The notes under the pieces: generated by a model
What the model was told of the DNA's origin: nothing
Database searches by the model: none
The model's input: the letters and a program-made list of their open reading frames with translations, nothing else
Shown: positions 1 through 57,946 of the stretch, piece by piece
Layout: every line of letters begins with the position of its first letter
How positions within the stretch are numbered: position 1 is the stretch's first letter
Translations under genes and position numbers: made by a program
Origin: Candidatus Parcubacteria bacterium
Lineage (GTDB): Bacteria; Patescibacteriota; Minisyncoccia; Phycocordibacterales; PALSA-1337
Assembly: GCA_028286835.1 (NCBI GenBank)
Contig: JAQBQT010000011.1
Coordinates: 71,246-129,191 of the forward strand
Length of the DNA stretch: 57,946 nt
Direction: 5' to 3'

Positions 1-46
1 TGCGGGCCAGAGTGGCGAGATGCTCGAGGTCTTTGACGGTTATCAT
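1..46 (-). CDS. gatC: Asp/Glu-tRNA amidotransferase subunit C, N-terminus only (runs off the window)
   Basis: Manual translation from ATG at 46 gives MITVKDLEHLATLAR, matching the GatC N-terminal pattern (M-I-T-x-x-D/E-V/L-x-H-L-A-x-L-A-R). Lies downstream of ligA on the same strand. Not in the ORF track. Confidence 0.8.
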   Translation of the reverse strand, partial: MITVKDLEHLATLAR

Positions 47-286
47 GAATGTGAGTCTAGCAATAAGCGAGGGTCTCGGCAATTACCTCGATAAGAGCCC
101 GAGGATCAATAGAACGATCGCGGTGGGAGGAAATCGATGTCGGAATGAACAGGATTTTTTATTTACAAACAATAGAAAATGTGTTTTAAAATGCCCAGTA
201 TCTGCAACGTAGTTTGAAATATTTCATCATAGTATTACAACATACCTGTCAATAAATTTTTCTGTACTGACCGACATCGCTTTGCT

Positions 287-2317
<2,031 letters not shown>

Positions 2318-2324
2318 TCACATC

Positions 2325-2912
2325 CTATCCCTTTTTCGTCAATCGGAGGGCGCGTTCTACGGTCGTCGGACTCGATGTATCAGGGCCTGCGCTCGAAGTG
2401 CAGTGATTGTAGCCTCGGGAATCGAATATCATGTAATGGTTGCCTGAGGAGTCAAAACCGTCGTAGAGCGTGACCACGGCGCAGGTGCCATTGGCCAGAT
2501 TGAAGTTGAGCGTATTCGGCGTCTGGTAGACCTTATTGACGCCGCTCACCAAGAATGGAGGATATCCAGAAGACGCCAAGACGAACGGGCCGACGGTCAC
2601 GGTCTGGCTGACGCCGTTCAGCGAACCGCATGTCACCGTTGCTCCGGTCGTGCTTGAGATCGTTCCCCCATTCTCACCTGAATATGCTGCGCTCGCGCAT
2701 TCGATGCCCGTGTCGGCTGCATAGAAAGAATAGATGGAGTTGCGGGCGGACGCGGAGAGCTCGTACTGCTTAGTCGCCACAGAAAGGATGAAGACGGCGA
2801 CGCCAAGCACGAGGGCGGCAGTCAGAACCGCAAAAAGCAACGTGTAGCCGTTCTGGAAGGATCTTCGGGTGAGGCGCTGTGGTGTGAGATGATTCATATT
2901 ATCGCGTGGCAT
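2325..2912 (-). CDS. PilX-like minor pilin / pilus assembly protein
   Basis: GYTLLFAVL hydrophobic N-terminal helix lacking Glu5, followed by SFYAADTGIECA (PilX N-terminal pattern). Last gene of the minor pilin run. Confidence 0.7.
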   Translation of the reverse strand: MPRDNMNHLTPQRLTRRSFQNGYTLLFAVLTAALVLGVAVFILSVATKQYELSASARNSIYSFYAADTGIECASAAYSGENGGTISSTTGATVTCGSLNGVSQTVTVGPFVLASSGYPPFLVSGVNKVYQTPNTLNFNLANGTCAVVTLYDGFDSSGNHYMIFDSRGYNHCTSSAGPDTSSPTTVERALRLTKKG

Positions 2913-3432
2913 TTAGAAGCTCGGTTGATGATAATACCTGGTATGACACCGTTCCCTCGGTCCATTCCACCACCACGGTCAGCACACATTCGGCATCGCC
3001 AGCACCGCAGGGATTTCTTCCATCCTCATCGGCCATATAGAAATAGCGCGTGAAAGGAGTGTCGGATCCCGTGCTGCCATGATTGTAGTAATTTCCTGAA
3101 GTGAGCTTGAGCCGATAAGGGTTCGTAGCGCCTCCTGTAGCCACAGTGACTGTATCAATGGCGCTTGCGTCACAGTATGCGGAAGCATTGCAGCCCGAAA
3201 ATCCTGTGAGCCACAGATCGCCAGCAGCCAGATTGTTGTCGCGAAGATTCTTGATGACTTCGATGCTTTCCTGTGCGAGATATGAAGCGATCATCTGATC
3301 CCTTGAGGCCAGCGCGCCAGTAAGGCCCTTCGAGGCAATGGATAACGGGCCTGCGATCGCGATCATGAGAACGGTGATCGCGACGAGCGTCTCGACAATA
3401 GTGAATCCTTTTTGTGCGTTGATTTTCTTCAT
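2899..3432 (-). CDS. Type IV minor pilin (PilV-like)
   Basis: KG/FTIVETLVAITVLMIAIAG class III signal peptide. Start moved to the ATG of MKKINAQKG. Confidence 0.85.
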   Translation of the reverse strand: MKKINAQKGFTIVETLVAITVLMIAIAGPLSIASKGLTGALASRDQMIASYLAQESIEVIKNLRDNNLAAGDLWLTGFSGCNASAYCDASAIDTVTVATGGATNPYRLKLTSGNYYNHGSTGSDTPFTRYFYMADEDGRNPCGAGDAECVLTVVVEWTEGTVSYQVLSSTELLNATR

Positions 3433-3436
3433 GGAT

Positions 3437-4075
3437 TTATGGGGTTCGCAATGAGACTGCTGACTGCACATTGAAGTATGTCTTCACCTGTTCGCGCGCG
3501 CCCGCGTATCCGGACAAGCTCACAAAGACCAACGGGAATGTCGAGGCGGAGGTACCGAGCTGGTAATTCGTCAAGACAACATTTGCGGGGGCGATAGGCG
3601 CAAACGAGGCGGAATTGAAGGTATCTGCGCAATGGTTGCCTTTTGTCTTCTGCGCAGCCTTGCTCAATTGGTATGTACCATCGGAATTAGTTGTGAAGAG
3701 GTACGCGTATATCAGGCGGCACGGAGGATTCGAGGTGTAATCCGTATTTGCGGATTTAAAAATGATGAGCTGATTGTGCCCAGCCGAAGCGCATGCCTGT
3801 GCCGTATATGTCGTCGGGTTGGCAAGGGCTCCTGTAGAGGTCGTTTCGCAGCGGATAGTAGAACCCGTTCTCAACTCGCGAGACATCGCTTCGAGAGCGA
3901 AAGAGAGACCAACGACCGCGTCCTGGGTCGTCTGGGCTTTTTTATTCGCATCGACGATCTTGACCAGGGCAGCAAGCGCGACCACTGCGACGATCGAGAA
4001 AATCATAAGGGATACGATGATCTCGATGAGGGTGAAGCCGCGATTATGCTGGGTGCGAAGAGCGCTCATATTCAT
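3437..4075 (-). CDS. Type IV minor pilin (PilW-like)
   Basis: RG/FTLIEIIVSLMIFSIV prepilin motif. ATGA overlap with the upstream gene. Confidence 0.85.
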   Translation of the reverse strand: MNMSALRTQHNRGFTLIEIIVSLMIFSIVAVVALAALVKIVDANKKAQTTQDAVVGLSFALEAMSRELRTGSTIRCETTSTGALANPTTYTAQACASAGHNQLIIFKSANTDYTSNPPCRLIYAYLFTTNSDGTYQLSKAAQKTKGNHCADTFNSASFAPIAPANVVLTNYQLGTSASTFPLVFVSLSGYAGAREQVKTYFNVQSAVSLRTP

Positions 4076-4701
4076 TGGGTTTTGACCGATATCTGGCCGT
4101 TCTCGCGGATAGCTATGGTGCGGGTGCTGCCGTCCGTTCCCACGATGATGACTTCCGCATATGTATAGCAGGAAGACGCAGAGCCGTTCGCGCAGATCTT
4201 GGCATCAGGATTCGGGCGGACGAAGGAGACGTCGAGCTGGGTTATGTTATAGAAGGCACAAGTGGATCCGCTCCCGACGCAGATGCCCGAGCCTGCCCCG
4301 CTCTTTGTGGGAGCGATAGTGGCTCCCCGCGTTATGGAGTAAGTCGTAAGAGCACCGTCGCTGGAGCCGCATATGCCATCGGGCGCGCCGGCAGGAAATG
4401 CATCGGCATACAGGATGATATGCTTGTTATTCGACGTGACTGTGCCGCATGAGATGCCTCCTGGGCTGGTGCTGAAATCGATGGCATACGGCTGGCCGAA
4501 GGAATTGGCCGCGCCCGTATTCTTCACGCTCAATCCATAATTCTGGGCGGTATGGAGAGCGAGAGCGATATCGTATGCGGTGTCAGTGAGGAGGGTGCTC
4601 TGATTGAAGTTGCCGTATTTGGCCACGACCAAAGCCGTCATCGCGGCGAAGATGCCGATGGAGACTACGAGCTCGAGGATTGTAAAACCGCGATTCATCA
4701 C
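4072..4701 (-). CDS. Type IV minor pilin (FimT/GspH-like)
   Basis: RG/FTILELVVSIGIFA prepilin motif and C-terminal RTIAIRENGQI strand typical of FimT/GspH. Confidence 0.85.
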   Translation of the reverse strand: MMNRGFTILELVVSIGIFAAMTALVVAKYGNFNQSTLLTDTAYDIALALHTAQNYGLSVKNTGAANSFGQPYAIDFSTSPGGISCGTVTSNNKHIILYADAFPAGAPDGICGSSDGALTTYSITRGATIAPTKSGAGSGICVGSGSTCAFYNITQLDVSFVRPNPDAKICANGSASSCYTYAEVIIVGTDGSTRTIAIRENGQISVKTQ

Positions 4702-5510
4702 CTACTAGTATACCCGAAAAGGCTGATAAGCGTATTCACATCTATCACCCGTATGCCCGTGAGCAAGACGAGGTACATGGCAAGAATGAGATAGGGGCCG
4801 AATGGGATGGCGATTTTATGCTTGTACCGCTTGTACGTGATGATCATCCAGGCTATGCCGAATGCGGCGCCGATCCAGAATGCGAGGACGATCGCATTCA
4901 CTCCCGCGCTCATGCCGAGAATCCAGCCGATGCCCAGAGCGAGCTTCGCGTCCCCCAATCCCATCCATGTGCCGCGCGATGCCGCCCACAGGAGAGCGAA
5001 CGGCAGAGCAAGGGCAGGCCCGGCAAGAAGCGTGGCGAGGTGCGGCGCATGATAAAGCGCAGGCCCGCCGACAAAAACACTGAGGAGCGCCACGGCATCA
5101 AAGGCGTAGACGAAGGGATCGGGGATGATCTGGTGCTTGGCGTCATACGCTGCGATGACGACCAGGAGGCACGCTGTCAGAAGATATATGACAGTCGATA
5201 CAGCTGCCATAAGCGTTACCGGAGGAAACTTGATCAGTATGAGCGCAAAGACGCAGCCCGCGATGAACTCGACGAGCGGATACTGCCATGAGATCTTGCT
5301 TTTGCATTTCCTGCAGGCTCCCCGCAGGAACAGGAAGCTGAACAGCGGGATGAGCTCCATCCATCGGAGCGTCTTGCCGCAGGACATGCACATGGACCTG
5401 CCGCCTATCCCCTTCCCCGTATTGAAGCGCAGCGAGACGACATTGAGAAAGCTGCCGACGATCGTGCCGAAGATGAACGCGAAGACCGCCAGGAATGCCA
5501 GCTCTTGCAT
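4698..5510 (-). CDS. pilD: Prepilin peptidase (A24 family)
   Basis: GSFLNVV, RSMCMSCG...CRKCK zinc motifs, catalytic DAKHQIIPD and GLGDAKL aspartates, multiple TM helices. Confidence 0.95.
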   Translation of the reverse strand: MQELAFLAVFAFIFGTIVGSFLNVVSLRFNTGKGIGGRSMCMSCGKTLRWMELIPLFSFLFLRGACRKCKSKISWQYPLVEFIAGCVFALILIKFPPVTLMAAVSTVIYLLTACLLVVIAAYDAKHQIIPDPFVYAFDAVALLSVFVGGPALYHAPHLATLLAGPALALPFALLWAASRGTWMGLGDAKLALGIGWILGMSAGVNAIVLAFWIGAAFGIAWMIITYKRYKHKIAIPFGPYLILAMYLVLLTGIRVIDVNTLISLFGYTSR

Positions 5511-5516
5511 CGGGGG

Positions 5517-6077
5517 TTAATTCGGACCTACGCAATAGTCGACCGATGTGAGCGCGTTGCTGCAGTTGCTGTATGGAGGCGAGTTCGCAGCCTGCGACCA
5601 GCCGTTCGGAGCGGTATTCTGGGAGCTCGAAGGATCGGAAATGGAGGAAGCCGCAAGGCCTTTAGCGACAGCGGCATTCGGTGACTCAAGCTTGGCATGG
5701 AGGACGTAATTGACCCTCAGTCCAGTCGAAGTGATGCGGTAATATGTATAATCGTATGCGGCCTGGCTTGCACCGGCAGGAGGAACTGGGATTTGAGCGA
5801 TGTAGGTTCCGAGCGTCACGCCTGACGGGCATTTGGTGCTCGTCATCGTGGTCGCGAGAGTGGCCCCCGTAGGATATTCGCCGCAGCGATCCATGAAAAG
5901 CGCCAAGGCTAGCTGGAGCTGAGCCAGATCTGAAACGCGCTGAGCATCGCGAGCTTTGCCGCGCGATCCCGAAAGGTTTTTCAGGATTATTCCAGTAAGA
6001 AGGACGATTATGGTGATGACTACCAGCAGCTCCACGATAGTGAATCCCCGAGTCCTAGCCTGTGTGTAATATTTCAT
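5517..6077 (-). CDS. Type IV pilin / GspG-like pseudopilin
   Basis: RG/FTIVELLVVITII, ARDAQRVSDLAQLQLAL helix, C-terminal Cys pair. Confidence 0.9.
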   Translation of the reverse strand: MKYYTQARTRGFTIVELLVVITIIVLLTGIILKNLSGSRGKARDAQRVSDLAQLQLALALFMDRCGEYPTGATLATTMTSTKCPSGVTLGTYIAQIPVPPAGASQAAYDYTYYRITSTGLRVNYVLHAKLESPNAAVAKGLAASSISDPSSSQNTAPNGWSQAANSPPYSNCSNALTSVDYCVGPN

Positions 6078-6127
6078 ATATGCCTGGAATTATACCAGAA
6101 CCGCGCACATTAGGCCTACCACACCTG

Positions 6128-8515
6128 TCATATCTTATGCACGCTGAAGAGGAGGAAGCCGGACTGTTCATCGTACAATTCAAGCTTGAAATGCGGATTA
6201 TTCGACAGGATATAGCCGAATGTGCGGTAGTCCTTGGAAGTCACGACATAGGAGGCGTGGAAATCCTCCAGAAGGCTTTGGGCTATCTTGTCCCCTTCCG
6301 TCTTTGCCCAGAGCTTTGTCGAAGTCGCCTGACGGAATGCCACGCGCTCCTGGGAGGATAGCTGAGGGCATGACTGATCTGCGCATACATATCCATCGTT
6401 CGCTATGTGGACCGACTTCCAGTACAGGCCTTTGTTGTATTCGTACATGAATCGCGGCTCAAGCCCCGAGCTGTAATAATCCTTCGGGCTCCAGTAATAG
6501 AGCTGAGGGAACCAGCTCCAGTTGGCTTCGAAAACGATGTCGCCAGGCTTCGAATTCCTGTCGAGCCAGCTTCCAACCTGATAGAACGAGAATGCCGATT
6601 GGCTGTAGCCGAGCTTCTGCTGAAGGAACAGCATGTTGCTCGCGAAGAGATACACGAGGACGATGGTGAGACCCGTCGCAAGGCTCCTTCTGATGAGGTC
6701 GGCACCCGTGACCTTGATAAGCCTACGCGCATAGTCGAACGAGAGCGCGATATAGAGCGCCGCGAAGAACGTGAAGTAGTCGCCGAAGCGCGCGCTCATG
6801 GTGATGGTCGAAAGGAAGAATCCTGCGGTGAGGACGAGCACGCTCGTCTGCAGATGCCTGCGCGCTTCCGGAAGCCCGGCGAAATAATCCGCGACCGGAG
6901 ACTGGTGCCATCTGTACCCTATGTAGCTATAGATATCGACGGAGAGCGCCGTCACGAATGCGGCGAATATGATGGCGTTGCCCTGGATGAAGTTGAAGAA
7001 GTCGGTCGGATACAGCTCTCCCCCCTCGCTTATAGCGACCTTCTTGCCGATGATGGTCTCCCAGTAGATCTTGACTAGCGTGTCCCAGATGAAGACGATG
7101 AAGCCGCCGGATCCGGATACCAGATATGTCGCAAGGATGGCAGCGACCGTGCCGAGAATGGCCGCGACGAGGTTCTTCCAGTCTGCCTTCTGGCGATAGA
7201 AAAGCTCTATAACATAGTAGACGAGGGCGACACAGACAGGCATGAAGAAGGTCGAGCTGTGCCAGAAGAGATACGCGAAGGAGAGCGCGAAGACGGCCCA
7301 GTGCTTCCTGCGGTAGAGGAAGTACAGAAGGAGGAGCAGGAGCGACGGAGCGAGCGCGTACGGGCGCGACAGGAAGAAGCGCCAGACTGAGTTGACGTTG
7401 GTTATGGCGAGGGTGAGCATGGTCCACACGAAGGGATTCCTGATGGAGAACTGCCTGAGGCACCAATAGAGGAGGGTGAACGCGCCGGCGGCTATGAAGA
7501 CCGCATAGAGCTTGATGCCGAGGAACAGCGGCGCGATGAATGTGAACGGCAGGACGACCAGATAGAACAGGAAGTTATAGTACATGAAGTAATCATTCCC
7601 CTGCGCCATGTTGGAGAAGTAGATGGCCTTGAAATTCTGGAATGAGCCGAAGAAGCCGTTATGCCACATCTCCTGCGCGAAGCGGAAATGGAAGAAGTGG
7701 TCGTCCCCGCTCGACAGCGTGCTCACGGAAAAGTACACCGCAAAGAATACGGCGAAAGTCAGTGCGAAAGTCAGGAATACCGGCATCCAGGTGAGCCGCG
7801 ACGGCATGGTATCGGCGATAAAGAGCGTCACGATGCGCGAGAAGCAGCGCCATCCCTGTCGCCAGTCCATCTTCTTGCCTTCCTCATTGCCTCTCGGCTC
7901 ATACCGTATCGGCACTTCGATCACTGCGCCCTTCTTGACGAGAGCATGCGACAGCTCGATGACATCGTATACGAAGTCGTTGCTGGGCAGCGCCAGCAAT
8001 TCAGCACCATACGATCGCGGGAAGACCTTATAGCATGTGGCGACGTCCGTCAGCTTCGTCCTGAAGAAAAAATTGAATACGCGCGTGATGAGGAGGCCGC
8101 CATAGTAGTAGATCCTCTTCAGGGACACCTTGTTCATGCCAAGCGTCCGGGAGCCGAACACCACGAATGTGGACCCTGAAACGATGGGTGCCAGGAGCGC
8201 CTTGTAGTCTGCTGGATCATATTCGAGATCTGCGTCCTGTATGAGGACGTAATCGCCCGTGGCGACCTTGAGCCCCTCCTTGAGAGCGGCTCCCTTGCCT
8301 CCGTTCACTGCGCACGAGACGACCGTGCAGCCTTCGATGCCGGCGAGTATCTCGCGGGTGCCGTCGCTCGAACCGTCATCGACGACGATCATCTCCTTGC
8401 TCCAGCCTGGTGGCAGCGGCGCGGCGATCACGCGCTCGAGCACCTTCCGGATAGTCTTGCTTTCGTTAAAAACGGGAATTACAACCGATACTTTCTTTCC
8501 TGTTATATCCGACAT
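6128..8515 (-). CDS. Fusion of an N-terminal GT2 (polyprenol-phosphate glycosyltransferase, DPM1-like) and a C-terminal multi-TM GT-C-like domain
   Basis: [44 protein letters not shown] (GT2). Followed by about 12 hydrophobic segments with a GDDHFFHFR loop and a soluble tail with [21 protein letters not shown]. Start set to ATG 8515 (MSDITGKK). Confidence 0.8.
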
Positions 8516-8542
8516 AGAGCACAATGTAGCATCTCCGGCCCC

Positions 8543-8579
8543 AAAAACAAAACCCCCGACCAGGAGGCAGGGGGTTTTG
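8543..8579 (-). terminator. Intrinsic terminator after the tandem pilins
   Basis: Minus strand CAAAACCCCC-TGCCTCCTGGTC-GGGGGTTTTG followed by TTTTT. Confidence 0.8.
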
Positions 8580-8596
8580 CGAATGTTCCGTAAGAA

Positions 8597-9073
8597 CTAG
8601 TTACAACCGGCTACGCCGTTGCTGTTGACAACATCACTCTGATTCGTCTTGCCTGTGGAATCTATGCAGAAGTACGTGGATGCATTCGACTTCATCCTGC
8701 CGCGAATAGCATATCCCGTATTGTTTGGAGCGACAGCAACGAAAAGCGCACCTCCTTGGTTGGTCGCGTCTGCATTGAGCTGGTTCAAAGCTGTGAAGTC
8801 AGGTCCTGTAGTAAGGACACATGTTGCAAACGTTGCCGCGCTGGTGTTGCTAGCAATACACGTTCCAGCTCCGTTCAGGTCAGGGTAACCAAGACCATTG
8901 AAACCAGATTCAATGGCCGTCCTTGCCTGCTGGACATCGGAGATGATGCGAGTGTCGCTGCCCTTGGCGCGAGCCGAATTGAGGGAGACGAGCACGATGG
9001 ACGCCAAGATACCGATGATGGCGATGACGACGAGCAATTCGATAAGAGTGAAACCACGAGTGAGCTTTTTCAT
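8597..9073 (-). CDS. Type IV major pilin candidate A
   Basis: RG/FTLIELLVVIAIIGILASIVL motif, four Cys, own terminator. Confidence 0.92.
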   Translation of the reverse strand: MKKLTRGFTLIELLVVIAIIGILASIVLVSLNSARAKGSDTRIISDVQQARTAIESGFNGLGYPDLNGAGTCIASNTSAATFATCVLTTGPDFTALNQLNADATNQGGALFVAVAPNNTGYAIRGRMKSNASTYFCIDSTGKTNQSDVVNSNGVAGCN

Positions 9074-9212
9074 AAATACGTTACTTTATATGTTTATTAT
9101 TAAACGCGTGACCAGCGATCTTTTGTCCATCTTGTAATGGGTTGCGCTAATTATAGCACTCCATATATTTCGCCTTTTACCGGCTGTGGATAACAATTAG
9201 TAGCTGCCCAAC

Positions 9213-9710
9213 TTAGTTACAACCTGCTACGCCTTTGCTATTAACAACATCGTTCTGATTCGTCTTGCCTGTCGAATCGACGCAGAAGTATATACTTGAA
9301 TTCGAAGAAAGTTTGCCCCTTATAGCATATGAAGTGTTGTTTGATCCATTTTGACCGACAGCAACAAGAATGGCACCTCCTTGGTTGGCCGCGTCTGCAT
9401 TGAGTTGGTTCAAGACTGTGAAGTCAGGTCCTGTCGTAAGGATACATGTTCCAAACGGTGCAGTACTCGTGTTGCTAGCAATACAGGTTCCGGTTCCATT
9501 CAGGTCAGGAAATCCGAAGCCGTTGAAACCGGATTCAAGAGCTGTTCTTGCCTGCTGGACATCGGAGATGATGCGGGCATCCTTGCCTTTGTTCCTCGCT
9601 GAGTTGAGAGAGACGAGGACGATAGAGGCGAGAAGGCCGATGATGGCGATAACGACGAGCAATTCGATAAGAGTGAAACCTTTGGTAAATGCGCTGGTAA
9701 GTTTTTTCAT
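9213..9710 (-). CDS. Type IV major pilin candidate B (paralog of A)
   Basis: KG/FTLIELLVVIAIIGLLASIVL motif. About 27 differences from pilin A over 152 aligned residues. Start at ATG 9710 with TATAAT 10 nt upstream. Confidence 0.92.
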   Translation of the reverse strand: MKKLTSAFTKGFTLIELLVVIAIIGLLASIVLVSLNSARNKGKDARIISDVQQARTALESGFNGFGFPDLNGTGTCIASNTSTAPFGTCILTTGPDFTVLNQLNADAANQGGAILVAVGQNGSNNTSYAIRGKLSSNSSIYFCVDSTGKTNQNDVVNSKGVAGCN

Positions 9711-9751
9711 ATGTGTGCTAATTATACTCGAGTGATAATAATGCGGCAATC

Positions 9752-10966
9752 CTAGCTTGTGGATGAAGCTATGCTATAGATCGGCACAAGGACGGCGGCG
9801 AGCAATACGGCCACGCCGGCGCCGAGGCCTACGATCATGGCCGGTTCGATGAGCGACACGAGAGAATCGACAGCCACTGACACCTCCCTATTATAGAAAT
9901 TGGACATGGTCTTCAGGATCTCGCCGACTTCGCCGGCCTCCTCGCCGACCTTCATCATCTGGATCATGATGCCCGGCACTTCCCTGCGGTTGCCGTCGAG
10001 CGACTCGGAAAGCGTCTTGCCTCCCTTCACGGATTCCGTCGCATCATTCAGGATCTGCTGGTACACCTTGTTATCGATGACGGCGGACGTGAGCTGGAGT
10101 GCCTGCACCATTGGGATGCCGGATGAAAGCATCGTATTCATGTTATCCGCGAAGCGGGAGAGGTAGAGCTTCTTGAAGAGAGTATTCACGTACGGGATCT
10201 CGAGCTTGAAGCTGTCGAAGGCTATCTTGCCCCGCGGCGTGCGGATGAAACGGACCAGGAAAAAGCCTGCGACGATGAGCGCGGCAAAAAGGATGAAGCC
10301 GTAGGAGACCAGGAAGTTGCTGATGCCGATGATGACTTTTGTATATACGGGAATGGTCGCGCCGGATTCGAGGAGGATAGGCGTTATCTTCGGGATGACC
10401 ATGGTGAACATGAGGATCATGACCACCACGAACGTGGCGATGACGAAGGCCGGATAGATAAGGGCTCCGCGGACCTTGGAGGTGAGCTCATAGGCGCGGT
10501 CGAGGTAGTCGGCGAGATAAAGGAACGTATCATTGAGCTTGCCTGACTCTTCGCCGGCCTTCACCATGTTCACATAAAAATCAGAGAAGACCTTGGGATG
10601 CTTGGAGAGGGCCTGCGAGATGGAGCTTCCGGCCTGGAGATCGTCGGCGACGACCGCGAGCTTGGATGAAAGGGCGTGATTCTCCGTTTCCGCGCCGAGA
10701 AGGCGGAAGACGCGCAGCGCCGAGATCTGTGCTTCGAAGAGGGTCGAGAGCTGGCGGGACAGGATGACGATGTCCTTCGTCGAAACGCGCTCGAAGAAGC
10801 TGATGTTCATCGACAGGAACGAGCCGCTCTTGCCTGCTTCCTTGACGGAGGTGAGGGCCAGGCCGCGGCGCTGGAGCGAAGAGATCGCGATGTCCACATT
10901 CACGGCATCGATGGAGCCGGTCTTCTTGGCTCCTGTCGTGTCTACGGCTTCATAGTTGAAGAGCAT
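9752..10966 (-). CDS. pilC: Type IV pilus platform protein (T2SSF family)
   Basis: ILSRQLSTLFEA, GEESGKL, ALIYPAFV, MMKVGEEAG, LIEPAMIV. Confidence 0.95.
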   Translation of the reverse strand: MLFNYEAVDTTGAKKTGSIDAVNVDIAISSLQRRGLALTSVKEAGKSGSFLSMNISFFERVSTKDIVILSRQLSTLFEAQISALRVFRLLGAETENHALSSKLAVVADDLQAGSSISQALSKHPKVFSDFYVNMVKAGEESGKLNDTFLYLADYLDRAYELTSKVRGALIYPAFVIATFVVVMILMFTMVIPKITPILLESGATIPVYTKVIIGISNFLVSYGFILFAALIVAGFFLVRFIRTPRGKIAFDSFKLEIPYVNTLFKKLYLSRFADNMNTMLSSGIPMVQALQLTSAVIDNKVYQQILNDATESVKGGKTLSESLDGNRREVPGIMIQMMKVGEEAGEVGEILKTMSNFYNREVSVAVDSLVSLIEPAMIVGLGAGVAVLLAAVLVPIYSIASSTS

Positions 10967-10973
10967 GGCAATA

Positions 10974-12032
10974 TTATATCATCCTCTCGAGCACTTTCGC
11001 ATTCATGGAATTGGTATAAGCGTTCTCTACGGTGATCTCCCCTGCGCGCACGAGCTCGGCAAGAGAGCGGTTGAGGTCGATCATGCCTTCCTGGGAGGAC
11101 GTTTCGATGACGGTGTCTATCTCATGGATGCGGTTCTCACGGATGAGGTTCGAAACGGCGTTATTATTGATGAGGAGCTCGTAGGCCGGAATGAGTCCAC
11201 CAGAAATGCGCGGAATGAGGCGCTGGGAGAATATTCCCGTCATGGAGCCGGCGAGCTGGATGCGGATCTGAGCCTGCTGATCGGCCGGGAATGAGTCGAT
11301 GATGCGGTTTATGGTCTGCGCAGCGTTGTTGGTATGCAAAGTCGACAAGATGAGGTGGCCTGTCTCAGCGGCAGTGACGGCCGTCGATATCGTCGTGATG
11401 TCGCGCATCTCGCCCACCATACAGACGTTGATATCCTCGCGGAACATGGAAACGAGGGCGGCCTCGAATGACGGCGTGTCTATGCGCACTTCGCGCTGGT
11501 CGATGATGGATTTCTTGGAATCGAATTGGAACTCGATCGGGTCTTCGATGGTGAGGATGTGCTCGGTCCTGGTCTGATTGATGATCTCGACCAGGGTCGC
11601 GAGAGTGGTCGTCTTTCCCTGTCCGATCGGACCCACCACCAGGAAGAAGCCCTGCGGCTTTCTGGTGAAGCTCTCGAGGATGGGCGGGAGATTGAGCTCA
11701 TTCAGCGTGCGGATGACCTTCGGGATGAGACGGAGCGCGATGGAGAGCGCGCCCTGGCGATAAAAGACGTTGCCGCGGAATCGGGCCTGCGTCACTGCGT
11801 ATGAAAAATCAGTATCCTTGTTAGCCTTGAGGAGCACTTTGCTTTCCGGCGTGAGGAAGGCGTCTACGAAGCCGAGCATGTCATGTTCGGAGAGGACTGA
11901 CTTCTTGACCAGCGGGATGAGGTTCCCCGTCACGCGGATGATGGGCGGGCGGCCCGTCGCAAGATGGAGATCGGATGCTCCTTCTTTGATCACCAGATTC
12001 ACCAAGTCGTCGATCTCTTTTTTGTAGTCCAT
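10974..12032 (-). CDS. pilT: Type IV pilus retraction ATPase
   Basis: ASDLHL, GPIGQGKTTT Walker A, TIEDPIE, QREV, VGEMRD, AAETGHLILSTLHTN. Confidence 0.95.
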   Translation of the reverse strand: MDYKKEIDDLVNLVIKEGASDLHLATGRPPIIRVTGNLIPLVKKSVLSEHDMLGFVDAFLTPESKVLLKANKDTDFSYAVTQARFRGNVFYRQGALSIALRLIPKVIRTLNELNLPPILESFTRKPQGFFLVVGPIGQGKTTTLATLVEIINQTRTEHILTIEDPIEFQFDSKKSIIDQREVRIDTPSFEAALVSMFREDINVCMVGEMRDITTISTAVTAAETGHLILSTLHTNNAAQTINRIIDSFPADQQAQIRIQLAGSMTGIFSQRLIPRISGGLIPAYELLINNNAVSNLIRENRIHEIDTVIETSSQEGMIDLNRSLAELVRAGEITVENAYTNSMNAKVLERMI

Positions 12033-12036
12033 GGGA

Positions 12037-12423
12037 TTATGCTTTTTTAGCGGCTAATATTTTTTCGACTTCGGCCAGCACCTCTGACGGTATGCTCGTG
12101 GCTTTGACGATGTATCCGTCGACATTGAGCTTCTTGGCCCGGGAGATGTCGTCAGGATTTCCCTGATTCGTGAGCATGACCACCTTCGCATTCGGCGCAA
12201 GCTTCTCCTTCCTGACTGCCGACATGAATTCAAGCCCGTCAGGGCCCGGCATGACGATGTCGACCATCATGATGTCCGGTACGAACCCGTCCCGGAGGAC
12301 CTTGAGGCCGGACTCCATCGAGTCGCCCGTCTTGACGTCGTAGCCCGCCTTGGAGAACTTGAGGGCATACATGTCGAGAAGGAATTTGTCATCGTCAACG
12401 AAGAGGGCTTTTTTAGGCTGCAT
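12037..12423 (-). CDS. Single-domain response regulator (receiver)
   Basis: VDDD acidic pocket, DIVMPG phospho-Asp, LTN and KA conserved residues. No output domain. Confidence 0.92.
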   Translation of the reverse strand: MQPKKALFVDDDKFLLDMYALKFSKAGYDVKTGDSMESGLKVLRDGFVPDIMMVDIVMPGPDGLEFMSAVRKEKLAPNAKVVMLTNQGNPDDISRAKKLNVDGYIVKATSIPSEVLAEVEKILAAKKA

Positions 12424-12441
12424 AAGGATAGTGTACCACTT

Positions 12442-14169
12442 TTACAATTTGTTGACTTCCTCGAGGGGGATGATCTTCTGGAAGGCCTTGATGATCGCGT
12501 CCTCTTTGATGGTTATCATGCCCTTCTGGCGCAGGAGCCTGCTCACTTCTGTCTCGGTGGCGCTTCGGAGGACGGCCTCCTCGACTTCCTTGTCCATGGC
12601 GAACATCTCGAACACGGCCATGCGCCCGCGAGTTCCCTTTGGGGCGGACGGGGTCGGCTTGATGCGGTACAGGGTGTCGCCGAACGGGATGTCCTTCTTG
12701 AACTCTTCCGGCAGATCCTCGAATTGCTTGTCGATCATGGCTTTGATGCTGCCTTCGACTTTGACCGCTTCGGCTGCTTCGGGGACGAGCATGCCCACGA
12801 GGCGCTGAGCGATGCCGAGGACCAAAGTCGGGGCGATCAGATACGGATCGACGCCCATATCGATGAGGCGCGGGATGATGCCGGCGGCGTTGTTGGTGTG
12901 CAAGGTAGAGAATACCAGGTGACCTGTAAGGGCGGCTTGGACGGCGAGCTGGGCGGTCTCCTTATCGCGGATCTCACCCACCATGATGATGTCAGGGTCT
13001 TGGCGCAATGTCGTACGGAGGCCGGAGCTGAAGTCATAGCCGATCTCGGGTCGCACCTGGGATTGCGACACGCCTTCGATCTGATATTCCACCGGGTCTT
13101 CGAGGGAAAGCACGTTCTCGGCCTCGCGATCCATCTCGCTCAGGATGGAATAAAGCGTGGTGGATTTTCCGGAGCCTGTCGGACCGGTAACGAGGATCAT
13201 GCCGTATGGACGGTCGATAGCCTTCCTGAGCATCTCGAGGTTGCGCGGCGAAAGCCCGATCTGGTCGATCTTGCGGACGCCTTTGGCCTGGTCGAGAATA
13301 CGCATCACGACCTTCTCGCCGTAGTAGGCCGGGAATGTGGAGACGCGGAAGTCGACGCGGCGGCCGTCGATGCGCGCGGAGAAGCGGCCGTCCTGCGGCT
13401 TGCGGCGCTCGTCGAGGCGCATATTGGAGAGCACTTTGATGCGGGCGACCACGGCCGAATGCACCTGAGGCGGCAATACGAGCGAGGTGTTGAGCGTGCC
13501 ATCGACGCGGAAGCGCACGCGGATCTTGTCGCGCATGTGCTCGATGTGAACGTCGGACGCTTCCCCTTCCACGGCATATCGGACGATAGTGGCCACGATC
13601 TTGATGACCGGGGCATCCTCGATGATGACCGTGTCCTCTTCCTCCTTGCCCTTCGCGGGTTCGCCCGGCTTGCCTCCCTTCTTCACGTCATCGGTCTCTA
13701 CGGAGAGCTCGGTCTCGAGCTCGGAAAGCGCGCGCGTCACTTCGCCCGTGAGGCCTTTGTACATGCCGAGCACCTTGGTGAAGTCGGCGAGAGTGATGAG
13801 GAAGATCTTGTACGGGATGTTCTTCTTCGCGACAAGGAAGTTGAGTGCGTCGCGCGCCTCCATATTGTCAGGATCGACGATGCCGACCTCAAGCGTGCCC
13901 TCCTTGAGGCCGACCGGCACGAAATGATAGTGCTCCGCGGATTCCTGGGGGATGTATTCAAGGGCTTCGAACGGAACGCCCTCCTCGGTGATGGCGCGCA
14001 CGGGGATATTCAAAAATTCGCCGCGAGCTTCGGTGATCTGCTCGGGCTTGAGCCCGCGGGCCACAAGAACCTCCTCAAGATTGACGCCGCTTCCCGTTGC
14101 TTTGCGGATTTCGCGCAGATCGTCTTTGGTGATGAGGTTTTTTTGTAGGAGTATGTCTAGTACGCTCAT
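12442..14169 (-). CDS. pilB: Type IV pilus assembly ATPase (GspE/PilB)
   Basis: ASDVHIE, RRKPQDGR, GPTGSGKSTT, LEDPVE, RQDPDIIMVGEIRD, LTGHLVFSTLHTN. Confidence 0.96.
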   Translation of the reverse strand: MSVLDILLQKNLITKDDLREIRKATGSGVNLEEVLVARGLKPEQITEARGEFLNIPVRAITEEGVPFEALEYIPQESAEHYHFVPVGLKEGTLEVGIVDPDNMEARDALNFLVAKKNIPYKIFLITLADFTKVLGMYKGLTGEVTRALSELETELSVETDDVKKGGKPGEPAKGKEEEDTVIIEDAPVIKIVATIVRYAVEGEASDVHIEHMRDKIRVRFRVDGTLNTSLVLPPQVHSAVVARIKVLSNMRLDERRKPQDGRFSARIDGRRVDFRVSTFPAYYGEKVVMRILDQAKGVRKIDQIGLSPRNLEMLRKAIDRPYGMILVTGPTGSGKSTTLYSILSEMDREAENVLSLEDPVEYQIEGVSQSQVRPEIGYDFSSGLRTTLRQDPDIIMVGEIRDKETAQLAVQAALTGHLVFSTLHTNNAAGIIPRLIDMGVDPYLIAPTLVLGIAQRLVGMLVPEAAEAVKVEGSIKAMIDKQFEDLPEEFKKDIPFGDTLYRIKPTPSAPKGTRGRMAVFEMFAMDKEVEEAVLRSATETEVSRLLRQKGMITIKEDAIIKAFQKIIPLEEVNKL

Positions 14170-14175
14170 AAGGGA

Positions 14176-14514
14176 TTACTTCTTCTGCGTGCTAATGGCG
14201 TTGGGATTGCCGACGCCTGGGATAGGAGCGAACGGATTCGGACGGCCGACGTTCTGCGAAGGTATTTCGACCGTGTAGTCCTTGAGACTGAGATACGTGG
14301 GATTCTGGAAAAGCGAGCTGTCCATGCGGATGCTCTCGATCTGGTTGAGGAGGTTGATCTCTGCAAGGCCGACGTCTCCGCTGCCGTTCGTAGCCGTAAG
14401 CCCGGTGGAGCCGGCCGGAACCGAGCTTCCCTGCGTATAGAAGTAGCCGACCGCAGCCAGCGCCACAACGATGACCACGACTATCAGACCCGTATGTGAT
14501 GTGGATTTTTTCAT
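14176..14514 (-). CDS. PilP-like membrane-anchored protein
   Basis: Single N-terminal TM and GRPNPF motif (cf. PilP RDPF). Position pilM-N-O-[this]-pilB. Confidence 0.55.
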   Translation of the reverse strand: MKKSTSHTGLIVVVIVVALAAVGYFYTQGSSVPAGSTGLTATNGSGDVGLAEINLLNQIESIRMDSSLFQNPTYLSLKDYTVEIPSQNVGRPNPFAPIPGVGNPNAISTQKK

Positions 14515-14520
14515 AGGATG

Positions 14521-15123
14521 TTATTGACGGAGCCAGTATGTCTGGAGCTGGACCTGGAATGTATACGTGCCGAGATCGGTTGCGCCCACCGTGAGATGCG
14601 TGACGTCCATGACGCGCAGGTTCGCTTCGAGATCCTGAAGGAACGCAAGGAACTGCTCGTACGTGGCCGTAGCTGTGAAGGATACGCTCACCGTGTCGAG
14701 AATAGGCGCCGCGAACGAGGAAGCCGTGAGGCGTGTCGGGGCGCCGTCCGCAGAAACCGGAGGGCGGACTGCAACGGAGCCCGCATCCTTGTTCGGACCT
14801 GAGGCGGCGACCGCCTTCACGTCAGGAAGAGTGAATCCATGGCGAATAGCCACATTGTTCATGTCGATGATGAGTCGGATATTATCGACAGTGCTCGGGA
14901 TCATTTTATCGAGACGGTCGCGGTCAGCTTCGGAAATGGCATTGTACTGCTTCAGAACCTCGTCACGGGTAGCGATGAGGCGGTCCGCGCTCGAGAGTGC
15001 GGCCGAGTACTGGTCATTCACAGCCTTGACCGACTTGGCGTCGACGATCATGCCGCTCGTCACTGTGAAGTAGACACCGATGGCGATAACGAGAAGTATG
15101 AAAGCTGTAAGGTTTTTGCTCAT
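14521..15123 (-). CDS. pilO: Type IV pilus alignment protein PilO-like
   Basis: N-terminal TM, coiled coil, LDKMIP, ATYEQFLAFLQDLEANLRVMDV ferredoxin-like core. Confidence 0.8.
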   Translation of the reverse strand: MSKNLTAFILLVIAIGVYFTVTSGMIVDAKSVKAVNDQYSAALSSADRLIATRDEVLKQYNAISEADRDRLDKMIPSTVDNIRLIIDMNNVAIRHGFTLPDVKAVAASGPNKDAGSVAVRPPVSADGAPTRLTASSFAAPILDTVSVSFTATATYEQFLAFLQDLEANLRVMDVTHLTVGATDLGTYTFQVQLQTYWLRQ

Positions 15124-15124
15124 A

Positions 15125-15814
15125 TTATTGATTTGATTGCGTGGCTGGCGGCGTCGATTGCGAAGCTGCGGCCGAAGTCGTAGTGGCCGGCCCGTTCACC
15201 TGGTAGGCGAGGTTCTGCGCATCGATCGAGGCTGTCAGGCTGAATGAGATGCTTCCGTTCTGATTGAAGGTGGGGTTGGACACAATCGGATTCCTGACGA
15301 CATTCTTCAAACCGAAGTCCTCCATCTTGTTGAGGACCTTTGCCTGGAAGGCAACAGTCGTAAGATCCTTTCCGTAACCTGAGAAGGCCACCTGCAGAGG
15401 CCCGCCTATCTGACCTGAAGGCGTTATGAAATCCATTGTCAGGAATCGGACGTTCTCTGCCGTGAGGCTCGATACTATGCCGAAAAGCCTGGACGTGGCG
15501 ATATGAGTATTCAAAAGCTGCTTTGCCAGATTGATCTTGGTGCTCTCGGCCTTGAGCTGGCGTATGAGATCTATATTGAATTGCTGCTCGCGGACGACGA
15601 GATCGCGCTTGTATTGTTCCTGGGCGGACACGAGATACTGCTTCCAGAAGAATGCCCCTGCTATGGACAGGAGCGAGCAGATAAAAATGACCGTCGCCAG
15701 CGTCATGAAGAGATTCCCGCCTCCGCGAGGGCGATGCTGGGTCGGCACAGGTGCGCCTGGAATCGGAGAGACAGGCCTCCTTGGAATGAATGACGTTTGA
15801 AATTTAGTTTCCAT
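15125..15814 (-). CDS. pilN: Type IV pilus alignment protein PilN-like
   Basis: METKFQTSFIP N-terminus, TM, coiled coil, core domain. Lies between pilM and pilO. Confidence 0.7.
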   Translation of the reverse strand: METKFQTSFIPRRPVSPIPGAPVPTQHRPRGGGNLFMTLATVIFICSLLSIAGAFFWKQYLVSAQEQYKRDLVVREQQFNIDLIRQLKAESTKINLAKQLLNTHIATSRLFGIVSSLTAENVRFLTMDFITPSGQIGGPLQVAFSGYGKDLTTVAFQAKVLNKMEDFGLKNVVRNPIVSNPTFNQNGSISFSLTASIDAQNLAYQVNGPATTTSAAASQSTPPATQSNQ

Positions 15815-15884
15815 AATGTGCTTGCCTGTTCATTATAGCAGAGAAGAGCCTCTGCAAGCTGTGTATATCCTCCTACCCCCTTCC

Positions 15885-16985
15885 CTACTCCAACTCTGAC
15901 AAGCGGCGAAGCACGGCACCGATCGCGACCGTGAATTCAGGACCTGCAGTCGCGAACTCCTCCGCCAGGAACGCCGGCGTCTCGAGCTTGCTGAACGGAT
16001 CGGCATACGTGACATCGGCCTGAAAGCTTATCTTGGCCAGATCCGTGAAGCCCTTGAGGAGGACTCCTCCGCCGGTGAGGATGACCTTGCTCACGTTCTT
16101 CTGGTACTTTTTCTGATAGTTGAGGAGGGTCGCGTTCGCTTCATAGAAGATGTAGTCGAGGTTGACCGTGATGATCTCGGTGAGCTCCTTGTATTCAGGG
16201 CCGCCCTTCAGGCCCTTCATGCGCTTCATGTTCTCGGCGTCAGCGACGGAAATGGAAAGGGCCTTGGAAAGCGCGAGAGTAATATCCTGGCTTCCCTTGT
16301 TGATGATGTGCGACGCGCGCAGGACGCCGCGCTCCACTATATATAGCTTCGTCGAGCGGGCGCCCATATCGATGATCATGGCCGTGCCCACTCCCTGCTC
16401 GAGGACTGCGCGGATGGAGCTGAAGATCTCGATCTCATAGAAGCTCGGCTGGAGGCCGCTCGCATTCATGACCGACTGGAATTCATTCAGGTACTCGTTA
16501 TGGATGGCGACAACGAGGACGTCGCGGCCGGCCTTATCGGCCTGGGCCTGATCGGCTTCGTTCTCATATGTCTCTTCTTTAGGGATGACCGAGAAGTCCA
16601 GGAAGACTTCGCTCAATGGAACTGGGATATATTTGCGGGCTTCGAGCGATACGATGTCAGCGAGCTGCTTGTCGGGAACTGGCGGGACGGTTATGAATGT
16701 GATGAGGCTGGACGAGAGCGGGAGCGCAGCGCCGCAGGAAGTGGTGGTGGTCTTGGATTCGCGCAGGAGATCGCGGATCGCCTCCGAGATCTTTTCGGGC
16801 GGCAAGGAAACCGCGCGGCCGATCTCAACGCCGCCATACGGGCCGAGGGCGAGCTCTCCGTAGGTTTCGAGGACCGCCTTGCCGCGCTTCTTTTTGATCT
16901 GGATGACCTTGATGGAGGAAGATCCCACATCAATGCCTAGCACGCTGGACTCTTTTTTGAACAAAGAGGAAAGAAATGAGGCCAT
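15885..16985 (-). CDS. pilM: Type IV pilus assembly protein PilM (actin-like)
   Basis: LGIDVGSSSIK, EARKYIPVP, IIDMGARST, ILTGGG. Start set to ATG 16985 behind an extended -10 (TGCTATACT). Confidence 0.95.
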   Translation of the reverse strand: MASFLSSLFKKESSVLGIDVGSSSIKVIQIKKKRGKAVLETYGELALGPYGGVEIGRAVSLPPEKISEAIRDLLRESKTTTTSCGAALPLSSSLITFITVPPVPDKQLADIVSLEARKYIPVPLSEVFLDFSVIPKEETYENEADQAQADKAGRDVLVVAIHNEYLNEFQSVMNASGLQPSFYEIEIFSSIRAVLEQGVGTAMIIDMGARSTKLYIVERGVLRASHIINKGSQDITLALSKALSISVADAENMKRMKGLKGGPEYKELTEIITVNLDYIFYEANATLLNYQKKYQKNVSKVILTGGGVLLKGFTDLAKISFQADVTYADPFSKLETPAFLAEEFATAGPEFTVAIGAVLRRLSELE

Positions 16986-17033
16986 GAAGCCAGTATAGCA
17001 GATATTCAATGGGAAATTGTATACTTACCGCAC

Positions 17034-17714
17034 ATGCGCCCCTTACGCGCTTTTTTTAATGCCGTACTTGAGGCCCTATTCCCTGTCCCTACCGCGGAAC
17101 GGGAGGTTTTTGCCATGGGCGCAAGCAGCTCGTTCAGAAATTTGCTGCGCGCGCCCAGATGCTCCATCCCAGAAGCCTGTTCGGTGTTCGCGTATGGCGA
17201 TGAGAGGGTTTCCAAGCTCGTCTGGAGCATCAAATATAAAAAATCCCGCGAAGGAGCGGCGATAGCAGGCCATGCACTCCATCAGGTAGCCAGGCTATTC
17301 TCGCGGGCGGTGCCGGAAGGCATGCGCGTCCTCATCGTTCCAATGCCCATAACAAAGGTGCGGCGGCGCCAGCGCGGCTTCAATCAGTGCGAGCTCATCC
17401 TGGACGAGATGCGGCGGCTCGATATAGAGAGACGGCTCTTATATGCGAATGATCTTATTTTGCGAGTGCGCCATACGTCGCGACAGACCACAAAAGATCG
17501 CACCGAACGCCTCGAGGGCGTGAAAGACCTGTTCGCCATGAATGAAACGGCGCTTGCGAAACTGACGGAGCAAAAACTACCATGCGACCGCTCGAGTTAT
17601 TTTGTCGTGATCATCGACGATGTCATCACAACCGGCAGCACGATGCGCGCCGCGATAGAAACGCTTAGGCGCGCAGGGTTCACCTACACATATGGGCTAT
17701 CAGTCGCTCATTAA
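17034..17714 (+). CDS. comF: ComF-family phosphoribosyltransferase-like competence protein
   Basis: LIVPMP, RQRGFNQ, QTTKDRTER, IIDDVITTGST PRT motif. No N-terminal zinc ribbon. Divergent from pilM. Confidence 0.9.
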   Translation: MRPLRAFFNAVLEALFPVPTAEREVFAMGASSSFRNLLRAPRCSIPEACSVFAYGDERVSKLVWSIKYKKSREGAAIAGHALHQVARLFSRAVPEGMRVLIVPMPITKVRRRQRGFNQCELILDEMRRLDIERRLLYANDLILRVRHTSRQTTKDRTERLEGVKDLFAMNETALAKLTEQKLPCDRSSYFVVIIDDVITTGSTMRAAIETLRRAGFTYTYGLSVAH

Positions 17715-18899
17715 AACTTTCACGAACCTCCTCTTGCCTATCTTGAGGACGGTCTCTTCGGACGGTTCGAATTTCGGGTCATCTATCTTCTCTTCCCGGT
17801 CGGTCTTCACGGCGCCGTCGAGGACGAGCCTGCGCCATTCTGTCTTTGATTCTACGACTCCTGCTTTGATGAGGGCGTCCGCGAGGGCTTCGCCTGCAGC
17901 GAGCTCCACTTCCTGGATATCTTCGGGAACCGTCCCTTTGGCGAACGTGGCGATGAATGCGGACTCGGCTGCCTCCGCAGCGGCCTCGCCATGGAAGCGC
18001 TTCACGATGTCATACGCGACGCGAGCCTTGGCTTCGCGCGGGCCGAGCGCCATGAGGTCGTCCTTTTCGGCCAGTGGAATGCGAGTGCAATTCATGAACA
18101 AGGGCTCGATCATCGGATCAGGCAAAGCCATGAGAGAGCCGAACAGCTTGTCAGCAGGCTGGTCGATGAAGACGCCGGTACCGTTCGACTTGGACATAAG
18201 CTGGCCGGTCGCCGGATTGGCCAGAAGATTGAGGGCGATCACGAACTTGTCCTTGTTCTTGAGGCGCTTCATAAGCGTGCGTCCGGCGAGCGCGTTGAAT
18301 ATCTGATCGGTGCCGCAGAGCTCGGCGTCGACATCCATGGCCACGGAATCATATCCCTGCATGAGCGGATAGAAGAACTCGTGGAGATGGATGGGCGTGC
18401 CGGCCTTGATGCGCTTCTCGAAGAGGTCGCGCTCGATGAACTGCTGGACCGTGAAGTTCGAAGCGAGACTTACAAGATCACTGAAGTTGAGCTTGGAAAG
18501 CCACTCAGAATTGTACCGAAGCTGAGCAGGATTCTCGGCCGCCTCGAAATCGATGATGGGCTTGATCTGCCTCACCCAGTCGGCGACATTCTTTTTCACC
18601 GTCTCCGCTGTGAGCTGGGTGCGGGCGGCGGACTTGTCCGGATCCCCGATCATGGCCGTGAAGTCCCCGAAGAGCACGATCACTTCGTGGCCGAGCTGTC
18701 GCAGCTCTTCCAGGAACATGAGATTCTTGGCATGGCCCAGATGGAGCGCAGTCGATGTGGGATCGAAGCCGATGTATATCTTCAGCCTCTTGCCGTTCTC
18801 GAGCGCAGCCACAAGCTCCTCCTTGGACGGAAAAGCCTCGACGACAGTGCCGCGATCAAAAAGCTCCTTAATTCGCTTTAGGTCCGTTATTGTTTTCAT
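17700..18899 (-). CDS. tyrS: Tyrosine--tRNA ligase
   Basis: GFDPTSTALHLGH, GDFTAMIGDP, YPLMQGYD, GTDQ, LMSKS, C-terminal S4 domain ending KIGKRRF. Confidence 0.97.
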   Translation of the reverse strand: MKTITDLKRIKELFDRGTVVEAFPSKEELVAALENGKRLKIYIGFDPTSTALHLGHAKNLMFLEELRQLGHEVIVLFGDFTAMIGDPDKSAARTQLTAETVKKNVADWVRQIKPIIDFEAAENPAQLRYNSEWLSKLNFSDLVSLASNFTVQQFIERDLFEKRIKAGTPIHLHEFFYPLMQGYDSVAMDVDAELCGTDQIFNALAGRTLMKRLKNKDKFVIALNLLANPATGQLMSKSNGTGVFIDQPADKLFGSLMALPDPMIEPLFMNCTRIPLAEKDDLMALGPREAKARVAYDIVKRFHGEAAAEAAESAFIATFAKGTVPEDIQEVELAAGEALADALIKAGVVESKTEWRRLVLDGAVKTDREEKIDDPKFEPSEETVLKIGKRRFVKVLMSD

Positions 18900-19206
18900 T
18901 GCTGGAAGCAGGCGCGGTATGAGACGTAGTGGATGCGGACTTGGAGCCGCTGTAGATCTTCGGCCATTTCTTGACGATGAATATGAGATAGATGAGCTCG
19001 AAGAGGCCGCCTGAGTTTACGATGAGGATGGCTATGAACCAGCCCTTCTCATCCCTCTTCGAAGCGAGCCACAACGCATATCCCTTGAGGACCAATGCGA
19101 TGACAATGAATACGAGGGCAAGCAGGACACCGATAATGCCCAGGAAACCGAAAGCGAAGAGCGGCGACGGGCCCAGCGACATGTAATTTCCCCAGGAATG
19201 CATCAT
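18868..19206 (-). CDS. Small membrane protein, DUF5652-like
   Basis: LKGYALWLASKRDEKGWFIAILIVNSGGLFELIYL matches the recalled DUF5652 pattern. Confidence 0.65.
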   Translation of the reverse strand: MMHSWGNYMSLGPSPLFAFGFLGIIGVLLALVFIVIALVLKGYALWLASKRDEKGWFIAILIVNSGGLFELIYLIFIVKKWPKIYSGSKSASTTSHTAPASSNENNNGPKAN

Positions 19207-19259
19207 GATAGGTGGTTAGTGTTTAGTATAGAACGTCAGTATACCCCAACGCCTATTTT

Positions 19260-19943
19260 CTACAACCGCGCATTTCCCCTGCGGTATTCGTTCATGGTTT
19301 CGTGGGCGAGGCGCGTCGGCTCGGGCAACCGGTGCTTTATGAGGCAGCGCCGCACGATCTCTATGGATTCATCGAGCGTGATGAGGTGCCCCGGGGACAC
19401 GAAGACTGGCTTAACCTTCGACCTTGTGCGCAGCGCAGCGCCGATCACCTCCCCGCTGGCCTTGTCGCGCATGAATGAGACCGAACCAGGCTCGTCGTCA
19501 GGCTCATCATAAACGCCTGTGAGTACGCTCTTTGCGCAGCCAATGGTCGGAATATCCAGGATAAGGCCGAGGTGCGTGGCGATGCCCAGCCTCCTCGGAT
19601 GCGCGATGCCCACACCGTCGACGATGAGCACGTCAGGCTTAGTACGGAGCTTTTTCCACGCCTTCATGAGAAGCGGGATCTCGCGGAACGAAAGCAGGCC
19701 GGGAATATATGGAAACGTGAGCTCGCTTTTGACGACTGCGTGATCGAGCATGTGCAGGCCCGGATAATCCAAGAGGACGAACCCTGCGAATCCCTCGGTC
19801 GCGAACCTGTCCATGCTCACGTCGGCGCCGCCGACGAGGCGCACTGTCTTTTCGAGCGGCGTGAGCTGTATGCCCTTCCGAAGCTCTTTTTGGATCTGAA
19901 CTGCTTCTTTGGGCGTCATATCCCACAGATGATTCATGTTCAT
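19260..19943 (-). CDS. nfi: Endonuclease V (deoxyinosine 3' endonuclease)
   Basis: GGADVS, FPYIPGLLSFRE, VDGVGIAHPRRLGIA, IGCAKS, RLPEPTRLAH. Confidence 0.96.
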   Translation of the reverse strand: MNMNHLWDMTPKEAVQIQKELRKGIQLTPLEKTVRLVGGADVSMDRFATEGFAGFVLLDYPGLHMLDHAVVKSELTFPYIPGLLSFREIPLLMKAWKKLRTKPDVLIVDGVGIAHPRRLGIATHLGLILDIPTIGCAKSVLTGVYDEPDDEPGSVSFMRDKASGEVIGAALRTRSKVKPVFVSPGHLITLDESIEIVRRCLIKHRLPEPTRLAHETMNEYRRGNARL

Positions 19944-19969
19944 GTAGATGATCAGATTATATAGAGGAT

Positions 19970-20011
19970 GCAGATAAGAAAGAAGGCCCGAGACGTGATG
20001 TCTCGGGCCTT
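19970..20011 (-). terminator. Intrinsic terminator of the small ORF
   Basis: Perfect 12-bp stem AAGGCCCGAGAC / GTCTCGGGCCTT followed on the minus strand by CTTTCTT. Confidence 0.8.
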
Positions 20012-20043
20012 ACAAAGGATCCTGCTATCAGGACACGGTGCAA

Positions 20044-20217
20044 TTAAGCGCCGCACACAGCTTCATCCTGAACTCCGATCAGGGGTCGCATCCCGTCGTC
20101 TTCGGCTCGTAAGAGCGCGATAAAGCTGAAAAATCTTTCAGTGACGGGTGAATCCTGTTCGTTGTTGTCCGGGACTGGCTGCACTTCATTTTCATCAATT
20201 TTAGTTGACGTGTTCAT
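20044..20217 (-). CDS. Small acidic hypothetical protein (57 aa), not in the ORF track
   Basis: MNTSTKIDENEVQPVPDNNEQDSPVTERFFSFIALLRAEDDGMRPLIGVQDEAVCGA. AAAGGAAG before the ATG, an upstream sigma70 promoter and a downstream terminator. Confidence 0.55.
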   Translation of the reverse strand: MNTSTKIDENEVQPVPDNNEQDSPVTERFFSFIALLRAEDDGMRPLIGVQDEAVCGA

Positions 20218-20307
20218 GAGTGCTTCCTTTGTTTGTTATGCCACAGCTTTTGGAAGAGCCCTGGCGTTGTTTTCAAAATTGAAGCTGAACAGAAGCTGGC
20301 TATATAC

Positions 20308-20336
20308 AGCATATGCCCGAAAATAAAGAGCGTCAA
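20308..20336 (-). promoter_or_regulatory. Sigma70-type promoter
   Basis: TTGACG-N17-TATGCT on the minus strand. Confidence 0.6.
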
Positions 20337-20372
20337 TAAGTGAGCGCCAGAAACTGTTGATAGCGAAAAGTG

Positions 20373-20459
20373 CGGAGACGGTGGGATTCGAACCCACGAG
20401 GCCCTTTCGAGCCTAACACCTTAGCACGGTGCCGCTTTCGACCGCTCAGCCACGTCTCC
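20373..20459 (-). tRNA. tRNA-Ser(GCU), CCA not encoded
   Basis: Acceptor GGAGACG/CGTCTCC, G73, D-arm GCTGAGCGGTCGAAAGC, anticodon arm GCACC-GTGCTAA-GGTGT, long variable arm, T-arm GTGGG-TTCGAAT-CCCAC. Confidence 0.93.
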
Positions 20460-20560
20460 ATGTTGCGTTTGAGCCTCTGGTCGTGCCTGGCCATTCTGGC
20501 ATAATTGGCCCGTTTTTACAAAAAAGTGTACAGTCCCTGTAAAGGAATACCCCGACCACC

Positions 20561-21424
20561 ATGACTGCTGCCGCCGCAAAAAACTCACAGAAAAAACTCC
20601 AGGGCTTCAAGCGCGAGGTCTGGACATACTATAGAGCACACAAGCGCGACATGCCGTGGCGCCGCGATATGTCTCCATACGCCATCATCGTGTCGGAGAT
20701 CATGCTCCAGCAGACACAGGTCCCGCGCGTAGTTCCCAAGTTCGATTCGTGGATGAAACGCTTCCCTGATTGGAGAACGCTCGCGAAGACACCGACCAGG
20801 AATGTGCTCAAGGAATGGTCAGGGCTCGGCTACAACCGCCGCGCGCTCTATCTCAAGCGCATCGCAGAGGAGATCACTGACAATGGCAAAAGATCCGAAA
20901 CGCTCCCTTCAGACTATCAAGGTCTCATTCAGCTCCCCGGCATCGGACCAAATACCGCCGGAGCCATTCTCGCCTATGCCTTCAATGTTCCCCACCCATT
21001 CATCGAGACGAATATCCGTTCGGCCTATATCCATTATTTTTTCACCGAAAAGAAAGGCGGCACCAAGATCCCCGACGCGATGATCATGCCTCTCATAGAA
21101 GAAACGCTCGCTGATCCGAAGATCCGCGCCAATCCCCGTGAATGGCACTGGGCCCTCATGGATTACGGCTCTCATCTCAAAGCGAGCCTGCCGAACCCGT
21201 CGCGTAGGAGCGCTCACCATGTGAGGCAAAAGCCATTCAAAGGCTCGAATCGCGAGCTCCGATCGGAGATCTTGAAGAGCGTGTTGAGAAAGCCCGCGCG
21301 CATTCGGGACATAGAAAGCCTGCTCAAGGCGCGATACCCTTCCACGGAGATCCGCAGGAACTTGATTGCCCTGACCCGCGAAGGATTCATCGCCAAGAAA
21401 AATGACATATACCAAATCGCATAA
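20561..21424 (+). CDS. mutY: A/G-specific adenine glycosylase (HhH-GPD) without an Fe-S cluster motif
   Basis: LPWR-like MPWRR, IIVSEIMLQQTQV, WSGLGYNRRA, LPGIGPNTA, ETNIR, ALMDYG. Confidence 0.88.
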   Translation: MTAAAAKNSQKKLQGFKREVWTYYRAHKRDMPWRRDMSPYAIIVSEIMLQQTQVPRVVPKFDSWMKRFPDWRTLAKTPTRNVLKEWSGLGYNRRALYLKRIAEEITDNGKRSETLPSDYQGLIQLPGIGPNTAGAILAYAFNVPHPFIETNIRSAYIHYFFTEKKGGTKIPDAMIMPLIEETLADPKIRANPREWHWALMDYGSHLKASLPNPSRRSAHHVRQKPFKGSNRELRSEILKSVLRKPARIRDIESLLKARYPSTEIRRNLIALTREGFIAKKNDIYQIA

Positions 21425-21443
21425 AATGCCGTACAATTAAGCC

Positions 21444-23723
21444 ATGGCGCTCAACCTCGATACATTAGCAGCCGACCGATTCCGTCTTACGCCTCCCCAG
21501 CGTGATGCTCTGCGCCGGCTTGGCGTGACCACGATCAAGGACCTCCTCTACCATTTCCCTGTCCGCTACGGCGACACCGTCGAGGCCCGGAGCATCGCCT
21601 CGCTCAAGAAGGGCGATACCGCGGTCATATTCGGCAAGATCTCCGGCCTCAAGGCGGGAAAAGGATTCAAATCAAAAGTCGCAATGGCCGACGGCAACGT
21701 GGAGGACGAGTCAGGCAAGATCCACTGCGTCTGGTTCAACCAGCCCTACCTCGCCAAGATGACCGCCGAAGGCGCCTTCGTGCGCATTGAAGGAAAAGTC
21801 TCTCAGAGGCGCCAGACTGAGGAGCTCTATTTCTCCAATCCAAAACTCGAGACGGTGAATGAGCTCCCCATCGGCGTCGGCAATTCCCTGTTCGGCGAAG
21901 GCGGCGCAGCCCACAACCTCTATCCCGTATATCCCGAATCCCGCGGCATCAGCTCGACCTGGATCTATCACAATATCCAGAAGCTCTTCAAGACAGGCAT
22001 CCTCGACGATCTCGAGGACATATTGCCCGGCCACATCCTGGTCAAATATCATCTGCCAAATATCCGCACTGCCCTCATCTGGATCCATGCGCCCATGAAG
22101 AAGGAGGATGCCGAAGCGGCCCGCAAGCGCTTCGCCTTCGAGGAGATATTCCTGATCCAGCTGGCACGGCAGCGCGCCCGCGCCGCATACAAAGACAATC
22201 CGGCATTCATCATTGAGCCGTCGCTCAAGGCCATCGACCAGTTCATCAAGCGCTTCCCCTTCCCGCTCACCGGCGCCCAGGAGAATGCAGTCACTGCGGT
22301 CCTTCAGGACTTCTCGCGCGAGGAGGCCATGACAAGGCTCCTCGAAGGAGACGTGGGCTCAGGCAAGACGGCCGTCGCTGCGACCGCGGCATTCGCGGCC
22401 ATCACCACCCGCCCAAGCCTCATCGACAAGAATGGCAACCGCGTCCAGCAGAAATTCGGCAACCTCCAGGTGGCATACATGTGCCCGACGGAGATCCTGG
22501 CGACCCAACAGTTCGAATCCTTCGTGCAATATTTCGCGTACCTCGGCGTCCACATCGGGCTCATGACATCGTCCGGCTGCCGCGTCTTCCCGTCCAAAGT
22601 AAATCCCAAGGGTTGGACCGACATTTCCCGCACACAGCTTCTTGCCTGGGTGGCGAACGGCGAGATCCCCATCGTCGTCGGTACGCATTCGCTCATCCAG
22701 AAGTCAGTCGAATTCAAGCATCTCGCATTCGTGATCATCGACGAGCAGCACCGCTTTGGCACTGCCCAGCGCGCCAAGCTCGTGAAGAAGAACGAGCATG
22801 CCCTGCCGGCCAAACCTCTGAAGACATTCGGGATGGGCGGTTCAATGGGAGGCACAAGCGCCACCGTCCCCCAGAAGCCGCCTGCGCCTCATCTTCTCTC
22901 CATGACCGCGACTCCCATTCCGCGCACCCTCGCCCTCACCCTTTATGGCGACCTCGATCTCACGCTTATCGACCAGATGCCTGCAGGCAGGAAGCCCGTC
23001 ATCACCGAGATCGTCTATCCGACCAAGCGCGACGAGACATACGAGAAGATCCGCACTGAACTCGCCGCGGGCCGCCAGATGTATGTCATCTGCCCGCGCA
23101 TCAACGAGCCTGATCCTGATAAGGAAGCCGCGGTCATAGCCAAGTCAGTGAAGGAAGAAGCGAAGCGCCTCGAAAAGGAGGTCTTCCCTGATTACAGAGT
23201 GGGCGTCATGCACAGCAAGATGAAGCCGGCCGAGAAGGACCGGGTCATGAATGATTTCAAGGAAGGCCGCATCAAGATCCTCTGCTCGACATCCGTCGTT
23301 GAAGTCGGCGTGAACGTGCCGAACGCCACCGTCATCATCATCGAGGGTGCCGAGCGGTTCGGCCTGGCCCAGCTCCACCAGCTCCGCGGCCGCGTCATGC
23401 GCTCGTCTGATCAGGCATTCTGCTACTGCTTCGCAGAGACGAGCAGCGAGAAGTCCGTGGAGCGTCTCAAGGCCCTCAAGACCGCCAAGAACGGTTTCGA
23501 GCTCGCGGAGTTCGATCTCCAGCAGCGCGGCGCAGGCGAGCTCTCCGGCATACGCCAGTGGGGCGTGTCCGATGTCGCCATGGATGCCCTGAAGAATCTG
23601 CGCCTCGTCGAAGCCGCCCGCACCGAAGCTACCCGATTCGTCTCAGAGGACGCCGAGCTGTCAAAATACCCGAGCCTCCGTACCGCCGTAGACGAGAAGG
23701 ACGCGGGGACGCATTTTGAATAA
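21444..23723 (+). CDS. recG: ATP-dependent DNA helicase RecG
   Basis: Wedge OB domain, LLEGDVGSGKT, DEQHRFG, MTATPIPRTL, EGAERFGLAQLHQLRGRV, DLQQRGAGE. Confidence 0.97.
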   Translation: MALNLDTLAADRFRLTPPQRDALRRLGVTTIKDLLYHFPVRYGDTVEARSIASLKKGDTAVIFGKISGLKAGKGFKSKVAMADGNVEDESGKIHCVWFNQPYLAKMTAEGAFVRIEGKVSQRRQTEELYFSNPKLETVNELPIGVGNSLFGEGGAAHNLYPVYPESRGISSTWIYHNIQKLFKTGILDDLEDILPGHILVKYHLPNIRTALIWIHAPMKKEDAEAARKRFAFEEIFLIQLARQRARAAYKDNPAFIIEPSLKAIDQFIKRFPFPLTGAQENAVTAVLQDFSREEAMTRLLEGDVGSGKTAVAATAAFAAITTRPSLIDKNGNRVQQKFGNLQVAYMCPTEILATQQFESFVQYFAYLGVHIGLMTSSGCRVFPSKVNPKGWTDISRTQLLAWVANGEIPIVVGTHSLIQKSVEFKHLAFVIIDEQHRFGTAQRAKLVKKNEHALPAKPLKTFGMGGSMGGTSATVPQKPPAPHLLSMTATPIPRTLALTLYGDLDLTLIDQMPAGRKPVITEIVYPTKRDETYEKIRTELAAGRQMYVICPRINEPDPDKEAAVIAKSVKEEAKRLEKEVFPDYRVGVMHSKMKPAEKDRVMNDFKEGRIKILCSTSVVEVGVNVPNATVIIIEGAERFGLAQLHQLRGRVMRSSDQAFCYCFAETSSEKSVERLKALKTAKNGFELAEFDLQQRGAGELSGIRQWGVSDVAMDALKNLRLVEAARTEATRFVSEDAELSKYPSLRTAVDEKDAGTHFE

Positions 23724-23882
23724 ACCCCTAGAATTTGTAACATTTATCTTCCTCATACGATTTATATATAAGTAGAGGCTAATGCTGCGCACGGATAGGT
23801 CATTCTATACTCAAAAGATGCCCCTAAATTAGACAAAAGACCCGAACCATGCTACAAACATTAGAGGGATCAATAACAGGTT

Positions 23883-24344
23883 ATGAATAAGGTAAAGAAC
23901 CGAAATACTACCCAGAATGTAGTCATAACCATACTAATCACCATACTCTGCGTAGTATTACTACTATATATAGAGCGTGACTTAGTATACGCAAAACTCA
24001 AAGACTGGAAACTTGTTCCTCAGCCTGAACACTTCACAGAGTTGTACTTCAACAACTATGACGATTTGCCCAAGCGCAGCGTCAAAGGCTTCACTGCTGC
24101 GTTCTCGTTCACTATCCATAATATGGAAGGTGCGACGATGACATACCCGTACAAAGTATATTTCGAGTACTCAAGCGGACGAATAACGCCCTTCGTGGAA
24201 GGCTCCATAACATTGGCTGACGGCGAATCCTACGCAACAACAACCACACACGTCTTTGAAACGACGGATTTGCAAGGAAAAGTCATAGTAGCCATCCCCA
24301 CACTCAATCAAGAAATAGACTCCATACTGCCAAATAACAATTAA
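23883..24344 (+). CDS. Membrane-anchored protein, DUF1616-like
   Basis: N-terminal TM, then EHFTELYF...LP...FTIHNMEGATMTYPYKV resembling the DUF1616 C-terminal domain. Confidence 0.55.
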   Translation: MNKVKNRNTTQNVVITILITILCVVLLLYIERDLVYAKLKDWKLVPQPEHFTELYFNNYDDLPKRSVKGFTAAFSFTIHNMEGATMTYPYKVYFEYSSGRITPFVEGSITLADGESYATTTTHVFETTDLQGKVIVAIPTLNQEIDSILPNNN

Positions 24345-24347
24345 ACT

Positions 24348-25130
24348 ATGTCTCATCAAAATACCACTCTAAAAAAGGTCAGCGTACTGATACCCTGCTA
24401 TAACGAAGTGGGTGGTATCGCAAACGTAATAAAGAGTTTCCCTTTCGAAAAGGCGCTCTCTCAGGGGTTTTTATTCGACATCATCGTCATCGACAATAAC
24501 TCGACAGATCAGACTGCGGATATTGCCCGTGCACATGGGGCTACTGTCCTCTTCGAACCTATGAAGGGCAAGGGTAATGCGATGAAACGCGGCTTCTATT
24601 CCATACCGACGGACACGGACTACGTAGTCATGCTAGATGGGGACGATACATATCGTCCCGAAGAGATCCTCCGCCTTATAGAGCCTCTTCATTCAGATTT
24701 CTGCGACGTTGTGATCGGTTCCCGCCTCAGCGGACGCATTATGAATGGTTCCATGAACAACCTCAACCGAGCGGGTAACTGGATCTACTCCCATTTGGTG
24801 CGCTATTTCTATAAGGTGAATGTCACAGACGTTCTCACAGGTTACTTCGCCTGGAAGAAATCTGCTCTCGAAGACCTCAGACCACACCTCTATTCTCAGG
24901 GCTTTGCCATTGAGATGGAGATGGTCACTAAGATGGCAAAATTGAATCAGCAAATCTGTTGCGTGCCTATCAGTTATCACATTCGCGCTGGAAGGACTAA
25001 TTTGAGCCCCGTACGCGATGGCATCCGTATCCTTTGGATGTTCACAAAGAACCTTTATTGGGCTCCCACTATCCCTACAAAGAAATCACTCGAAGAGTCT
25101 AAATTCGTCTCACAATTGCAGCAAGGTTAA
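24348..25130 (+). CDS. GT2 glycosyltransferase (polyprenol-phosphate glycosyltransferase-like)
   Basis: VSVLIPCYNE, VIDNNSTD, GKGNA, MLDGDDTY, VIGSR, DVLTGY, FAIEMEM. Confidence 0.92.
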   Translation: MSHQNTTLKKVSVLIPCYNEVGGIANVIKSFPFEKALSQGFLFDIIVIDNNSTDQTADIARAHGATVLFEPMKGKGNAMKRGFYSIPTDTDYVVMLDGDDTYRPEEILRLIEPLHSDFCDVVIGSRLSGRIMNGSMNNLNRAGNWIYSHLVRYFYKVNVTDVLTGYFAWKKSALEDLRPHLYSQGFAIEMEMVTKMAKLNQQICCVPISYHIRAGRTNLSPVRDGIRILWMFTKNLYWAPTIPTKKSLEESKFVSQLQQG

Positions 25131-25140
25131 CATCGTTCCG

Positions 25141-28100
25141 ATGGAGTCTTTTACAGGAAAAAAAATAGTCATAGTGGCCCATCACTATCCGCCACATATC
25201 ACTGGCGTAGGTTTCGTAGCTCAGAACCATGCCCGCCGTCTCGCAGCACTTGGTCATAAGGTAACAGTCATAACGAGCGACACTGGCCCGATGGAGAAAG
25301 ACGCAGTACAAGACGGGGTGCGAGTCGTTCGAATCAAGGCTTGGAATATCACGGAAGACTGGAATGCGCCCTTCCCTCTTTTTTCGCCGACCCTAGCATT
25401 CACCCTCTCCAAATATATTCGGGATGCAGACATTGTGCATGTGCACGATTCTTTTTATATCAGTTCATTCTTTGCAAGCGTTATAAGCTGGATATACCGC
25501 AAGCCGCTACTCCTTACACAACACGTAGCCATGATTGCCCATCCGAGCAAAATCATCGTTGCGATACAAAAAATAGTATATGCAACGACCGGAAAAATAA
25601 TTTTTTCCTTAAGCAAGCGCATATTTGTTTTCAATAATAGGATCGAGAATTTTCTTTTAGAAAAAGGTGTTTTGCAGGACAAGATAATAAGCCTATTCAA
25701 TGGCGTCGATACGGAGGTCTTTCGCCCTGCCGCCGGCGATGAGAAAAAAAATTTAAGGAAGAAGTTCAATCTTAGCCTCGAGAAGAAGATCGTGCTTTTC
25801 GTGGGAAGATTCGTCCCCAAAAAGGGCTTTGATAAAGTACTTAGACTCGGAAGCAGCGAGTATCAAGTCGCGTGCGTCGGAGGCGAGGAGTCAAAAGAGA
25901 AAATAGAAGGCGATGTGGTGTTCCTCGGCAAAGTCGACCAGAGCAAACTCGCTGAGATATATCGTGCAGCAGACATATTCCTGCTTCCATCCGAAAGCGA
26001 AGGCTTCCCACTCTCCGTACAGGAAGCCATGGCTTCAGGATTGCCGATCATCACCACGGACGATCCTGGCTACGAAAAATACCATTTCGACAGACAGAAC
26101 ATGCATCTCATAGACAATACGGATATCGAATCGATACGAAAAATCGTACTGCAAACATGTAGAGATGAGAAGATTCTTCAGAGGATGTCGACATATTCAG
26201 AGCGATACGCTAAGGAGAACTTCAACTGGGATAAATCTATAGCCAAGCTCGATGGCATATATTCAGAGTTAATTGGTACGAACAGCGGTAAGAAACATAT
26301 AACCGTCGTCTCACCGTATTTCTATCCAAAAATCGGAGGCTTGGAGAATATCGCTTATACTACAGCGCGGAATCTTCACCAAAGCGGCATCTACAGGGTA
26401 AGTATCATCACAAGCAATCACACTGGAAAGGAATATGTGAAAGAGACGATCGACGGCATGATCGTTCATAGATTGCCTATACAGTTCATATTATCGAATA
26501 GCCCGGTCAATCTCACATGGTACTGGAAAATCAAGCGCATTTTCAAGGCGGATCGGCCTGACCTCATTCATGTCCATTCCCCTGTCCCGTATATAGCAGA
26601 CATGGCTGCATATGCAGCCGGAAAGACGCCCGTAGTTATCACATACCACTCGGGCAGCATGCGCAAGAATAAATGGCCTGTAGATATCCTCATCGACCTT
26701 TATGAGAAGGTCTTCCTGGTAGCCCTATTCAAAAAAGTTGTGGCTATCGTCGCATATTCACCAGAATTCATTGAGAAGGAACTGAGGCCATTCAAGGAAA
26801 AAACATTCTATATATCCCCAGGCGTCGATTTGAATAGATTTACACCGACCCCGCTCTCCCAGAATAAGGTCGTCACCTTCGTGGGCCGTATGGAGCACGC
26901 AACCAAATGGAAAGGTGTCGAGACCCTTCTGAAAGCCGTAAGCATTTATGCGAAGAAGGACCCTACCGTCCGGTTGAGGCTTGTCGGCACAGGCGACGCC
27001 ATAGAGCACTACAAGAAGATGGCTTTTGACCTGAATATCGGCTCAAATGTGGTCTGCACAGGACCCAAATTGGGTGGTGCTTTGACAGAAGAATACCAAA
27101 GGGCCGATGTCGTAGTGCTTCCTTCCACTTCCAATGCAGAATCATTTGGAATGGTCTTGGTCGAAGCAATGGCTTCAGGTCGACCAATCATTGGTTCGAA
27201 TATCGGCGGCATCCCACAGCTTATAGATGACGGCAAAAACGGCCTGCTTGTAGCCCCAGGCGACGAAGCAGCCCTCGAACAAGCAATTGAAAAAGTGCTT
27301 ACAGATAAGAAGCTGGCATCTACATTCGCTGAGCGATCTCTGGTTAAAGCCCGAGAGTTCAATTGGGCGATCCAAGTGGAGAAGTACCAGAATCTATTTA
27401 AAGAAATTCTCAAGGTAAAGAGCAAGAAAGTCGCGCTCGTGACTGACGCTCTGTATCCATACAACAAAGGAGGCAAGGAAAAGAGAATATACGACATCAG
27501 CACTCGACTAGCTGCACGCGGATACGACGTGACTGTGTATTCGATGAAGTGGTGGAACGGTCCTAAGAAGATCACCGAGAACGGAGTCAAACTATATGGC
27601 ATAAGCCCTTATTTCCCTCTCTACGAAGGCAAGCGCCGTTCTATAAAAGAAGGCGTGCTTTTCTCCCTGCATGCGCTCAAGCTGCTTTGGGAAGACTTCG
27701 ACATCATCGAAGTCGACCATATTCCCCATCTCGTGCTTTTTACAGTCAAGATCGTATGCGTTATTAAAAGAAAGAAGATGATCGCAACATGGCACGAAGT
27801 ATGGGGCAAAACGTACTGGAAGAAATATCTCGGAGCAGCAGGGCTTATAGGATACTGGATAGAAAAAGTAAGTTCGAAGCTTCCTGACATCATCATCTCT
27901 GTTTCTGAGCATACCACTGGAGCATTAAAGAAAACTCTGAGTAGAGAAAAAAACGTTGTTACAATCTCAAATGGGCTGGACGTCATCGGGACACGGACGG
28001 GTCTCACGAAGAGCAATGGTGCGGATATCATATTCGCAGGCCGATTATTGGCTCACAAGAACATCGACATACTTTTGCACGCAATCGCTATCCTAAAAGC

Positions 28101-28539
28101 AAAAAACATCGATGTGACTGCGAATATTATTGGAGAGGGTCCGGAACGAACCAACCTCGAAAATCTGGCGCTGCAGCTGGACCTCACCGATAGAGTCACA
28201 TTCAAAGACTTCTTCATGGATCATAAGGAACTGTATTCGATGATGCAGGCATCAAGGGTCTTCGTACTCCCTTCGACCCGTGAAGGCTTTAGCATCGTAG
28301 CCCTTGAAGCGAACGCATGCGGGCTGCCAGTGGTAGCAATCGATCATCCAGAAAATGCAGCCAAGAACCTCATTACTGATGGCGGGAATGGTATTCTAAC
28401 AACGCTCGACGAAAGCGCTCTAGCCGAATCCATCCTCAAAGCTTTCAAAATGAAGGAAAATGAGCAAAACTATGACAGCTACATAAAGGAGTATGATTGG
28501 GACAGTCTGATCTCGAAAGTAATCACCGTATATGAATAA
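25141..28539 (+). CDS. Triple GT4 (GT-B) glycosyltransferase fusion
   Basis: Three tandem modules, each with an N-terminal YP..GG loop and an E-x7-E signature (EGFPLSVQE, ESFGMVLVE, EGFSIVALE). Start set to ATG 25141. Confidence 0.9.
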   Translation: MESFTGKKIVIVAHHYPPHITGVGFVAQNHARRLAALGHKVTVITSDTGPMEKDAVQDGVRVVRIKAWNITEDWNAPFPLFSPTLAFTLSKYIRDADIVHVHDSFYISSFFASVISWIYRKPLLLTQHVAMIAHPSKIIVAIQKIVYATTGKIIFSLSKRIFVFNNRIENFLLEKGVLQDKIISLFNGVDTEVFRPAAGDEKKNLRKKFNLSLEKKIVLFVGRFVPKKGFDKVLRLGSSEYQVACVGGEESKEKIEGDVVFLGKVDQSKLAEIYRAADIFLLPSESEGFPLSVQEAMASGLPIITTDDPGYEKYHFDRQNMHLIDNTDIESIRKIVLQTCRDEKILQRMSTYSERYAKENFNWDKSIAKLDGIYSELIGTNSGKKHITVVSPYFYPKIGGLENIAYTTARNLHQSGIYRVSIITSNHTGKEYVKETIDGMIVHRLPIQFILSNSPVNLTWYWKIKRIFKADRPDLIHVHSPVPYIADMAAYAAGKTPVVITYHSGSMRKNKWPVDILIDLYEKVFLVALFKKVVAIVAYSPEFIEKELRPFKEKTFYISPGVDLNRFTPTPLSQNKVVTFVGRMEHATKWKGVETLLKAVSIYAKKDPTVRLRLVGTGDAIEHYKKMAFDLNIGSNVVCTGPKLGGALTEEYQRADVVVLPSTSNAESFGMVLVEAMASGRPIIGSNIGGIPQLIDDGKNGLLVAPGDEAALEQAIEKVLTDKKLASTFAERSLVKAREFNWAIQVEKYQNLFKEILKVKSKKVALVTDALYPYNKGGKEKRIYDISTRLAARGYDVTVYSMKWWNGPKKITENGVKLYGISPYFPLYEGKRRSIKEGVLFSLHALKLLWEDFDIIEVDHIPHLVLFTVKIVCVIKRKKMIATWHEVWGKTYWKKYLGAAGLIGYWIEKVSSKLPDIIISVSEHTTGALKKTLSREKNVVTISNGLDVIGTRTGLTKSNGADIIFAGRLLAHKNIDILLHAIAILKAKNIDVTANIIGEGPERTNLENLALQLDLTDRVTFKDFFMDHKELYSMMQASRVFVLPSTREGFSIVALEANACGLPVVAIDHPENAAKNLITDGGNGILTTLDESALAESILKAFKMKENEQNYDSYIKEYDWDSLISKVITVYE

Positions 28540-29698
28540 CCCCACTAACAACAAAAGGGCTCTTCCTCACATTGTCATCGCAACTGCCTATTTCTATCCA
28601 AAGATCGGAGGCGTTGAGAATTATTCCTACATGCTCGCTAAGAAGCTGCAAGAAAGCGGTGAATACACTGTAAGCATCATCACGAGCGACTACGACAATA
28701 CAAAAAACGCAAAACTGATTATCGATGGTATGACTGTATATCGCCTACCTGTGGGCTTCAGACTCTCCAACACTCCGATGAACCTGAGATGGTACTGGGA
28801 AATAAAGAAGATCCTTAAACAAGAGAAGCCCGATATACTTCATGTGCACTCCCCCGTCCCGTACCTTCCAGACATGGCTGCATGGGCAGGTAAAAATGTA
28901 CCCATGGTATTCACATACCATTCGGGCAGCATGAAAAAAGGCAAATGGCCTATCGATGCGCTAATACAGATCTACGAGAAAGTCTTCCTTGCAAAGATGT
29001 TCCAGCGAGCAAGGGCTGTTATCGCAATCTCACAAGAGTTCGTAAAAAATACATTTCCTCAGTACAAGAATAAAACCTTTTTCATTCCGACAGGAGTAGA
29101 TTTAGGCAGGTTTAAGAAGATGCCCTTACCCGCATCACAGCGAGTCACATACGTTGGTCGCATTGAACACAGCTCGAGCTGGAAAGGCATTGATTCATTG
29201 CTCCAAGCCATGACTATCGTCGTATCCCAATGCCCCGAGGCTACGCTTGAGCTTATTGGCGGCGGCGATGCACTCCCCCACTATAAGGAACGTGCGGCGC
29301 AACTCGGCATCGCCGAATCAGTCGTATTTTCTGGACCAAAACGAGGGGCCGAACTGGTCGAAGCATACAGCAGGTCCAACGTAGTCGTTTTATCTTCGAT
29401 ATCAGATTCGGAAGCTTTCAGCGTTACGCTCGTTGAAGCTATGGCATGCGGTAGGCCGATCGTCGGAACCAATATCGGAGGAACTCCTCAGCTCATAGAC
29501 CACGAGAAGAACGGCCTGCTTGTGGCTCCTAACAAGCCAGAAGAGCTTGCGGCTGCAATTATCAGAGTCCTCAACGATACAACTCTTGCACAAAACCTCG
29601 CGGCATCAGGAGCTGAGAGATCCATAGGTTTCTCATGGGATATCCAAGCGAAAAAATACTCCGACATTTTCCAGTCGATGTTAACCAAAAACATATGA
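28532..29698 (+). CDS. GT4 glycosyltransferase
   Basis: YFYPKIGGVEN, EAFSVTLVEAMACG. Close paralog of module 2 of the triple fusion. Confidence 0.92.
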   Translation: MNNPTNNKRALPHIVIATAYFYPKIGGVENYSYMLAKKLQESGEYTVSIITSDYDNTKNAKLIIDGMTVYRLPVGFRLSNTPMNLRWYWEIKKILKQEKPDILHVHSPVPYLPDMAAWAGKNVPMVFTYHSGSMKKGKWPIDALIQIYEKVFLAKMFQRARAVIAISQEFVKNTFPQYKNKTFFIPTGVDLGRFKKMPLPASQRVTYVGRIEHSSSWKGIDSLLQAMTIVVSQCPEATLELIGGGDALPHYKERAAQLGIAESVVFSGPKRGAELVEAYSRSNVVVLSSISDSEAFSVTLVEAMACGRPIVGTNIGGTPQLIDHEKNGLLVAPNKPEELAAAIIRVLNDTTLAQNLAASGAERSIGFSWDIQAKKYSDIFQSMLTKNI

Positions 29699-32031
29699 GG
29701 ATCACCTTTTTAGCATCGGGCAGCATACGCAGCAACTTTAGCTATCGCATACTTGCTTTAGCACGCTCTTTGAGAGCGCACGGAAACAGCGCATCGATCA
29801 TCGCCCCTTCTGCCGATAAATATAACAATTTCTCCCCTGAGAAAATAAATGAGATCGATGGCGTAAAGATACTTCAGCCATTTCAGCTCAAGACCAAGCG
29901 CCTGGAGATCAATCTCATCCCTTATCTCTTCGGTGCTTTTAAAGCGCTTCTTAAGGAAAAACCTGAAGTCATATACATTTATAAACCGACCCCGATCTCT
30001 GCTATCGGTCTTTTCGGCAAAATGGTCTTGGGGGCCGAGACGGTGGTGGATTTCGATGATCTTGGAAGCGAAGTTATGAGGATCGAAGGTCATCCATCCT
30101 ATCAACGGAAGCTGGTTGAATGGTCTGAGCGGATTTGCGCCCATTACGCAGATAGGCTCGTCGTGACATCAAGCCTGCTTTTTGATCTATATACAAAAAA
30201 ATATCCGAAGAAGCCCATCATCATTATCCCGAATGGAGTGGAGAAGGATTGGTTGAATAAGCCGCTCGTGGTTACAGATGCGGCTCGGATCGTTTTTATG
30301 GGATCTCTGAACAGGAAGACTATCTTGGGCCCGCTATTTGAAGTGCTGCCAAAAGTTATCGCCAAATATCCTTCGCTCAAAGTGCTTGTCATCGGCGATG
30401 GCACATACCTATCTTATTTCAAAGATCTCGCAGCAAAAGACGGCCTCACGAACAATGTATCTTTTACAGGATGGCTAGCTCTTGATGCCGCCCGATCCCA
30501 GCTGCATAGCGGCGACATCGGATACAACTATATGCCCGATGAGATCACTGTCAAAGCCGCGAGCAACATGAAGATGCCTCAATATATGTCTCGCGGCGTC
30601 GTCCCATTCGTGAGCGATGTGGGAGACCTTTCTCGCACAATCGGCAACGGTAGTGCAGGCTACATCTGCCCTGCTGGAGATGCAGGATCGCTTTTCAACG
30701 TCCTTGTTTCTGCCATCCAAGACCCGAACCGATCTGATAAGGTCAAAAATGCTATTCATCTCGCATCCACAGTGCTCAGCTGGGATACTCTTGCCCAGAA
30801 TTTCCAGGCATGGGTGCGTCCTTCTGGAAATACCCATCCAAAGATATATGTGGTCGCAACAGCGATACCCGGAAACTTTGGTGGCGGGGAGATGCGGAAC
30901 TTCAATCTTATCAAACAGCTCATTAAGCAGCTCAAGCCTAATCTCCACATCTTCTGTATCTCACAAAACAATATCCCCGATGAAATCAAAAAGTTCGAAT
31001 CTCAGACTACAGCCAAGATACACATTGCTCCAAGCGCTAAACGCACATGGGGCTCAACTCTCCGCGCGATCGTATTAAAGCGTGTCCCTCCCTATATGGA
31101 TGACTTCCAATCCAGCAACTTGGGCAGCATGTTCCGTATGGCATGCGAGGAATCGCTTCCCGATATCGTACATATAGAGCAGATACATGCCTACTATTGC
31201 GTGCGTCCGCACATTCCTTGGCTAAAAAAGATGGGCGTGCGCATCATATTCGATTGCCATAATGTGGAATTCCGAGGTTTCAAAGATTCATTGGAAATAT
31301 TCTCGCTTTCAAAGAGGCTGATAGGGACATATCTGACTCCTCACATGAAGAAAATTGAGATTGAGGCTACAAAATATTCAGACGCAATCCTCGCCTGCTC
31401 CGAGATCGATGCCGCTTTCTTTAGGGCATATAATAAAAACGTTCATATCATTCCGAATGGAGTGGACTGCTCAGAATTCGTATCTGACAAAAAACCAGAT
31501 AAGCCCATACTTATATTCATGGGATCTGCAGCATACCCCCCTAATGCTGATGCGGCTCAATTCTATCTAACATCTATCCATCCGATAGTAAAGAGATCTG
31601 TGCCGAATGTGCAGCTTCTGGCCATTGGCATCCAGAAATCATGGCTCGAAGAGAATAAGCTGGCCGATCCTTCTGTCGACGGTCTTGGATTTGTCGACGA
31701 TGTTAGGGTATACCTTAGTAAGGCAGCAATTGGCATCTCACCCATCCGTTATGGGTCAGGAACACGCATTAAGATCATGACGTACATGGCCACTGGCTTG
31801 CCTGTCATTTCCACCAGCAAGGGTGCGGAGGGGGTCGACTATGAGAACGGCAAGAACATCATACTCGCGGATGAAGCAGAGACGTTCGCTGCAGGCGTCA
31901 TCAAACTACTCAACGACAGAGTATTACGCGACAAGATCGCAAATAATGGGTATTCTTTCATAAGGGATCATTATGACTGGGATGTCATAGGCAAAAATCT
32001 GAAATCAATATATCTCCATGGCATTTCATAG
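29695..32031 (+). CDS. Double GT4 glycosyltransferase fusion
   Basis: Two GT-B modules (DFDD...IIPNGV...FMGSL; FDCHNVE...IIPNGVD...FMGS...PNADA...GSGTRIKI). ATGA overlap with the upstream gene. Confidence 0.88.
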   Translation: MRITFLASGSIRSNFSYRILALARSLRAHGNSASIIAPSADKYNNFSPEKINEIDGVKILQPFQLKTKRLEINLIPYLFGAFKALLKEKPEVIYIYKPTPISAIGLFGKMVLGAETVVDFDDLGSEVMRIEGHPSYQRKLVEWSERICAHYADRLVVTSSLLFDLYTKKYPKKPIIIIPNGVEKDWLNKPLVVTDAARIVFMGSLNRKTILGPLFEVLPKVIAKYPSLKVLVIGDGTYLSYFKDLAAKDGLTNNVSFTGWLALDAARSQLHSGDIGYNYMPDEITVKAASNMKMPQYMSRGVVPFVSDVGDLSRTIGNGSAGYICPAGDAGSLFNVLVSAIQDPNRSDKVKNAIHLASTVLSWDTLAQNFQAWVRPSGNTHPKIYVVATAIPGNFGGGEMRNFNLIKQLIKQLKPNLHIFCISQNNIPDEIKKFESQTTAKIHIAPSAKRTWGSTLRAIVLKRVPPYMDDFQSSNLGSMFRMACEESLPDIVHIEQIHAYYCVRPHIPWLKKMGVRIIFDCHNVEFRGFKDSLEIFSLSKRLIGTYLTPHMKKIEIEATKYSDAILACSEIDAAFFRAYNKNVHIIPNGVDCSEFVSDKKPDKPILIFMGSAAYPPNADAAQFYLTSIHPIVKRSVPNVQLLAIGIQKSWLEENKLADPSVDGLGFVDDVRVYLSKAAIGISPIRYGSGTRIKIMTYMATGLPVISTSKGAEGVDYENGKNIILADEAETFAAGVIKLLNDRVLRDKIANNGYSFIRDHYDWDVIGKNLKSIYLHGIS

Positions 32032-34393
32032 CCTTATCTTAAAACGCAAAGAGACCCCGTACCTGGAACAGCCATTCCCTCTGTATTTCCTATTGGGCCT
32101 CATCCTGGTCAACCTCATTGCTATCTTCAAATTTGATCCGTTTTATATCGGATCCTTTTTTGCGTTCTTCTACGTCATAATAACCCCAGGCCTCCTTGTC
32201 CTGCCTTTCCTGATTCACAAAAAATTCCCGCCCATGCTAGGCATTGCCATAAGCGCAGCATTGGGCATTCTGATACTCATGCTCGCAGGCCTGGTCATAA
32301 ATACCATGCTGCCCCTGATGGGCTTAGACGAGCCTCTTACGACGATACCGCTTCTGGTGATGTTTGACGTGATTGTGTATTTCGCACTCGTATGTAATTA
32401 CGAATTCAACAAACTTTTGCCATTCGAATTCAAGAATTTAAACGCATTCAATTGGTCCATTGTAGGAGCATCGCTTCTCACTCCTTTGTTCGCATGCATA
32501 GGCGCGATCATCCTTAACAACCAAGGCTCAAGTCTATTCGCCACCCTAGTTCTAGCCTTGCCTGTCGTACTGGTTCCAATAATCGTCTGGAAGAAGACCG
32601 GGATTGATCCGAATGTTCCTGCCATCGTGCTGTATCTCATAGCGCTAGGATTCCTCCTCACGAATTCGATGCGCGGATGGTACATATCTGGCCACGACAT
32701 ACTGCTTGAATATCACGTCTTCTCTGTGACCAACGCTGCACATCTATGGAACATGGCTTTCTATAGAGATCCCTATATGGCATGCCTCAGCTTAACCATA
32801 CTTCCTTCGTTCCTTCAGCAAGTCCTTCACATATCGCCCGAATACATCTTCAAATTCTTCATGCAATTCCTGGGAGCTTTTCCGGTGGTCGTCATCTTTT
32901 ATCTTGCTAAAGAATATGTCTCTGAGAAGATAGCCTTCCTGGTCGCCTTCTTATATATATCCTTCCCGACATTCTTAATCGATATGGCTTTCCTTAATCG
33001 CCAAGGCATTGCCTTTTTGTTCTTCTCCATCTTACTCCTATTCATTATGACGAAGAAATACGCAAAGGGTCCACAAAGAATGACCGCCCTTTTCCTCTTT
33101 GGCATTGGCATCATCATTTCGCACTACTCAACTTCATACGTAGCCATAGCGATGCTCGTGGGAACATACATCATCAATCGTGTAGCTAGGTTTATTGTTA
33201 CGACAAAGTGGCCCGCTTGGCTACAACGCCTGATGAACAAGCTTCCAAATCGTGATATGTATGATAAACCAATACTCATTAGCTTCCTATTCACTTTTGG
33301 CATGCTGGCGCTCATGCTGGTCTGGTCAACCCTCGTCACAAAGACGTCGACAAGCTTTTTCAATACGATCCAGCAGATTATCGTCACCGTCGAACGCCCA
33401 TTCAGCCTCGAAGAATCCTCTGGACAGGCCAATTACAGCCTCCTCCAACAGAAAAATAAGACTCCTCAGCAGCTATTCGATGAATTCAGAGCGGACGGCA
33501 TCAAACAAGTCCAAGTCAAAGAACATCTATCTGAGTTCTATCCCATAGCAATAACTGAGAGCTATCCTGCTATAGCCATCGCAGAGACTCCAACCCCACT
33601 CACATCGTTCGGCGAGAAGATCCAATCTATCGTGCGGGTGAATCTAACGTATCTTTTTGCTGTCATCAAACAGCTTTACGCAAAGATTATCCAGGTGTTC
33701 CTGCTTATAGGTCTCTTGGGACTCGTGCTCGGATTCAGCTTCAAGAAGAATATCTTGAGGAAAGTACCCGTAGAATATCTTGCGCTATCGACGGCCGGGC
33801 TTTGCATGATCGTGGCACAAACAATATTGCCCGCAAGCGCTATCGATTACGGCCTATTAAGGCTCTTGCAGCAGACGCTCATATTTCTATCATTACCGAC
33901 TATACTCGGGCTCATTCTCTTAACTTCTCTGGTGACCTACACCCCCAAGCGACAGCTCATCTCTTCGACGTGTGTCATCCTCTTTTTCTTTATAATTTTA
34001 TCCGGATTATTCCCACAATTGACTGGTGGAGCGAGATACCCACTTCCCCTTGATAATGCCGGCCTTTATTACGATTCATACTTCACTCATGGAGAAGAGG
34101 TCGCGTCCATCCAGTGGCTTGCGCAGAATGGAGATCACTCGCTACCGATCCAAGCTGCTCACTTCTCAGATATGAAGATGCTGGCATTTGGAAAGATCGG
34201 AGCATACATAGAGCTCCTACCTGAGACTACAAAGAAACGGTCGTACGTATATTTCAACTACGATAACACCAAAACAAATAACATCCTTGAGATCGTGAAC
34301 GGCAACGTCGTGTACTATCAATTCCCGACAATATTCCTGGATCGCTATAAGAGCCTTATTTATAGCAACGGGGGCAGCAAGATATTCCGCTAA
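32018..34393 (+). CDS. DUF2206-like polytopic membrane protein 1 (possible GT-C polymerase/transferase)
   Basis: More than 15 hydrophobic segments, ISGHDILLEY loop, ACLSLTILP, RQGIAFLFF, SHYSTSY, C-terminal IYSNGGSKIFR. Confidence 0.7.
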   Translation: MAFHSLILKRKETPYLEQPFPLYFLLGLILVNLIAIFKFDPFYIGSFFAFFYVIITPGLLVLPFLIHKKFPPMLGIAISAALGILILMLAGLVINTMLPLMGLDEPLTTIPLLVMFDVIVYFALVCNYEFNKLLPFEFKNLNAFNWSIVGASLLTPLFACIGAIILNNQGSSLFATLVLALPVVLVPIIVWKKTGIDPNVPAIVLYLIALGFLLTNSMRGWYISGHDILLEYHVFSVTNAAHLWNMAFYRDPYMACLSLTILPSFLQQVLHISPEYIFKFFMQFLGAFPVVVIFYLAKEYVSEKIAFLVAFLYISFPTFLIDMAFLNRQGIAFLFFSILLLFIMTKKYAKGPQRMTALFLFGIGIIISHYSTSYVAIAMLVGTYIINRVARFIVTTKWPAWLQRLMNKLPNRDMYDKPILISFLFTFGMLALMLVWSTLVTKTSTSFFNTIQQIIVTVERPFSLEESSGQANYSLLQQKNKTPQQLFDEFRADGIKQVQVKEHLSEFYPIAITESYPAIAIAETPTPLTSFGEKIQSIVRVNLTYLFAVIKQLYAKIIQVFLLIGLLGLVLGFSFKKNILRKVPVEYLALSTAGLCMIVAQTILPASAIDYGLLRLLQQTLIFLSLPTILGLILLTSLVTYTPKRQLISSTCVILFFFIILSGLFPQLTGGARYPLPLDNAGLYYDSYFTHGEEVASIQWLAQNGDHSLPIQAAHFSDMKMLAFGKIGAYIELLPETTKKRSYVYFNYDNTKTNNILEIVNGNVVYYQFPTIFLDRYKSLIYSNGGSKIFR

Positions 34394-34399
34394 TCTTCC

Positions 34400-35686
34400 A
34401 TGAGAATCCTTTTTATTTCAGAATATTACCCGCCCTATATCAAAGGAGGAGCAGAAGTAAGCACCTTTCTCTTAGTGAACCAGCTGGCGATAGAACATAC
34501 GATTACAATCGCATGCAGCAAGATCGCAACAGGACCATGGAACGAAAGGGGTGTTGAAGTGCATCCGATAATACGGAGGTTCACTCTGAAAAATAAAAAT
34601 ATACTATCGATCCTACAATACGGCTTTGGCATTATTTTCAATCCTTTAATCTCGGCCGTAGCCATCATTAGGCTAGCAAAGAAGGTTCGTCCGGAACTAG
34701 TGAACATAGTTCCCTCCTCGTACCAGTTCATTCCTATTGCACTGATCATGAGGCTCATCTTGGGCATACCGACAATCGTTGACTGCCGCGACTACAGCAT
34801 TATTTGTCCTGCCCATATGAATTGCGACAGATTCGACGATAGCATATTCAGAACCCATGGATACAGATGCCTTAGGACGTATAACGTGGAGAACAAATTC
34901 CTTTCACTTTTCATCGCCCCGTTCGCGTTATATGAATCGACTGTCTTTAATGCATACAAATATTCCCTGCGCTTCACGCTTGAACATGTGGACGGATTAA
35001 GGCTAATCACACTGAGCCGATATGTGCGAGATCAATTAGTACTGAATGGATTCGCTAAGAACAAGATATCCGTCATCGCTAACATCTGCGAGATCCCTGA
35101 CCGTGAACCGCAACAGGGAAAACTAGGATTGCCAACCTTTGCGTTCGCTGGCCGCCTGGAGAAAGGAAAAGGCGTCTGGGAGATCGTAATGGCGGCAGAG
35201 ATGTTACAGAAGCGCGGATATGATTTTGAAGTGCACATAGCAGGAACTGGAGATGAAGCTTCTAGTCTGGAGTCATATGTCAGAGACAATCCTAATACGC
35301 CGGTTAAATTATTGGGCAAAATGGATCATACTCAGGTGATGGAGCTCTATGAAGCGGCTACGGCCATCCTCGGGCCCTCACAGTGGCCAGAGCCCTTCGG
35401 ACGCTTCATTCTGGAAGCATTCAGTATGGGAAAACCGATAATCGCTACGCGAAGCGGTGGTATCCCTGAAGCAATTAATGATACAGTGACTGGAGTGCTT
35501 ATAGATCCAAAATCCCCTTCTCAATTAAGCTATGCGATGCAGTATTTCATCGATCATCCCGAAAAAGGCATAGCAATGAAAGCTGCGATCATTCGGGAAA
35601 GAGAGAAATACAAAGCAACTTGGATAGCGAAGGAGAGAGTAGGCATTTATGCGAATCTAATCGCACGTCAACACACATCTTTATGA
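34400..35686 (+). CDS. GT4 glycosyltransferase
   Basis: EYYPPYIKGGAE, FAGRLEKGKG, PEPFGRFILEAFSMGKP. Confidence 0.92.
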   Translation: MRILFISEYYPPYIKGGAEVSTFLLVNQLAIEHTITIACSKIATGPWNERGVEVHPIIRRFTLKNKNILSILQYGFGIIFNPLISAVAIIRLAKKVRPELVNIVPSSYQFIPIALIMRLILGIPTIVDCRDYSIICPAHMNCDRFDDSIFRTHGYRCLRTYNVENKFLSLFIAPFALYESTVFNAYKYSLRFTLEHVDGLRLITLSRYVRDQLVLNGFAKNKISVIANICEIPDREPQQGKLGLPTFAFAGRLEKGKGVWEIVMAAEMLQKRGYDFEVHIAGTGDEASSLESYVRDNPNTPVKLLGKMDHTQVMELYEAATAILGPSQWPEPFGRFILEAFSMGKPIIATRSGGIPEAINDTVTGVLIDPKSPSQLSYAMQYFIDHPEKGIAMKAAIIREREKYKATWIAKERVGIYANLIARQHTSL

Positions 35687-36567
35687 ATACACTAAAGGAA
35701 TCTTTAAGAAAAATCACTCCGCACTTCATCCTCGATATCGTTGGAAGATACGATTTTATCAAAAAAACCGAATTATTTTCAGAGAGGCCCTTTTATAGCA
35801 TGTGTAAGCTCTCACGCTGGATGTTCTTCGTTTGGACCAAAAGAGATGTTTCCTTCCGAACTCCCGATGGAACGAGATTCGTTTCGATGCCATATAATTT
35901 GAGCTCGTTTTTTGTTTGCTTTACAAATTACCGCGATCCGGCTATCCAGAAATTCATGACAACGCATCTAAAAACAGATGCTGTATATGTCGACGCTGGT
36001 GCCAATATAGGGACGTACAGTGTGAGGGCAGGACAATACCTCAAGCACGGCCAAGTCATTTCTTTTGAGGCACACCCGCTGATATTCTCTTATTTTGAAA
36101 GGAATATCAAACTAAACGGATTGCGTAATGTCAGATTATGCAATGTCGCGCTGGGCGCAGAGAATGGAGAGACCGAAATGGCGTATTCCAGTAAGAATGC
36201 CGGCGAGACACATATCGCGACGCCTGGCGAGCAGAAGATTAGCGTTCCTCTGCGGACGCTCGATAGTGCCCTTATGGAAATGAGCATTCGTGAGATCGAT
36301 TATTTGAAGATTGATGTCGAAGGGTTTGAGCTTCCTCTCCTGAAGGGTTCTAAGGAGATTGTGCGGAACAGCAAAAAGATAATCATCCAGACGGAATTGA
36401 ACAACAAGCATGCGCAAAGATACAATAATTCTGTAAAGGATCTAACGGACCTACTTATGAGCTGGGGGTTGGCACCGCACTCAATTGACAATAACGGACA
36501 ATCCCATACTATGGAGCCAAAGGAGCTTGAGGAGGATTGTGACGTGCTTTGGTGGAGAGAACAATAA
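35683..36567 (+). CDS. FkbM-family SAM-dependent methyltransferase
   Basis: VDAGANIG, FEAHP, NVALG, LKIDVEGFE. Start set to ATG 35683. Confidence 0.92.
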   Translation: MNTLKESLRKITPHFILDIVGRYDFIKKTELFSERPFYSMCKLSRWMFFVWTKRDVSFRTPDGTRFVSMPYNLSSFFVCFTNYRDPAIQKFMTTHLKTDAVYVDAGANIGTYSVRAGQYLKHGQVISFEAHPLIFSYFERNIKLNGLRNVRLCNVALGAENGETEMAYSSKNAGETHIATPGEQKISVPLRTLDSALMEMSIREIDYLKIDVEGFELPLLKGSKEIVRNSKKIIIQTELNNKHAQRYNNSVKDLTDLLMSWGLAPHSIDNNGQSHTMEPKELEEDCDVLWWREQ

Positions 36568-36576
36568 TCGATCAAG

Positions 36577-37839
36577 ATGAATACCACAGCAATAAAAAAA
36601 GAGGTCCATGTTAGATTTTCAGGAGGTAAAGTGAAACCTTTGATCCTCCTGATGAGTCTAAGTATTTTTGCTTTTTTTATTTTGGTCGGTTTCATCCGCT
36701 CGATTTCTCAAAACGAACCGCCTGCAGTTGTAACCCCGGCCCTCACCTCTACTACGACAACGGCGGCATCGACAACTTTCCCTAGTAAACCTAATCCCCC
36801 AGTAGTCACCCGCCCTACAACACCCGTAACCATAACGCCAAGCGGCCTTGCGGGGATCGGGCATGCAGTAGGAATCTCTGCCGGAGGATCTCTGTCGCGA
36901 ATGAGTCTGTCGGATATGAATGCGTATCTCGACCAAATGTCAGCCCTCGGCGTCACGTGGGTCAGGTTCGATGTCGAGTGGGGCATCGTTCAATATAATT
37001 CACCCAACAATTTCGACTGGAGCAATTTCGATGACCTTGTAAGTGCGATCAACTCCCACCATATGAATGGCCTAGGTATCATCCTTTTCACCCCAGCATG
37101 GGCTCGAAATCCATCCTGTACAGGTGGCGCAAAGTGCCCTCCAAACGATCCTCAACAGTTCGCAACATTCGCTGCTTCCCTCGCAAACCGATACAAAGAC
37201 AAAGGTATCCACGATTGGGAGATCTGGAACGAACCAAATAACTATGATTTTTGGGCGACAAAAACAGACTGCGTCGCATATACGAATCTTCTTAAGGTCA
37301 CATATCCTGCTATAAAGGCTGTTGACCCGCTCGCAGTCATCGTGAGCGGCGGTCTAGCTCCCGAAAATACCGACAACCACAACATATCTCAGATGGACTT
37401 CCTCAGGTGCATCTATGCCAATGGCGGGAAAGAGTATTTCGATGTGTTCGGTGACCACTCATACACATTTCCCTCCCTACCAAGCGATAATAAAACAAAT
37501 ATCTGGGCACAAATGTCTGTCACGTCTCCAAGCCTGCGCAGCATCATGATCGCGAACGGCGATGGCGCAAAAAAGACATGGATCACAGAATTTGGAGTTC
37601 CCACGAATGGCCCTAACTCAAACTGGTATGTAAGCGAAGCTCGACAAGCGCAAATGGTCGTAAGCTCGATGAATCTATACAAGACCTATGACTGGGCAGG
37701 GCCTATATTCTGGTACACGTTGAGAGATAATGGCACGTCAACGAATACAAATGAGAATTTCTTTGGGCTTATACGAGCGGACGGAAGCCTTAAACCTGCT
37801 TATACAACGCTCAAAGATATACTCTCTCACGGAATCTAA
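36577..37839 (+). CDS. Membrane-anchored clan GH-A glycoside hydrolase (GH5/GH39-like)
   Basis: N-terminal TM and P/T linker, WVRFD, TPAWA, WEIWNEPN (acid/base Glu), WITEFG (nucleophile Glu), FGLIR. Confidence 0.85.
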   Translation: MNTTAIKKEVHVRFSGGKVKPLILLMSLSIFAFFILVGFIRSISQNEPPAVVTPALTSTTTTAASTTFPSKPNPPVVTRPTTPVTITPSGLAGIGHAVGISAGGSLSRMSLSDMNAYLDQMSALGVTWVRFDVEWGIVQYNSPNNFDWSNFDDLVSAINSHHMNGLGIILFTPAWARNPSCTGGAKCPPNDPQQFATFAASLANRYKDKGIHDWEIWNEPNNYDFWATKTDCVAYTNLLKVTYPAIKAVDPLAVIVSGGLAPENTDNHNISQMDFLRCIYANGGKEYFDVFGDHSYTFPSLPSDNKTNIWAQMSVTSPSLRSIMIANGDGAKKTWITEFGVPTNGPNSNWYVSEARQAQMVVSSMNLYKTYDWAGPIFWYTLRDNGTSTNTNENFFGLIRADGSLKPAYTTLKDILSHGI

Positions 37840-37898
37840 TCACACCACGATAACCTTCTTCCACGCAAGGACAATATAGGGTATGCTGGATACTATAC

Positions 37899-40319
37899 AT
37901 GATGAAACGTATGGCCATTATGGCCATTTATATTTTATGTAGTACGTGTTCGCTGTCTCCTCTCACAAAAAAAGCCGAAGCCTCCACATTCTCTATCGGC
38001 GAACGTGTCTACATAGTAAATACCCTGAGGGTGCATAAGATACCCTCCAATTCCACCGACTCGATAGTCGGCGCGCATCCTGCTGGCAGCTTTGGAACGA
38101 TCATAAGTGGTCCCAAAGTAACATCTGCCTATACCTGGTGGCAGGTAGACTACGATTCAGGCGCAGACGGTTGGAGCGCATCGAATTGGCTCTTTCGTGC
38201 CCCCATCCAAACTATCGCTAAAAAAAATAGCATTGTCTCAAGCACGAATCTTTCAGGCACTATAGGAAATCAAACAGGGAACACTGCTGTGCAAGTCGGA
38301 AATCAAATACAGACCACAGCTAATCTGAAGGTACGTTCTGCTCCATCAGCTAACGGAGCACCCATTGGCAAGCATACTGTCGGGTCCAAAGGGACAGTTA
38401 CAGCAGGGCCAGTCTCAGCGAACGGTTATAAATGGTGGCACATCGAATACAGAGATGGACTATCAGGATGGAGCGCACAAGATTGGCTCGCACCCGCCGC
38501 AAGCTCTGCGCCTGTAATTCCGATCTCCACAGCCGACTCAGCGATGCCATCGACAGCAAATGATACTCCATCATATTCCGGAGAAGGCGGGGGTGGATCT
38601 GCAACACGTGCACCTGTCATACCGACACCACCAGTATCTACAAATACCGGAGGCGGTGGAGGCGGATCAGTACTACCGGCACCTATCATACCGACACCAC
38701 CAGTATCTACAAATACCGGAGGCGGTGGAGGCGGGAATCCATCTATCTCCGCACCGACTCCGACGACCTACACGTTAAATGCATCAAGCGACGTTGGCGG
38801 AACTATTTCTCCAACCGGATCTACAAAGATAAATAGCGGAGCTTCTCAGACATACCTCATCACCGCAGCTAGCGGCAAGAAGATTTCAACTGTCAGCATC
38901 GATGGAAAAGCTCTGTCAGGAACACCTTCAAGCTACGTCTTCTCAAATGTGACCGCAAACCATACCATACATGCTACGTTCGCCGTTTCTACAACAACAC
39001 CACCTTTACAGCTGACAGCGCCGACCATCACATCTTTCAAGGCGGGCACCTCAACGATAACGACTGGCAAATCTACTAGCTTGACCTGGATTGTTACTGG
39101 AACCCCGACGCCATCGATCAGCATCAATCAGGGCATTGGTACCATCATTGGAACAAGCTTGGTTCTGATCTCCCCTACCACTACCAAGGTATATACCCTG
39201 ACCGCATCGAATACGTCTGGCACAAAAACGGCTCAAGTCACCGTCATCGCCATCGCACCCAGCACCAGCACGCCAACCGCCAACGATCAGCCCCCAGCAA
39301 CACCTGCCACTGCCGGATCCAGTGCGGCAGCGCAGATCGGGCACACGGCCGGCATATCGGCGGGATGGCCCCTGTCACAGATGACGCCCGCAGCAATGAA
39401 TGCCTATCTCGATCGGCTTGTCGAACTCAAGGCGACTTGGGTACGGTTCGATATTGATTGGGACCTCATTCAAAAGGATTCGCAGAACGCATTCGACTGG
39501 AGCAAGATAGACAGCTTGGTTGCAGCTATAAACAGCCACCATCTGAGCGGTCTTGGCATACTACAATTCACGCCGGCCTGGGCTCGTAATTCTGCTTGTG
39601 CGAGCGGCAATAAATGTCCGCCGAACAAGTTCGACCAATTCGCGACGTTTGCCGCAGCCGCCGCCACCCGATACAAGGACAAAGGCATTCACACCTGGGA
39701 GATATGGAACGAGCCAAACAATGCCATCTTCTGGGCGCCACGTACTGATTGCGCTGCATATACGAGCCTGCTCAAAATCACGTACACGGCGATCAAAACT
39801 GCTGACCCAGGGGCCGTAGTCTTGAGCGGCGGCTTAGCTCCAGAACCCACTGATACCTACAACACTTCCCAAGCAGATTTCCTTAAGTGTATCTATACGA
39901 ATGGAGGCAAAGAGTATTTCGACGTCTTGGCTGACCACTCATATACATTCCCTGCTCTTCCTTCTGATAACAATACGAACATGTGGGCTCAAATGGCGGC
40001 GACAAACCCGAGCCTACGCAGCATCATGAGCACCAACGGGGATTCACATAAAAAAATGTGGATTACTGAATTCGGCACCCCTACGAATGGTCCTGATTCG
40101 AATACATTTGTTGATGAGGCTCGGCAATCTCTTATGGTCACAAGCGCCATGACTCTCTATAAGACCTATGATTGGGCCGGGCCGATATTCTGGTACACAT
40201 TGAATGACCTTGGTATATCAACGAGCACTATCGAGAACTTCTTCGGATTAATCCGAGCAGATGGAAGCCTAAAGCCAGCATTCACGACTCTCAAAAATAT
40301 CATAAACGCTGGCCTATGA
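37899..40319 (+). CDS. Secreted multidomain glycoside hydrolase: 2x SH3b-like, P/G/T linker, beta-sandwich modules, GH-A catalytic domain
   Basis: Signal peptide (KAEA/S), two ...GP...GY.WW.V.Y..G..GW modules, WEIWNEPN and WITEFG. Catalytic domain is a paralog of the preceding gene. Confidence 0.8.
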   Translation: MMKRMAIMAIYILCSTCSLSPLTKKAEASTFSIGERVYIVNTLRVHKIPSNSTDSIVGAHPAGSFGTIISGPKVTSAYTWWQVDYDSGADGWSASNWLFRAPIQTIAKKNSIVSSTNLSGTIGNQTGNTAVQVGNQIQTTANLKVRSAPSANGAPIGKHTVGSKGTVTAGPVSANGYKWWHIEYRDGLSGWSAQDWLAPAASSAPVIPISTADSAMPSTANDTPSYSGEGGGGSATRAPVIPTPPVSTNTGGGGGGSVLPAPIIPTPPVSTNTGGGGGGNPSISAPTPTTYTLNASSDVGGTISPTGSTKINSGASQTYLITAASGKKISTVSIDGKALSGTPSSYVFSNVTANHTIHATFAVSTTTPPLQLTAPTITSFKAGTSTITTGKSTSLTWIVTGTPTPSISINQGIGTIIGTSLVLISPTTTKVYTLTASNTSGTKTAQVTVIAIAPSTSTPTANDQPPATPATAGSSAAAQIGHTAGISAGWPLSQMTPAAMNAYLDRLVELKATWVRFDIDWDLIQKDSQNAFDWSKIDSLVAAINSHHLSGLGILQFTPAWARNSACASGNKCPPNKFDQFATFAAAAATRYKDKGIHTWEIWNEPNNAIFWAPRTDCAAYTSLLKITYTAIKTADPGAVVLSGGLAPEPTDTYNTSQADFLKCIYTNGGKEYFDVLADHSYTFPALPSDNNTNMWAQMAATNPSLRSIMSTNGDSHKKMWITEFGTPTNGPDSNTFVDEARQSLMVTSAMTLYKTYDWAGPIFWYTLNDLGISTSTIENFFGLIRADGSLKPAFTTLKNIINAGL
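38611..38734 (+). repeat. Intragenic 55-nt direct repeat (period 69 nt)
   Basis: 38611-38665 and 38680-38734 differ at one base and encode P(V/I)IPTPPVSTNTGGGGG twice. Confidence 0.9.
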
Positions 40320-42664
40320 TCTCATCTAAGGGAATAGCTAAAATATCGGTTGCGTGGATGATAGTCACAACCTGTGTTGTTTTCATCCCCAGCATTTCTG
40401 CGTGGATCGCAACCCCTTTCGTCTTGGTTGGCATTATATTCGTGCCCGGTCTATTGCTTGCCGTCAATCTGGGGATCCATCGAAAAAGTATCCTCGAATA
40501 TATCCCCTACTCATTAGGACTCGGGCTCGGATTCGTGATTATAGGCGGATTGGCTTTGAACTGGGTATTACCGCACGCAGGCGTATCCGCTCCTCTTGCG
40601 CGGGTGCCGCTTATTGTATTCTTCAATTGCTCTGTACTGGTATTAGCTGTAATAGCTTACAAATTTAAAACCGTGGAGACAGAGTTTGAAATTGGTTGGC
40701 CTGACGTAACAAGTGTGTTATTCGGGACAGTGCCCCTGCTCTTCGTAGTAGCGAACGTAGTCGGAGCAGAAAGATTGAACAACGGACAGAACGGAATAAT
40801 GACACTCACGACGTTGGCATGCACCACAATCTACTTCTTAATTCTATCCTGTCAGAAAAAACAGCCCAAAGAGTGGGTGTACATCTGGTCTCTATACTGT
40901 ACCTCCCTCTCGCTTTTACTTATGTACTCATTAAGAAGCTCCCATATATTCGGCTGGGATATCAACCAGGAATACCAAGTATTTCAGGCAACACTCCAAC
41001 ATCTTGTGTGGAAAGTATCCTATTATCCTAATTTCGACTACAACGCCTGTCTGAGCATCACTATATTGCCAACGATTCTGAAGGTACTAACGAACATATC
41101 AAGCGAATATGTATTTAAAATCACATATCAGCTCATTTTTGCTGCTGTTCCAGCCCTCGTATACTTACTCTGCAAACGGTACCTCACTCAAAATCTAGCA
41201 TTCGTAGCGGCATTTCTATTACTGTCACAGAGATGGTTTTACGAACAAATGCCTGCTTTGATACGGCAAGAGATCGCATTCATATTCTATATATTCATAC
41301 TCATCGCGCTCTTTGATACAGATTTGTCTAAACGAACCCGCTATACCCTATTATCTATATTCACTACTGCTCTGGTGCTTTCTCATTACTCAACGACATA
41401 TATTTGGATCGCCGTGATGTTTGGAGGACTCGCTATGTCTTATCCTGCGCGCTTTTTCATCAAATCATTGCGCAAACAAAAACCAGTCATCAGCCCGATC
41501 ATACTAATCTTCACAATCATCATCCTGGCGGTATGGGAGATACCGGTAACGCATACCGGGAGTGCCCTTTCTAAATTTGCCACAAATCAAAATCCTTTAG
41601 GTGCAACAAAGCCCGCAGCAGATGTACCACCACAGACAGTCCAGCATCCGGAGAATACAAGTGATGGTATAAATATCGACACCAAAACTATAGCCCACGA
41701 TGCTCCTGCAGCCCAGGCGGATACTATGGCCCACAAACTCATACAGCAGCTTTCTTTTGCGACCACAAACCCAAACAGTCAAACTAATCTGGAGATAGCG
41801 TACCAAAAAATTATTAATGCTTATGGTAACCCTACCAAATACGATATATACAGCGATGGATCAAACTCACACTATATGCCACGTGTTGTAAATAATACGG
41901 CTCACATGTCGCCCCAAATAAATCCATCCTTATCGACAATCATCCGCTTCGCCGAAACAACTTCTAAAATAGTCCTCATAGATATGTTCCCTATTGCTGG
42001 GATAATTGTCCTTTGTTTGCGCCTTCGAAAACGAGAGTCCAGCACCACATACGACCTCATTCTCATAAACATGAGTGCACTCGGACTTATAACACTTACC
42101 CTTCTCGTCCCCTATCTTCAGGACTACTACAATCTAACCCGGCTCTACCTGCAAATGTTCATTTTAATCTGCATGCTTTCTATCGTTGGGGGGATGGCAC
42201 TACTCAAATCGCTTCCACGGTATCAAATCGAAATTCTTGCATGCATTGTGGCGATTATGTTCTGTTCCCAAAGCGGATTATTTGAACAATTTACGGGGGG
42301 AGAAAAGCGACTCACACTCAATTCTCTTCCAGGGAATCTGGATATCTACTATACATATGACAGCGATATTGCCGGCGCCAAATGGTTGGCTAAAAATAGA
42401 GACCCTATCGCCCCAATCCAATCTGACATTATATCCTCATTGCGCCTCCAGTCATTTGGAGATATAGCAGCGGGTAATTTTGCAATACTTCCCCAAACTC
42501 TTCGTCGAAATAGTTATGTGTATCTGACAAATCTAAACATTAATTCAGGAAAAAACTTCTACCAGTACGAAAATAATCTTTTGATATTCAACTATCCCTT
42601 AGAATTCCTCGACTCGCACAAGAATCTCATCTATAGCGCCGGGGGATCAAGAATTTACAGGTAA
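40316..42664 (+). CDS. DUF2206-like polytopic membrane protein 2
   Basis: IFGWDINQEY, ACLSITILP, RQEIAFIF, SHYSTTY, C-terminal IYSAGGSRIYR. Distant paralog of 32018..34393. Confidence 0.7.
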   Translation: MISSKGIAKISVAWMIVTTCVVFIPSISAWIATPFVLVGIIFVPGLLLAVNLGIHRKSILEYIPYSLGLGLGFVIIGGLALNWVLPHAGVSAPLARVPLIVFFNCSVLVLAVIAYKFKTVETEFEIGWPDVTSVLFGTVPLLFVVANVVGAERLNNGQNGIMTLTTLACTTIYFLILSCQKKQPKEWVYIWSLYCTSLSLLLMYSLRSSHIFGWDINQEYQVFQATLQHLVWKVSYYPNFDYNACLSITILPTILKVLTNISSEYVFKITYQLIFAAVPALVYLLCKRYLTQNLAFVAAFLLLSQRWFYEQMPALIRQEIAFIFYIFILIALFDTDLSKRTRYTLLSIFTTALVLSHYSTTYIWIAVMFGGLAMSYPARFFIKSLRKQKPVISPIILIFTIIILAVWEIPVTHTGSALSKFATNQNPLGATKPAADVPPQTVQHPENTSDGINIDTKTIAHDAPAAQADTMAHKLIQQLSFATTNPNSQTNLEIAYQKIINAYGNPTKYDIYSDGSNSHYMPRVVNNTAHMSPQINPSLSTIIRFAETTSKIVLIDMFPIAGIIVLCLRLRKRESSTTYDLILINMSALGLITLTLLVPYLQDYYNLTRLYLQMFILICMLSIVGGMALLKSLPRYQIEILACIVAIMFCSQSGLFEQFTGGEKRLTLNSLPGNLDIYYTYDSDIAGAKWLAKNRDPIAPIQSDIISSLRLQSFGDIAAGNFAILPQTLRRNSYVYLTNLNINSGKNFYQYENNLLIFNYPLEFLDSHKNLIYSAGGSRIYR

Positions 42665-43930
42665 CCCTGGGGTCGGACGATTCCTGTATAGGAATATGTA
42701 CACGAAGGCGATTATTGCAGCCACAAGATTGCCTACCAGCCACGCTATAGCGATCCAGGATAGCCCCTTATTAGCCCAAAACACCGCCAAGAAGGCCACA
42801 ACCCCTGCATATACTACATTCGTTATGACCAGAGCATACATCTGATGCCTGATCCTCAATAAGACGCTGCCAATATTGAATGCTGCGACAGCTGGGGCCG
42901 CAAGCGCCAAGAGGGCTATGACCTCTGAACCTCCAGAGCTATATGACTTACCAAAAAATCTTAAAATGTCAGGGCCAAAAAACGCGAGGATGAGACCTGC
43001 AGGTAACATCAAGAACACCATTATTTTTAGCGAACCCTTGATGAGATCTCGTATAGATTTCTCGCTGTACGATCCTTCGGCGAATAGAGACTGAGAGACC
43101 GACGCTGAAACTGTGTAAAGTAAATTGATGATCATGAAGGCCAGATAGAAGTACCCTGCCGCATCAGCCCCCAAGCGGCCGATGATGATAATCGGCAATA
43201 TCGAAGTCGGCACTATACTAAAAAGATTTGCGAGATAATTAGTAAATGAATAATGCAATACTTTCTGGAGTATTTCCTTATCGATTCTGATCTCTGGACG
43301 ATACCCGAACTTGATATACAGCAAAGTGAAGCTCACGAGCATTCCGATCGAGACGGCGAGGCCCGAAGCCGCGAATATGCCGTAGGCTCCGACCCCAATA
43401 AAAACAAAAGGCAGTAGAAGCTTAGCGACGCTAATGATGATACCGTCAGTGAGAAAGTTATACTGAGCTGCTCTATATGCGATGAATATGCTATCGCTCA
43501 AAGAGTTCGCTGCTGCAAAAGTGACCATGATGACGAAACCTATGGAGTACCATACGTTCTCCCGGATGATGCCTAAAGATGGCGTTATATACGGAATTAG
43601 GATGATATAAGCTATCGAGATCAGTGCAGCAGCCCCCATTACTATGATCGATCCAGTATTGATCTCCTTATTCCTGTTCTGGGAGCTAGGCAAGAACCTG
43701 ACAAACGTACTATTGAAACCGAAAAGGCTTACGAATGAGATGAGTGTCATCGCCGAGATAAGCGTCGTGCTCACCCCGATCTGGCTTGGGGTAAAAATAT
43801 GAGTGCAAACCAGCCAAAAGAAAAAGCCGAAGCCGCCCATAGTACCAGTCGTCAGCATAAGATAAATAGAATTCCGGAAAAGATTGTCTTCCAAAAAGTG
43901 TTTCCAGAGAAGATTGAAAGGCTTAGTCAT
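42647..43930 (-). CDS. Oligosaccharide flippase (Wzx/MOP superfamily)
   Basis: FRNSIYLM, FGFNSTFVRFLP, GADAAGYFYLA, SLFAEGS, 12 or more TM segments. Start set to ATG 43930. Confidence 0.88.
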   Translation of the reverse strand: MTKPFNLLWKHFLEDNLFRNSIYLMLTTGTMGGFGFFFWLVCTHIFTPSQIGVSTTLISAMTLISFVSLFGFNSTFVRFLPSSQNRNKEINTGSIIVMGAAALISIAYIILIPYITPSLGIIRENVWYSIGFVIMVTFAAANSLSDSIFIAYRAAQYNFLTDGIIISVAKLLLPFVFIGVGAYGIFAASGLAVSIGMLVSFTLLYIKFGYRPEIRIDKEILQKVLHYSFTNYLANLFSIVPTSILPIIIIGRLGADAAGYFYLAFMIINLLYTVSASVSQSLFAEGSYSEKSIRDLIKGSLKIMVFLMLPAGLILAFFGPDILRFFGKSYSSGGSEVIALLALAAPAVAAFNIGSVLLRIRHQMYALVITNVVYAGVVAFLAVFWANKGLSWIAIAWLVGNLVAAIIAFVYIFLYRNRPTPGLPVNS

Positions 43931-43999
43931 TCGAGTATATATTACATTACGTTTTCTTTTATACCTCGTCAACCTGATGTCTTCATGTATAATTGCAGC

Positions 44000-44218
44000 A
44001 TGAAAGCACTTAAGGCCCTCACCTTTACACTATTCTTTTTCGGTTTTGCTGGATGGTTTTATATTGCAGAAAATGCTGCGTTTCATCCCAATACTCTTGT
44101 ATTGCCGCTCACACATCTCGCTTCATGGCCTCGCGAAGATACATTCGGGATCATTTGCTTTGGACTCTCCTTCTTAAGCCTTTTCATCTACATGCTTATA
44201 AAAGATAGGAATAAATGA
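44000..44218 (+). CDS. Small two-TM membrane protein (72 aa)
   Basis: MKALKALTFTLFFFGFAGWFYIA...HLASWPREDTFGIICFGLSF. TATAAT lies 6 nt before the ATG. Confidence 0.7.
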   Translation: MKALKALTFTLFFFGFAGWFYIAENAAFHPNTLVLPLTHLASWPREDTFGIICFGLSFLSLFIYMLIKDRNK

Positions 44219-44220
44219 TG

Positions 44221-44294
44221 TCCGCCCTCATGGATTCGAACCATGGACCCCAGAGGTATAAGCTCTGTGCTCTAACCAACTGAGCTAAGGGCGG
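44221..44294 (-). tRNA. tRNA-Ile with UAU anticodon, CCA not encoded
   Basis: CCGCCCT-TA-GCTC-AGTTGGTTA-GAGC-A-CAGAG-CT TAT AC-CTCTG-GGGTC-CATGG-TTCGAAT-CCATG-AGGGCGG-A. All stems pair fully. Confidence 0.9.
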
Positions 44295-44397
44295 AAGCGA
44301 GGAGGAATGAATAAAGCCTTGCCTTACTCATTCAGTCCGAGCGCACCGTCCGCACGAGCGAAGCGAGTATGGGCGGGCGCATGCCACAGCTTAGAAC

Positions 44398-44430
44398 AAA
44401 AAAAGCCGCCCGACAACGCCGGGCGGCAAA
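44398..44430 (-). terminator. Intrinsic terminator
   Basis: GCCGCCCG-loop-CGGGCGGC followed by T7 on the minus strand. Confidence 0.85.
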
Positions 44431-44448
44431 GCTAATCTGCGGACATGC

Positions 44449-44844
44449 TCATGCTGCCCTGATAGCGCTGCCCCATGGCAGAGAATTGAGAGGCGGCATA
44501 TACGTCTTAGGGCAGAGGTTATGGATCAGCTCCTGCCGCACTTCTTCAGGATAGGGCCCGAGATTCGTTCCGATCATGGAGGCAATGAAGATATACTGCG
44601 TGACCTCCTCAGGAAGATCGAGGAGCTTTGCGGCATCCCACTCATCATCAGACGTTAAGGCCGGCCTGAAGCCCATGACCTCATTCGCAACGGCACAGAG
44701 CGGATGCCAGAACGTAAGCGGCATTTCAGCGACGGCATCATCCGCCCGTATAAGAGAGATCTCACTGGTCCGGGAGAGCAGGACGCATTCCCAGCGAGTC
44801 CGAACAAGATCGCGGCAGCAGGCAAAGAAGTATTTGGTTTTCAT
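44449..44844 (-). CDS. Hypothetical protein (131 aa)
   Basis: Open frame with its own terminator between ftsH and tRNA-Ile. No recognised motif. Confidence 0.6.
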   Translation of the reverse strand: MKTKYFFACCRDLVRTRWECVLLSRTSEISLIRADDAVAEMPLTFWHPLCAVANEVMGFRPALTSDDEWDAAKLLDLPEEVTQYIFIASMIGTNLGPYPEEVRQELIHNLCPKTYMPPLNSLPWGSAIRAA

Positions 44845-44892
44845 AGTGTACCTTTCCGGGAAAGTGTACTCTGGGGCCCAACGATGTCAATA

Positions 44893-46818
44893 TCAGATGA
44901 CCTTCTTCTCCTTCTTGAGGACGATGCCGTTCGCCGATACGATCTTCTCATATTCCTCGCGCTCGATGGTCTCGGTTTCGACGAGGCGCTTGGCCACGAC
45001 CTCAAAAGCCTGCTTGTGCTCGTTCAGCACCTTTTCCGCCTGAGTGCGGGCCTCGGTCATGATGCGGGTGACTTCCCCATCAATCTCGGCCGATACCTTC
45101 TCGGAATATTCCTTGCCTTCTACGCCCATGCCGAACATCGGCCTGCCGTGCCCGCTCTCGAGAGCGACCGGGCCTATCTTCTCGGACATGCCATACCTCG
45201 TGACCATGTCGCGCGCGAGAGCGGTCGAGACCTGGAGATCGTTGGAAGCTCCTGTCGTCATGTCATCGAAGACCATGCGCTCCGCGACATACCCTCCGAG
45301 CGAAACGGCAATGTCGTCCAGGAATTCCTTGCGCGACTGGAGCTTGCGGTCCTCGAACGGCAGCTTGAGCGTGTAACCTGCGGCGCGTCCGCGTGAAATG
45401 ATAGATATCTTGTGCACCGGATCGGCGTGCGGAAGGACCGAAGAGACGATGGCGTGGCCGGCCTCATGATATGCGGTGATCTCCTTCTCGTGCGGAGAAA
45501 GGACGTGGCTCTTCCTCTCGGGACCGAGCATGACCTTCTCGATGGAACGTATGAAATCGAACTGGCCGATGGTAGTGCGGCCTTCGCGGGCGGCAAGGAT
45601 GGCGGCTTCGTTCGTGAGGGAGGCGAGATCAGCGCCGGAGAATCCAGGAGTGCGCTCGGCGATGACGTGCATATTCACGTCTTCAGCGAGCTGCTTCTTG
45701 CTGATATGGACCTGAAGGATGGCTTCGCGGTCGAAGCGGTCAGGAAGGTCGATGGTGACGCGGCGGTCGAAGCGGCCCGGGCGGAGCAATGCCGGATCGA
45801 GAACATCGGGCCTGTTCGTGGCGGCCATGACGATGACTTTCTCGTTCGGCTCGAAGCCGTCCATTTCGACAAGGATCTGGTTCAATGTCTGCTCGCGCTC
45901 ATCGTTGCCTCCGCCGAATCCGCCGCCGCGGGCGCGGCCGACGGCATCTATCTCATCCACGAAGACGATGGCGGGTGCAGTGTCCTTGGCCATCTTAAAG
46001 AGATCGCGTACGCGGGATGCGCCGACGCCCACGAACATCTCCACGAATTCAGAACCCGAGATGGAGAAGAACGCCACGCCTGCTTCGCCTGCGACCGCGC
46101 GTGCGAGCAAGGTCTTTCCTGTGCCCGGAGCGCCCATGAGCAGTACGCCCTTCGGGATCTCTGCGCCGATGTCTATGAATTTCTTTGGATTCTTGAGAAA
46201 GTCCACGATCTCCATCAATTCCTGCTTGGCTTCCTTTGCACCCGCGACATCCTTGAACGTGATGCGCTGCTTGGTGTCTTCAGGCAATGTGATGCGCGCC
46301 TTGGATTGGCCGAACGAGAGAGCTGCGACGCCGGCACCCTTCATCTGACGCGAGATGAGCCACACAAAGAATATGAGGAAGAGAATCGGGGCGAGGAACG
46401 GAGCGAGTTGGATGAGCCAGTACACGAAACCACCCTGTTCTGCGATGGCGATGGTCGTCGAGGCGAGCTGGCCTTCGGTCACGCCGAATCGCGACAAAGA
46501 TTCCGTGAGCGAGGAATCGGTTTCCTTCTGCGATGTCTTCACTGTCTTGTCGGCATACTGTGCCTTGATAGTCGTGTCCTGGACTGTGAGCGACGTGATG
46601 AGGCCCTTCTTCAGGTCATCGGCGATGATGGAGAGCGGCACGGACTGCACCGTCTGACTCTGGGATGAATACTCTGCGTATATTCCGGTGATAAGGAGGA
46701 AGACCAGAATGACCGTGGCGATGATGTTCACGAAATTCCAGCGCGGGGGCATGAAACCAGGGCGTTTGAGCCCGTTTTTACCCTGCCCAGGAGGGGTGTT
46801 GTTTGAAAATGGCGGCAT
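44893..46818 (-). CDS. ftsH: ATP-dependent zinc metalloprotease FtsH
   Basis: Two TMs, [20 protein letters not shown] motif [26 protein letters not shown]. Start set to ATG 46818. Confidence 0.98.
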
Positions 46819-46864
46819 GGGGTGATTATACAGAAATGCGGGGAAATAGGAAGAAAAGGCGGGC

Positions 46865-46907
46865 AAAAGAAAACAGCCCTTCTTCCCCATGAAGAGAGGC
46901 TGTTTTC
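46865..46907 (-). terminator. Intrinsic terminator
   Basis: GAAAACAGCC...GGCTGTTTTC hairpin followed by TTTT on the minus strand. Confidence 0.75.
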
Positions 46908-46924
46908 GGAGCCTTTCGAAAAGC

Positions 46925-47140
46925 CTATTTGCTTCCGCAGCCGCAGCACTTGCAGAGCTTGCTCAAGCCGATGATCATGAGGAGGATCGGCCACGATGTG
47001 CTCACTGCAGCGGCATCAATCACGGCGAAGTTGCCGAGAAGGAAGATGAGGCCGATAAGCGTGATGGCGATCGGGGCTACGATATGGTGCTGGCACGAGC
47101 AGGCGCAATTGCAGGTCTTGGAAGCTTCATTCGGGTTCAT
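46925..47140 (-). CDS. Small Cys-rich two-TM protein (DUF5668/LiaF-TM-like)
   Basis: CNCACSCQHH-TM(LIGLIFLLGN)-WPILLMIIGL-CKCCGC, with its own terminator. Confidence 0.7.
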   Translation of the reverse strand: MNPNEASKTCNCACSCQHHIVAPIAITLIGLIFLLGNFAVIDAAAVSTSWPILLMIIGLSKLCKCCGCGSK

Positions 47141-47294
47141 AAAATGAAAAACGATTATATGCTTTTGATAAGTCACGAAATTATATCATGGCCGTTTGCC
47201 TTGCGAGATGATATTGACATTAATAACATATTATGGTTGTATTCTAGCAGTTCTTTCAGAATCACAACACACAAACACTCAACCCACAGAGACA

Positions 47295-47840
47295 ATGAAT
47301 GACTTCAGTGATTTTTCAACTGACTTTTCGGATCGTGCTGCATCGGTAAAAACAAAGCTTCCTGTACGATTCCTTGGACCTATTGGCGAAGGAGACGATC
47401 GCGGACGGGAAGCTCTTGAAACGGCCGGAGTAAAATTTCTTGAAACAGTGCCGAACAATTCCCTCTTTCAGCACGTAGAGCTGCCGGCAAACTGGAAGCT
47501 TGTGTACCATCCACGTCACCTCTTCTGGACACACTTGATCGACCATCAGGGTCGCAAGCGTGCCGGGATCTTCAGCAGGAATGGATACAGCGATCCGTAT
47601 GTGCTCGTATCGTGCAGACTGAGTTACAAGCGGACAAGCGACTACGATAACTTCGTTATGTATGTTTCGACAGCAGTGTTCAAAGATGGTCTTGAAATCT
47701 ACACGGTAGCTGAGAATCAGCGGCCTGATAGCACCGAGTCAGAGCGACACACGTTGGCGGAAGATGTCGATGCTCGAGCCCTGGAATGGTTACAGGGAAA
47801 GTACCCAAACTGGCAGGACCCGCGGGCATATTGGATTTAA
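47295..47840 (+). CDS. Hypothetical protein with a phage-like motif set
   Basis: LF..VELPANWK...HLFWTHLIDHQGRKRAGIF and C-terminal WLQGKYPNWQDPRAYW. Start set to ATG 47295. Confidence 0.65.
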   Translation: MNDFSDFSTDFSDRAASVKTKLPVRFLGPIGEGDDRGREALETAGVKFLETVPNNSLFQHVELPANWKLVYHPRHLFWTHLIDHQGRKRAGIFSRNGYSDPYVLVSCRLSYKRTSDYDNFVMYVSTAVFKDGLEIYTVAENQRPDSTESERHTLAEDVDARALEWLQGKYPNWQDPRAYWI

Positions 47841-47871
47841 AATAGCCGACCTTAAAAAATTCGCCCGCAGC

Positions 47872-47908
47872 AACCCTTCGAGACACATTCTCGAGGGGTT
47901 TTTATTTT
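47872..47908 (+). terminator. Intrinsic terminator
   Basis: AACCCTTCGAGA-CACAT-TCTCGAGGGGTT followed by TTTATTTT. Confidence 0.8.
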
Positions 47909-47917
47909 ATTTTGTAT

Positions 47918-47954
47918 AAAAATGCCTCCGTGAGATTTCTCTTACGGAGGCATT
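47918..47954 (-). terminator. Intrinsic terminator (convergent partner)
   Basis: AATGCCTCCGT...ACGGAGGCATT stem followed by TTT on the minus strand. Confidence 0.8.
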
Positions 47955-47965
47955 GGTATTGACGC

Positions 47966-48121
47966 TTAGGTTTTCTTTTCGGCGTCATTGGCTTTTTCGT
48001 CGGCGTCATCCGCCGTTTTCTGTTTTTCGTCGGCATCAGCTCGGGCCACTTCTGCTTCCGCTTCTTTGGTTTCTTTCTGGGCTTGATCCAGATGCTCTTG
48101 TGCTGCTTCTTTATCGGGCAA
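47966..48121 (-). CDS. Small acidic Ala/Glu/Lys-rich helical protein (51 aa), TTG start
   Basis: AAGGAGGTGATT then ACA TTG, giving MPDKEAAQEHLDQAQKETKEAEAEVARADADEKQKTADDADEKANDAEKKT. Has its own terminator. Confidence 0.75.
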   Translation of the reverse strand: MPDKEAAQEHLDQAQKETKEAEAEVARADADEKQKTADDADEKANDAEKKT

Positions 48122-48217
48122 TGTAATCACCTCCTTCAAAATCGAATGGTATAGCAAAACATATCCTGATGCAAAGGCATCATGCAAAACGCATACAAAG
48201 CTATGTGTTCCTATAAT

Positions 48218-48288
48218 GTGGACTTTGTGAGCCAAAGTTGGAACTACCTACCCTCTTGGTTATTTGAAGCGTCCAAAGCGATTTTAAG
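48218..48288 (+). repeat. 71-bp direct repeat, copy 1
   Basis: GTGGACTTTGTGAGCCAAAGTTGGAAC...TATTTGAAGCGTCCAAAGCGATTTTAAG. 61 of 71 positions identical to copy 2 with no gaps. Confidence 0.92.
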
Positions 48289-48299
48289 TTTATCCGTAC

Positions 48300-48340
48300 A
48301 AAAAGAAGCGCCCACCGAAGCGAGGCTTCCGTGGGCGTGA
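48300..48340 (-). terminator. Intrinsic terminator of the Clp N-domain gene
   Basis: CGCCCAC-GGAAGCCTCGCTTCG-GTGGGCG then CTTCTTTTT on the minus strand. Confidence 0.75.
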
Positions 48341-48365
48341 TTATGGTTCAAACTGTTTCTGTCGT

Positions 48366-48812
48366 CTATACTTCGAGTTCCTTTCGGATGAAGCCTGTGA
48401 GCTCATCTCCATATTGCAGATGCAGGTCAACAAAGACTTCTCCAGCGAAAGCGGCAGGATTTTTGACCAGAGCCAGAAGAACGTGTTCAGTCCCGATGTA
48501 GACGTTTTCCTTGATCACCGTTTCCCGCTCTTGCGCGGCGACAACCATAACATCGACAGCGTCTTGGGAAAATCCAATTTCCGCAATACTGTTTTTATTC
48601 GCAATCGCAAACAACTCGCGAGCTTCATTGACAATCGGAGCATTATTTATTTGGTAATGCTTCTCGAGAACCGACCAGGCCACCCCTTGACCAAGCCTAA
48701 CGATTGCCAAAAGGAGGTGGTAGGGTTCAACATTGCTGTCTTTCCTGAGAGCAGCTTTACGGGCCAAAGCGAGCACCTGATGGAGCCGCGGCGTGTAATT
48801 TACTCGGATCAT
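48366..48812 (-). CDS. Stand-alone Clp N-terminal (repeat/R) domain protein
   Basis: YTPRLHQVLALA...VEPYHLLLAIV...GQGVA and FSQDAVDVM...YIGTEHVLLALV: both Clp-N repeats, with no AAA+ domain before the stop. Confidence 0.82.
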   Translation of the reverse strand: MIRVNYTPRLHQVLALARKAALRKDSNVEPYHLLLAIVRLGQGVAWSVLEKHYQINNAPIVNEARELFAIANKNSIAEIGFSQDAVDVMVVAAQERETVIKENVYIGTEHVLLALVKNPAAFAGEVFVDLHLQYGDELTGFIRKELEV

Positions 48813-48878
48813 TGTAAAGGTAAAACTAGTCCGTTTATTTGAAAGAACCATTCGGAAAGATACCGAGGGCTCAAAAAC

Positions 48879-48907
48879 ACCTTACAATTCTGTAGTATGG
48901 TTGTCAA
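48879..48907 (-). promoter_or_regulatory. Sigma70-type promoter for the Clp-N gene
   Basis: TTGACA-N17-TAAGGT. Confidence 0.6.
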
Positions 48908-48912
48908 ATTTG

Positions 48913-48983
48913 GTGGATTTGGTGAGCCAAAGTTGGAACCGGCTACCCTTCTGGATATTTGAAGCGTCCGAAGCGATTATAAG
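48913..48983 (+). repeat. 71-bp direct repeat, copy 2
   Basis: GTGGATTTGGTGAGCCAAAGTTGGAAC...TATTTGAAGCGTCCGAAGCGATTATAAG. On the minus strand, with two flanking bases, it ends ...ATCCACCA. Confidence 0.92.
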
Positions 48984-49132
48984 GGCTCGATCATTTGCAC
49001 ATTAACACTCAGGAACAGGTTAATAACAGTGCTTGGGGTCACATGCTGGGAATGGAGTACGGGTATACAAGTATATGTTATTTAAGTTATTAATAATGAA
49101 TATAAAGACAAACAGGAGTATGCTTTGAAATT

Positions 49133-50197
49133 ATGACTCTTATTATGGGTTTAAACTTCAGCCATAAGTTGTATCTAGCCGGAGATACCCGAGTAACAAG
49201 GACTGAACCAGGGAAAGAGCCCATTTCAATCGACAATATTGCAAAAATCGTCCCGATATGGGGAAAGCAGATACTTGGTCAGGCTTTTTATGACAAGAAC
49301 ACAATTGCATTAGCTGTGGCTGGAGATTTACACTTTGCATCTTTTATTAAGGAAAAGGTAACGAATGCCTTAAACAAAAAAGAACTCAATTCGAACATAA
49401 GGGTTTTTTCCACTCAAATAAAAGAATACTTGAGAACTGCAACTGACGAGTGGCTCCTAGATCATGAATATTCCAATTGCGCTTTAATATTTGCTGGAAT
49501 GAATTTAAGGGCTCGTAAAAAAATCTCACAAGAAAAATTGGATGAATTACTTGCGCAACATGAACAACAACGCGAAAAAGATAAGCCTTCTCGTGATCGT
49601 TTTATCAAAGAAGTACTTCCCACAAATCCTACTTGGCAAGCAATGGAGGCAAAACTACTCCAACAAAGAGGTAAAGGTGTGGAAGAAATGATAAAGGAGG
49701 GTGACATTCCAAAGATTAGTCCCTGGATACAAAAGGCTATTGATGAAAAAACAAATGAAATCGATATGCCTGATTCACTCATCATTGGAATTGAAATAAA
49801 GCCACATCAAGGTATTTTTAACCAGCAGGAGGCCGAATGGGGAGAATTCATTGCTTATGGGGCTGGTTTAACAAAAAATGATCTCAACCAATCAATGATG
49901 GCCGTTCTAGAATTTAGTCACATAAAAGAGGAGGATAACCCTAGGCTTCTTGAAGGGGCTATATTAACAAGTGAAATTTTGGATACTGCAAAAAACAAAA
50001 AAATCGGATCAATAGGAGGAACTGTGCTGTTATACAGCTTAGAAATGGACGGTCAGATGAGGATTTCAGGAAAAGATGTAAAGTTTAACAATCCAGGAGA
50101 ACCGATATCTCTTAAACTAATGGGTCAAGATGTTCCACTAATAATGTTCCATCAATACCCCAAAATCCCTAAGGGTCCTGAGACGATGGAAATGTAG
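49133..50197 (+). CDS. Ntn-hydrolase / proteasome-beta-like protein with a large helical insertion
   Basis: M-T-LIMGL start, LAGDTRVT, AKI, AVAGD, LIFAG, FIAYGAG, SIGGTV. Markedly AT-rich. Confidence 0.65.
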   Translation: MTLIMGLNFSHKLYLAGDTRVTRTEPGKEPISIDNIAKIVPIWGKQILGQAFYDKNTIALAVAGDLHFASFIKEKVTNALNKKELNSNIRVFSTQIKEYLRTATDEWLLDHEYSNCALIFAGMNLRARKKISQEKLDELLAQHEQQREKDKPSRDRFIKEVLPTNPTWQAMEAKLLQQRGKGVEEMIKEGDIPKISPWIQKAIDEKTNEIDMPDSLIIGIEIKPHQGIFNQQEAEWGEFIAYGAGLTKNDLNQSMMAVLEFSHIKEEDNPRLLEGAILTSEILDTAKNKKIGSIGGTVLLYSLEMDGQMRISGKDVKFNNPGEPISLKLMGQDVPLIMFHQYPKIPKGPETMEM

Positions 50198-50288
50198 ATT
50201 GATGACAGAAAAAGCGGCTTTGAAACCGCTATTCTGTCCCTGCCTCTCAGGGTATTTATCCTCCCAGAGGCTCAAAAAGGGGTGCTAG

Positions 50289-50651
50289 TGGAGATGGCGG
50301 GAATCGAACCCGCGTGCAATCGAGGCTGTCCGGACGGTTCTACGACGGTAGTCATCTTTGTGGTTTAGTGAACGGACTCAAAAGAAGACAAAACGCACAT
50401 TCACGATCTCTATGGTTCGGGTAGTAAGGTGAGAAACCCTACTGCCCTACATCCAGGTTATGACATCGCACTAAGGTCAGGATCCCCCTAGATTGACGCG
50501 CACTACTTAAGCGAGTGCGAATGCAAAGTCCTTGGCTCCGAAATACGGAGATACGGTGTTTTTAGCATTTCGAGTTTCCAACGGATTAACGAGTCGCTGG
50601 TGCTCGCGCCGCGCGAACGGAAGCCGGCAATTGTCTATGCCGATCATCCCC
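50289..50651 (-). ncRNA. ssrA: tmRNA
   Basis: 5' GGGGATG pairs with 3' CATCTCC-A with a G3-U70 wobble. T-arm GCGGG-TTCGATT-CCCGC. Internal tag ORF 50566-50507. Adjacent to smpB. Confidence 0.96.
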
Positions 50652-50679
50652 ATGAGTTTTCAACGATCTGCCTGACCGA

Positions 50680-51126
50680 CTATCTGTCGTTCATAGCCCT
50701 TCGGGCTTCCCTGGCGGTCTCGCGGTCCTTCGTCGAAGCGCGCTTGTCATGCTGCTTTTTGCCGCGGACCACGGCCACCGAGACTTTCACCAAAGGACCT
50801 TTATTATATATAGAAATTGGCACTATTGTCAAACCGCGGCCCTCCTCGAGATGGGCCAGGCGGTGGATCTCTTTCTTCGTGAGGAGCAGGCGGCGATTCC
50901 TGCGCGGCTCATAGCCTTTCGGCGTGTTCTTTTCCTGATACGGCGGCACGAATACATTCACGGCATACGCCTCTCCTCCGCGGACGATCACATGCGAGCC
51001 GTCGAGCGATCCCTGCCCATTCTTCAGGGACTTCACTTCATGGCCGGAAAGCTCCAAACCCGCCTCGAATGTTTCGAGGATTTCGAAGTTGAAACGGGCC
51101 TTTTTGTAGTCGACTAATGACGTCAT
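50680..51126 (-). CDS. smpB: SsrA-binding protein
   Basis: YKKARFNFEILETFEAGLELSGHEVKSL, RKLLL-like RRLLLTKKEI, VRGKKQHDKR. Confidence 0.97.
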   Translation of the reverse strand: MTSLVDYKKARFNFEILETFEAGLELSGHEVKSLKNGQGSLDGSHVIVRGGEAYAVNVFVPPYQEKNTPKGYEPRRNRRLLLTKKEIHRLAHLEEGRGLTIVPISIYNKGPLVKVSVAVVRGKKQHDKRASTKDRETAREARRAMNDR

Positions 51127-51151
51127 GGGTGATATCGTACCATAGAATATT

Positions 51152-52246
51152 ATGACTTCCCCGACCCAGTGGTCCCTCTACGCATCCAACGAAGAAGCGT
51201 GGGCTGCCATCCTCGCCGACTGCGCCGCTGCGCAGGAATCCATCGTGCTCGAGCAGTTCATATTCACCGTCGACAGCTTCGGACAGAACCTCATCGATGT
51301 GTGCACTGAGCGCGCCGCCAAAGGCGTCAAAGTGCGCTTCCTCTGGGATGCCGCGGGAAGCTTCAGCGTCTTCGGCTCCAATATCGCGGCCGATCTGCGC
51401 TCCAAAGGAATCGAGCTCGTCTTCTGGAGGACGCTCATTCCCGCCTATCTCAAGATCCCGAATATCCGCTCGTGGTTCCTGAGGAATCATCGCCGCACGC
51501 TCGTCATCGACCAGAAGATCGGCTACACAGGGAGCATCTCCATCCGGGACAGCATGCGTGGCTGGCGGGACACCAATGCGCGCTTCGTGGGGCCGGTCGT
51601 GGTCCAGATGCAGAACGCCTTCGAGAATATGTGGGCGCGCGCAACCAAGCTCAGACATCCGCGGATCCGCAGAGTCCAGCAGGATCCTGAATTCGCGTAC
51701 GAAACCAATTCCCCGTCTCCCGGCAAGCGCCGCATGTACCGCACGCTCGTCGAAGCGATCAGGAATGCGCGCACGTATATCTATCTCACCACCCCGTATT
51801 TCGTGCCGACGAGAAGGCTCGCCCGCGTCATCCGCCTTGCGGCCCATCGCGGCGTCGACGTCCGGCTCATGGTGCCGGATCGCACCGACCACTACCCTTC
51901 GCTCGATCTGGGCGCACGCTCGTTCTTCACCTCTCTCCTCAATTCCGGCGTGCGCATCTTCCTGTACCCGAATAAGGACGGCACGTCCCTCATTCACGGC
52001 AAGACGGTCGTTATCGACGGCACCTGGGCAACCATCGGCTCCCTCAATCTGGACAATGTGAGCCTGCTCTATAACTTCGAGGCCAATATGGTCTCCAGCA
52101 ATCCGCGCTTTGCCGAAGAATTGGAGGCGCATTTCATTCACGACATGAGCGTATCCGCCGAAGTCATGCGGGATGTCTGGAAAAGCCGCTTCTTCCTGGA
52201 ACGCCTGCCTGAATATGCCATAAAGGCGGTCAGAAGGTTCCTCTAA
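51152..52246 (+). CDS. Phospholipase D superfamily protein, cardiolipin synthase-like, no N-terminal TM
   Basis: LEQFIF, GVKVRFLWDAAGS, first motif NHRRTLVID, YLTTPYFVP, second motif IHGKTVVID...GSLNLD...NFE. Confidence 0.85.
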   Translation: MTSPTQWSLYASNEEAWAAILADCAAAQESIVLEQFIFTVDSFGQNLIDVCTERAAKGVKVRFLWDAAGSFSVFGSNIAADLRSKGIELVFWRTLIPAYLKIPNIRSWFLRNHRRTLVIDQKIGYTGSISIRDSMRGWRDTNARFVGPVVVQMQNAFENMWARATKLRHPRIRRVQQDPEFAYETNSPSPGKRRMYRTLVEAIRNARTYIYLTTPYFVPTRRLARVIRLAAHRGVDVRLMVPDRTDHYPSLDLGARSFFTSLLNSGVRIFLYPNKDGTSLIHGKTVVIDGTWATIGSLNLDNVSLLYNFEANMVSSNPRFAEELEAHFIHDMSVSAEVMRDVWKSRFFLERLPEYAIKAVRRFL

Positions 52247-52344
52247 ACCAGGGCCGGGCAAAGCCGGAGTATAGGCCTGAAAAAGCTTGCGCACGGCCCA
52301 TACTCATGCTATAAATAACACCTGCATCCATAATCGTTCCTCAG

Positions 52345-52854
52345 TTGGCTATACGCGTCAAAATCAACCATCAAATCAAAGCGCCTGAAATGCGGGTAAT
52401 TACCGCAGATGGCGAAAACCTAGGAGTCATGCCGACTGGCAAGGCTCTTGAGGAAGCCCGTGCAAGGGGCCTTGATCTGATCGAGATATCCCCGACCGCA
52501 AAGCCGCCTATCGGAAAGATAATGGACTATGGCAAGTACCTTTACGACGAGAAGAAGAAGACCAAGTCAGCCCGTTCCAGGACCCAGACGACGGAAGTCA
52601 AAACCGTCCAGGTCAAGATAGGAACCGGCGAGCACGACCTCACCCTCAAAGCCAAGCGCGTTTCCGAATGGCTTGCCGAGGGCAACCGCGTGAAGATCGA
52701 CCTGTTCCTCGTGGGACGGTCGAAGTACATGGACTTCAACTTCCTGAAAGAAAGGCTCGAGCGCATCCTCAAGCTCATCACTGTCGATTACAAGATCGCA
52801 CAGGAGGCAGTCAAAGGACCGAAAGGCTTGACCATTTACGTAGAGAAGAAATAA
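52345..52854 (+). CDS. infC: Translation initiation factor IF-3, non-AUG start
   Basis: INHQIKAPEMRVI, GLDLIEISP, KIMDYGKYLY, VQVKIGTGEHD. First gene of infC-rpmI-rplT. Confidence 0.95.
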   Translation: MAIRVKINHQIKAPEMRVITADGENLGVMPTGKALEEARARGLDLIEISPTAKPPIGKIMDYGKYLYDEKKKTKSARSRTQTTEVKTVQVKIGTGEHDLTLKAKRVSEWLAEGNRVKIDLFLVGRSKYMDFNFLKERLERILKLITVDYKIAQEAVKGPKGLTIYVEKK

Positions 52855-52875
52855 GGATCATATAACACACGAATC

Positions 52876-53067
52876 ATGGCCATAAAAACCAACAAATCAT
52901 TTGCCAAGCGCTTCAAGGTCACCCGCACCGGAAAGATTTTGTCGCGCAAGCCGGGCCAGAACCATTTCAATGCCAAAGAGCGCAGCCGCACATCCATGAA
53001 CAAGAAGCGTATGGCGACGGTCACCATGGACAACAAGGCGAAGAGCCGCTTCCTGGTCAACCTATAA
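52876..53067 (+). CDS. rpmI: 50S ribosomal protein L35
   Basis: IKTNKSFAKRFKVTRTGKI...HFNAK. Confidence 0.96.
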   Translation: MAIKTNKSFAKRFKVTRTGKILSRKPGQNHFNAKERSRTSMNKKRMATVTMDNKAKSRFLVNL

Positions 53068-53106
53068 ATTCCCTATCAATTAACCCTAGATTTTTAATCA
53101 ACTTCC

Positions 53107-53457
53107 ATGACACGCGTAAAGAAAGGAGTAAATGCACTTAAGAACCGCCGCAATGTGCTGCGCCAGGCCAAGGGCTTCCGCTTCCGCCGTTCGACGAATG
53201 AGGCAGCAGCCAATGAGGCTCTCGCCCATGCAGGCGCCTACGCCTTCGCTCACCGCCGCGACAAGAAGGGCGATTTCCGCCGCCTCTGGAACGTGAAGAT
53301 CAACGCCGGCCTCCGCGCCATCGACGCCAAGCTCACCTACAGCAAGTGGATGGGCGCAGCCAAGAAGAAAGGCCTTCTCCTCGACCGCAAGGCCCTCGCC
53401 ACGCTCGCCGAGTTCAAGCCTGAGACATTCAAGCGCGTTGTCGAATCGGTTAAATAA
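53107..53457 (+). CDS. rplT: 50S ribosomal protein L20
   Basis: MTRVKKG, AKGF, AHRRDKKGDFRRLWNVKINA, LDRKALA. Confidence 0.97.
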   Translation: MTRVKKGVNALKNRRNVLRQAKGFRFRRSTNEAAANEALAHAGAYAFAHRRDKKGDFRRLWNVKINAGLRAIDAKLTYSKWMGAAKKKGLLLDRKALATLAEFKPETFKRVVESVK

Positions 53458-54010
53458 TAGACTTCGCGAAGTCTGACAGATGAGTGCCGACGAGAACTGC
53501 GTCGGCATTTTTGTTGATGTCGGAGATAGTGCGGATATTGCTTGCCTGACAGAGCCAGCCCGGAAATGCTGCGCGAGCTTGGTCAAAGGTCTTGCCTTTA
53601 AGACCCCCGGTCGCGAGGTCACGGCTGTTCCATACAGCTTTCATGTCAGACGATATCTGCTTAAGCTCTTCGATGATGTTGGGCTCAATGAGGCACTTCC
53701 CTACATGGACTCGCGGGATGCGTCCGACCACGAGCACCCAGTCAGCTCCGGCTTGTATAGCTCGCACGATCAGATCGTCAGTCGCATGAATTCCTTTCGC
53801 TAGAATGGGCTTGCCCGTAAGCGCCTTCGCTTTCTTGATCAGTTCGAACGATCCATTCCAACGAGGGTCGGTATGTATGGAAATGATATCCCCTATTTCA
53901 TTGGCGATCTTGAATAATTCGTCCCAGCTTTTATCCGATACATATCCAAAGGGCGAATGTGTTTTAACTTCAGCGATCACAGAAATGTCCTTATCTCCTA
54001 CGCGGATCAT
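53450..54010 (-). CDS. Truncated indole-3-glycerol-phosphate-synthase-like (TrpC-like) TIM barrel
   Basis: VIAEVKTHSP, ISIHTD, ILAKG, AGADWVLV, LIE, WNSRDL, ADAVLVG. Confidence 0.7.
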   Translation of the reverse strand: MIRVGDKDISVIAEVKTHSPFGYVSDKSWDELFKIANEIGDIISIHTDPRWNGSFELIKKAKALTGKPILAKGIHATDDLIVRAIQAGADWVLVVGRIPRVHVGKCLIEPNIIEELKQISSDMKAVWNSRDLATGGLKGKTFDQARAAFPGWLCQASNIRTISDINKNADAVLVGTHLSDFAKSII

Positions 54011-55392
54011 TTAAGTTCGTATCTCTTCAGCCTTTCCGGCATCATAGCCTTCACGCGGAGCTCGTCATTGAGGCGCTGGGCGAGATGCATGGAGGCGCCA
54101 GGCTCGCCCATAGCCACGTATACCTGCTTGAGACGGTCTGTGGCAGTCGCGACGAATTCCACCAAGTGGTCGCCGTCCTTATGCGCTGAGTATCCGTATA
54201 TGGTTTCTATATGAGCCCTCACGGTGATGTCCTGACCGTGGATGTGGACCTTCTTCGTGCCGTCCGCCAGCGCGCGGCCGAGCGAGCCCGGAGACTGGTA
54301 GCCCACGAGGAGCAGCGTGCTCGTGGCATCGGGCAGGAATCGCTCTTCATGGCTTATGACGCGGCCGCCGACTGACATTCCCGAACCGGCCAGAATGATC
54401 TTGGCGCCCTGAAGGTGCTCGATCGAACGAGACTCCCCTTGCGACATGGTGTATTGGAGTTTAGGGAAATCAAAGATGTCATCGCCATTCCTGATCTGCG
54501 CCTGGGCTGCGGGATTGAAGAGCTCGATGCTGTCGCGATATACGTCGGTGGCCTTGATGCCCATGGGCGAGTCCACGAATATCGGAACTGACGGGATCCT
54601 GCCCTGCTCGACCATATTGTTGAGCTCATAGAGGAGCACTTGGGTGCGATCGATGGAGAATGCAGGGATGACGAGCGTGCCGCCGCGGGCCAAGGCAGCC
54701 TTGATGATATTCTCGAGCTCCGCCGAGCGCGTTTCCCTGTCTTCATGATTCCTATCGCCGTAGCAGCTTTCCATGACCATATAGTCTACGTCGCCCACGG
54801 TCTCGGTATCTCGGAGGAGTGGTGCCGGTGAATTTCCCAGATCGCCCGTGAATAGGATCTTGGTTCCCTGCGAATCCTTGAGAGTGACCTCGATCATCGT
54901 CGAGCCGAGAATGTGGCCGGCATCTTTGAGATATATTGAAACATCGGGTGCGATTTCAGTCTGCGTATGATATTCGACGGTCTTCCATTGCAGAAAGACA
55001 GGCGGCACGTCAGTCGCGAGATAGAGAGGGTCCCTTCCCTCACGTCGCGCCTCTTCGGCCAGAATGCCAGCGGCATCGGCCAGCACGAGCTCGGCAAGCT
55101 GCTTGGTCTGCGAAGTAGAATATATAGGGCCTTTGTATCCCTCCTTCACGAGCTTCGGGATGCGGCCCACGTGATCGAGATGGGCATGCGTGATGAGGAG
55201 TGCGTCTATCGAGGCAGGATCGTACGGGAACTTCTCGCGATTCTCTTCCTGGGCGACTCGCTCCCCTTGTACCATGCCGCAATCGATGAGGATCTTGGTG
55301 CCAGCAGGAGTTTCCAAAAGAAAGTTCGCGCCCGTGACCGTGCCTACGCCTGTCGCGAATAGGATGCTCGGCTTCTGTTGGGATTCATTCAT
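54007..55392 (-). CDS. MBL-fold metallo-hydrolase, beta-CASP family (RNA-processing nuclease)
   Basis: GVGTVTGAN, IDCG, THAHLDHVG, AGHILGS, FTGDLG, MESCYG, PAFSIDR, GSGM, YSAHKD. Start set to ATG 55392. Confidence 0.93.
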   Translation of the reverse strand: MNESQQKPSILFATGVGTVTGANFLLETPAGTKILIDCGMVQGERVAQEENREKFPYDPASIDALLITHAHLDHVGRIPKLVKEGYKGPIYSTSQTKQLAELVLADAAGILAEEARREGRDPLYLATDVPPVFLQWKTVEYHTQTEIAPDVSIYLKDAGHILGSTMIEVTLKDSQGTKILFTGDLGNSPAPLLRDTETVGDVDYMVMESCYGDRNHEDRETRSAELENIIKAALARGGTLVIPAFSIDRTQVLLYELNNMVEQGRIPSVPIFVDSPMGIKATDVYRDSIELFNPAAQAQIRNGDDIFDFPKLQYTMSQGESRSIEHLQGAKIILAGSGMSVGGRVISHEERFLPDATSTLLLVGYQSPGSLGRALADGTKKVHIHGQDITVRAHIETIYGYSAHKDGDHLVEFVATATDRLKQVYVAMGEPGASMHLAQRLNDELRVKAMMPERLKRYELK

Positions 55393-55446
55393 ACACTTAT
55401 TATACCCCGCCACACAGAAACACCCAGTGGGTGATTCTACTGAATC

Positions 55447-55480
55447 AAAAACACCACCTTCGCCTAGGGCGCGGTGATGT
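55447..55480 (-). terminator. Intrinsic terminator downstream of the putative 6S RNA
   Basis: ACATCACC-GCGCCCTAGGCGAA-GGTGGTGT followed by TTTT. Confidence 0.75.
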
Positions 55481-55487
55481 CTTCGGT

Positions 55488-55625
55488 AGGTTGCGAGTAT
55501 AATAACCTGTTTACACAGGTGGGTCTTCTCACGTCCAACGCCGAAGCGCGGATGAATATGAACAGCCGAACTGTTCGTCGAAGTCCCGTTAAAGTTGAAT
55601 TTGTAGTTTTTATACTACGCAACCT
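55488..55625 (-). ncRNA. ssrS: Putative compact 6S RNA
   Basis: Closing stem AGGTTGCGTAGTATAA / TTATACT-CGCAACCT. A/C-rich single strand, GGGACTTC/GAAGACCC internal stem, CCCACCTG-TGTAAA-CAGGTT hairpin, and UUCG and GUAA tetraloops. TACAAT -10 at 55637-55632 and a downstream terminator. Confidence 0.7.
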
Positions 55626-55680
55626 GTACCCATTGTAGACCTCTGGAGCGCGAGCGCAAGTGCCCCGATCCGTTCGGACA

Positions 55681-56304
55681 TTATTCGAGAATTCCGTCGA
55701 GATTGACGTCGTACAAAATCCCCTCCTGCACCAAACGGTAGTCTATGACCTCTTGAGGCTTGAACCAATGCGCTATCTCGTCTTCTGCCTCTTTGACCGA
55801 GCCCGAGGCATGCACGAGGTTGCGGATGGCGCGGCCATCCTGGTCAGTGAGGGCATAGGAATCGATGACAAAGTCTCCGCGGATGGTGCCCACATCAGAT
55901 GTAAGAGGCTCCGTGCCGCCCGTAAGCTTCCTCACGATCGATATCGCATGTGCGCCCTGCCAGACCATGACGATGGCCGGGCCCTTGGTCATGTAGTTGA
56001 CCAGGTTACGTAGGATCTTTTCGGTGACCTTGAGCGGATCAGTTTCCGGCGGAGTCATGCCCTTGTCGGTATAGCCTTTGATGGTCTTCACGCCGGTCTT
56101 CACGCGCCATTCGGGGTCGAGCGTATAGTGCTTCTCGATGAGCTCGGCTGTCGGCACCATCATCTTCATGGCGGCGAGTTTCATGCCCACGCGCTCGTAG
56201 CGGCCGATGATCTCTCCTATGAGGCTGCGCTGGATCCCGTCGGGCTTGATGATGACGAGCGTGCGTTCGAATTTCGGATGGTTATTGGATGTGGTGGATT
56301 TCAT
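55681..56304 (-). CDS. ndk: Nucleoside diphosphate kinase
   Basis: ERTLVIIKPDGIQR, GTIRGDF, RNLVHASGS. Confidence 0.96.
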   Translation of the reverse strand: MKSTTSNNHPKFERTLVIIKPDGIQRSLIGEIIGRYERVGMKLAAMKMMVPTAELIEKHYTLDPEWRVKTGVKTIKGYTDKGMTPPETDPLKVTEKILRNLVNYMTKGPAIVMVWQGAHAISIVRKLTGGTEPLTSDVGTIRGDFVIDSYALTDQDGRAIRNLVHASGSVKEAEDEIAHWFKPQEVIDYRLVQEGILYDVNLDGILE

Positions 56305-56343
56305 ACACGCATGATACGTGTAATAGCCGATGTATGCAAAATG

Positions 56344-57114
56344 CTAGGCCGTCAGGATCTCCGCGTCCCCTTTCGTTATCAGAATAGTGTGCTCGAAATG
56401 CGCACTCGGGCTGCCGTCCGCAGTCCTGTATGTGTAGCCGTCTTTGTTATCGAGGACGATCTCCGATGTGCCGAGGTTGAACATCGGCTCGATGGCTATG
56501 ACCATGCCGGGCTTGAGGAGCTCCCCTTTTCCAGGCTCGCCATAGTTGGGCACATATGGGTCTTCATGCACTTCATAGCCAACTCCGTGGCCCGAAAGCT
56601 CTTCGACGATGCCATAACCGGCAGCGACGCCCACAAGCTCGATGGCACTCGAGATGTCTCCGACCCGTTTGCCACCCTTGGCCGCTTTGATGCCGGCCAT
56701 AAGGGCTTTCTTTGTCGTCTCAAGAAGCTTCTCCAGCTCAGGGCTGATCTTGCCCACCGCTACAGTAACGGCCCCGTCGGTTATAAGATCCTTTTTGATG
56801 AGGCCCAGGTCGAGCGAGACGATATCTCCCTCGTTAAGGACGCGATTATTCTCATTCGGGATGCCATGGACCACTTCATCATTCACCGAGACGCAGAGAG
56901 CTGCCGGATATGGCCGATCGGCACCATACGGCTGATAGTCCAGGAAAGCGGCCCTGTCGCCTTCCTCGGCGATGAGCGCACGAGCGCGATCCTCAAGCTC
57001 GAGCGTCGTGATGCCCGGCTTCACCATGGCGGCAAGCTCGCGCAGGATGGCGGCATGGCGATGCCCGCCCTCGCGAAGGACGGCTATGTCTTTCTTTGTC
57101 TTGATCCTGATCAT
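56344..57114 (-). CDS. map: Methionine aminopeptidase type I
   Basis: CVSVNDEVVHGIP, GDIVSLDLG, DGAVT, GHGVG..VHEDP, AIEPM, SAHFEHT. Confidence 0.97.
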   Translation of the reverse strand: MIRIKTKKDIAVLREGGHRHAAILRELAAMVKPGITTLELEDRARALIAEEGDRAAFLDYQPYGADRPYPAALCVSVNDEVVHGIPNENNRVLNEGDIVSLDLGLIKKDLITDGAVTVAVGKISPELEKLLETTKKALMAGIKAAKGGKRVGDISSAIELVGVAAGYGIVEELSGHGVGYEVHEDPYVPNYGEPGKGELLKPGMVIAIEPMFNLGTSEIVLDNKDGYTYRTADGSPSAHFEHTILITKGDAEILTA

Positions 57115-57123
57115 ATCTAGAGC

Positions 57124-57729
57124 CTACGATAGGCCGATGCGCTTGGCAATGTCGGCATGTATCTCCTCTACCGAGCGCTCGCCGTCTATGTCGAGGAATG
57201 TGACACCCGGATGCGCGCGGTACCATTCGATGGTCGGGATGACATCTGACTCATAGGCGACCTTGCGCACCTCCATAGCGGCAGCGTGGTCATCAGCGCG
57301 GCCGCTCGTCTTGGCGCGGAGAAGAAGTCGCTTGTGCGATTCCTCATGTTCGACATCGAGGTATATGACGTACGGCTTGCCGAGCCCATAAAACGGGAAA
57401 AGCCCATCAAGGAGCTTTGCCTCCAGAAGCTTGCGCGGGGTTCCGTCAAAGACCATATGTTCCGTGCCCGTATAGTTGTCGCCTATGAGCGTCGCCCACA
57501 GATATACGCACATGAATTCTGGCATGAGCGACCCGCCGTCGATCGTCTTCTTGGTAAGCGCCGCGGTATAAGTAGTCCTCTTTGAAAAGTTCCGGAATTC
57601 CTGTCCTGTCTGGATATACAAAGGAGGATGTTCGGGATTCTGCTCCCGCAGCTGCTTGATTAAGAGCTCTGCCTGCGTGCCCTTCCCTGCGCCATAGCGT
57701 CCGACGAAGATGAATGCTTGAGGAGTCAT
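57124..57729 (-). CDS. adk: Adenylate kinase (short LID type)
   Basis: GRYGAGKGTQA P-loop, FDGTPRK, GRADD. Conserved secY-adk-map order. Confidence 0.88.
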   Translation of the reverse strand: MTPQAFIFVGRYGAGKGTQAELLIKQLREQNPEHPPLYIQTGQEFRNFSKRTTYTAALTKKTIDGGSLMPEFMCVYLWATLIGDNYTGTEHMVFDGTPRKLLEAKLLDGLFPFYGLGKPYVIYLDVEHEESHKRLLLRAKTSGRADDHAAAMEVRKVAYESDVIPTIEWYRAHPGVTFLDIDGERSVEEIHADIAKRIGLS

Positions 57730-57744
57730 GATGCGACGATTATA

Positions 57745-57857
57745 ACACGAACAGACTTGGCTCCGAAGAGACTTTCGGAGGCCGAAGAGGCCGAGAACGA
57801 GACGCGGCCCCAGCAGGGGCCGACGTCGTGCTCTGAGGAGACAGAGTCCGTTCGTGC
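57745..57857 (-). other. Highly structured intergenic palindromic element
   Basis: 13-bp closing helix (GCACGAACGGACT / AGTCTGTTCGTGT) enclosing several GC-rich hairpins. Confidence 0.6.
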
Positions 57858-57858
57858 T

Positions 57859-57946
57859 TTAGTATTCGCGCATCGCCACCTGAGCGTCTATCTTCTTCTG
57901 GAGATCGAGCATGACTGACACGACGATGAGGAGGGCTGTACCGCCG
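57859..57946 (-). CDS. secY: Preprotein translocase SecY, C-terminus only
   Basis: Manual translation gives GGTALLIVVSVMLDLQKKIDAQVAMREY-stop. Confidence 0.93.
   Translation of the reverse strand, partial: GGTALLIVVSVMLDLQKKIDAQVAMREY

Follow-up and report, generated by a model that had tools for sequence, protein, structure and literature searches.

The window analyzed here, a stretch of 57,946 nucleotides from a Candidatus Parcubacteria bacterium, carries on its plus strand (49133..50197) a gene encoding a protein of 354 amino acids, P0001. According to its open reading frame, its AlphaFold model, the Foldseek matches of that model, and the comparison of the family profile with the PDB, the product is a proteasome-beta-like N-terminal-nucleophile (Ntn) hydrolase. 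The start codon is ATG, as fixed by the conserved Met-Thr N terminus, and an AGGAG motif resembling a Shine-Dalgarno sequence (49114..49118, plus strand; read from the sequence) lies 14 nt before it. A previous sequence-only reading had listed a series of proteasome-type motifs in this protein, all of which are present in the order given: M-T-L (residues 1 to 3), GDTRVT (17 to 22), AKI (37 to 39), AG (63 and 64), LIFAG (118 to 122), YGAGL (242 to 246, where GAG replaces GSG), and SIGG (293 to 296). The gene is also AT-rich, as that reading had it, with a GC content of 38% and a GC3 of 33% compared with a GC3 of 68 to 79% in the nearby genes for FtsH, SmpB, PLD, and IF3. In hosts with a GC content of 42 to 52%, the gene itself has about 38 to 42%.

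The Ntn gene lies in a variable island of approximately 3.4 kb (46891..50287) between the FtsH and tmRNA genes, delimited by blastn breaks against a relative (L033), by cargo differences, and by a GC3 gradient. Homology between the window and L033 breaks at about 46857 and resumes at 50288, and GC3 runs through 0.58, 0.44, 0.49, and 0.33 in the island versus 0.68 to 0.79 in the flanks. The cargo consists of a LiaF-like transmembrane protein, a hypothetical protein of 181/214 amino acids, a small acidic open reading frame, a Clp_N-only protein, and the Ntn protein. The Clp_N-only protein (48366..48851, minus strand; 161 amino acids; Pfam Clp_N, E = 1.8e-10; PHROG 35667, E = 2e-10) consists of Clp_N repeats and is encoded divergently to the Ntn gene. 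The right boundary of the island is the 3' end of the tmRNA gene ssrA (50286..50651, minus strand; Rfam RF00023, 94.7 bits), and a hairpin followed by a T-run, resembling an intrinsic terminator (50213..50230, minus strand), is located downstream of the tmRNA, between it and the Ntn stop codon.

We assign the Ntn gene to a variable island because the three closest relatives share the flanks, with FtsH proteins 82 to 90% identical, but have no copy of it at the syntenic site, where relatives carry different cargo. The Ntn gene, the Clp_N gene, the acidic open reading frame, and the gene of the 214-residue hypothetical protein are all absent from L033 to L036, and a match to the LiaF-like protein was found only in L034 and L035. 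The absence of the gene from these relatives and its foreign composition bear out the earlier suggestion that it was acquired horizontally. Vertical inheritance, which the tmRNA adjacency shared with another locus (L006) might suggest, was rejected, since nearer relatives lack the gene, its composition is foreign in both hosts, and the two tmRNA-adjacent copies, which are 50% identical to each other, are each closer to the L001 copy (52% and 57% identity), which lies on an element with an integrase. The FtsH of the window is 83 to 84% identical to proteins of Minisyncoccia, Taylorbacteria, and Paceibacterota, which marks the host as a bacterium of Parcubacteria type. An att-type search for direct repeats of the tmRNA 3' end of at least 14 nt within 40 to 51 kb returned none, and the island contains no integrase. 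Neither the island nor P0001 gave a PADLOC match, and no recognizable defense gene was found there.

As a single sequence, P0001 found no match in Pfam, NCBIfam, PADLOC, or the PDB, nothing at E <= 1 against PF00227, and in PHROG just the "HslV family" at E = 0.03. A profile built from 9 close homologs did not match the PDB either, and the profile of the 130-member family alone succeeded: it matches the proteasome beta2 subunit at E = 1.6e-7 with the catalytic residues in register, as well as alpha subunits (E = 2e-5) and HslV (E = 0.009). PF00227 is touched at E < 1 by 73 of the 130 members, with a best value of 2.4e-7. The AlphaFold monomer (pLDDT 83.9, pTM 0.83) is an Ntn alpha-beta-beta-alpha sandwich whose order of strands and helices is that of a proteasome beta subunit. 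When this model was compared with the PDB by Foldseek, 101 matches were obtained at E <= 0.001, the best at E = 6e-6; the top matches have target TM scores of 0.54 to 0.68, and among the 50 matches listed all are proteasome subunits or Anbu. The resemblance of the family to proteasome beta exceeds chance, and the earlier assignment of P0001 to a divergent proteasome-beta/HslV type of Ntn protein stands. With respect to the features of the proteasome-like superfamily (Fuchs et al. 2021), the secondary-structure order of P0001 agrees, and the family has the Thr/Ser1, Asp17, and Lys33 triad together with the oxyanion-hole Gly47.

The family is rare and, as far as sampled, restricted to Patescibacteria (CPR). 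Its representatives at E <= 0.001 number 194 among 1.84 billion, corresponding to some 200 clusters at 50% identity, and a pattern scan of 185,579 GTDB species genomes recovered 5 loci carrying the gene. Every named member seen belongs to Patescibacteria, Parcubacteria, Minisyncoccia, Saccharibacteria, Peribacteria, or Magasanikbacteria, and all of them are annotated as "hypothetical protein." A phage origin of the gene was rejected, since searches of IMG/VR and INPHARED yielded no member of the family and BFVD gave only weaker structural matches.

Although family members are only about 20% identical overall, the residues expected at the active site are strongly conserved. The codon of Thr2 (49136..49138, plus strand), the predicted nucleophile after Met removal, aligns to mature Thr1 of beta2, and of the 118 aligned members, 86 have Thr and 32 have Ser at position 2; the apparent exceptions are start-codon miscalls, as in L007, where ATG ACA occurs two codons upstream, so that the nucleophile named beforehand withstands the comparison with its homologs. 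The codons of Asp18-Thr19-Arg20 (49184..49192, plus strand), equivalent to Asp17 and Arg19, lie in the stretch aaDTRvT, which aligns with AADTRST of beta2. Lys38 (49244..49246, plus strand) is conserved and aligns to the Lys33 position of beta2, and Ala63-Gly64 (49319..49324, plus strand), in avAGd aligned with AAAGT of beta2, includes the equivalent of the oxyanion-hole Gly47. In the family alignment, Asp18 and Lys38 are each found in 129/129 members, Gly64 in 126/130, Arg20 in 117/130, Thr or Ser22 in 128, and Glu or Asp260 in 126/130. The universal Thr/Ser2, Asp18, and Lys38 and the near-universal Gly64 bear the mark of purifying selection acting on the catalytic machinery. The equivalent of Ser129 is variable across the family (GAG for GSG in P0001) and no clear equivalent of Asp166 was found, because of which the active-site network, as judged from the alignment, departs from that of canonical beta subunits.

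The 20S beta subunits (PF00227; for instance yeast beta2/Pup1, PDB 1RYP chain H) are the best sequence and structural matches of the family, with which they share the same sandwich, the Thr1, Asp17, Lys33, and Gly47 equivalents in register, and the motifs AADTRxT and LIxAGxD, at a pairwise identity to P0001 of about 11%. Unlike these subunits, the family has no propeptide, the Thr following Met1 directly, and does not conserve Ser129. It features, in addition, a helical module of 50 to 100 amino acids between S6 and S7 and a C-terminal extension rich in beta strands, and in the subgroup of P0001, Lys38 and Gly64 are separated by an extra loop. No gene resembling an alpha subunit recurs in the 26 neighborhoods.

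The helical module corresponds to the charged helical insert of about 95 residues which had been noticed from the letters, and it is recovered here: G122 and I218 are separated by 95 residues, as against a tight turn of approximately 12 in proteasome beta subunits. It spans residues 123 to 217 (49499..49783, plus strand) and is modeled as an extended S6-S7 hairpin between strands 116 to 130 and 209 to 223, with four helices (133 to 161, 166 to 179, 183 to 189, and 197 to 205; pLDDT 81 to 91). Glu, Lys, and Gln make up 36% of residues 131 to 208 versus 20% of the rest of the protein. Immediately ahead of the insert, the S6 sequence cLiFaGvd aligns to YLIVAGVD of beta2, and an insert of 48 to 99 amino acids is found in 130/130 members. 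In the same model, H1 (66 to 81) and H2 (89 to 108) are present, the H2-S6 and H3-H4 loops are of 7 and 3 residues, respectively, and the C-terminal 50 residues form beta strands or are disordered. In 20S beta subunits, the S6-S7 hairpin is among those closing the sandwich opposite the active-site cleft. Because of this canonical topology, we infer that the insert would face outward, away from the cleft and not into a pore, which speaks against the built-in gate that had been suggested for it. The S6-S7 hairpin is not among the insertion sites described in the 2021 survey of proteasome homologs (PMC8665760).

Two bacterial proteases of this fold resemble the family in part. Anbu (PDB 5NYG and 5NYW), which is among the top structural matches of P0001 (E of about 3e-5, TM 0.55 to 0.63), is likewise bacterial and has neither a propeptide nor an AAA+ partner. 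Its gene belongs to a conserved operon that also includes ATP-grasp, alpha-E, and transglutaminase genes, none of which is among the top 25 recurrent neighbor families listed for the 26 loci. Its C-terminal helix H5 forms a coiled coil between ring layers (PMC8665760), whereas the C terminus of P0001 is modeled as beta strands and its extra helices lie in the middle of the fold. HslV shares with the family the Thr directly after the initiator Met, the bacterial host, and similar N-terminal motifs. It is a compact protein of about 175 amino acids that has no insertions and whose AAA+ partner, the unfoldase HslU, is encoded beside it; P0001, in contrast, has 354 residues with an insertion of 95, and no NCBIfam HslV model matched it.

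A closer comparison is with the 22 novel subfamilies of proteasome homologs, several of them with helical insertions, reported by Fuchs, Alva and Lupas 2021 (PMC8665760), and the best surviving alternative to our interpretation is that the family belongs to one of these clusters (PMI-3, PMI-4, or PHI) and is not new, merely unannotated in Pfam and NCBI. Like our family, these are uncharacterized prokaryotic homologs that conserve the triad and carry large helical insertions, some representatives being from metagenome-assembled genomes, and they raise a similar doubt over ring formation. Two of their representatives, OGZ26396.1 (PMI-3) and HDY66466.1 (PMI-4), are proteins of such genomes, PMI-3 is marked "Other Bacteria," and our profile matches both beta and alpha subunits, as do group II/WPH-type homologs (PMC8665760). 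However, the published insertion sites are after H1/H2, in the H2-S6 pore loop, for PHI as well as PMI-3 and PMI-4, and between H3 and H4 for PMI-2 to PMI-6 (PMC8665760), while our family, as far as published descriptions permit comparison, has its insertion after S6 and keeps these two loops short. Neither of the two proteins named above nor the PHI representative WP_012956871.1 (PMC8665760) is among the accessions seen for family members; three members (MBY0293936.1, MBI2120728.1, and MFZ2484412.1) appear, from their accession series, to be newer than the nr of August 2020 used in the survey; and at 70% identity the 28 sequences of PMI-3 shrink to 11, in contrast to the highly diverse family of P0001. 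Membership in a described cluster is a serious though unlikely alternative, and the family is probably an undescribed subfamily, set apart from the 2021 clusters by their descriptions, within a class of enzymes whose great diversity is already established.

The connectase (PDB 6ZVZ), an archaeal ligase, demonstrates that the proteasome fold can operate without a ring or an unfoldase and that a helical insertion can govern specificity. By analogy, P0001 could be a monomeric, sequence-specific processing enzyme or transpeptidase whose insert recognizes one target protein. The Ntn scaffold, the large helical insertion, and the lack of ring-associated partners, as in connectase and some PMI homologs (PMC8665760), are consistent with this, and the pTM of the monomer together with the pLDDT of its insert suggests a self-contained unit. 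Connectase, however, lacks H1 and H2, carries an insertion of two helices over the active site, between S3 and S4, and occurs only in methanogenic archaea (PMC8665760), whereas P0001 has both helices, an S6/S7 insertion which by topology is distal to the cleft, and a bacterial host range. Since the architecture of connectase is not seen in P0001, and no conserved neighboring substrate gene occurs at the 26 loci, an enzyme of this kind, which the sequence-only reading had also considered, seems to us doubtful.

When we inspected 150 neighbors from the 26 loci by all-versus-all BLAST and an aggregated Pfam scan, no conserved partner and no Pfam family present in more than three loci was found. 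No HslU-type gene is near the family members at these loci, and the sole recurrent AAA family is FtsH, in three related loci; two copies adjoin ssrA/smpB. Defense-type neighbors occur at 9/26 loci, and this tentative link, by guilt by association, is what speaks for the defense effector suggested by the earlier reading. In L013, an AriA/PtuA-like ATPase gene ends 2 nt before the Ntn gene, in an operon with it, and in L017 a complete Hachiman system (HamA, 4e-53; HamB, 1090 bits) is encoded two genes upstream on the same strand. AbiV is found immediately upstream in L022, together with a serine recombinase, and with DUF4238 in L014. Other neighbors are a HEPN pair (L027), a type IV restriction EVE-HNH protein (L008), ImmA/IrrE and DUF4411 (L032), Panacea-HTH, SLFN, and a resolvase (L003), and a tRNA, XRE-HTH, and an integrase (L001). 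PADLOC matches were obtained for neighbors at loci outside the window. The surroundings are purely housekeeping at several loci, among them L012 (YchF, S6, and SSB) and L024 (RecJ and DHQ synthase).

The position in the window could instead point to a housekeeping quality-control protease, one that in CPR bacteria takes the place of HslV or the proteasome and degrades tmRNA-tagged or misfolded proteins, perhaps with the Clp_N-only protein as adaptor and in cooperation with FtsH. In both the window and L006, the Ntn gene indeed points toward smpB and the tmRNA gene in convergent orientation, FtsH is within 1 to 2.5 kb in the window, L003, and L006, and the Clp_N-only protein is the divergent neighbor in the window. 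Yet tmRNA, smpB, and FtsH are retained in the three closest relatives, which have no Ntn gene, the proximity to FtsH and smpB is confined to related genomes and gone in the other 23 loci, and the gene is rare in the GTDB scan and foreign in composition. The Clp_N-only neighbor has no homolog in the other 25 loci, so its association with the Ntn gene is limited to the window, and no unfoldase recurs as a partner. As a known hot spot for foreign DNA, the 3' flank of the tmRNA accounts for the adjacency, and we deem a housekeeping role improbable. That the protein is instead a catalytically dead scaffold using the proteasome fold for assembly or binding only, like alpha subunits, would agree with the Ser129 and Asp166 positions and with the alpha-subunit matches of the profile, but it is very improbable in light of the residues conserved at such low overall identity and of the fact that alpha subunits lack Thr1 and have an N-terminal extension, which is absent from the P0001 family.

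Taking the fold, the residue conservation, the position of the insert in the sequence, the taxonomic range, the island status, and the neighborhoods as observed, we consider it fairly probable that the family is a CPR-restricted subfamily of accessory Ntn peptidases, predicted to be catalytically active, likely to have an outward helical module, and with conflict-related proteolysis as its likeliest biological role. From what is known of the chemistry of the superfamily and from the residues conserved here, we expect methionine aminopeptidase to remove Met1 and expose Thr2, without any propeptide. The hydroxyl and free alpha-amine of Thr2 would then act with Lys38 and Asp18 as a catalytic triad, Gly64 would supply the oxyanion hole, and the near-invariant Glu/Asp260, in helix H3, may stand in for part of the Ser129/Asp166 network. 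The module of 50 to 100 residues at the tip of the elongated S6-S7 hairpin is the signature of the family, and is more likely an outward-facing interaction, oligomerization, or sensor module than a gate, because the fold topology puts it away from the cleft.

The Ntn gene moves horizontally as an accessory gene and has neither a dedicated unfoldase nor another fixed partner at the 26 loci; its copy in the window is the tmRNA-proximal gene of the island. We propose conflict-related proteolysis, as a defense or addiction effector or regulator, as the most likely role rather than housekeeping turnover because the gene appears to be mobile and elsewhere adjoins tRNA genes, integrases or recombinases, toxin-antitoxin-type genes, and anti-phage systems. 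A more specific version, namely, that the family provides the protease effector or sensor of unrecognized anti-phage or addiction modules in CPR bacteria, is speculative and on present evidence unlikely; the outward module would in that case bind a trigger or partner, and some lineages would couple the Ntn protein to an AriA/PtuA-type ABC ATPase, replacing the usual nuclease effector.

Proteasome-fold enzymes range from unspecific degradation machines to a specific protein ligase which is now a biotechnology tool, so any branch with an architecture of its own may offer new chemistry or regulation. Patescibacteria, for their part, have reduced genomes, few proteases, and a poorly understood accessory gene pool. 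The present family combines three unusual properties: an uncatalogued S6-S7 insertion site, restriction to Patescibacteria, and a mobile accessory behavior in hot spots and defense islands. Should the link with defense be true, it would represent a new effector class in prokaryotic immunity and a handle on the conflict between phages and hosts in uncultivated CPR bacteria, and as a protease effector it would be the first enzyme with a proteasome fold in that immunity; should it be false, the unannotated family, with its approximately 200 clusters, still merits a Pfam or NCBIfam model.

A 71-nt repeat was also considered as a structured RNA and rejected for now, given that its consensus fold has -5.4 kcal/mol with one compensatory pair and that Rfam gave no match. 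The Ntn gene of the window occurs in a single sequencing run, which is of soil DNA.

The AT-rich gene that a sequence-only reading had assigned to a divergent, horizontally acquired proteasome-beta/HslV-like N-terminal nucleophile (Ntn) family is called as an open reading frame of 354 codons, starting with ATG, at 49133 to 50197 on the + strand, with an AGGAG motif 14 nt 5' of the ATG. All the motifs then listed are present in this frame in the order described, namely, MTL (residues 1 to 3), GDTRVT (17 to 22), AKI (37 to 39), AG (63 and 64), LIFAG (118 to 122), YGAGL (242 to 246), and SIGG (293 to 296). The gene is indeed AT-rich (GC, 38%; GC at third codon positions [GC3], 33%), compared with a GC3 of 68 to 79% in FtsH, smpB, PLD, and IF3 nearby. 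It is present in exact form in one soil-metagenome run only.

Alone, the window protein had no significant match in Pfam, NCBIfam, PADLOC, or the PDB sequence set, and the sole hint from the single-sequence search was the PHROG "peptidase HslV family" against residues 1 to 82 (E = 0.03). Among 5.8 billion clustered proteins, we found nine close homologs with 29 to 52% identity (alignment A1), whose profile matched 194 of 1.84 billion representatives at E ≤ 0.001 and 144 at E ≤ 1e-10; these are 300 to 385 amino acids long, truncated fragments excepted. A second profile (A2), built from 130 full-length family members, matched beta2 subunits from yeast and others in the PDB at E = 1.6e-7, placing Thr2 on the mature Thr1, "aaDTRvT" on "AADTRST", the invariant Lys on Lys33, "avAGd" on "AAAGT" (Gly47), and "cLiFaGvd" on "YLIVAGVD" (S6). 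PF00227 was matched at E < 1 by 73 of the 130 members, with a best value of 2.4e-7.

Although identity to the window protein is often as low as about 20% among A2 members, position 2 (in its numbering) is occupied by Thr (86) or Ser (32) in 118 of 118 aligned members, so that the proposed nucleophile is conserved. Such an alternation right after the initiator Met is what would be expected of an N-terminal nucleophile. Some members start oddly, with an N-terminal extension inside which Met-Thr stands in the aligned place, and others are truncated by 2 to 4 residues; in L007, the two codons just 5' of the called start are ATG ACA and restore Met-Thr. These apparent exceptions are gene-calling artefacts. 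Asp18 and Lys38 are each found in 129/129 members, Gly64 in 126/130, Arg20 in 117/130, and Thr/Ser22 in 128. The equivalent of Ser129, position 244, is variable in A2 and Ala in the window protein, and no clear equivalent of Asp166 was detected in the A2 alignment, while Glu/Asp260 in H3 (126/130) and the conserved [TS]-[IV]-G-G motif (293 to 296) are family specific. The active-site network thus departs in part from the canonical one.

The AlphaFold model of the window protein, generated from A1, is confident (mean pLDDT, 83.9; pTM, 0.83) and its strands and helices follow one another as in a proteasome beta subunit: S1 (4 to 8), S2 (13 to 18), S3 (21 to 23), S4 (39 to 43), S5 (57 to 64), H1 (66 to 81), H2 (89 to 108), S6 (116 to 130), four extra helices (133 to 205), S7 (209 to 223), S8 (228 to 234), S9 (238 to 242), H3 (254 to 266), H4 (270 to 288), S10 (298 to 303), and S11 (309 to 312), followed by two further short strands. 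Foldseek returned 101 PDB matches at E ≤ 0.001 (best, 6e-6); the 50 listed are all 20S proteasome subunits or Anbu, and the top matches have target-normalised TM scores of 0.54 to 0.68. The A2-beta2 alignment is sequence evidence independent of the model, and the PF00227 matches add to it. Neither outcome that would have refuted the reading, a fold other than the Ntn sandwich or a nucleophile lacking conservation among homologs, was thus obtained, and there is little room to doubt a proteasome-type fold with a conserved catalytic apparatus.

The charged helical insert of approximately 95 residues noticed in the sequence is borne out as well. The segment between Gly122 and position 218 comprises 95 residues, and E, K, and Q make up 36% of the insert versus 20% of the core. 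The insert is modelled as four helices (pLDDT, 81 to 91), and the S6 and S7 strands beneath it are about twice the normal length. The segment spans 48 to 99 residues in all 130 members, with two length classes of about 50 to 70 and 80 to 100 residues, and is therefore a mark of the family and not something special to this copy; in beta subunits, its place is taken by a tight turn of some 12 residues. The position of the insert is fixed on its N-terminal side by S6, which immediately precedes it when the HMM is aligned, and on its C-terminal side by the DSLxxGxxI and WGExxxYG motifs corresponding to S7 to S9. The active-site cleft of a canonical 20S beta subunit looks into the inner cavity, and the hairpin loops close the sandwich on the side opposite this cleft. 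By this analogy, we slightly favor a module directed to the far side from the active site and to the exterior of any ring, an orientation that would make the suggested built-in gate unlikely.

The closest characterised relatives are the 20S beta subunits, Anbu, and HslV, but the family lacks the architecture or context by which each of these is defined, and likewise that of connectase. It does have the S1 to S11 core with Thr/Ser1, Asp17, Lys33, and Gly47 by which Fuchs, Alva, and Lupas (2021) define the superfamily (PMC8665760), where 22 further proteasome-like subfamilies are described. Insertions are reported there at the N terminus, at S3/S4, after H1/H2 (PHI as well as PMI-3 and PMI-4), at H3/H4 (PMI-2 to PMI-6), and at the C terminus; an S6-S7 insertion is absent from these sites, and Patescibacteria go unmentioned. 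An overlap with the PMI-3 or PMI-4 cluster, the representatives of which are proteins from metagenome-assembled genomes, is deemed improbable, since the published descriptions set the family apart: its H2-S6 loop has only 7 residues and its H3-H4 loop only 3. No later paper linking proteasome homologs with CPR bacteria was found in the literature searched. The protein is a real divergent proteasome-beta/HslV-like protein with a large helical insert, horizontally acquired, and the family is best regarded as an architecturally new variant within a superfamily whose great diversity was known before.

All named sources of family members are Patescibacteria/CPR (Patescibacteria group, Parcubacteria group, Minisyncoccia, Saccharibacteria [two], Peribacteria, and Magasanikbacteria), and all named members are annotated as "hypothetical protein." A pattern scan covering a single genome for each GTDB species yielded only five loci. 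No relatives were found in IMG/VR or, by tblastn, in GenBank phages, and the matches in BFVD, to generic phage proteasome-like proteins, were all weaker. The best named relatives of the host FtsH (83 to 84% identical) belong to Minisyncoccia, Candidatus Taylorbacteria, and Paceibacterota, and the host is, by sequence, a Parcubacteria-type bacterium. One FtsH relative, P0210, is a Patescibacteria FtsH of 1089 amino acids with intein and homing-endonuclease domains (PF14890, PF05204, and PF14528), outside which it is 88% identical.

Downstream, the gene converges on that for tmRNA (50286 to 50651, - strand; Rfam, 94.7 bits), with a terminator-like hairpin for tmRNA in between and smpB beyond. 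On its other side lies a gene for a Clp_N-only protein (48366 to 48851, - strand), followed by a small acidic ORF, a 181/214-amino-acid hypothetical protein, a LiaF-like membrane protein, FtsH, and tRNA-Ile(TAT). The relatives L033 (FtsH 90% identical), L034/L035 (83%), and L036 (82%) share with the window the backbone beta-CASP, L20, L35, IF3, PLD, smpB, tmRNA, FtsH, and RecG, while the tmRNA-FtsH interval holds wholly different genes in each. The Ntn, Clp_N, acidic, and hypothetical genes had no tblastn match in these relatives. DNA homology with L033 ends at 50288, the tmRNA 3' end, and resumes at about 46857, the FtsH start; the Ntn gene is therefore the one nearest to tmRNA in a variable island of 3.4 kb, and its accessory-island status is highly probable. 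Neither an att-type repeat nor an integrase was found in the window. A more distant genome, L006 (FtsH 64% and Ntn 50% identical), carries a family member at the same position, as vertical descent might produce. However, the gene is missing from the nearer relatives, each of the two copies has a higher AT content than its host, and the L001 copy, which lies on a tRNA/integrase element, resembles each of them more than they resemble one another, which argues for repeated acquisition at a hot spot.

The stand-alone Clp_N-only protein (161 amino acids) contains nothing but Clp_N repeats (Pfam E = 1.8e-10) and also matches the phage family phrog_35667 (E = 2e-10); its gene is transcribed divergently from the Ntn gene and adjoins no other family member. 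A 71-nt element occurs in two copies, 86% identical (48218 to 48288 and 48913 to 48983), each just upstream, on the - strand, of a - strand gene, the acidic ORF and the Clp_N-only gene, respectively. It recurs in L033 at 7102 to 7177 (77% over 79 nt), as the sole stretch of the variable island conserved in this closest relative. Since its predicted structure is weak (-5.4 kcal/mol) and it has no Rfam match, it probably acts as a promoter or operator and not as an RNA. The tRNA-Ile (anticodon TAT; 44220 to 44294, - strand), just downstream of FtsH, keeps its position in L033 (87.5% over 88 nt). Elsewhere in the window, 20 kb at about 24000 to 44000 have a lower GC (about 42 to 48%, above 50% only at 38 to 40 kb) than the outer flanks (about 55 to 60%) and may be another variable or acquired region; cell-surface/glycan genes (a GH5 cellulase with an SH3 domain, a DUF2206 membrane protein, and a polysaccharide-biosynthesis flippase) lie at 38 to 44 kb.

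At 26 loci with usable gene context, genes were called and 150 neighbours within 3.5 kb were compared. Apart from the shared housekeeping order of related genomes, no family of neighbours recurred, and any one Pfam family was present in three loci at most; there was no HslU-like unfoldase, alpha subunit, or Anbu-type operon. Genes of accessory and conflict types did recur. In L013, an AriA/PtuA/GajA-type ABC ATPase gene (AAA_15/AAA_21; 4517 to 5998, + strand) stops 2 nt before the Ntn start, possibly forming a two-gene module in which the Ntn protein replaces the usual nuclease effector. On a metagenomic contig (L017), a complete Hachiman system (625 to 4466, + strand; HamA E = 4e-53, HamB 1090 bits) is followed by two unannotated genes and the Ntn gene, all on the same strand. 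HEPN_AbiV lies immediately upstream of the Ntn gene in L022, along with a serine recombinase and a PDC-M34B-like gene; others adjoin DUF4238 and AbiV (L014), a HEPN pair (L027), an EVE-HNH type IV restriction enzyme (L008), ImmA/IrrE-HTH and DUF4411 (L032), Panacea-HTH, an SLFN-type ATPase, and a resolvase (L003), LexA/S24 fused to a type II methyltransferase (L007), or a tRNA, an XRE-HTH gene overlapping the Ntn start, and an integrase (L001). Further loci have plainly housekeeping neighbours, and PADLOC matches nothing in the island of the window itself. These settings are suggestive of a defence-island or mobile-element lifestyle, and a conflict-related role is a tentative proposal that we would not yet favor. 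The family is CPR-restricted, accessory, and partner-less, and its links to defence islands are circumstantial.

In L011, L020, and L021, two 239-amino-acid proteins (the first cut by the contig end in L020), neither with a Pfam or PADLOC match, are encoded on one strand with the Ntn gene, which follows after 30 nt, and this string may be a lineage-specific three-gene module. In L003, a LOOT RNA (RF03000, 74.5 bits; 10918 to 11048, - strand) sits in the mobile/defence island downstream of the family member, just upstream of a - strand SHOCT-domain gene. In L029, two different proteasome-like genes stand side by side, since the family member converges, 38 nt apart, with a gene (1403 to 3094, - strand) for a 563-amino-acid protein. 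The N-terminal domain of that protein is Proteasome (PF00227), with a score of 28.3 bits that exceeds the gathering score, and its C-terminal region resembles DUF6941.

Follow-up and report, generated by a model that had tools for sequence, protein, structure and literature searches.

A conserved structured RNA encoded downstream of ndk in Parcubacteria, with a possible relationship to 6S RNA

Bacterial 6S RNA turns RNA polymerase off by mimicking an open promoter, and it is defined functionally by its binding to the polymerase and by the synthesis of product RNA. Canonical 6S RNA is built from an outer closing stem, an apical stem, and a large central bulge on the 5' side, in which the product RNA starts (PMC8414754; PMC8876501). 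The 6S RNA of Firmicutes has an additional hairpin opposite the bulge (PMC8414754; PMC8876501). Engineered variants of Bacillus subtilis 6S-1 with only 78-82 nt (6S78 and 6S82cp), composed of the bubble and two short arms, perform the full 6S cycle in vitro; they bind the sigma-A holoenzyme, template the product RNA, and are released, with an affinity that is about 10-fold lower (PMC8876501). The Rfam 6S model has no match in Actinobacteria, where the 6S-like Ms1 RNA was identified from structure and synteny and not from sequence (PMC9130861).

In the literature that was searched, we found nothing that ties 6S or a similar RNA to CPR, Patescibacteria, Parcubacteria, or Saccharibacteria. CPR/Patescibacteria represent a large share of bacterial diversity and have tiny genomes. 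In this work, we analysed a DNA stretch of 57,946 nucleotides from a Candidatus Parcubacteria bacterium (hereafter called the window), in which an unannotated, stand-alone structured RNA, likely a compact 6S RNA, had been predicted from the sequence alone. We found that this RNA is, at minimum, a new and strongly supported structured RNA family of Parcubacteria. It is most likely a single-copy, stand-alone housekeeping RNA that is conserved across Parcubacteria/Paceibacterota. The explanation that we prefer, and to which we assign an even chance of being correct, is that the RNA is a divergent, minimal 6S-like RNA that would mimic an open promoter and occupy the sigma-70-type holoenzyme.

The RNA gene lies between ndk and a gene for a CPSF-like metallo-beta-lactamase ribonuclease (beta-CASP), on the same strand as ndk. 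The features of this region are given below in the direction of transcription.

55681-56304, minus strand: ndk, the adjoining upstream gene
55654-55659, minus strand: -35-like hexamer TTGCGC, read from the sequence, 16 nt upstream of the -10 box
55632-55637, minus strand: -10 box TACAAT, read from the sequence; the predicted start, A55625, is the 7th base after the box
55488-55625, minus strand: structured RNA core, 138 nt, delimited by the score of the covariance model R1 (described below), the fold, and covariation
55610-55625, minus strand: closing stem P1, 5' strand (AGGUUGCG-U-AGUAUAA), from the covariation of helices 1-2
55588-55609, minus strand: open 5' strand, AAAACUACAAAUUCAACUUUAAC, 22 nt, the "5' central bulge", unpaired in the minimum free energy (MFE) fold and in both consensus folds
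55604-55606, minus strand: conserved CUA of the window copy, inside the open 5' strand
55580-55587, minus strand: P2, 5' strand GGGACUUC (helix 3); GG invariant, third G and A almost invariant
55560-55576, minus strand: stem B hairpin GAACAG-UUCGG-CUGUUC (helix 4), an optional apical branch; compensatory changes in 5 of 6 pairs
55532-55554, minus strand: stem C hairpin with a C(UUCG)G cap (helix 5); compensatory changes in all 8 pairs
55521-55528, minus strand: P2, 3' strand GAAGACCC (helix 3); last two Cs in 41/41 sequences, first C in 40/41
55520, minus strand: invariant unpaired A between P2 and P3, A in 41/41 sequences
55506-55519, minus strand: hairpin P3 (CCUG-UGUAAA-CAGG), which faces the open strand; the "3' central-bubble hairpin"
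55503-55504, minus strand: joiner UA, from the MFE fold; 3-7 nt long in the family alignment
55488-55502, minus strand: P1, 3' strand (UUAUACU-CGCAACCU), from the MFE fold and covariation
55447-55479, minus strand: intrinsic terminator CAUCACC(GCGCCCUAGGCGAA)GGUGGUG followed by UUUUU, from sequence and fold
54007-55392, minus strand: beta-CASP ribonuclease gene

All the sequence elements of the original prediction were recovered in this reanalysis. The TACAAT box (55637-55632) is followed, after 6 nt, by the 138-nt sequence (A55625-U55488), the ends of which form the expected 15-bp helix as 8+7 bp with one bulged U. The unpaired A/C-rich strand, the P2 stem, the CAGG hairpin, and the terminator also lie where they had been placed. 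Of the two apical hairpins described as UUCG-type, the one in stem C has a true C(UUCG)G loop, and the other has a UUCGG loop. In the window copy, GGGACUUC and GAAGACCC pair with one A-A mismatch.

Related loci were retrieved from species-representative genomes with the ndk protein. We obtained 80 loci (identity 58-80%), and the lineages named in them are all CPR/Patescibacteria (Parcubacteria, Paceibacterota, Taylorbacteria, Kaiserbacteria, and MAGs labelled 'Saccharibacteria'). An nhmmer search with the 138-mer sufficed to detect the RNA in more than 20 of the 80 loci, where it closely follows ndk and has the same orientation. A covariance model (R1) was built from 19 sequences (alignment A1), and a threshold of E<=1 was used for the locus counts. 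With this model, the RNA was present in 65 of the 80 Parcubacteria/Paceibacterota loci, as one RNA per species-level locus, on the ndk strand and mostly straight after ndk. In 3 of the 15 loci without a match, the contig extends no more than 133 nt beyond ndk, and the core motif is in the expected place in two or three loci that R1 missed (L053, L078, and perhaps L073). In the window, R1 found exactly one copy (55488-55625, minus strand; 128.8 bits, E 3.6e-24). A weak second match in L013 (8484-8558, plus strand; 19.4 bits, E 0.7), about 1.5 kb downstream of the main copy, is probably due to chance.

The gene order adk-map-ndk-RNA-beta-CASP is strongly conserved across the relatives. In 8 loci the RNA is 0.7-2.4 kb away from ndk, and in L041, L042, and L063 the beta-CASP gene is about 1.5-2.4 kb from the RNA; thus, the linkage of the RNA to either neighbour is not absolute. 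In L030, L032, L044, L066, and L074, the RNA is far from ndk yet only 434-640 nt upstream of the beta-CASP gene. The gene on the 3' side of the RNA varies, being a DUF2238-like gene in some loci and the beta-CASP gene in others.

Some further observations concern the genes around the RNA. In many relatives, the RNA and the beta-CASP gene are separated by a gap of 400-500 nt. This gap was examined in L007 (6986-7351) and L018 (6898-7272), and in both it contains a separately promoted gene that encodes a membrane protein of about 122 aa; the protein has a weak likeness to DUF2238, below the Pfam cutoff, and the gene is missing from the window. The beta-CASP protein of the window is of the CPSF73/aCPSF1 type and is not an RNase J; its best NCBIfam matches, type VII Cas14 and archaeal aCPSF1, are both below the cutoff. 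A 186-aa ORF (53450-54010, minus strand), which overlaps the stop codon of the beta-CASP gene and is conserved in L018, has a partial indole-3-glycerol-phosphate synthase domain (residues 6-97, E 9e-9). Tryptophan synthesis is expected to be missing in such an organism, and this domain is therefore odd there. At 44220-44294 (minus strand), the window has a gene for tRNA-Ile with the anticodon UAU. In most bacteria AUA is read by a lysidine-modified tRNA with the anticodon CAU, and the tRNA-Ile(UAU) may reflect unusual AUA decoding.

The putative promoter of the RNA gene is kept at a nearly fixed distance. In 61 of 66 homologous loci, P1 is preceded by a TAnnnT hexamer, the end of which is 4-8 nt from the first base of the stem (exactly 6 nt in 46 loci); in 45 loci, a TTG-type hexamer precedes the -10 box by 16-18 nt. 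The promoter is retained also in loci with only 13-20 nt between the ndk match and the RNA, in which the -35 hexamer is inside ndk. Downstream of the RNA, a terminator-like hairpin (<= -7 kcal/mol) followed by at least 4 T occurs within 70 nt in 52 of the 66 loci. The genes after the RNA terminator look leaderless, with TAnAAT ending 6-8 nt before ATG (in the window, L001, L002, L011, L015-L018, L031, L061, and L064); in the window, the downstream gene has TATAAT at 55404-55399 and ATG at 55392-55390 (minus strand). This spacing supports a start of the RNA at the 7th base downstream of the -10 box. Between the RNA terminator and the promoter of the next gene, there is another small hairpin (CACCCACUGGGUG; 55421-55433, minus strand), and a U-rich run comes after it. 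As judged from these signals, the RNA gene is shown to be an independent, stand-alone gene with a predicted promoter and terminator that are both conserved, as had been claimed originally.

The 138-mer has an MFE of -49.4 kcal/mol (z = -5.2 against 200 dinucleotide shuffles, none of which equalled it). Covariation was tested on a model-based alignment of 41 sequences (A3), and as controls the columns were shuffled (500 times) or the 3' partners were slid by 1-3 columns. In A3, 95.0% of 1532 cells pair, compared with 72.7% in the shuffled and about 40% in the slid controls. Covariation across the ndk-flanking regions of related genomes, which had been proposed as a check of the RNA, was clearly found; compensatory double changes occur in 33 of the 40 pairs. 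The covariation score is 0.607, versus 0.06-0.09 when the partners were slid by 1-3 columns, and none of the 500 shuffles reached any of the five measures. RNAalifold, applied to a MAFFT alignment and to A3, independently recovered the closing stem, P2, and stem C, and left the 5' strand unpaired. The structure is far above chance.

By energy, the plus strand folds as well as the minus strand; thus, folding energy alone cannot fix the strand. The paired columns of the 41 homologues contain 116 G-U cells versus 23 A-C cells, and R1 scores are about 20-37 bits on the reverse strand versus 110-140 bits on the RNA strand. Based on these results, on the orientation of the promoter and the terminator, and on the constant co-orientation with ndk, the RNA is on the minus strand, to which it had also been assigned originally. 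A T-box-like AGGUGGG on the opposite strand was ruled out by this strand evidence. A 52-aa ORF at 55464-55622 was also rejected, since the indels among the homologues are not multiples of three and the covariation is of the RNA type.

In P1, all 13 modelled pairs show compensatory changes, and 95-96% of the cells pair. The open 5' strand is 20-27 nt long in the 41 sequences, with 42% A, 38% U, 19% C, and 1.8% G, and its sequence is almost free except for a C(U/C)A motif, the sole conserved element there, which is found in 39 of the 41 sequences at 3-8 nt from P1 and 12-18 nt from P2. A pairing of the CUA motif with the 3' strand of P3 was considered and rejected because it is too short and does not covary consistently. 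The first three pairs of P2 are G-C in 41, 41, and 39 of the 41 sequences, respectively, and the inner four pairs covary. In the family, P3 has 4-5 bp with the form CCUR-loop-YAGG, in which CCU is nearly invariant; the fourth pair alternates between G-C (23) and A-U (17), and CCUAG/CUAGG variants add one more pair. The folded core is 138 nt in the window and 113-190 nt in the family, and the predicted primary transcript with the terminator (55447-55625, minus strand) is 179 nt, against about 160-200 nt for 6S RNA.

The Y-shaped apex of the original prediction is shared by most of the close relatives, in which the apex is a three-way junction of stems B and C, but it is not fixed in the family. 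Stem B is absent in L002, L046, and L029, and is lengthened to a long hairpin in L025 and L005. Six more distant members have an apical arm that is built differently, being mostly single and irregular (MFE folds only). The loop of stem C is CUUG in most relatives, with the consensus yUUGG. A K-turn or box C/D-like reading of GAYGA and (G/C)UGA at the apical junction was dropped because GAYGA sits in the optional stem B, which the three loci mentioned above do not have. A hammerhead-like core was likewise rejected; by eye, the junction strands are unlike CUGANGA/GAAA/UH.

At the gathering score, Rfam gave only tRNAs and tmRNA, and no 6S RNA, in the 58-kb window and 14 further loci. At E<=10, no family of Rfam 15 matched positions 55380-55700 of the window or two longer homologues (L034 6761-6944, 184 nt; L025 873-1074, 202 nt), and the proposed check against RF00013 thus had a negative outcome. 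For three family members, none of the models for RF00013, SRP RNA, RNase P RNA, tmRNA, and Y RNA was matched at the same threshold. When R1 was run with filters off against E. coli ssrS (sequence from NC_000913.3), a local match over the 3' bubble hairpin scored 2.5 bits, which is not significant; homology to 6S is therefore without statistical support. SRP RNA was rejected also by its loop: helix 8 of SRP RNA carries a GNRA loop, whereas the apical loop here is CUUG/UUCG. For a 'central bubble collapse helix', in which the 5' strand would pair with the 3' strand of P1, the duplex energies were no better than shuffled (mean z = -0.3), and a UACC/GGUA match for this helix was found in one subclade only.

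Public sequencing runs (X2, X8, X11, and X23-X32, of which X28-X32 are peat metatranscriptomes) were compared as assembled contigs. In X23, the library type of which was guessed as RNA, a 179-nt contig with a depth of 23.7 was 100% identical to L001:2676-2849, and nothing else of the 8.6-kb L001 locus was found in this run, even at 80% likeness. This contig is suggestive of an abundant small RNA. It starts 17 nt upstream of the predicted start of the RNA, and this extension could reflect read-through from ndk or DNA. The metatranscriptome X27, from the study that yielded the DNA of the window, contained a tmRNA contig (363 nt, 100% identity, depth 57.7); thus, the organism was transcriptionally active in this sample. 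The tmRNA gene (50286-50651, minus strand; Rfam 94.7 bits; not listed by ARAGORN) is separate from the gene of the structured RNA. The contigs of X25-X27 and X2 did not include the RNA, and those of X8, X11, X24, and X28-X32 were uninformative. As RNAs this small are lost from standard libraries, its absence from X27 is a weak negative. In total, the transcript support for the RNA is thin, and the signs of its abundance conflict between X23 and X27.

In weighing the explanations, we counted in favour of a 6S-like RNA the independence of the gene, the real fold, the layout and its orientation, the G-poor strand, the equivalent hairpin, the single copy per locus, the possible abundance of the RNA, and the result that no other 6S RNA was detected in the window and the 14 loci. 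Against it we counted the missing Rfam match, the low score of R1 on ssrS, the short core, the closing stem of 13 bp, the branched apex, the missing signal of a collapse helix, and the weak transcript support. In our judgement, the 6S-like explanation is about as likely to be right as wrong. The invariant CCCACCU and the near-invariant GGGA are a sequence constraint beyond that of typical 6S RNA and could mark a site for another protein or a ligand. Because of this constraint, the silence of Rfam, the score of R1 on ssrS, the short core, the branched apex, and the lack of a collapse helix, we did not file the RNA under RF00013. A new housekeeping RNA class that is specific to Patescibacteria/CPR and unlike 6S in function, with the GGGA/CCC-A-CCU/AGG-UAU junction as its core and the 5' strand as a spacer, is the main alternative, though a less likely one. 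Such a class would be consistent with the clustering of the invariant nucleotides at the junction and the variation of the peripheral stems, as in aptamers and protein-binding cores, and with the lack of a match to any Rfam family, but a junction strand of this length and low G content, with a nearly free sequence, is atypical for an aptamer or ribozyme core, and 6S already matches the overall layout. Such an RNA could have a small molecule or a protein as its partner (perhaps the beta-CASP ribonuclease, for which it would be an RNA subunit or a regulator), or it could itself be catalytic. The order ndk-RNA-(DUF2238-like)-beta-CASP, kept also in the five loci where the RNA has remained close upstream of the beta-CASP gene, favours a link to this gene, whereas the three loci with a distant beta-CASP gene show that the linkage is not strict.

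The RNA has a promoter and a terminator of its own and a long accessible strand rich in C, U, and A, the motif (U)CCUA/CUAYA of which could pair with GGA-containing ribosome-binding regions, and so it might be a trans-acting regulatory RNA that pairs with mRNAs through the open 5' strand as a seed, the remainder being a stabilising scaffold. We consider this improbable because the open strand is the least conserved part, with about 3 nt kept; moreover, 40 modelled pairs and the invariant junction bases exceed the needs of a scaffold for a seed, and several neighbours seem leaderless and would offer little 5' UTR as a target. The RNA might also act in cis, as a leader or riboswitch that controls the gene downstream, or as part of ndk (a terminator module or an element of its 3' UTR); we regard this as still less probable, with only a slight chance. 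The position of the RNA is always between ndk and the following gene of that strand, the distance from the ndk match is as short as 13-20 nt in some copies, and no separate terminator of ndk was seen in the window, so that read-through from ndk is possible and could explain the extension of the X23 contig. On the other hand, the RNA has its own promoter at a fixed distance, even with the -35 hexamer inside ndk, and is well separated from ndk in the 8 loci mentioned above. Its terminator looks constitutive and is separate from P1, with no antiterminator pairing evident by eye; the downstream gene has its own TATAAT promoter and varies in identity; and the junction strand is not conserved, all of which differs from what is expected of a riboswitch or leader.

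If the RNA is a 6S-like RNA, the closing stem P1 would act as the downstream duplex of an open promoter, and P2 with the apical arm would act as the upstream duplex. The open 5' strand would be the template strand, and the invariant A and the P3 hairpin would be the non-template, '-10-like' strand. Such a topology fits: a template that runs from the upstream to the downstream duplex must be the 5' strand, and the long open strand is located there. The C(U/C)A motif, at 12-18 nt from the upstream helix, would be the putative start of the product RNA. For the window copy, the candidate product RNA would be 5'-AGUUUUUAUACUAC... if it starts opposite U55605, and would be antisense to 55605-55625, e.g., 5'-AGUUUUUAUACUACGCAACCU. 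Its synthesis would unzip the closing stem and free the polymerase.

If this RNA is the 6S RNA of CPR, polymerase control by promoter mimicry would be retained even in minimal cells, and the RNA would be a natural minimal form (a downstream arm of 13 bp and an apex with an optional branch) that could help to define what the polymerase needs for recognition. If it is not 6S, it is a new and deeply conserved structured RNA, with a set of 40 covarying pairs, in drastically reduced genomes, and would add to the few near-universal small RNAs of bacteria. In either case, the alignment and the model supply a family that is missing from Rfam 15 and mark a conserved ndk/beta-CASP neighbourhood.

The likeness to Firmicutes-type 6S RNA, which the original prediction had pointed to, agrees with the published description of the layout (PMC8414754; PMC8876501). 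With B. subtilis 6S-1 (RF00013), the Parcubacteria RNA shares a closing stem formed by the ends, a big open 5' bulge, a preformed 3' hairpin, an apical arm with internal loops, and a stand-alone gene (PMC8876501; PMC8414754), and its closing stem, open 5' strand, opposite hairpin, and apical domain are supported by covariation, although the apex is often a three-way junction. It differs from 6S-1 in that the core is about 50 nt shorter, the arm is usually branched, the RF00013 model is not matched, and the collapse helix gives no signal. The closing stem is 13 bp long and nearly continuous in the Parcubacteria RNA, whereas that of Firmicutes-type 6S RNA is long and interrupted. A 6S RNA is typically rod-shaped, and an apex with a three-way junction is unusual.

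E. coli 6S RNA has 183 nt and long irregular arms. Its 5' bubble strand, AUAUUUCAUACCACAA, is free of G and rich in A, U, and C, as is the nearly G-free open strand of the Parcubacteria RNA. After the apical helix, E. coli 6S RNA has A131-CCUUG-AAC-CAAGG, and the Parcubacteria RNA has A-CCUG-N6-CAGG in the equivalent place; RNAfold predicted the same local hairpin in the 3' strand of E. coli 6S RNA and in the candidate A-CCUG-N6-CAGG. In E. coli, the 3' hairpin is reported to form fully only after the synthesis of the product RNA. One subclade (L018-L020 and L071) shares AUACCACA in the 5' strand with E. coli 6S RNA, which is only suggestive, as chance alone would produce such a shared 8-mer in about one of ten trials (rough estimate).

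Since the 78-82-nt variants of 6S-1 work, the small size of the Parcubacteria RNA is not disqualifying (PMC8876501). 6S78 and 6S82cp are laboratory truncations, whereas the Parcubacteria RNA occurs naturally, is encoded by a conserved gene, and has an elaborated apical domain. Ms1 RNA has a length of about 300 nt. It binds the core polymerase and not the holoenzyme. The Parcubacteria RNA may be a very divergent 6S homologue.
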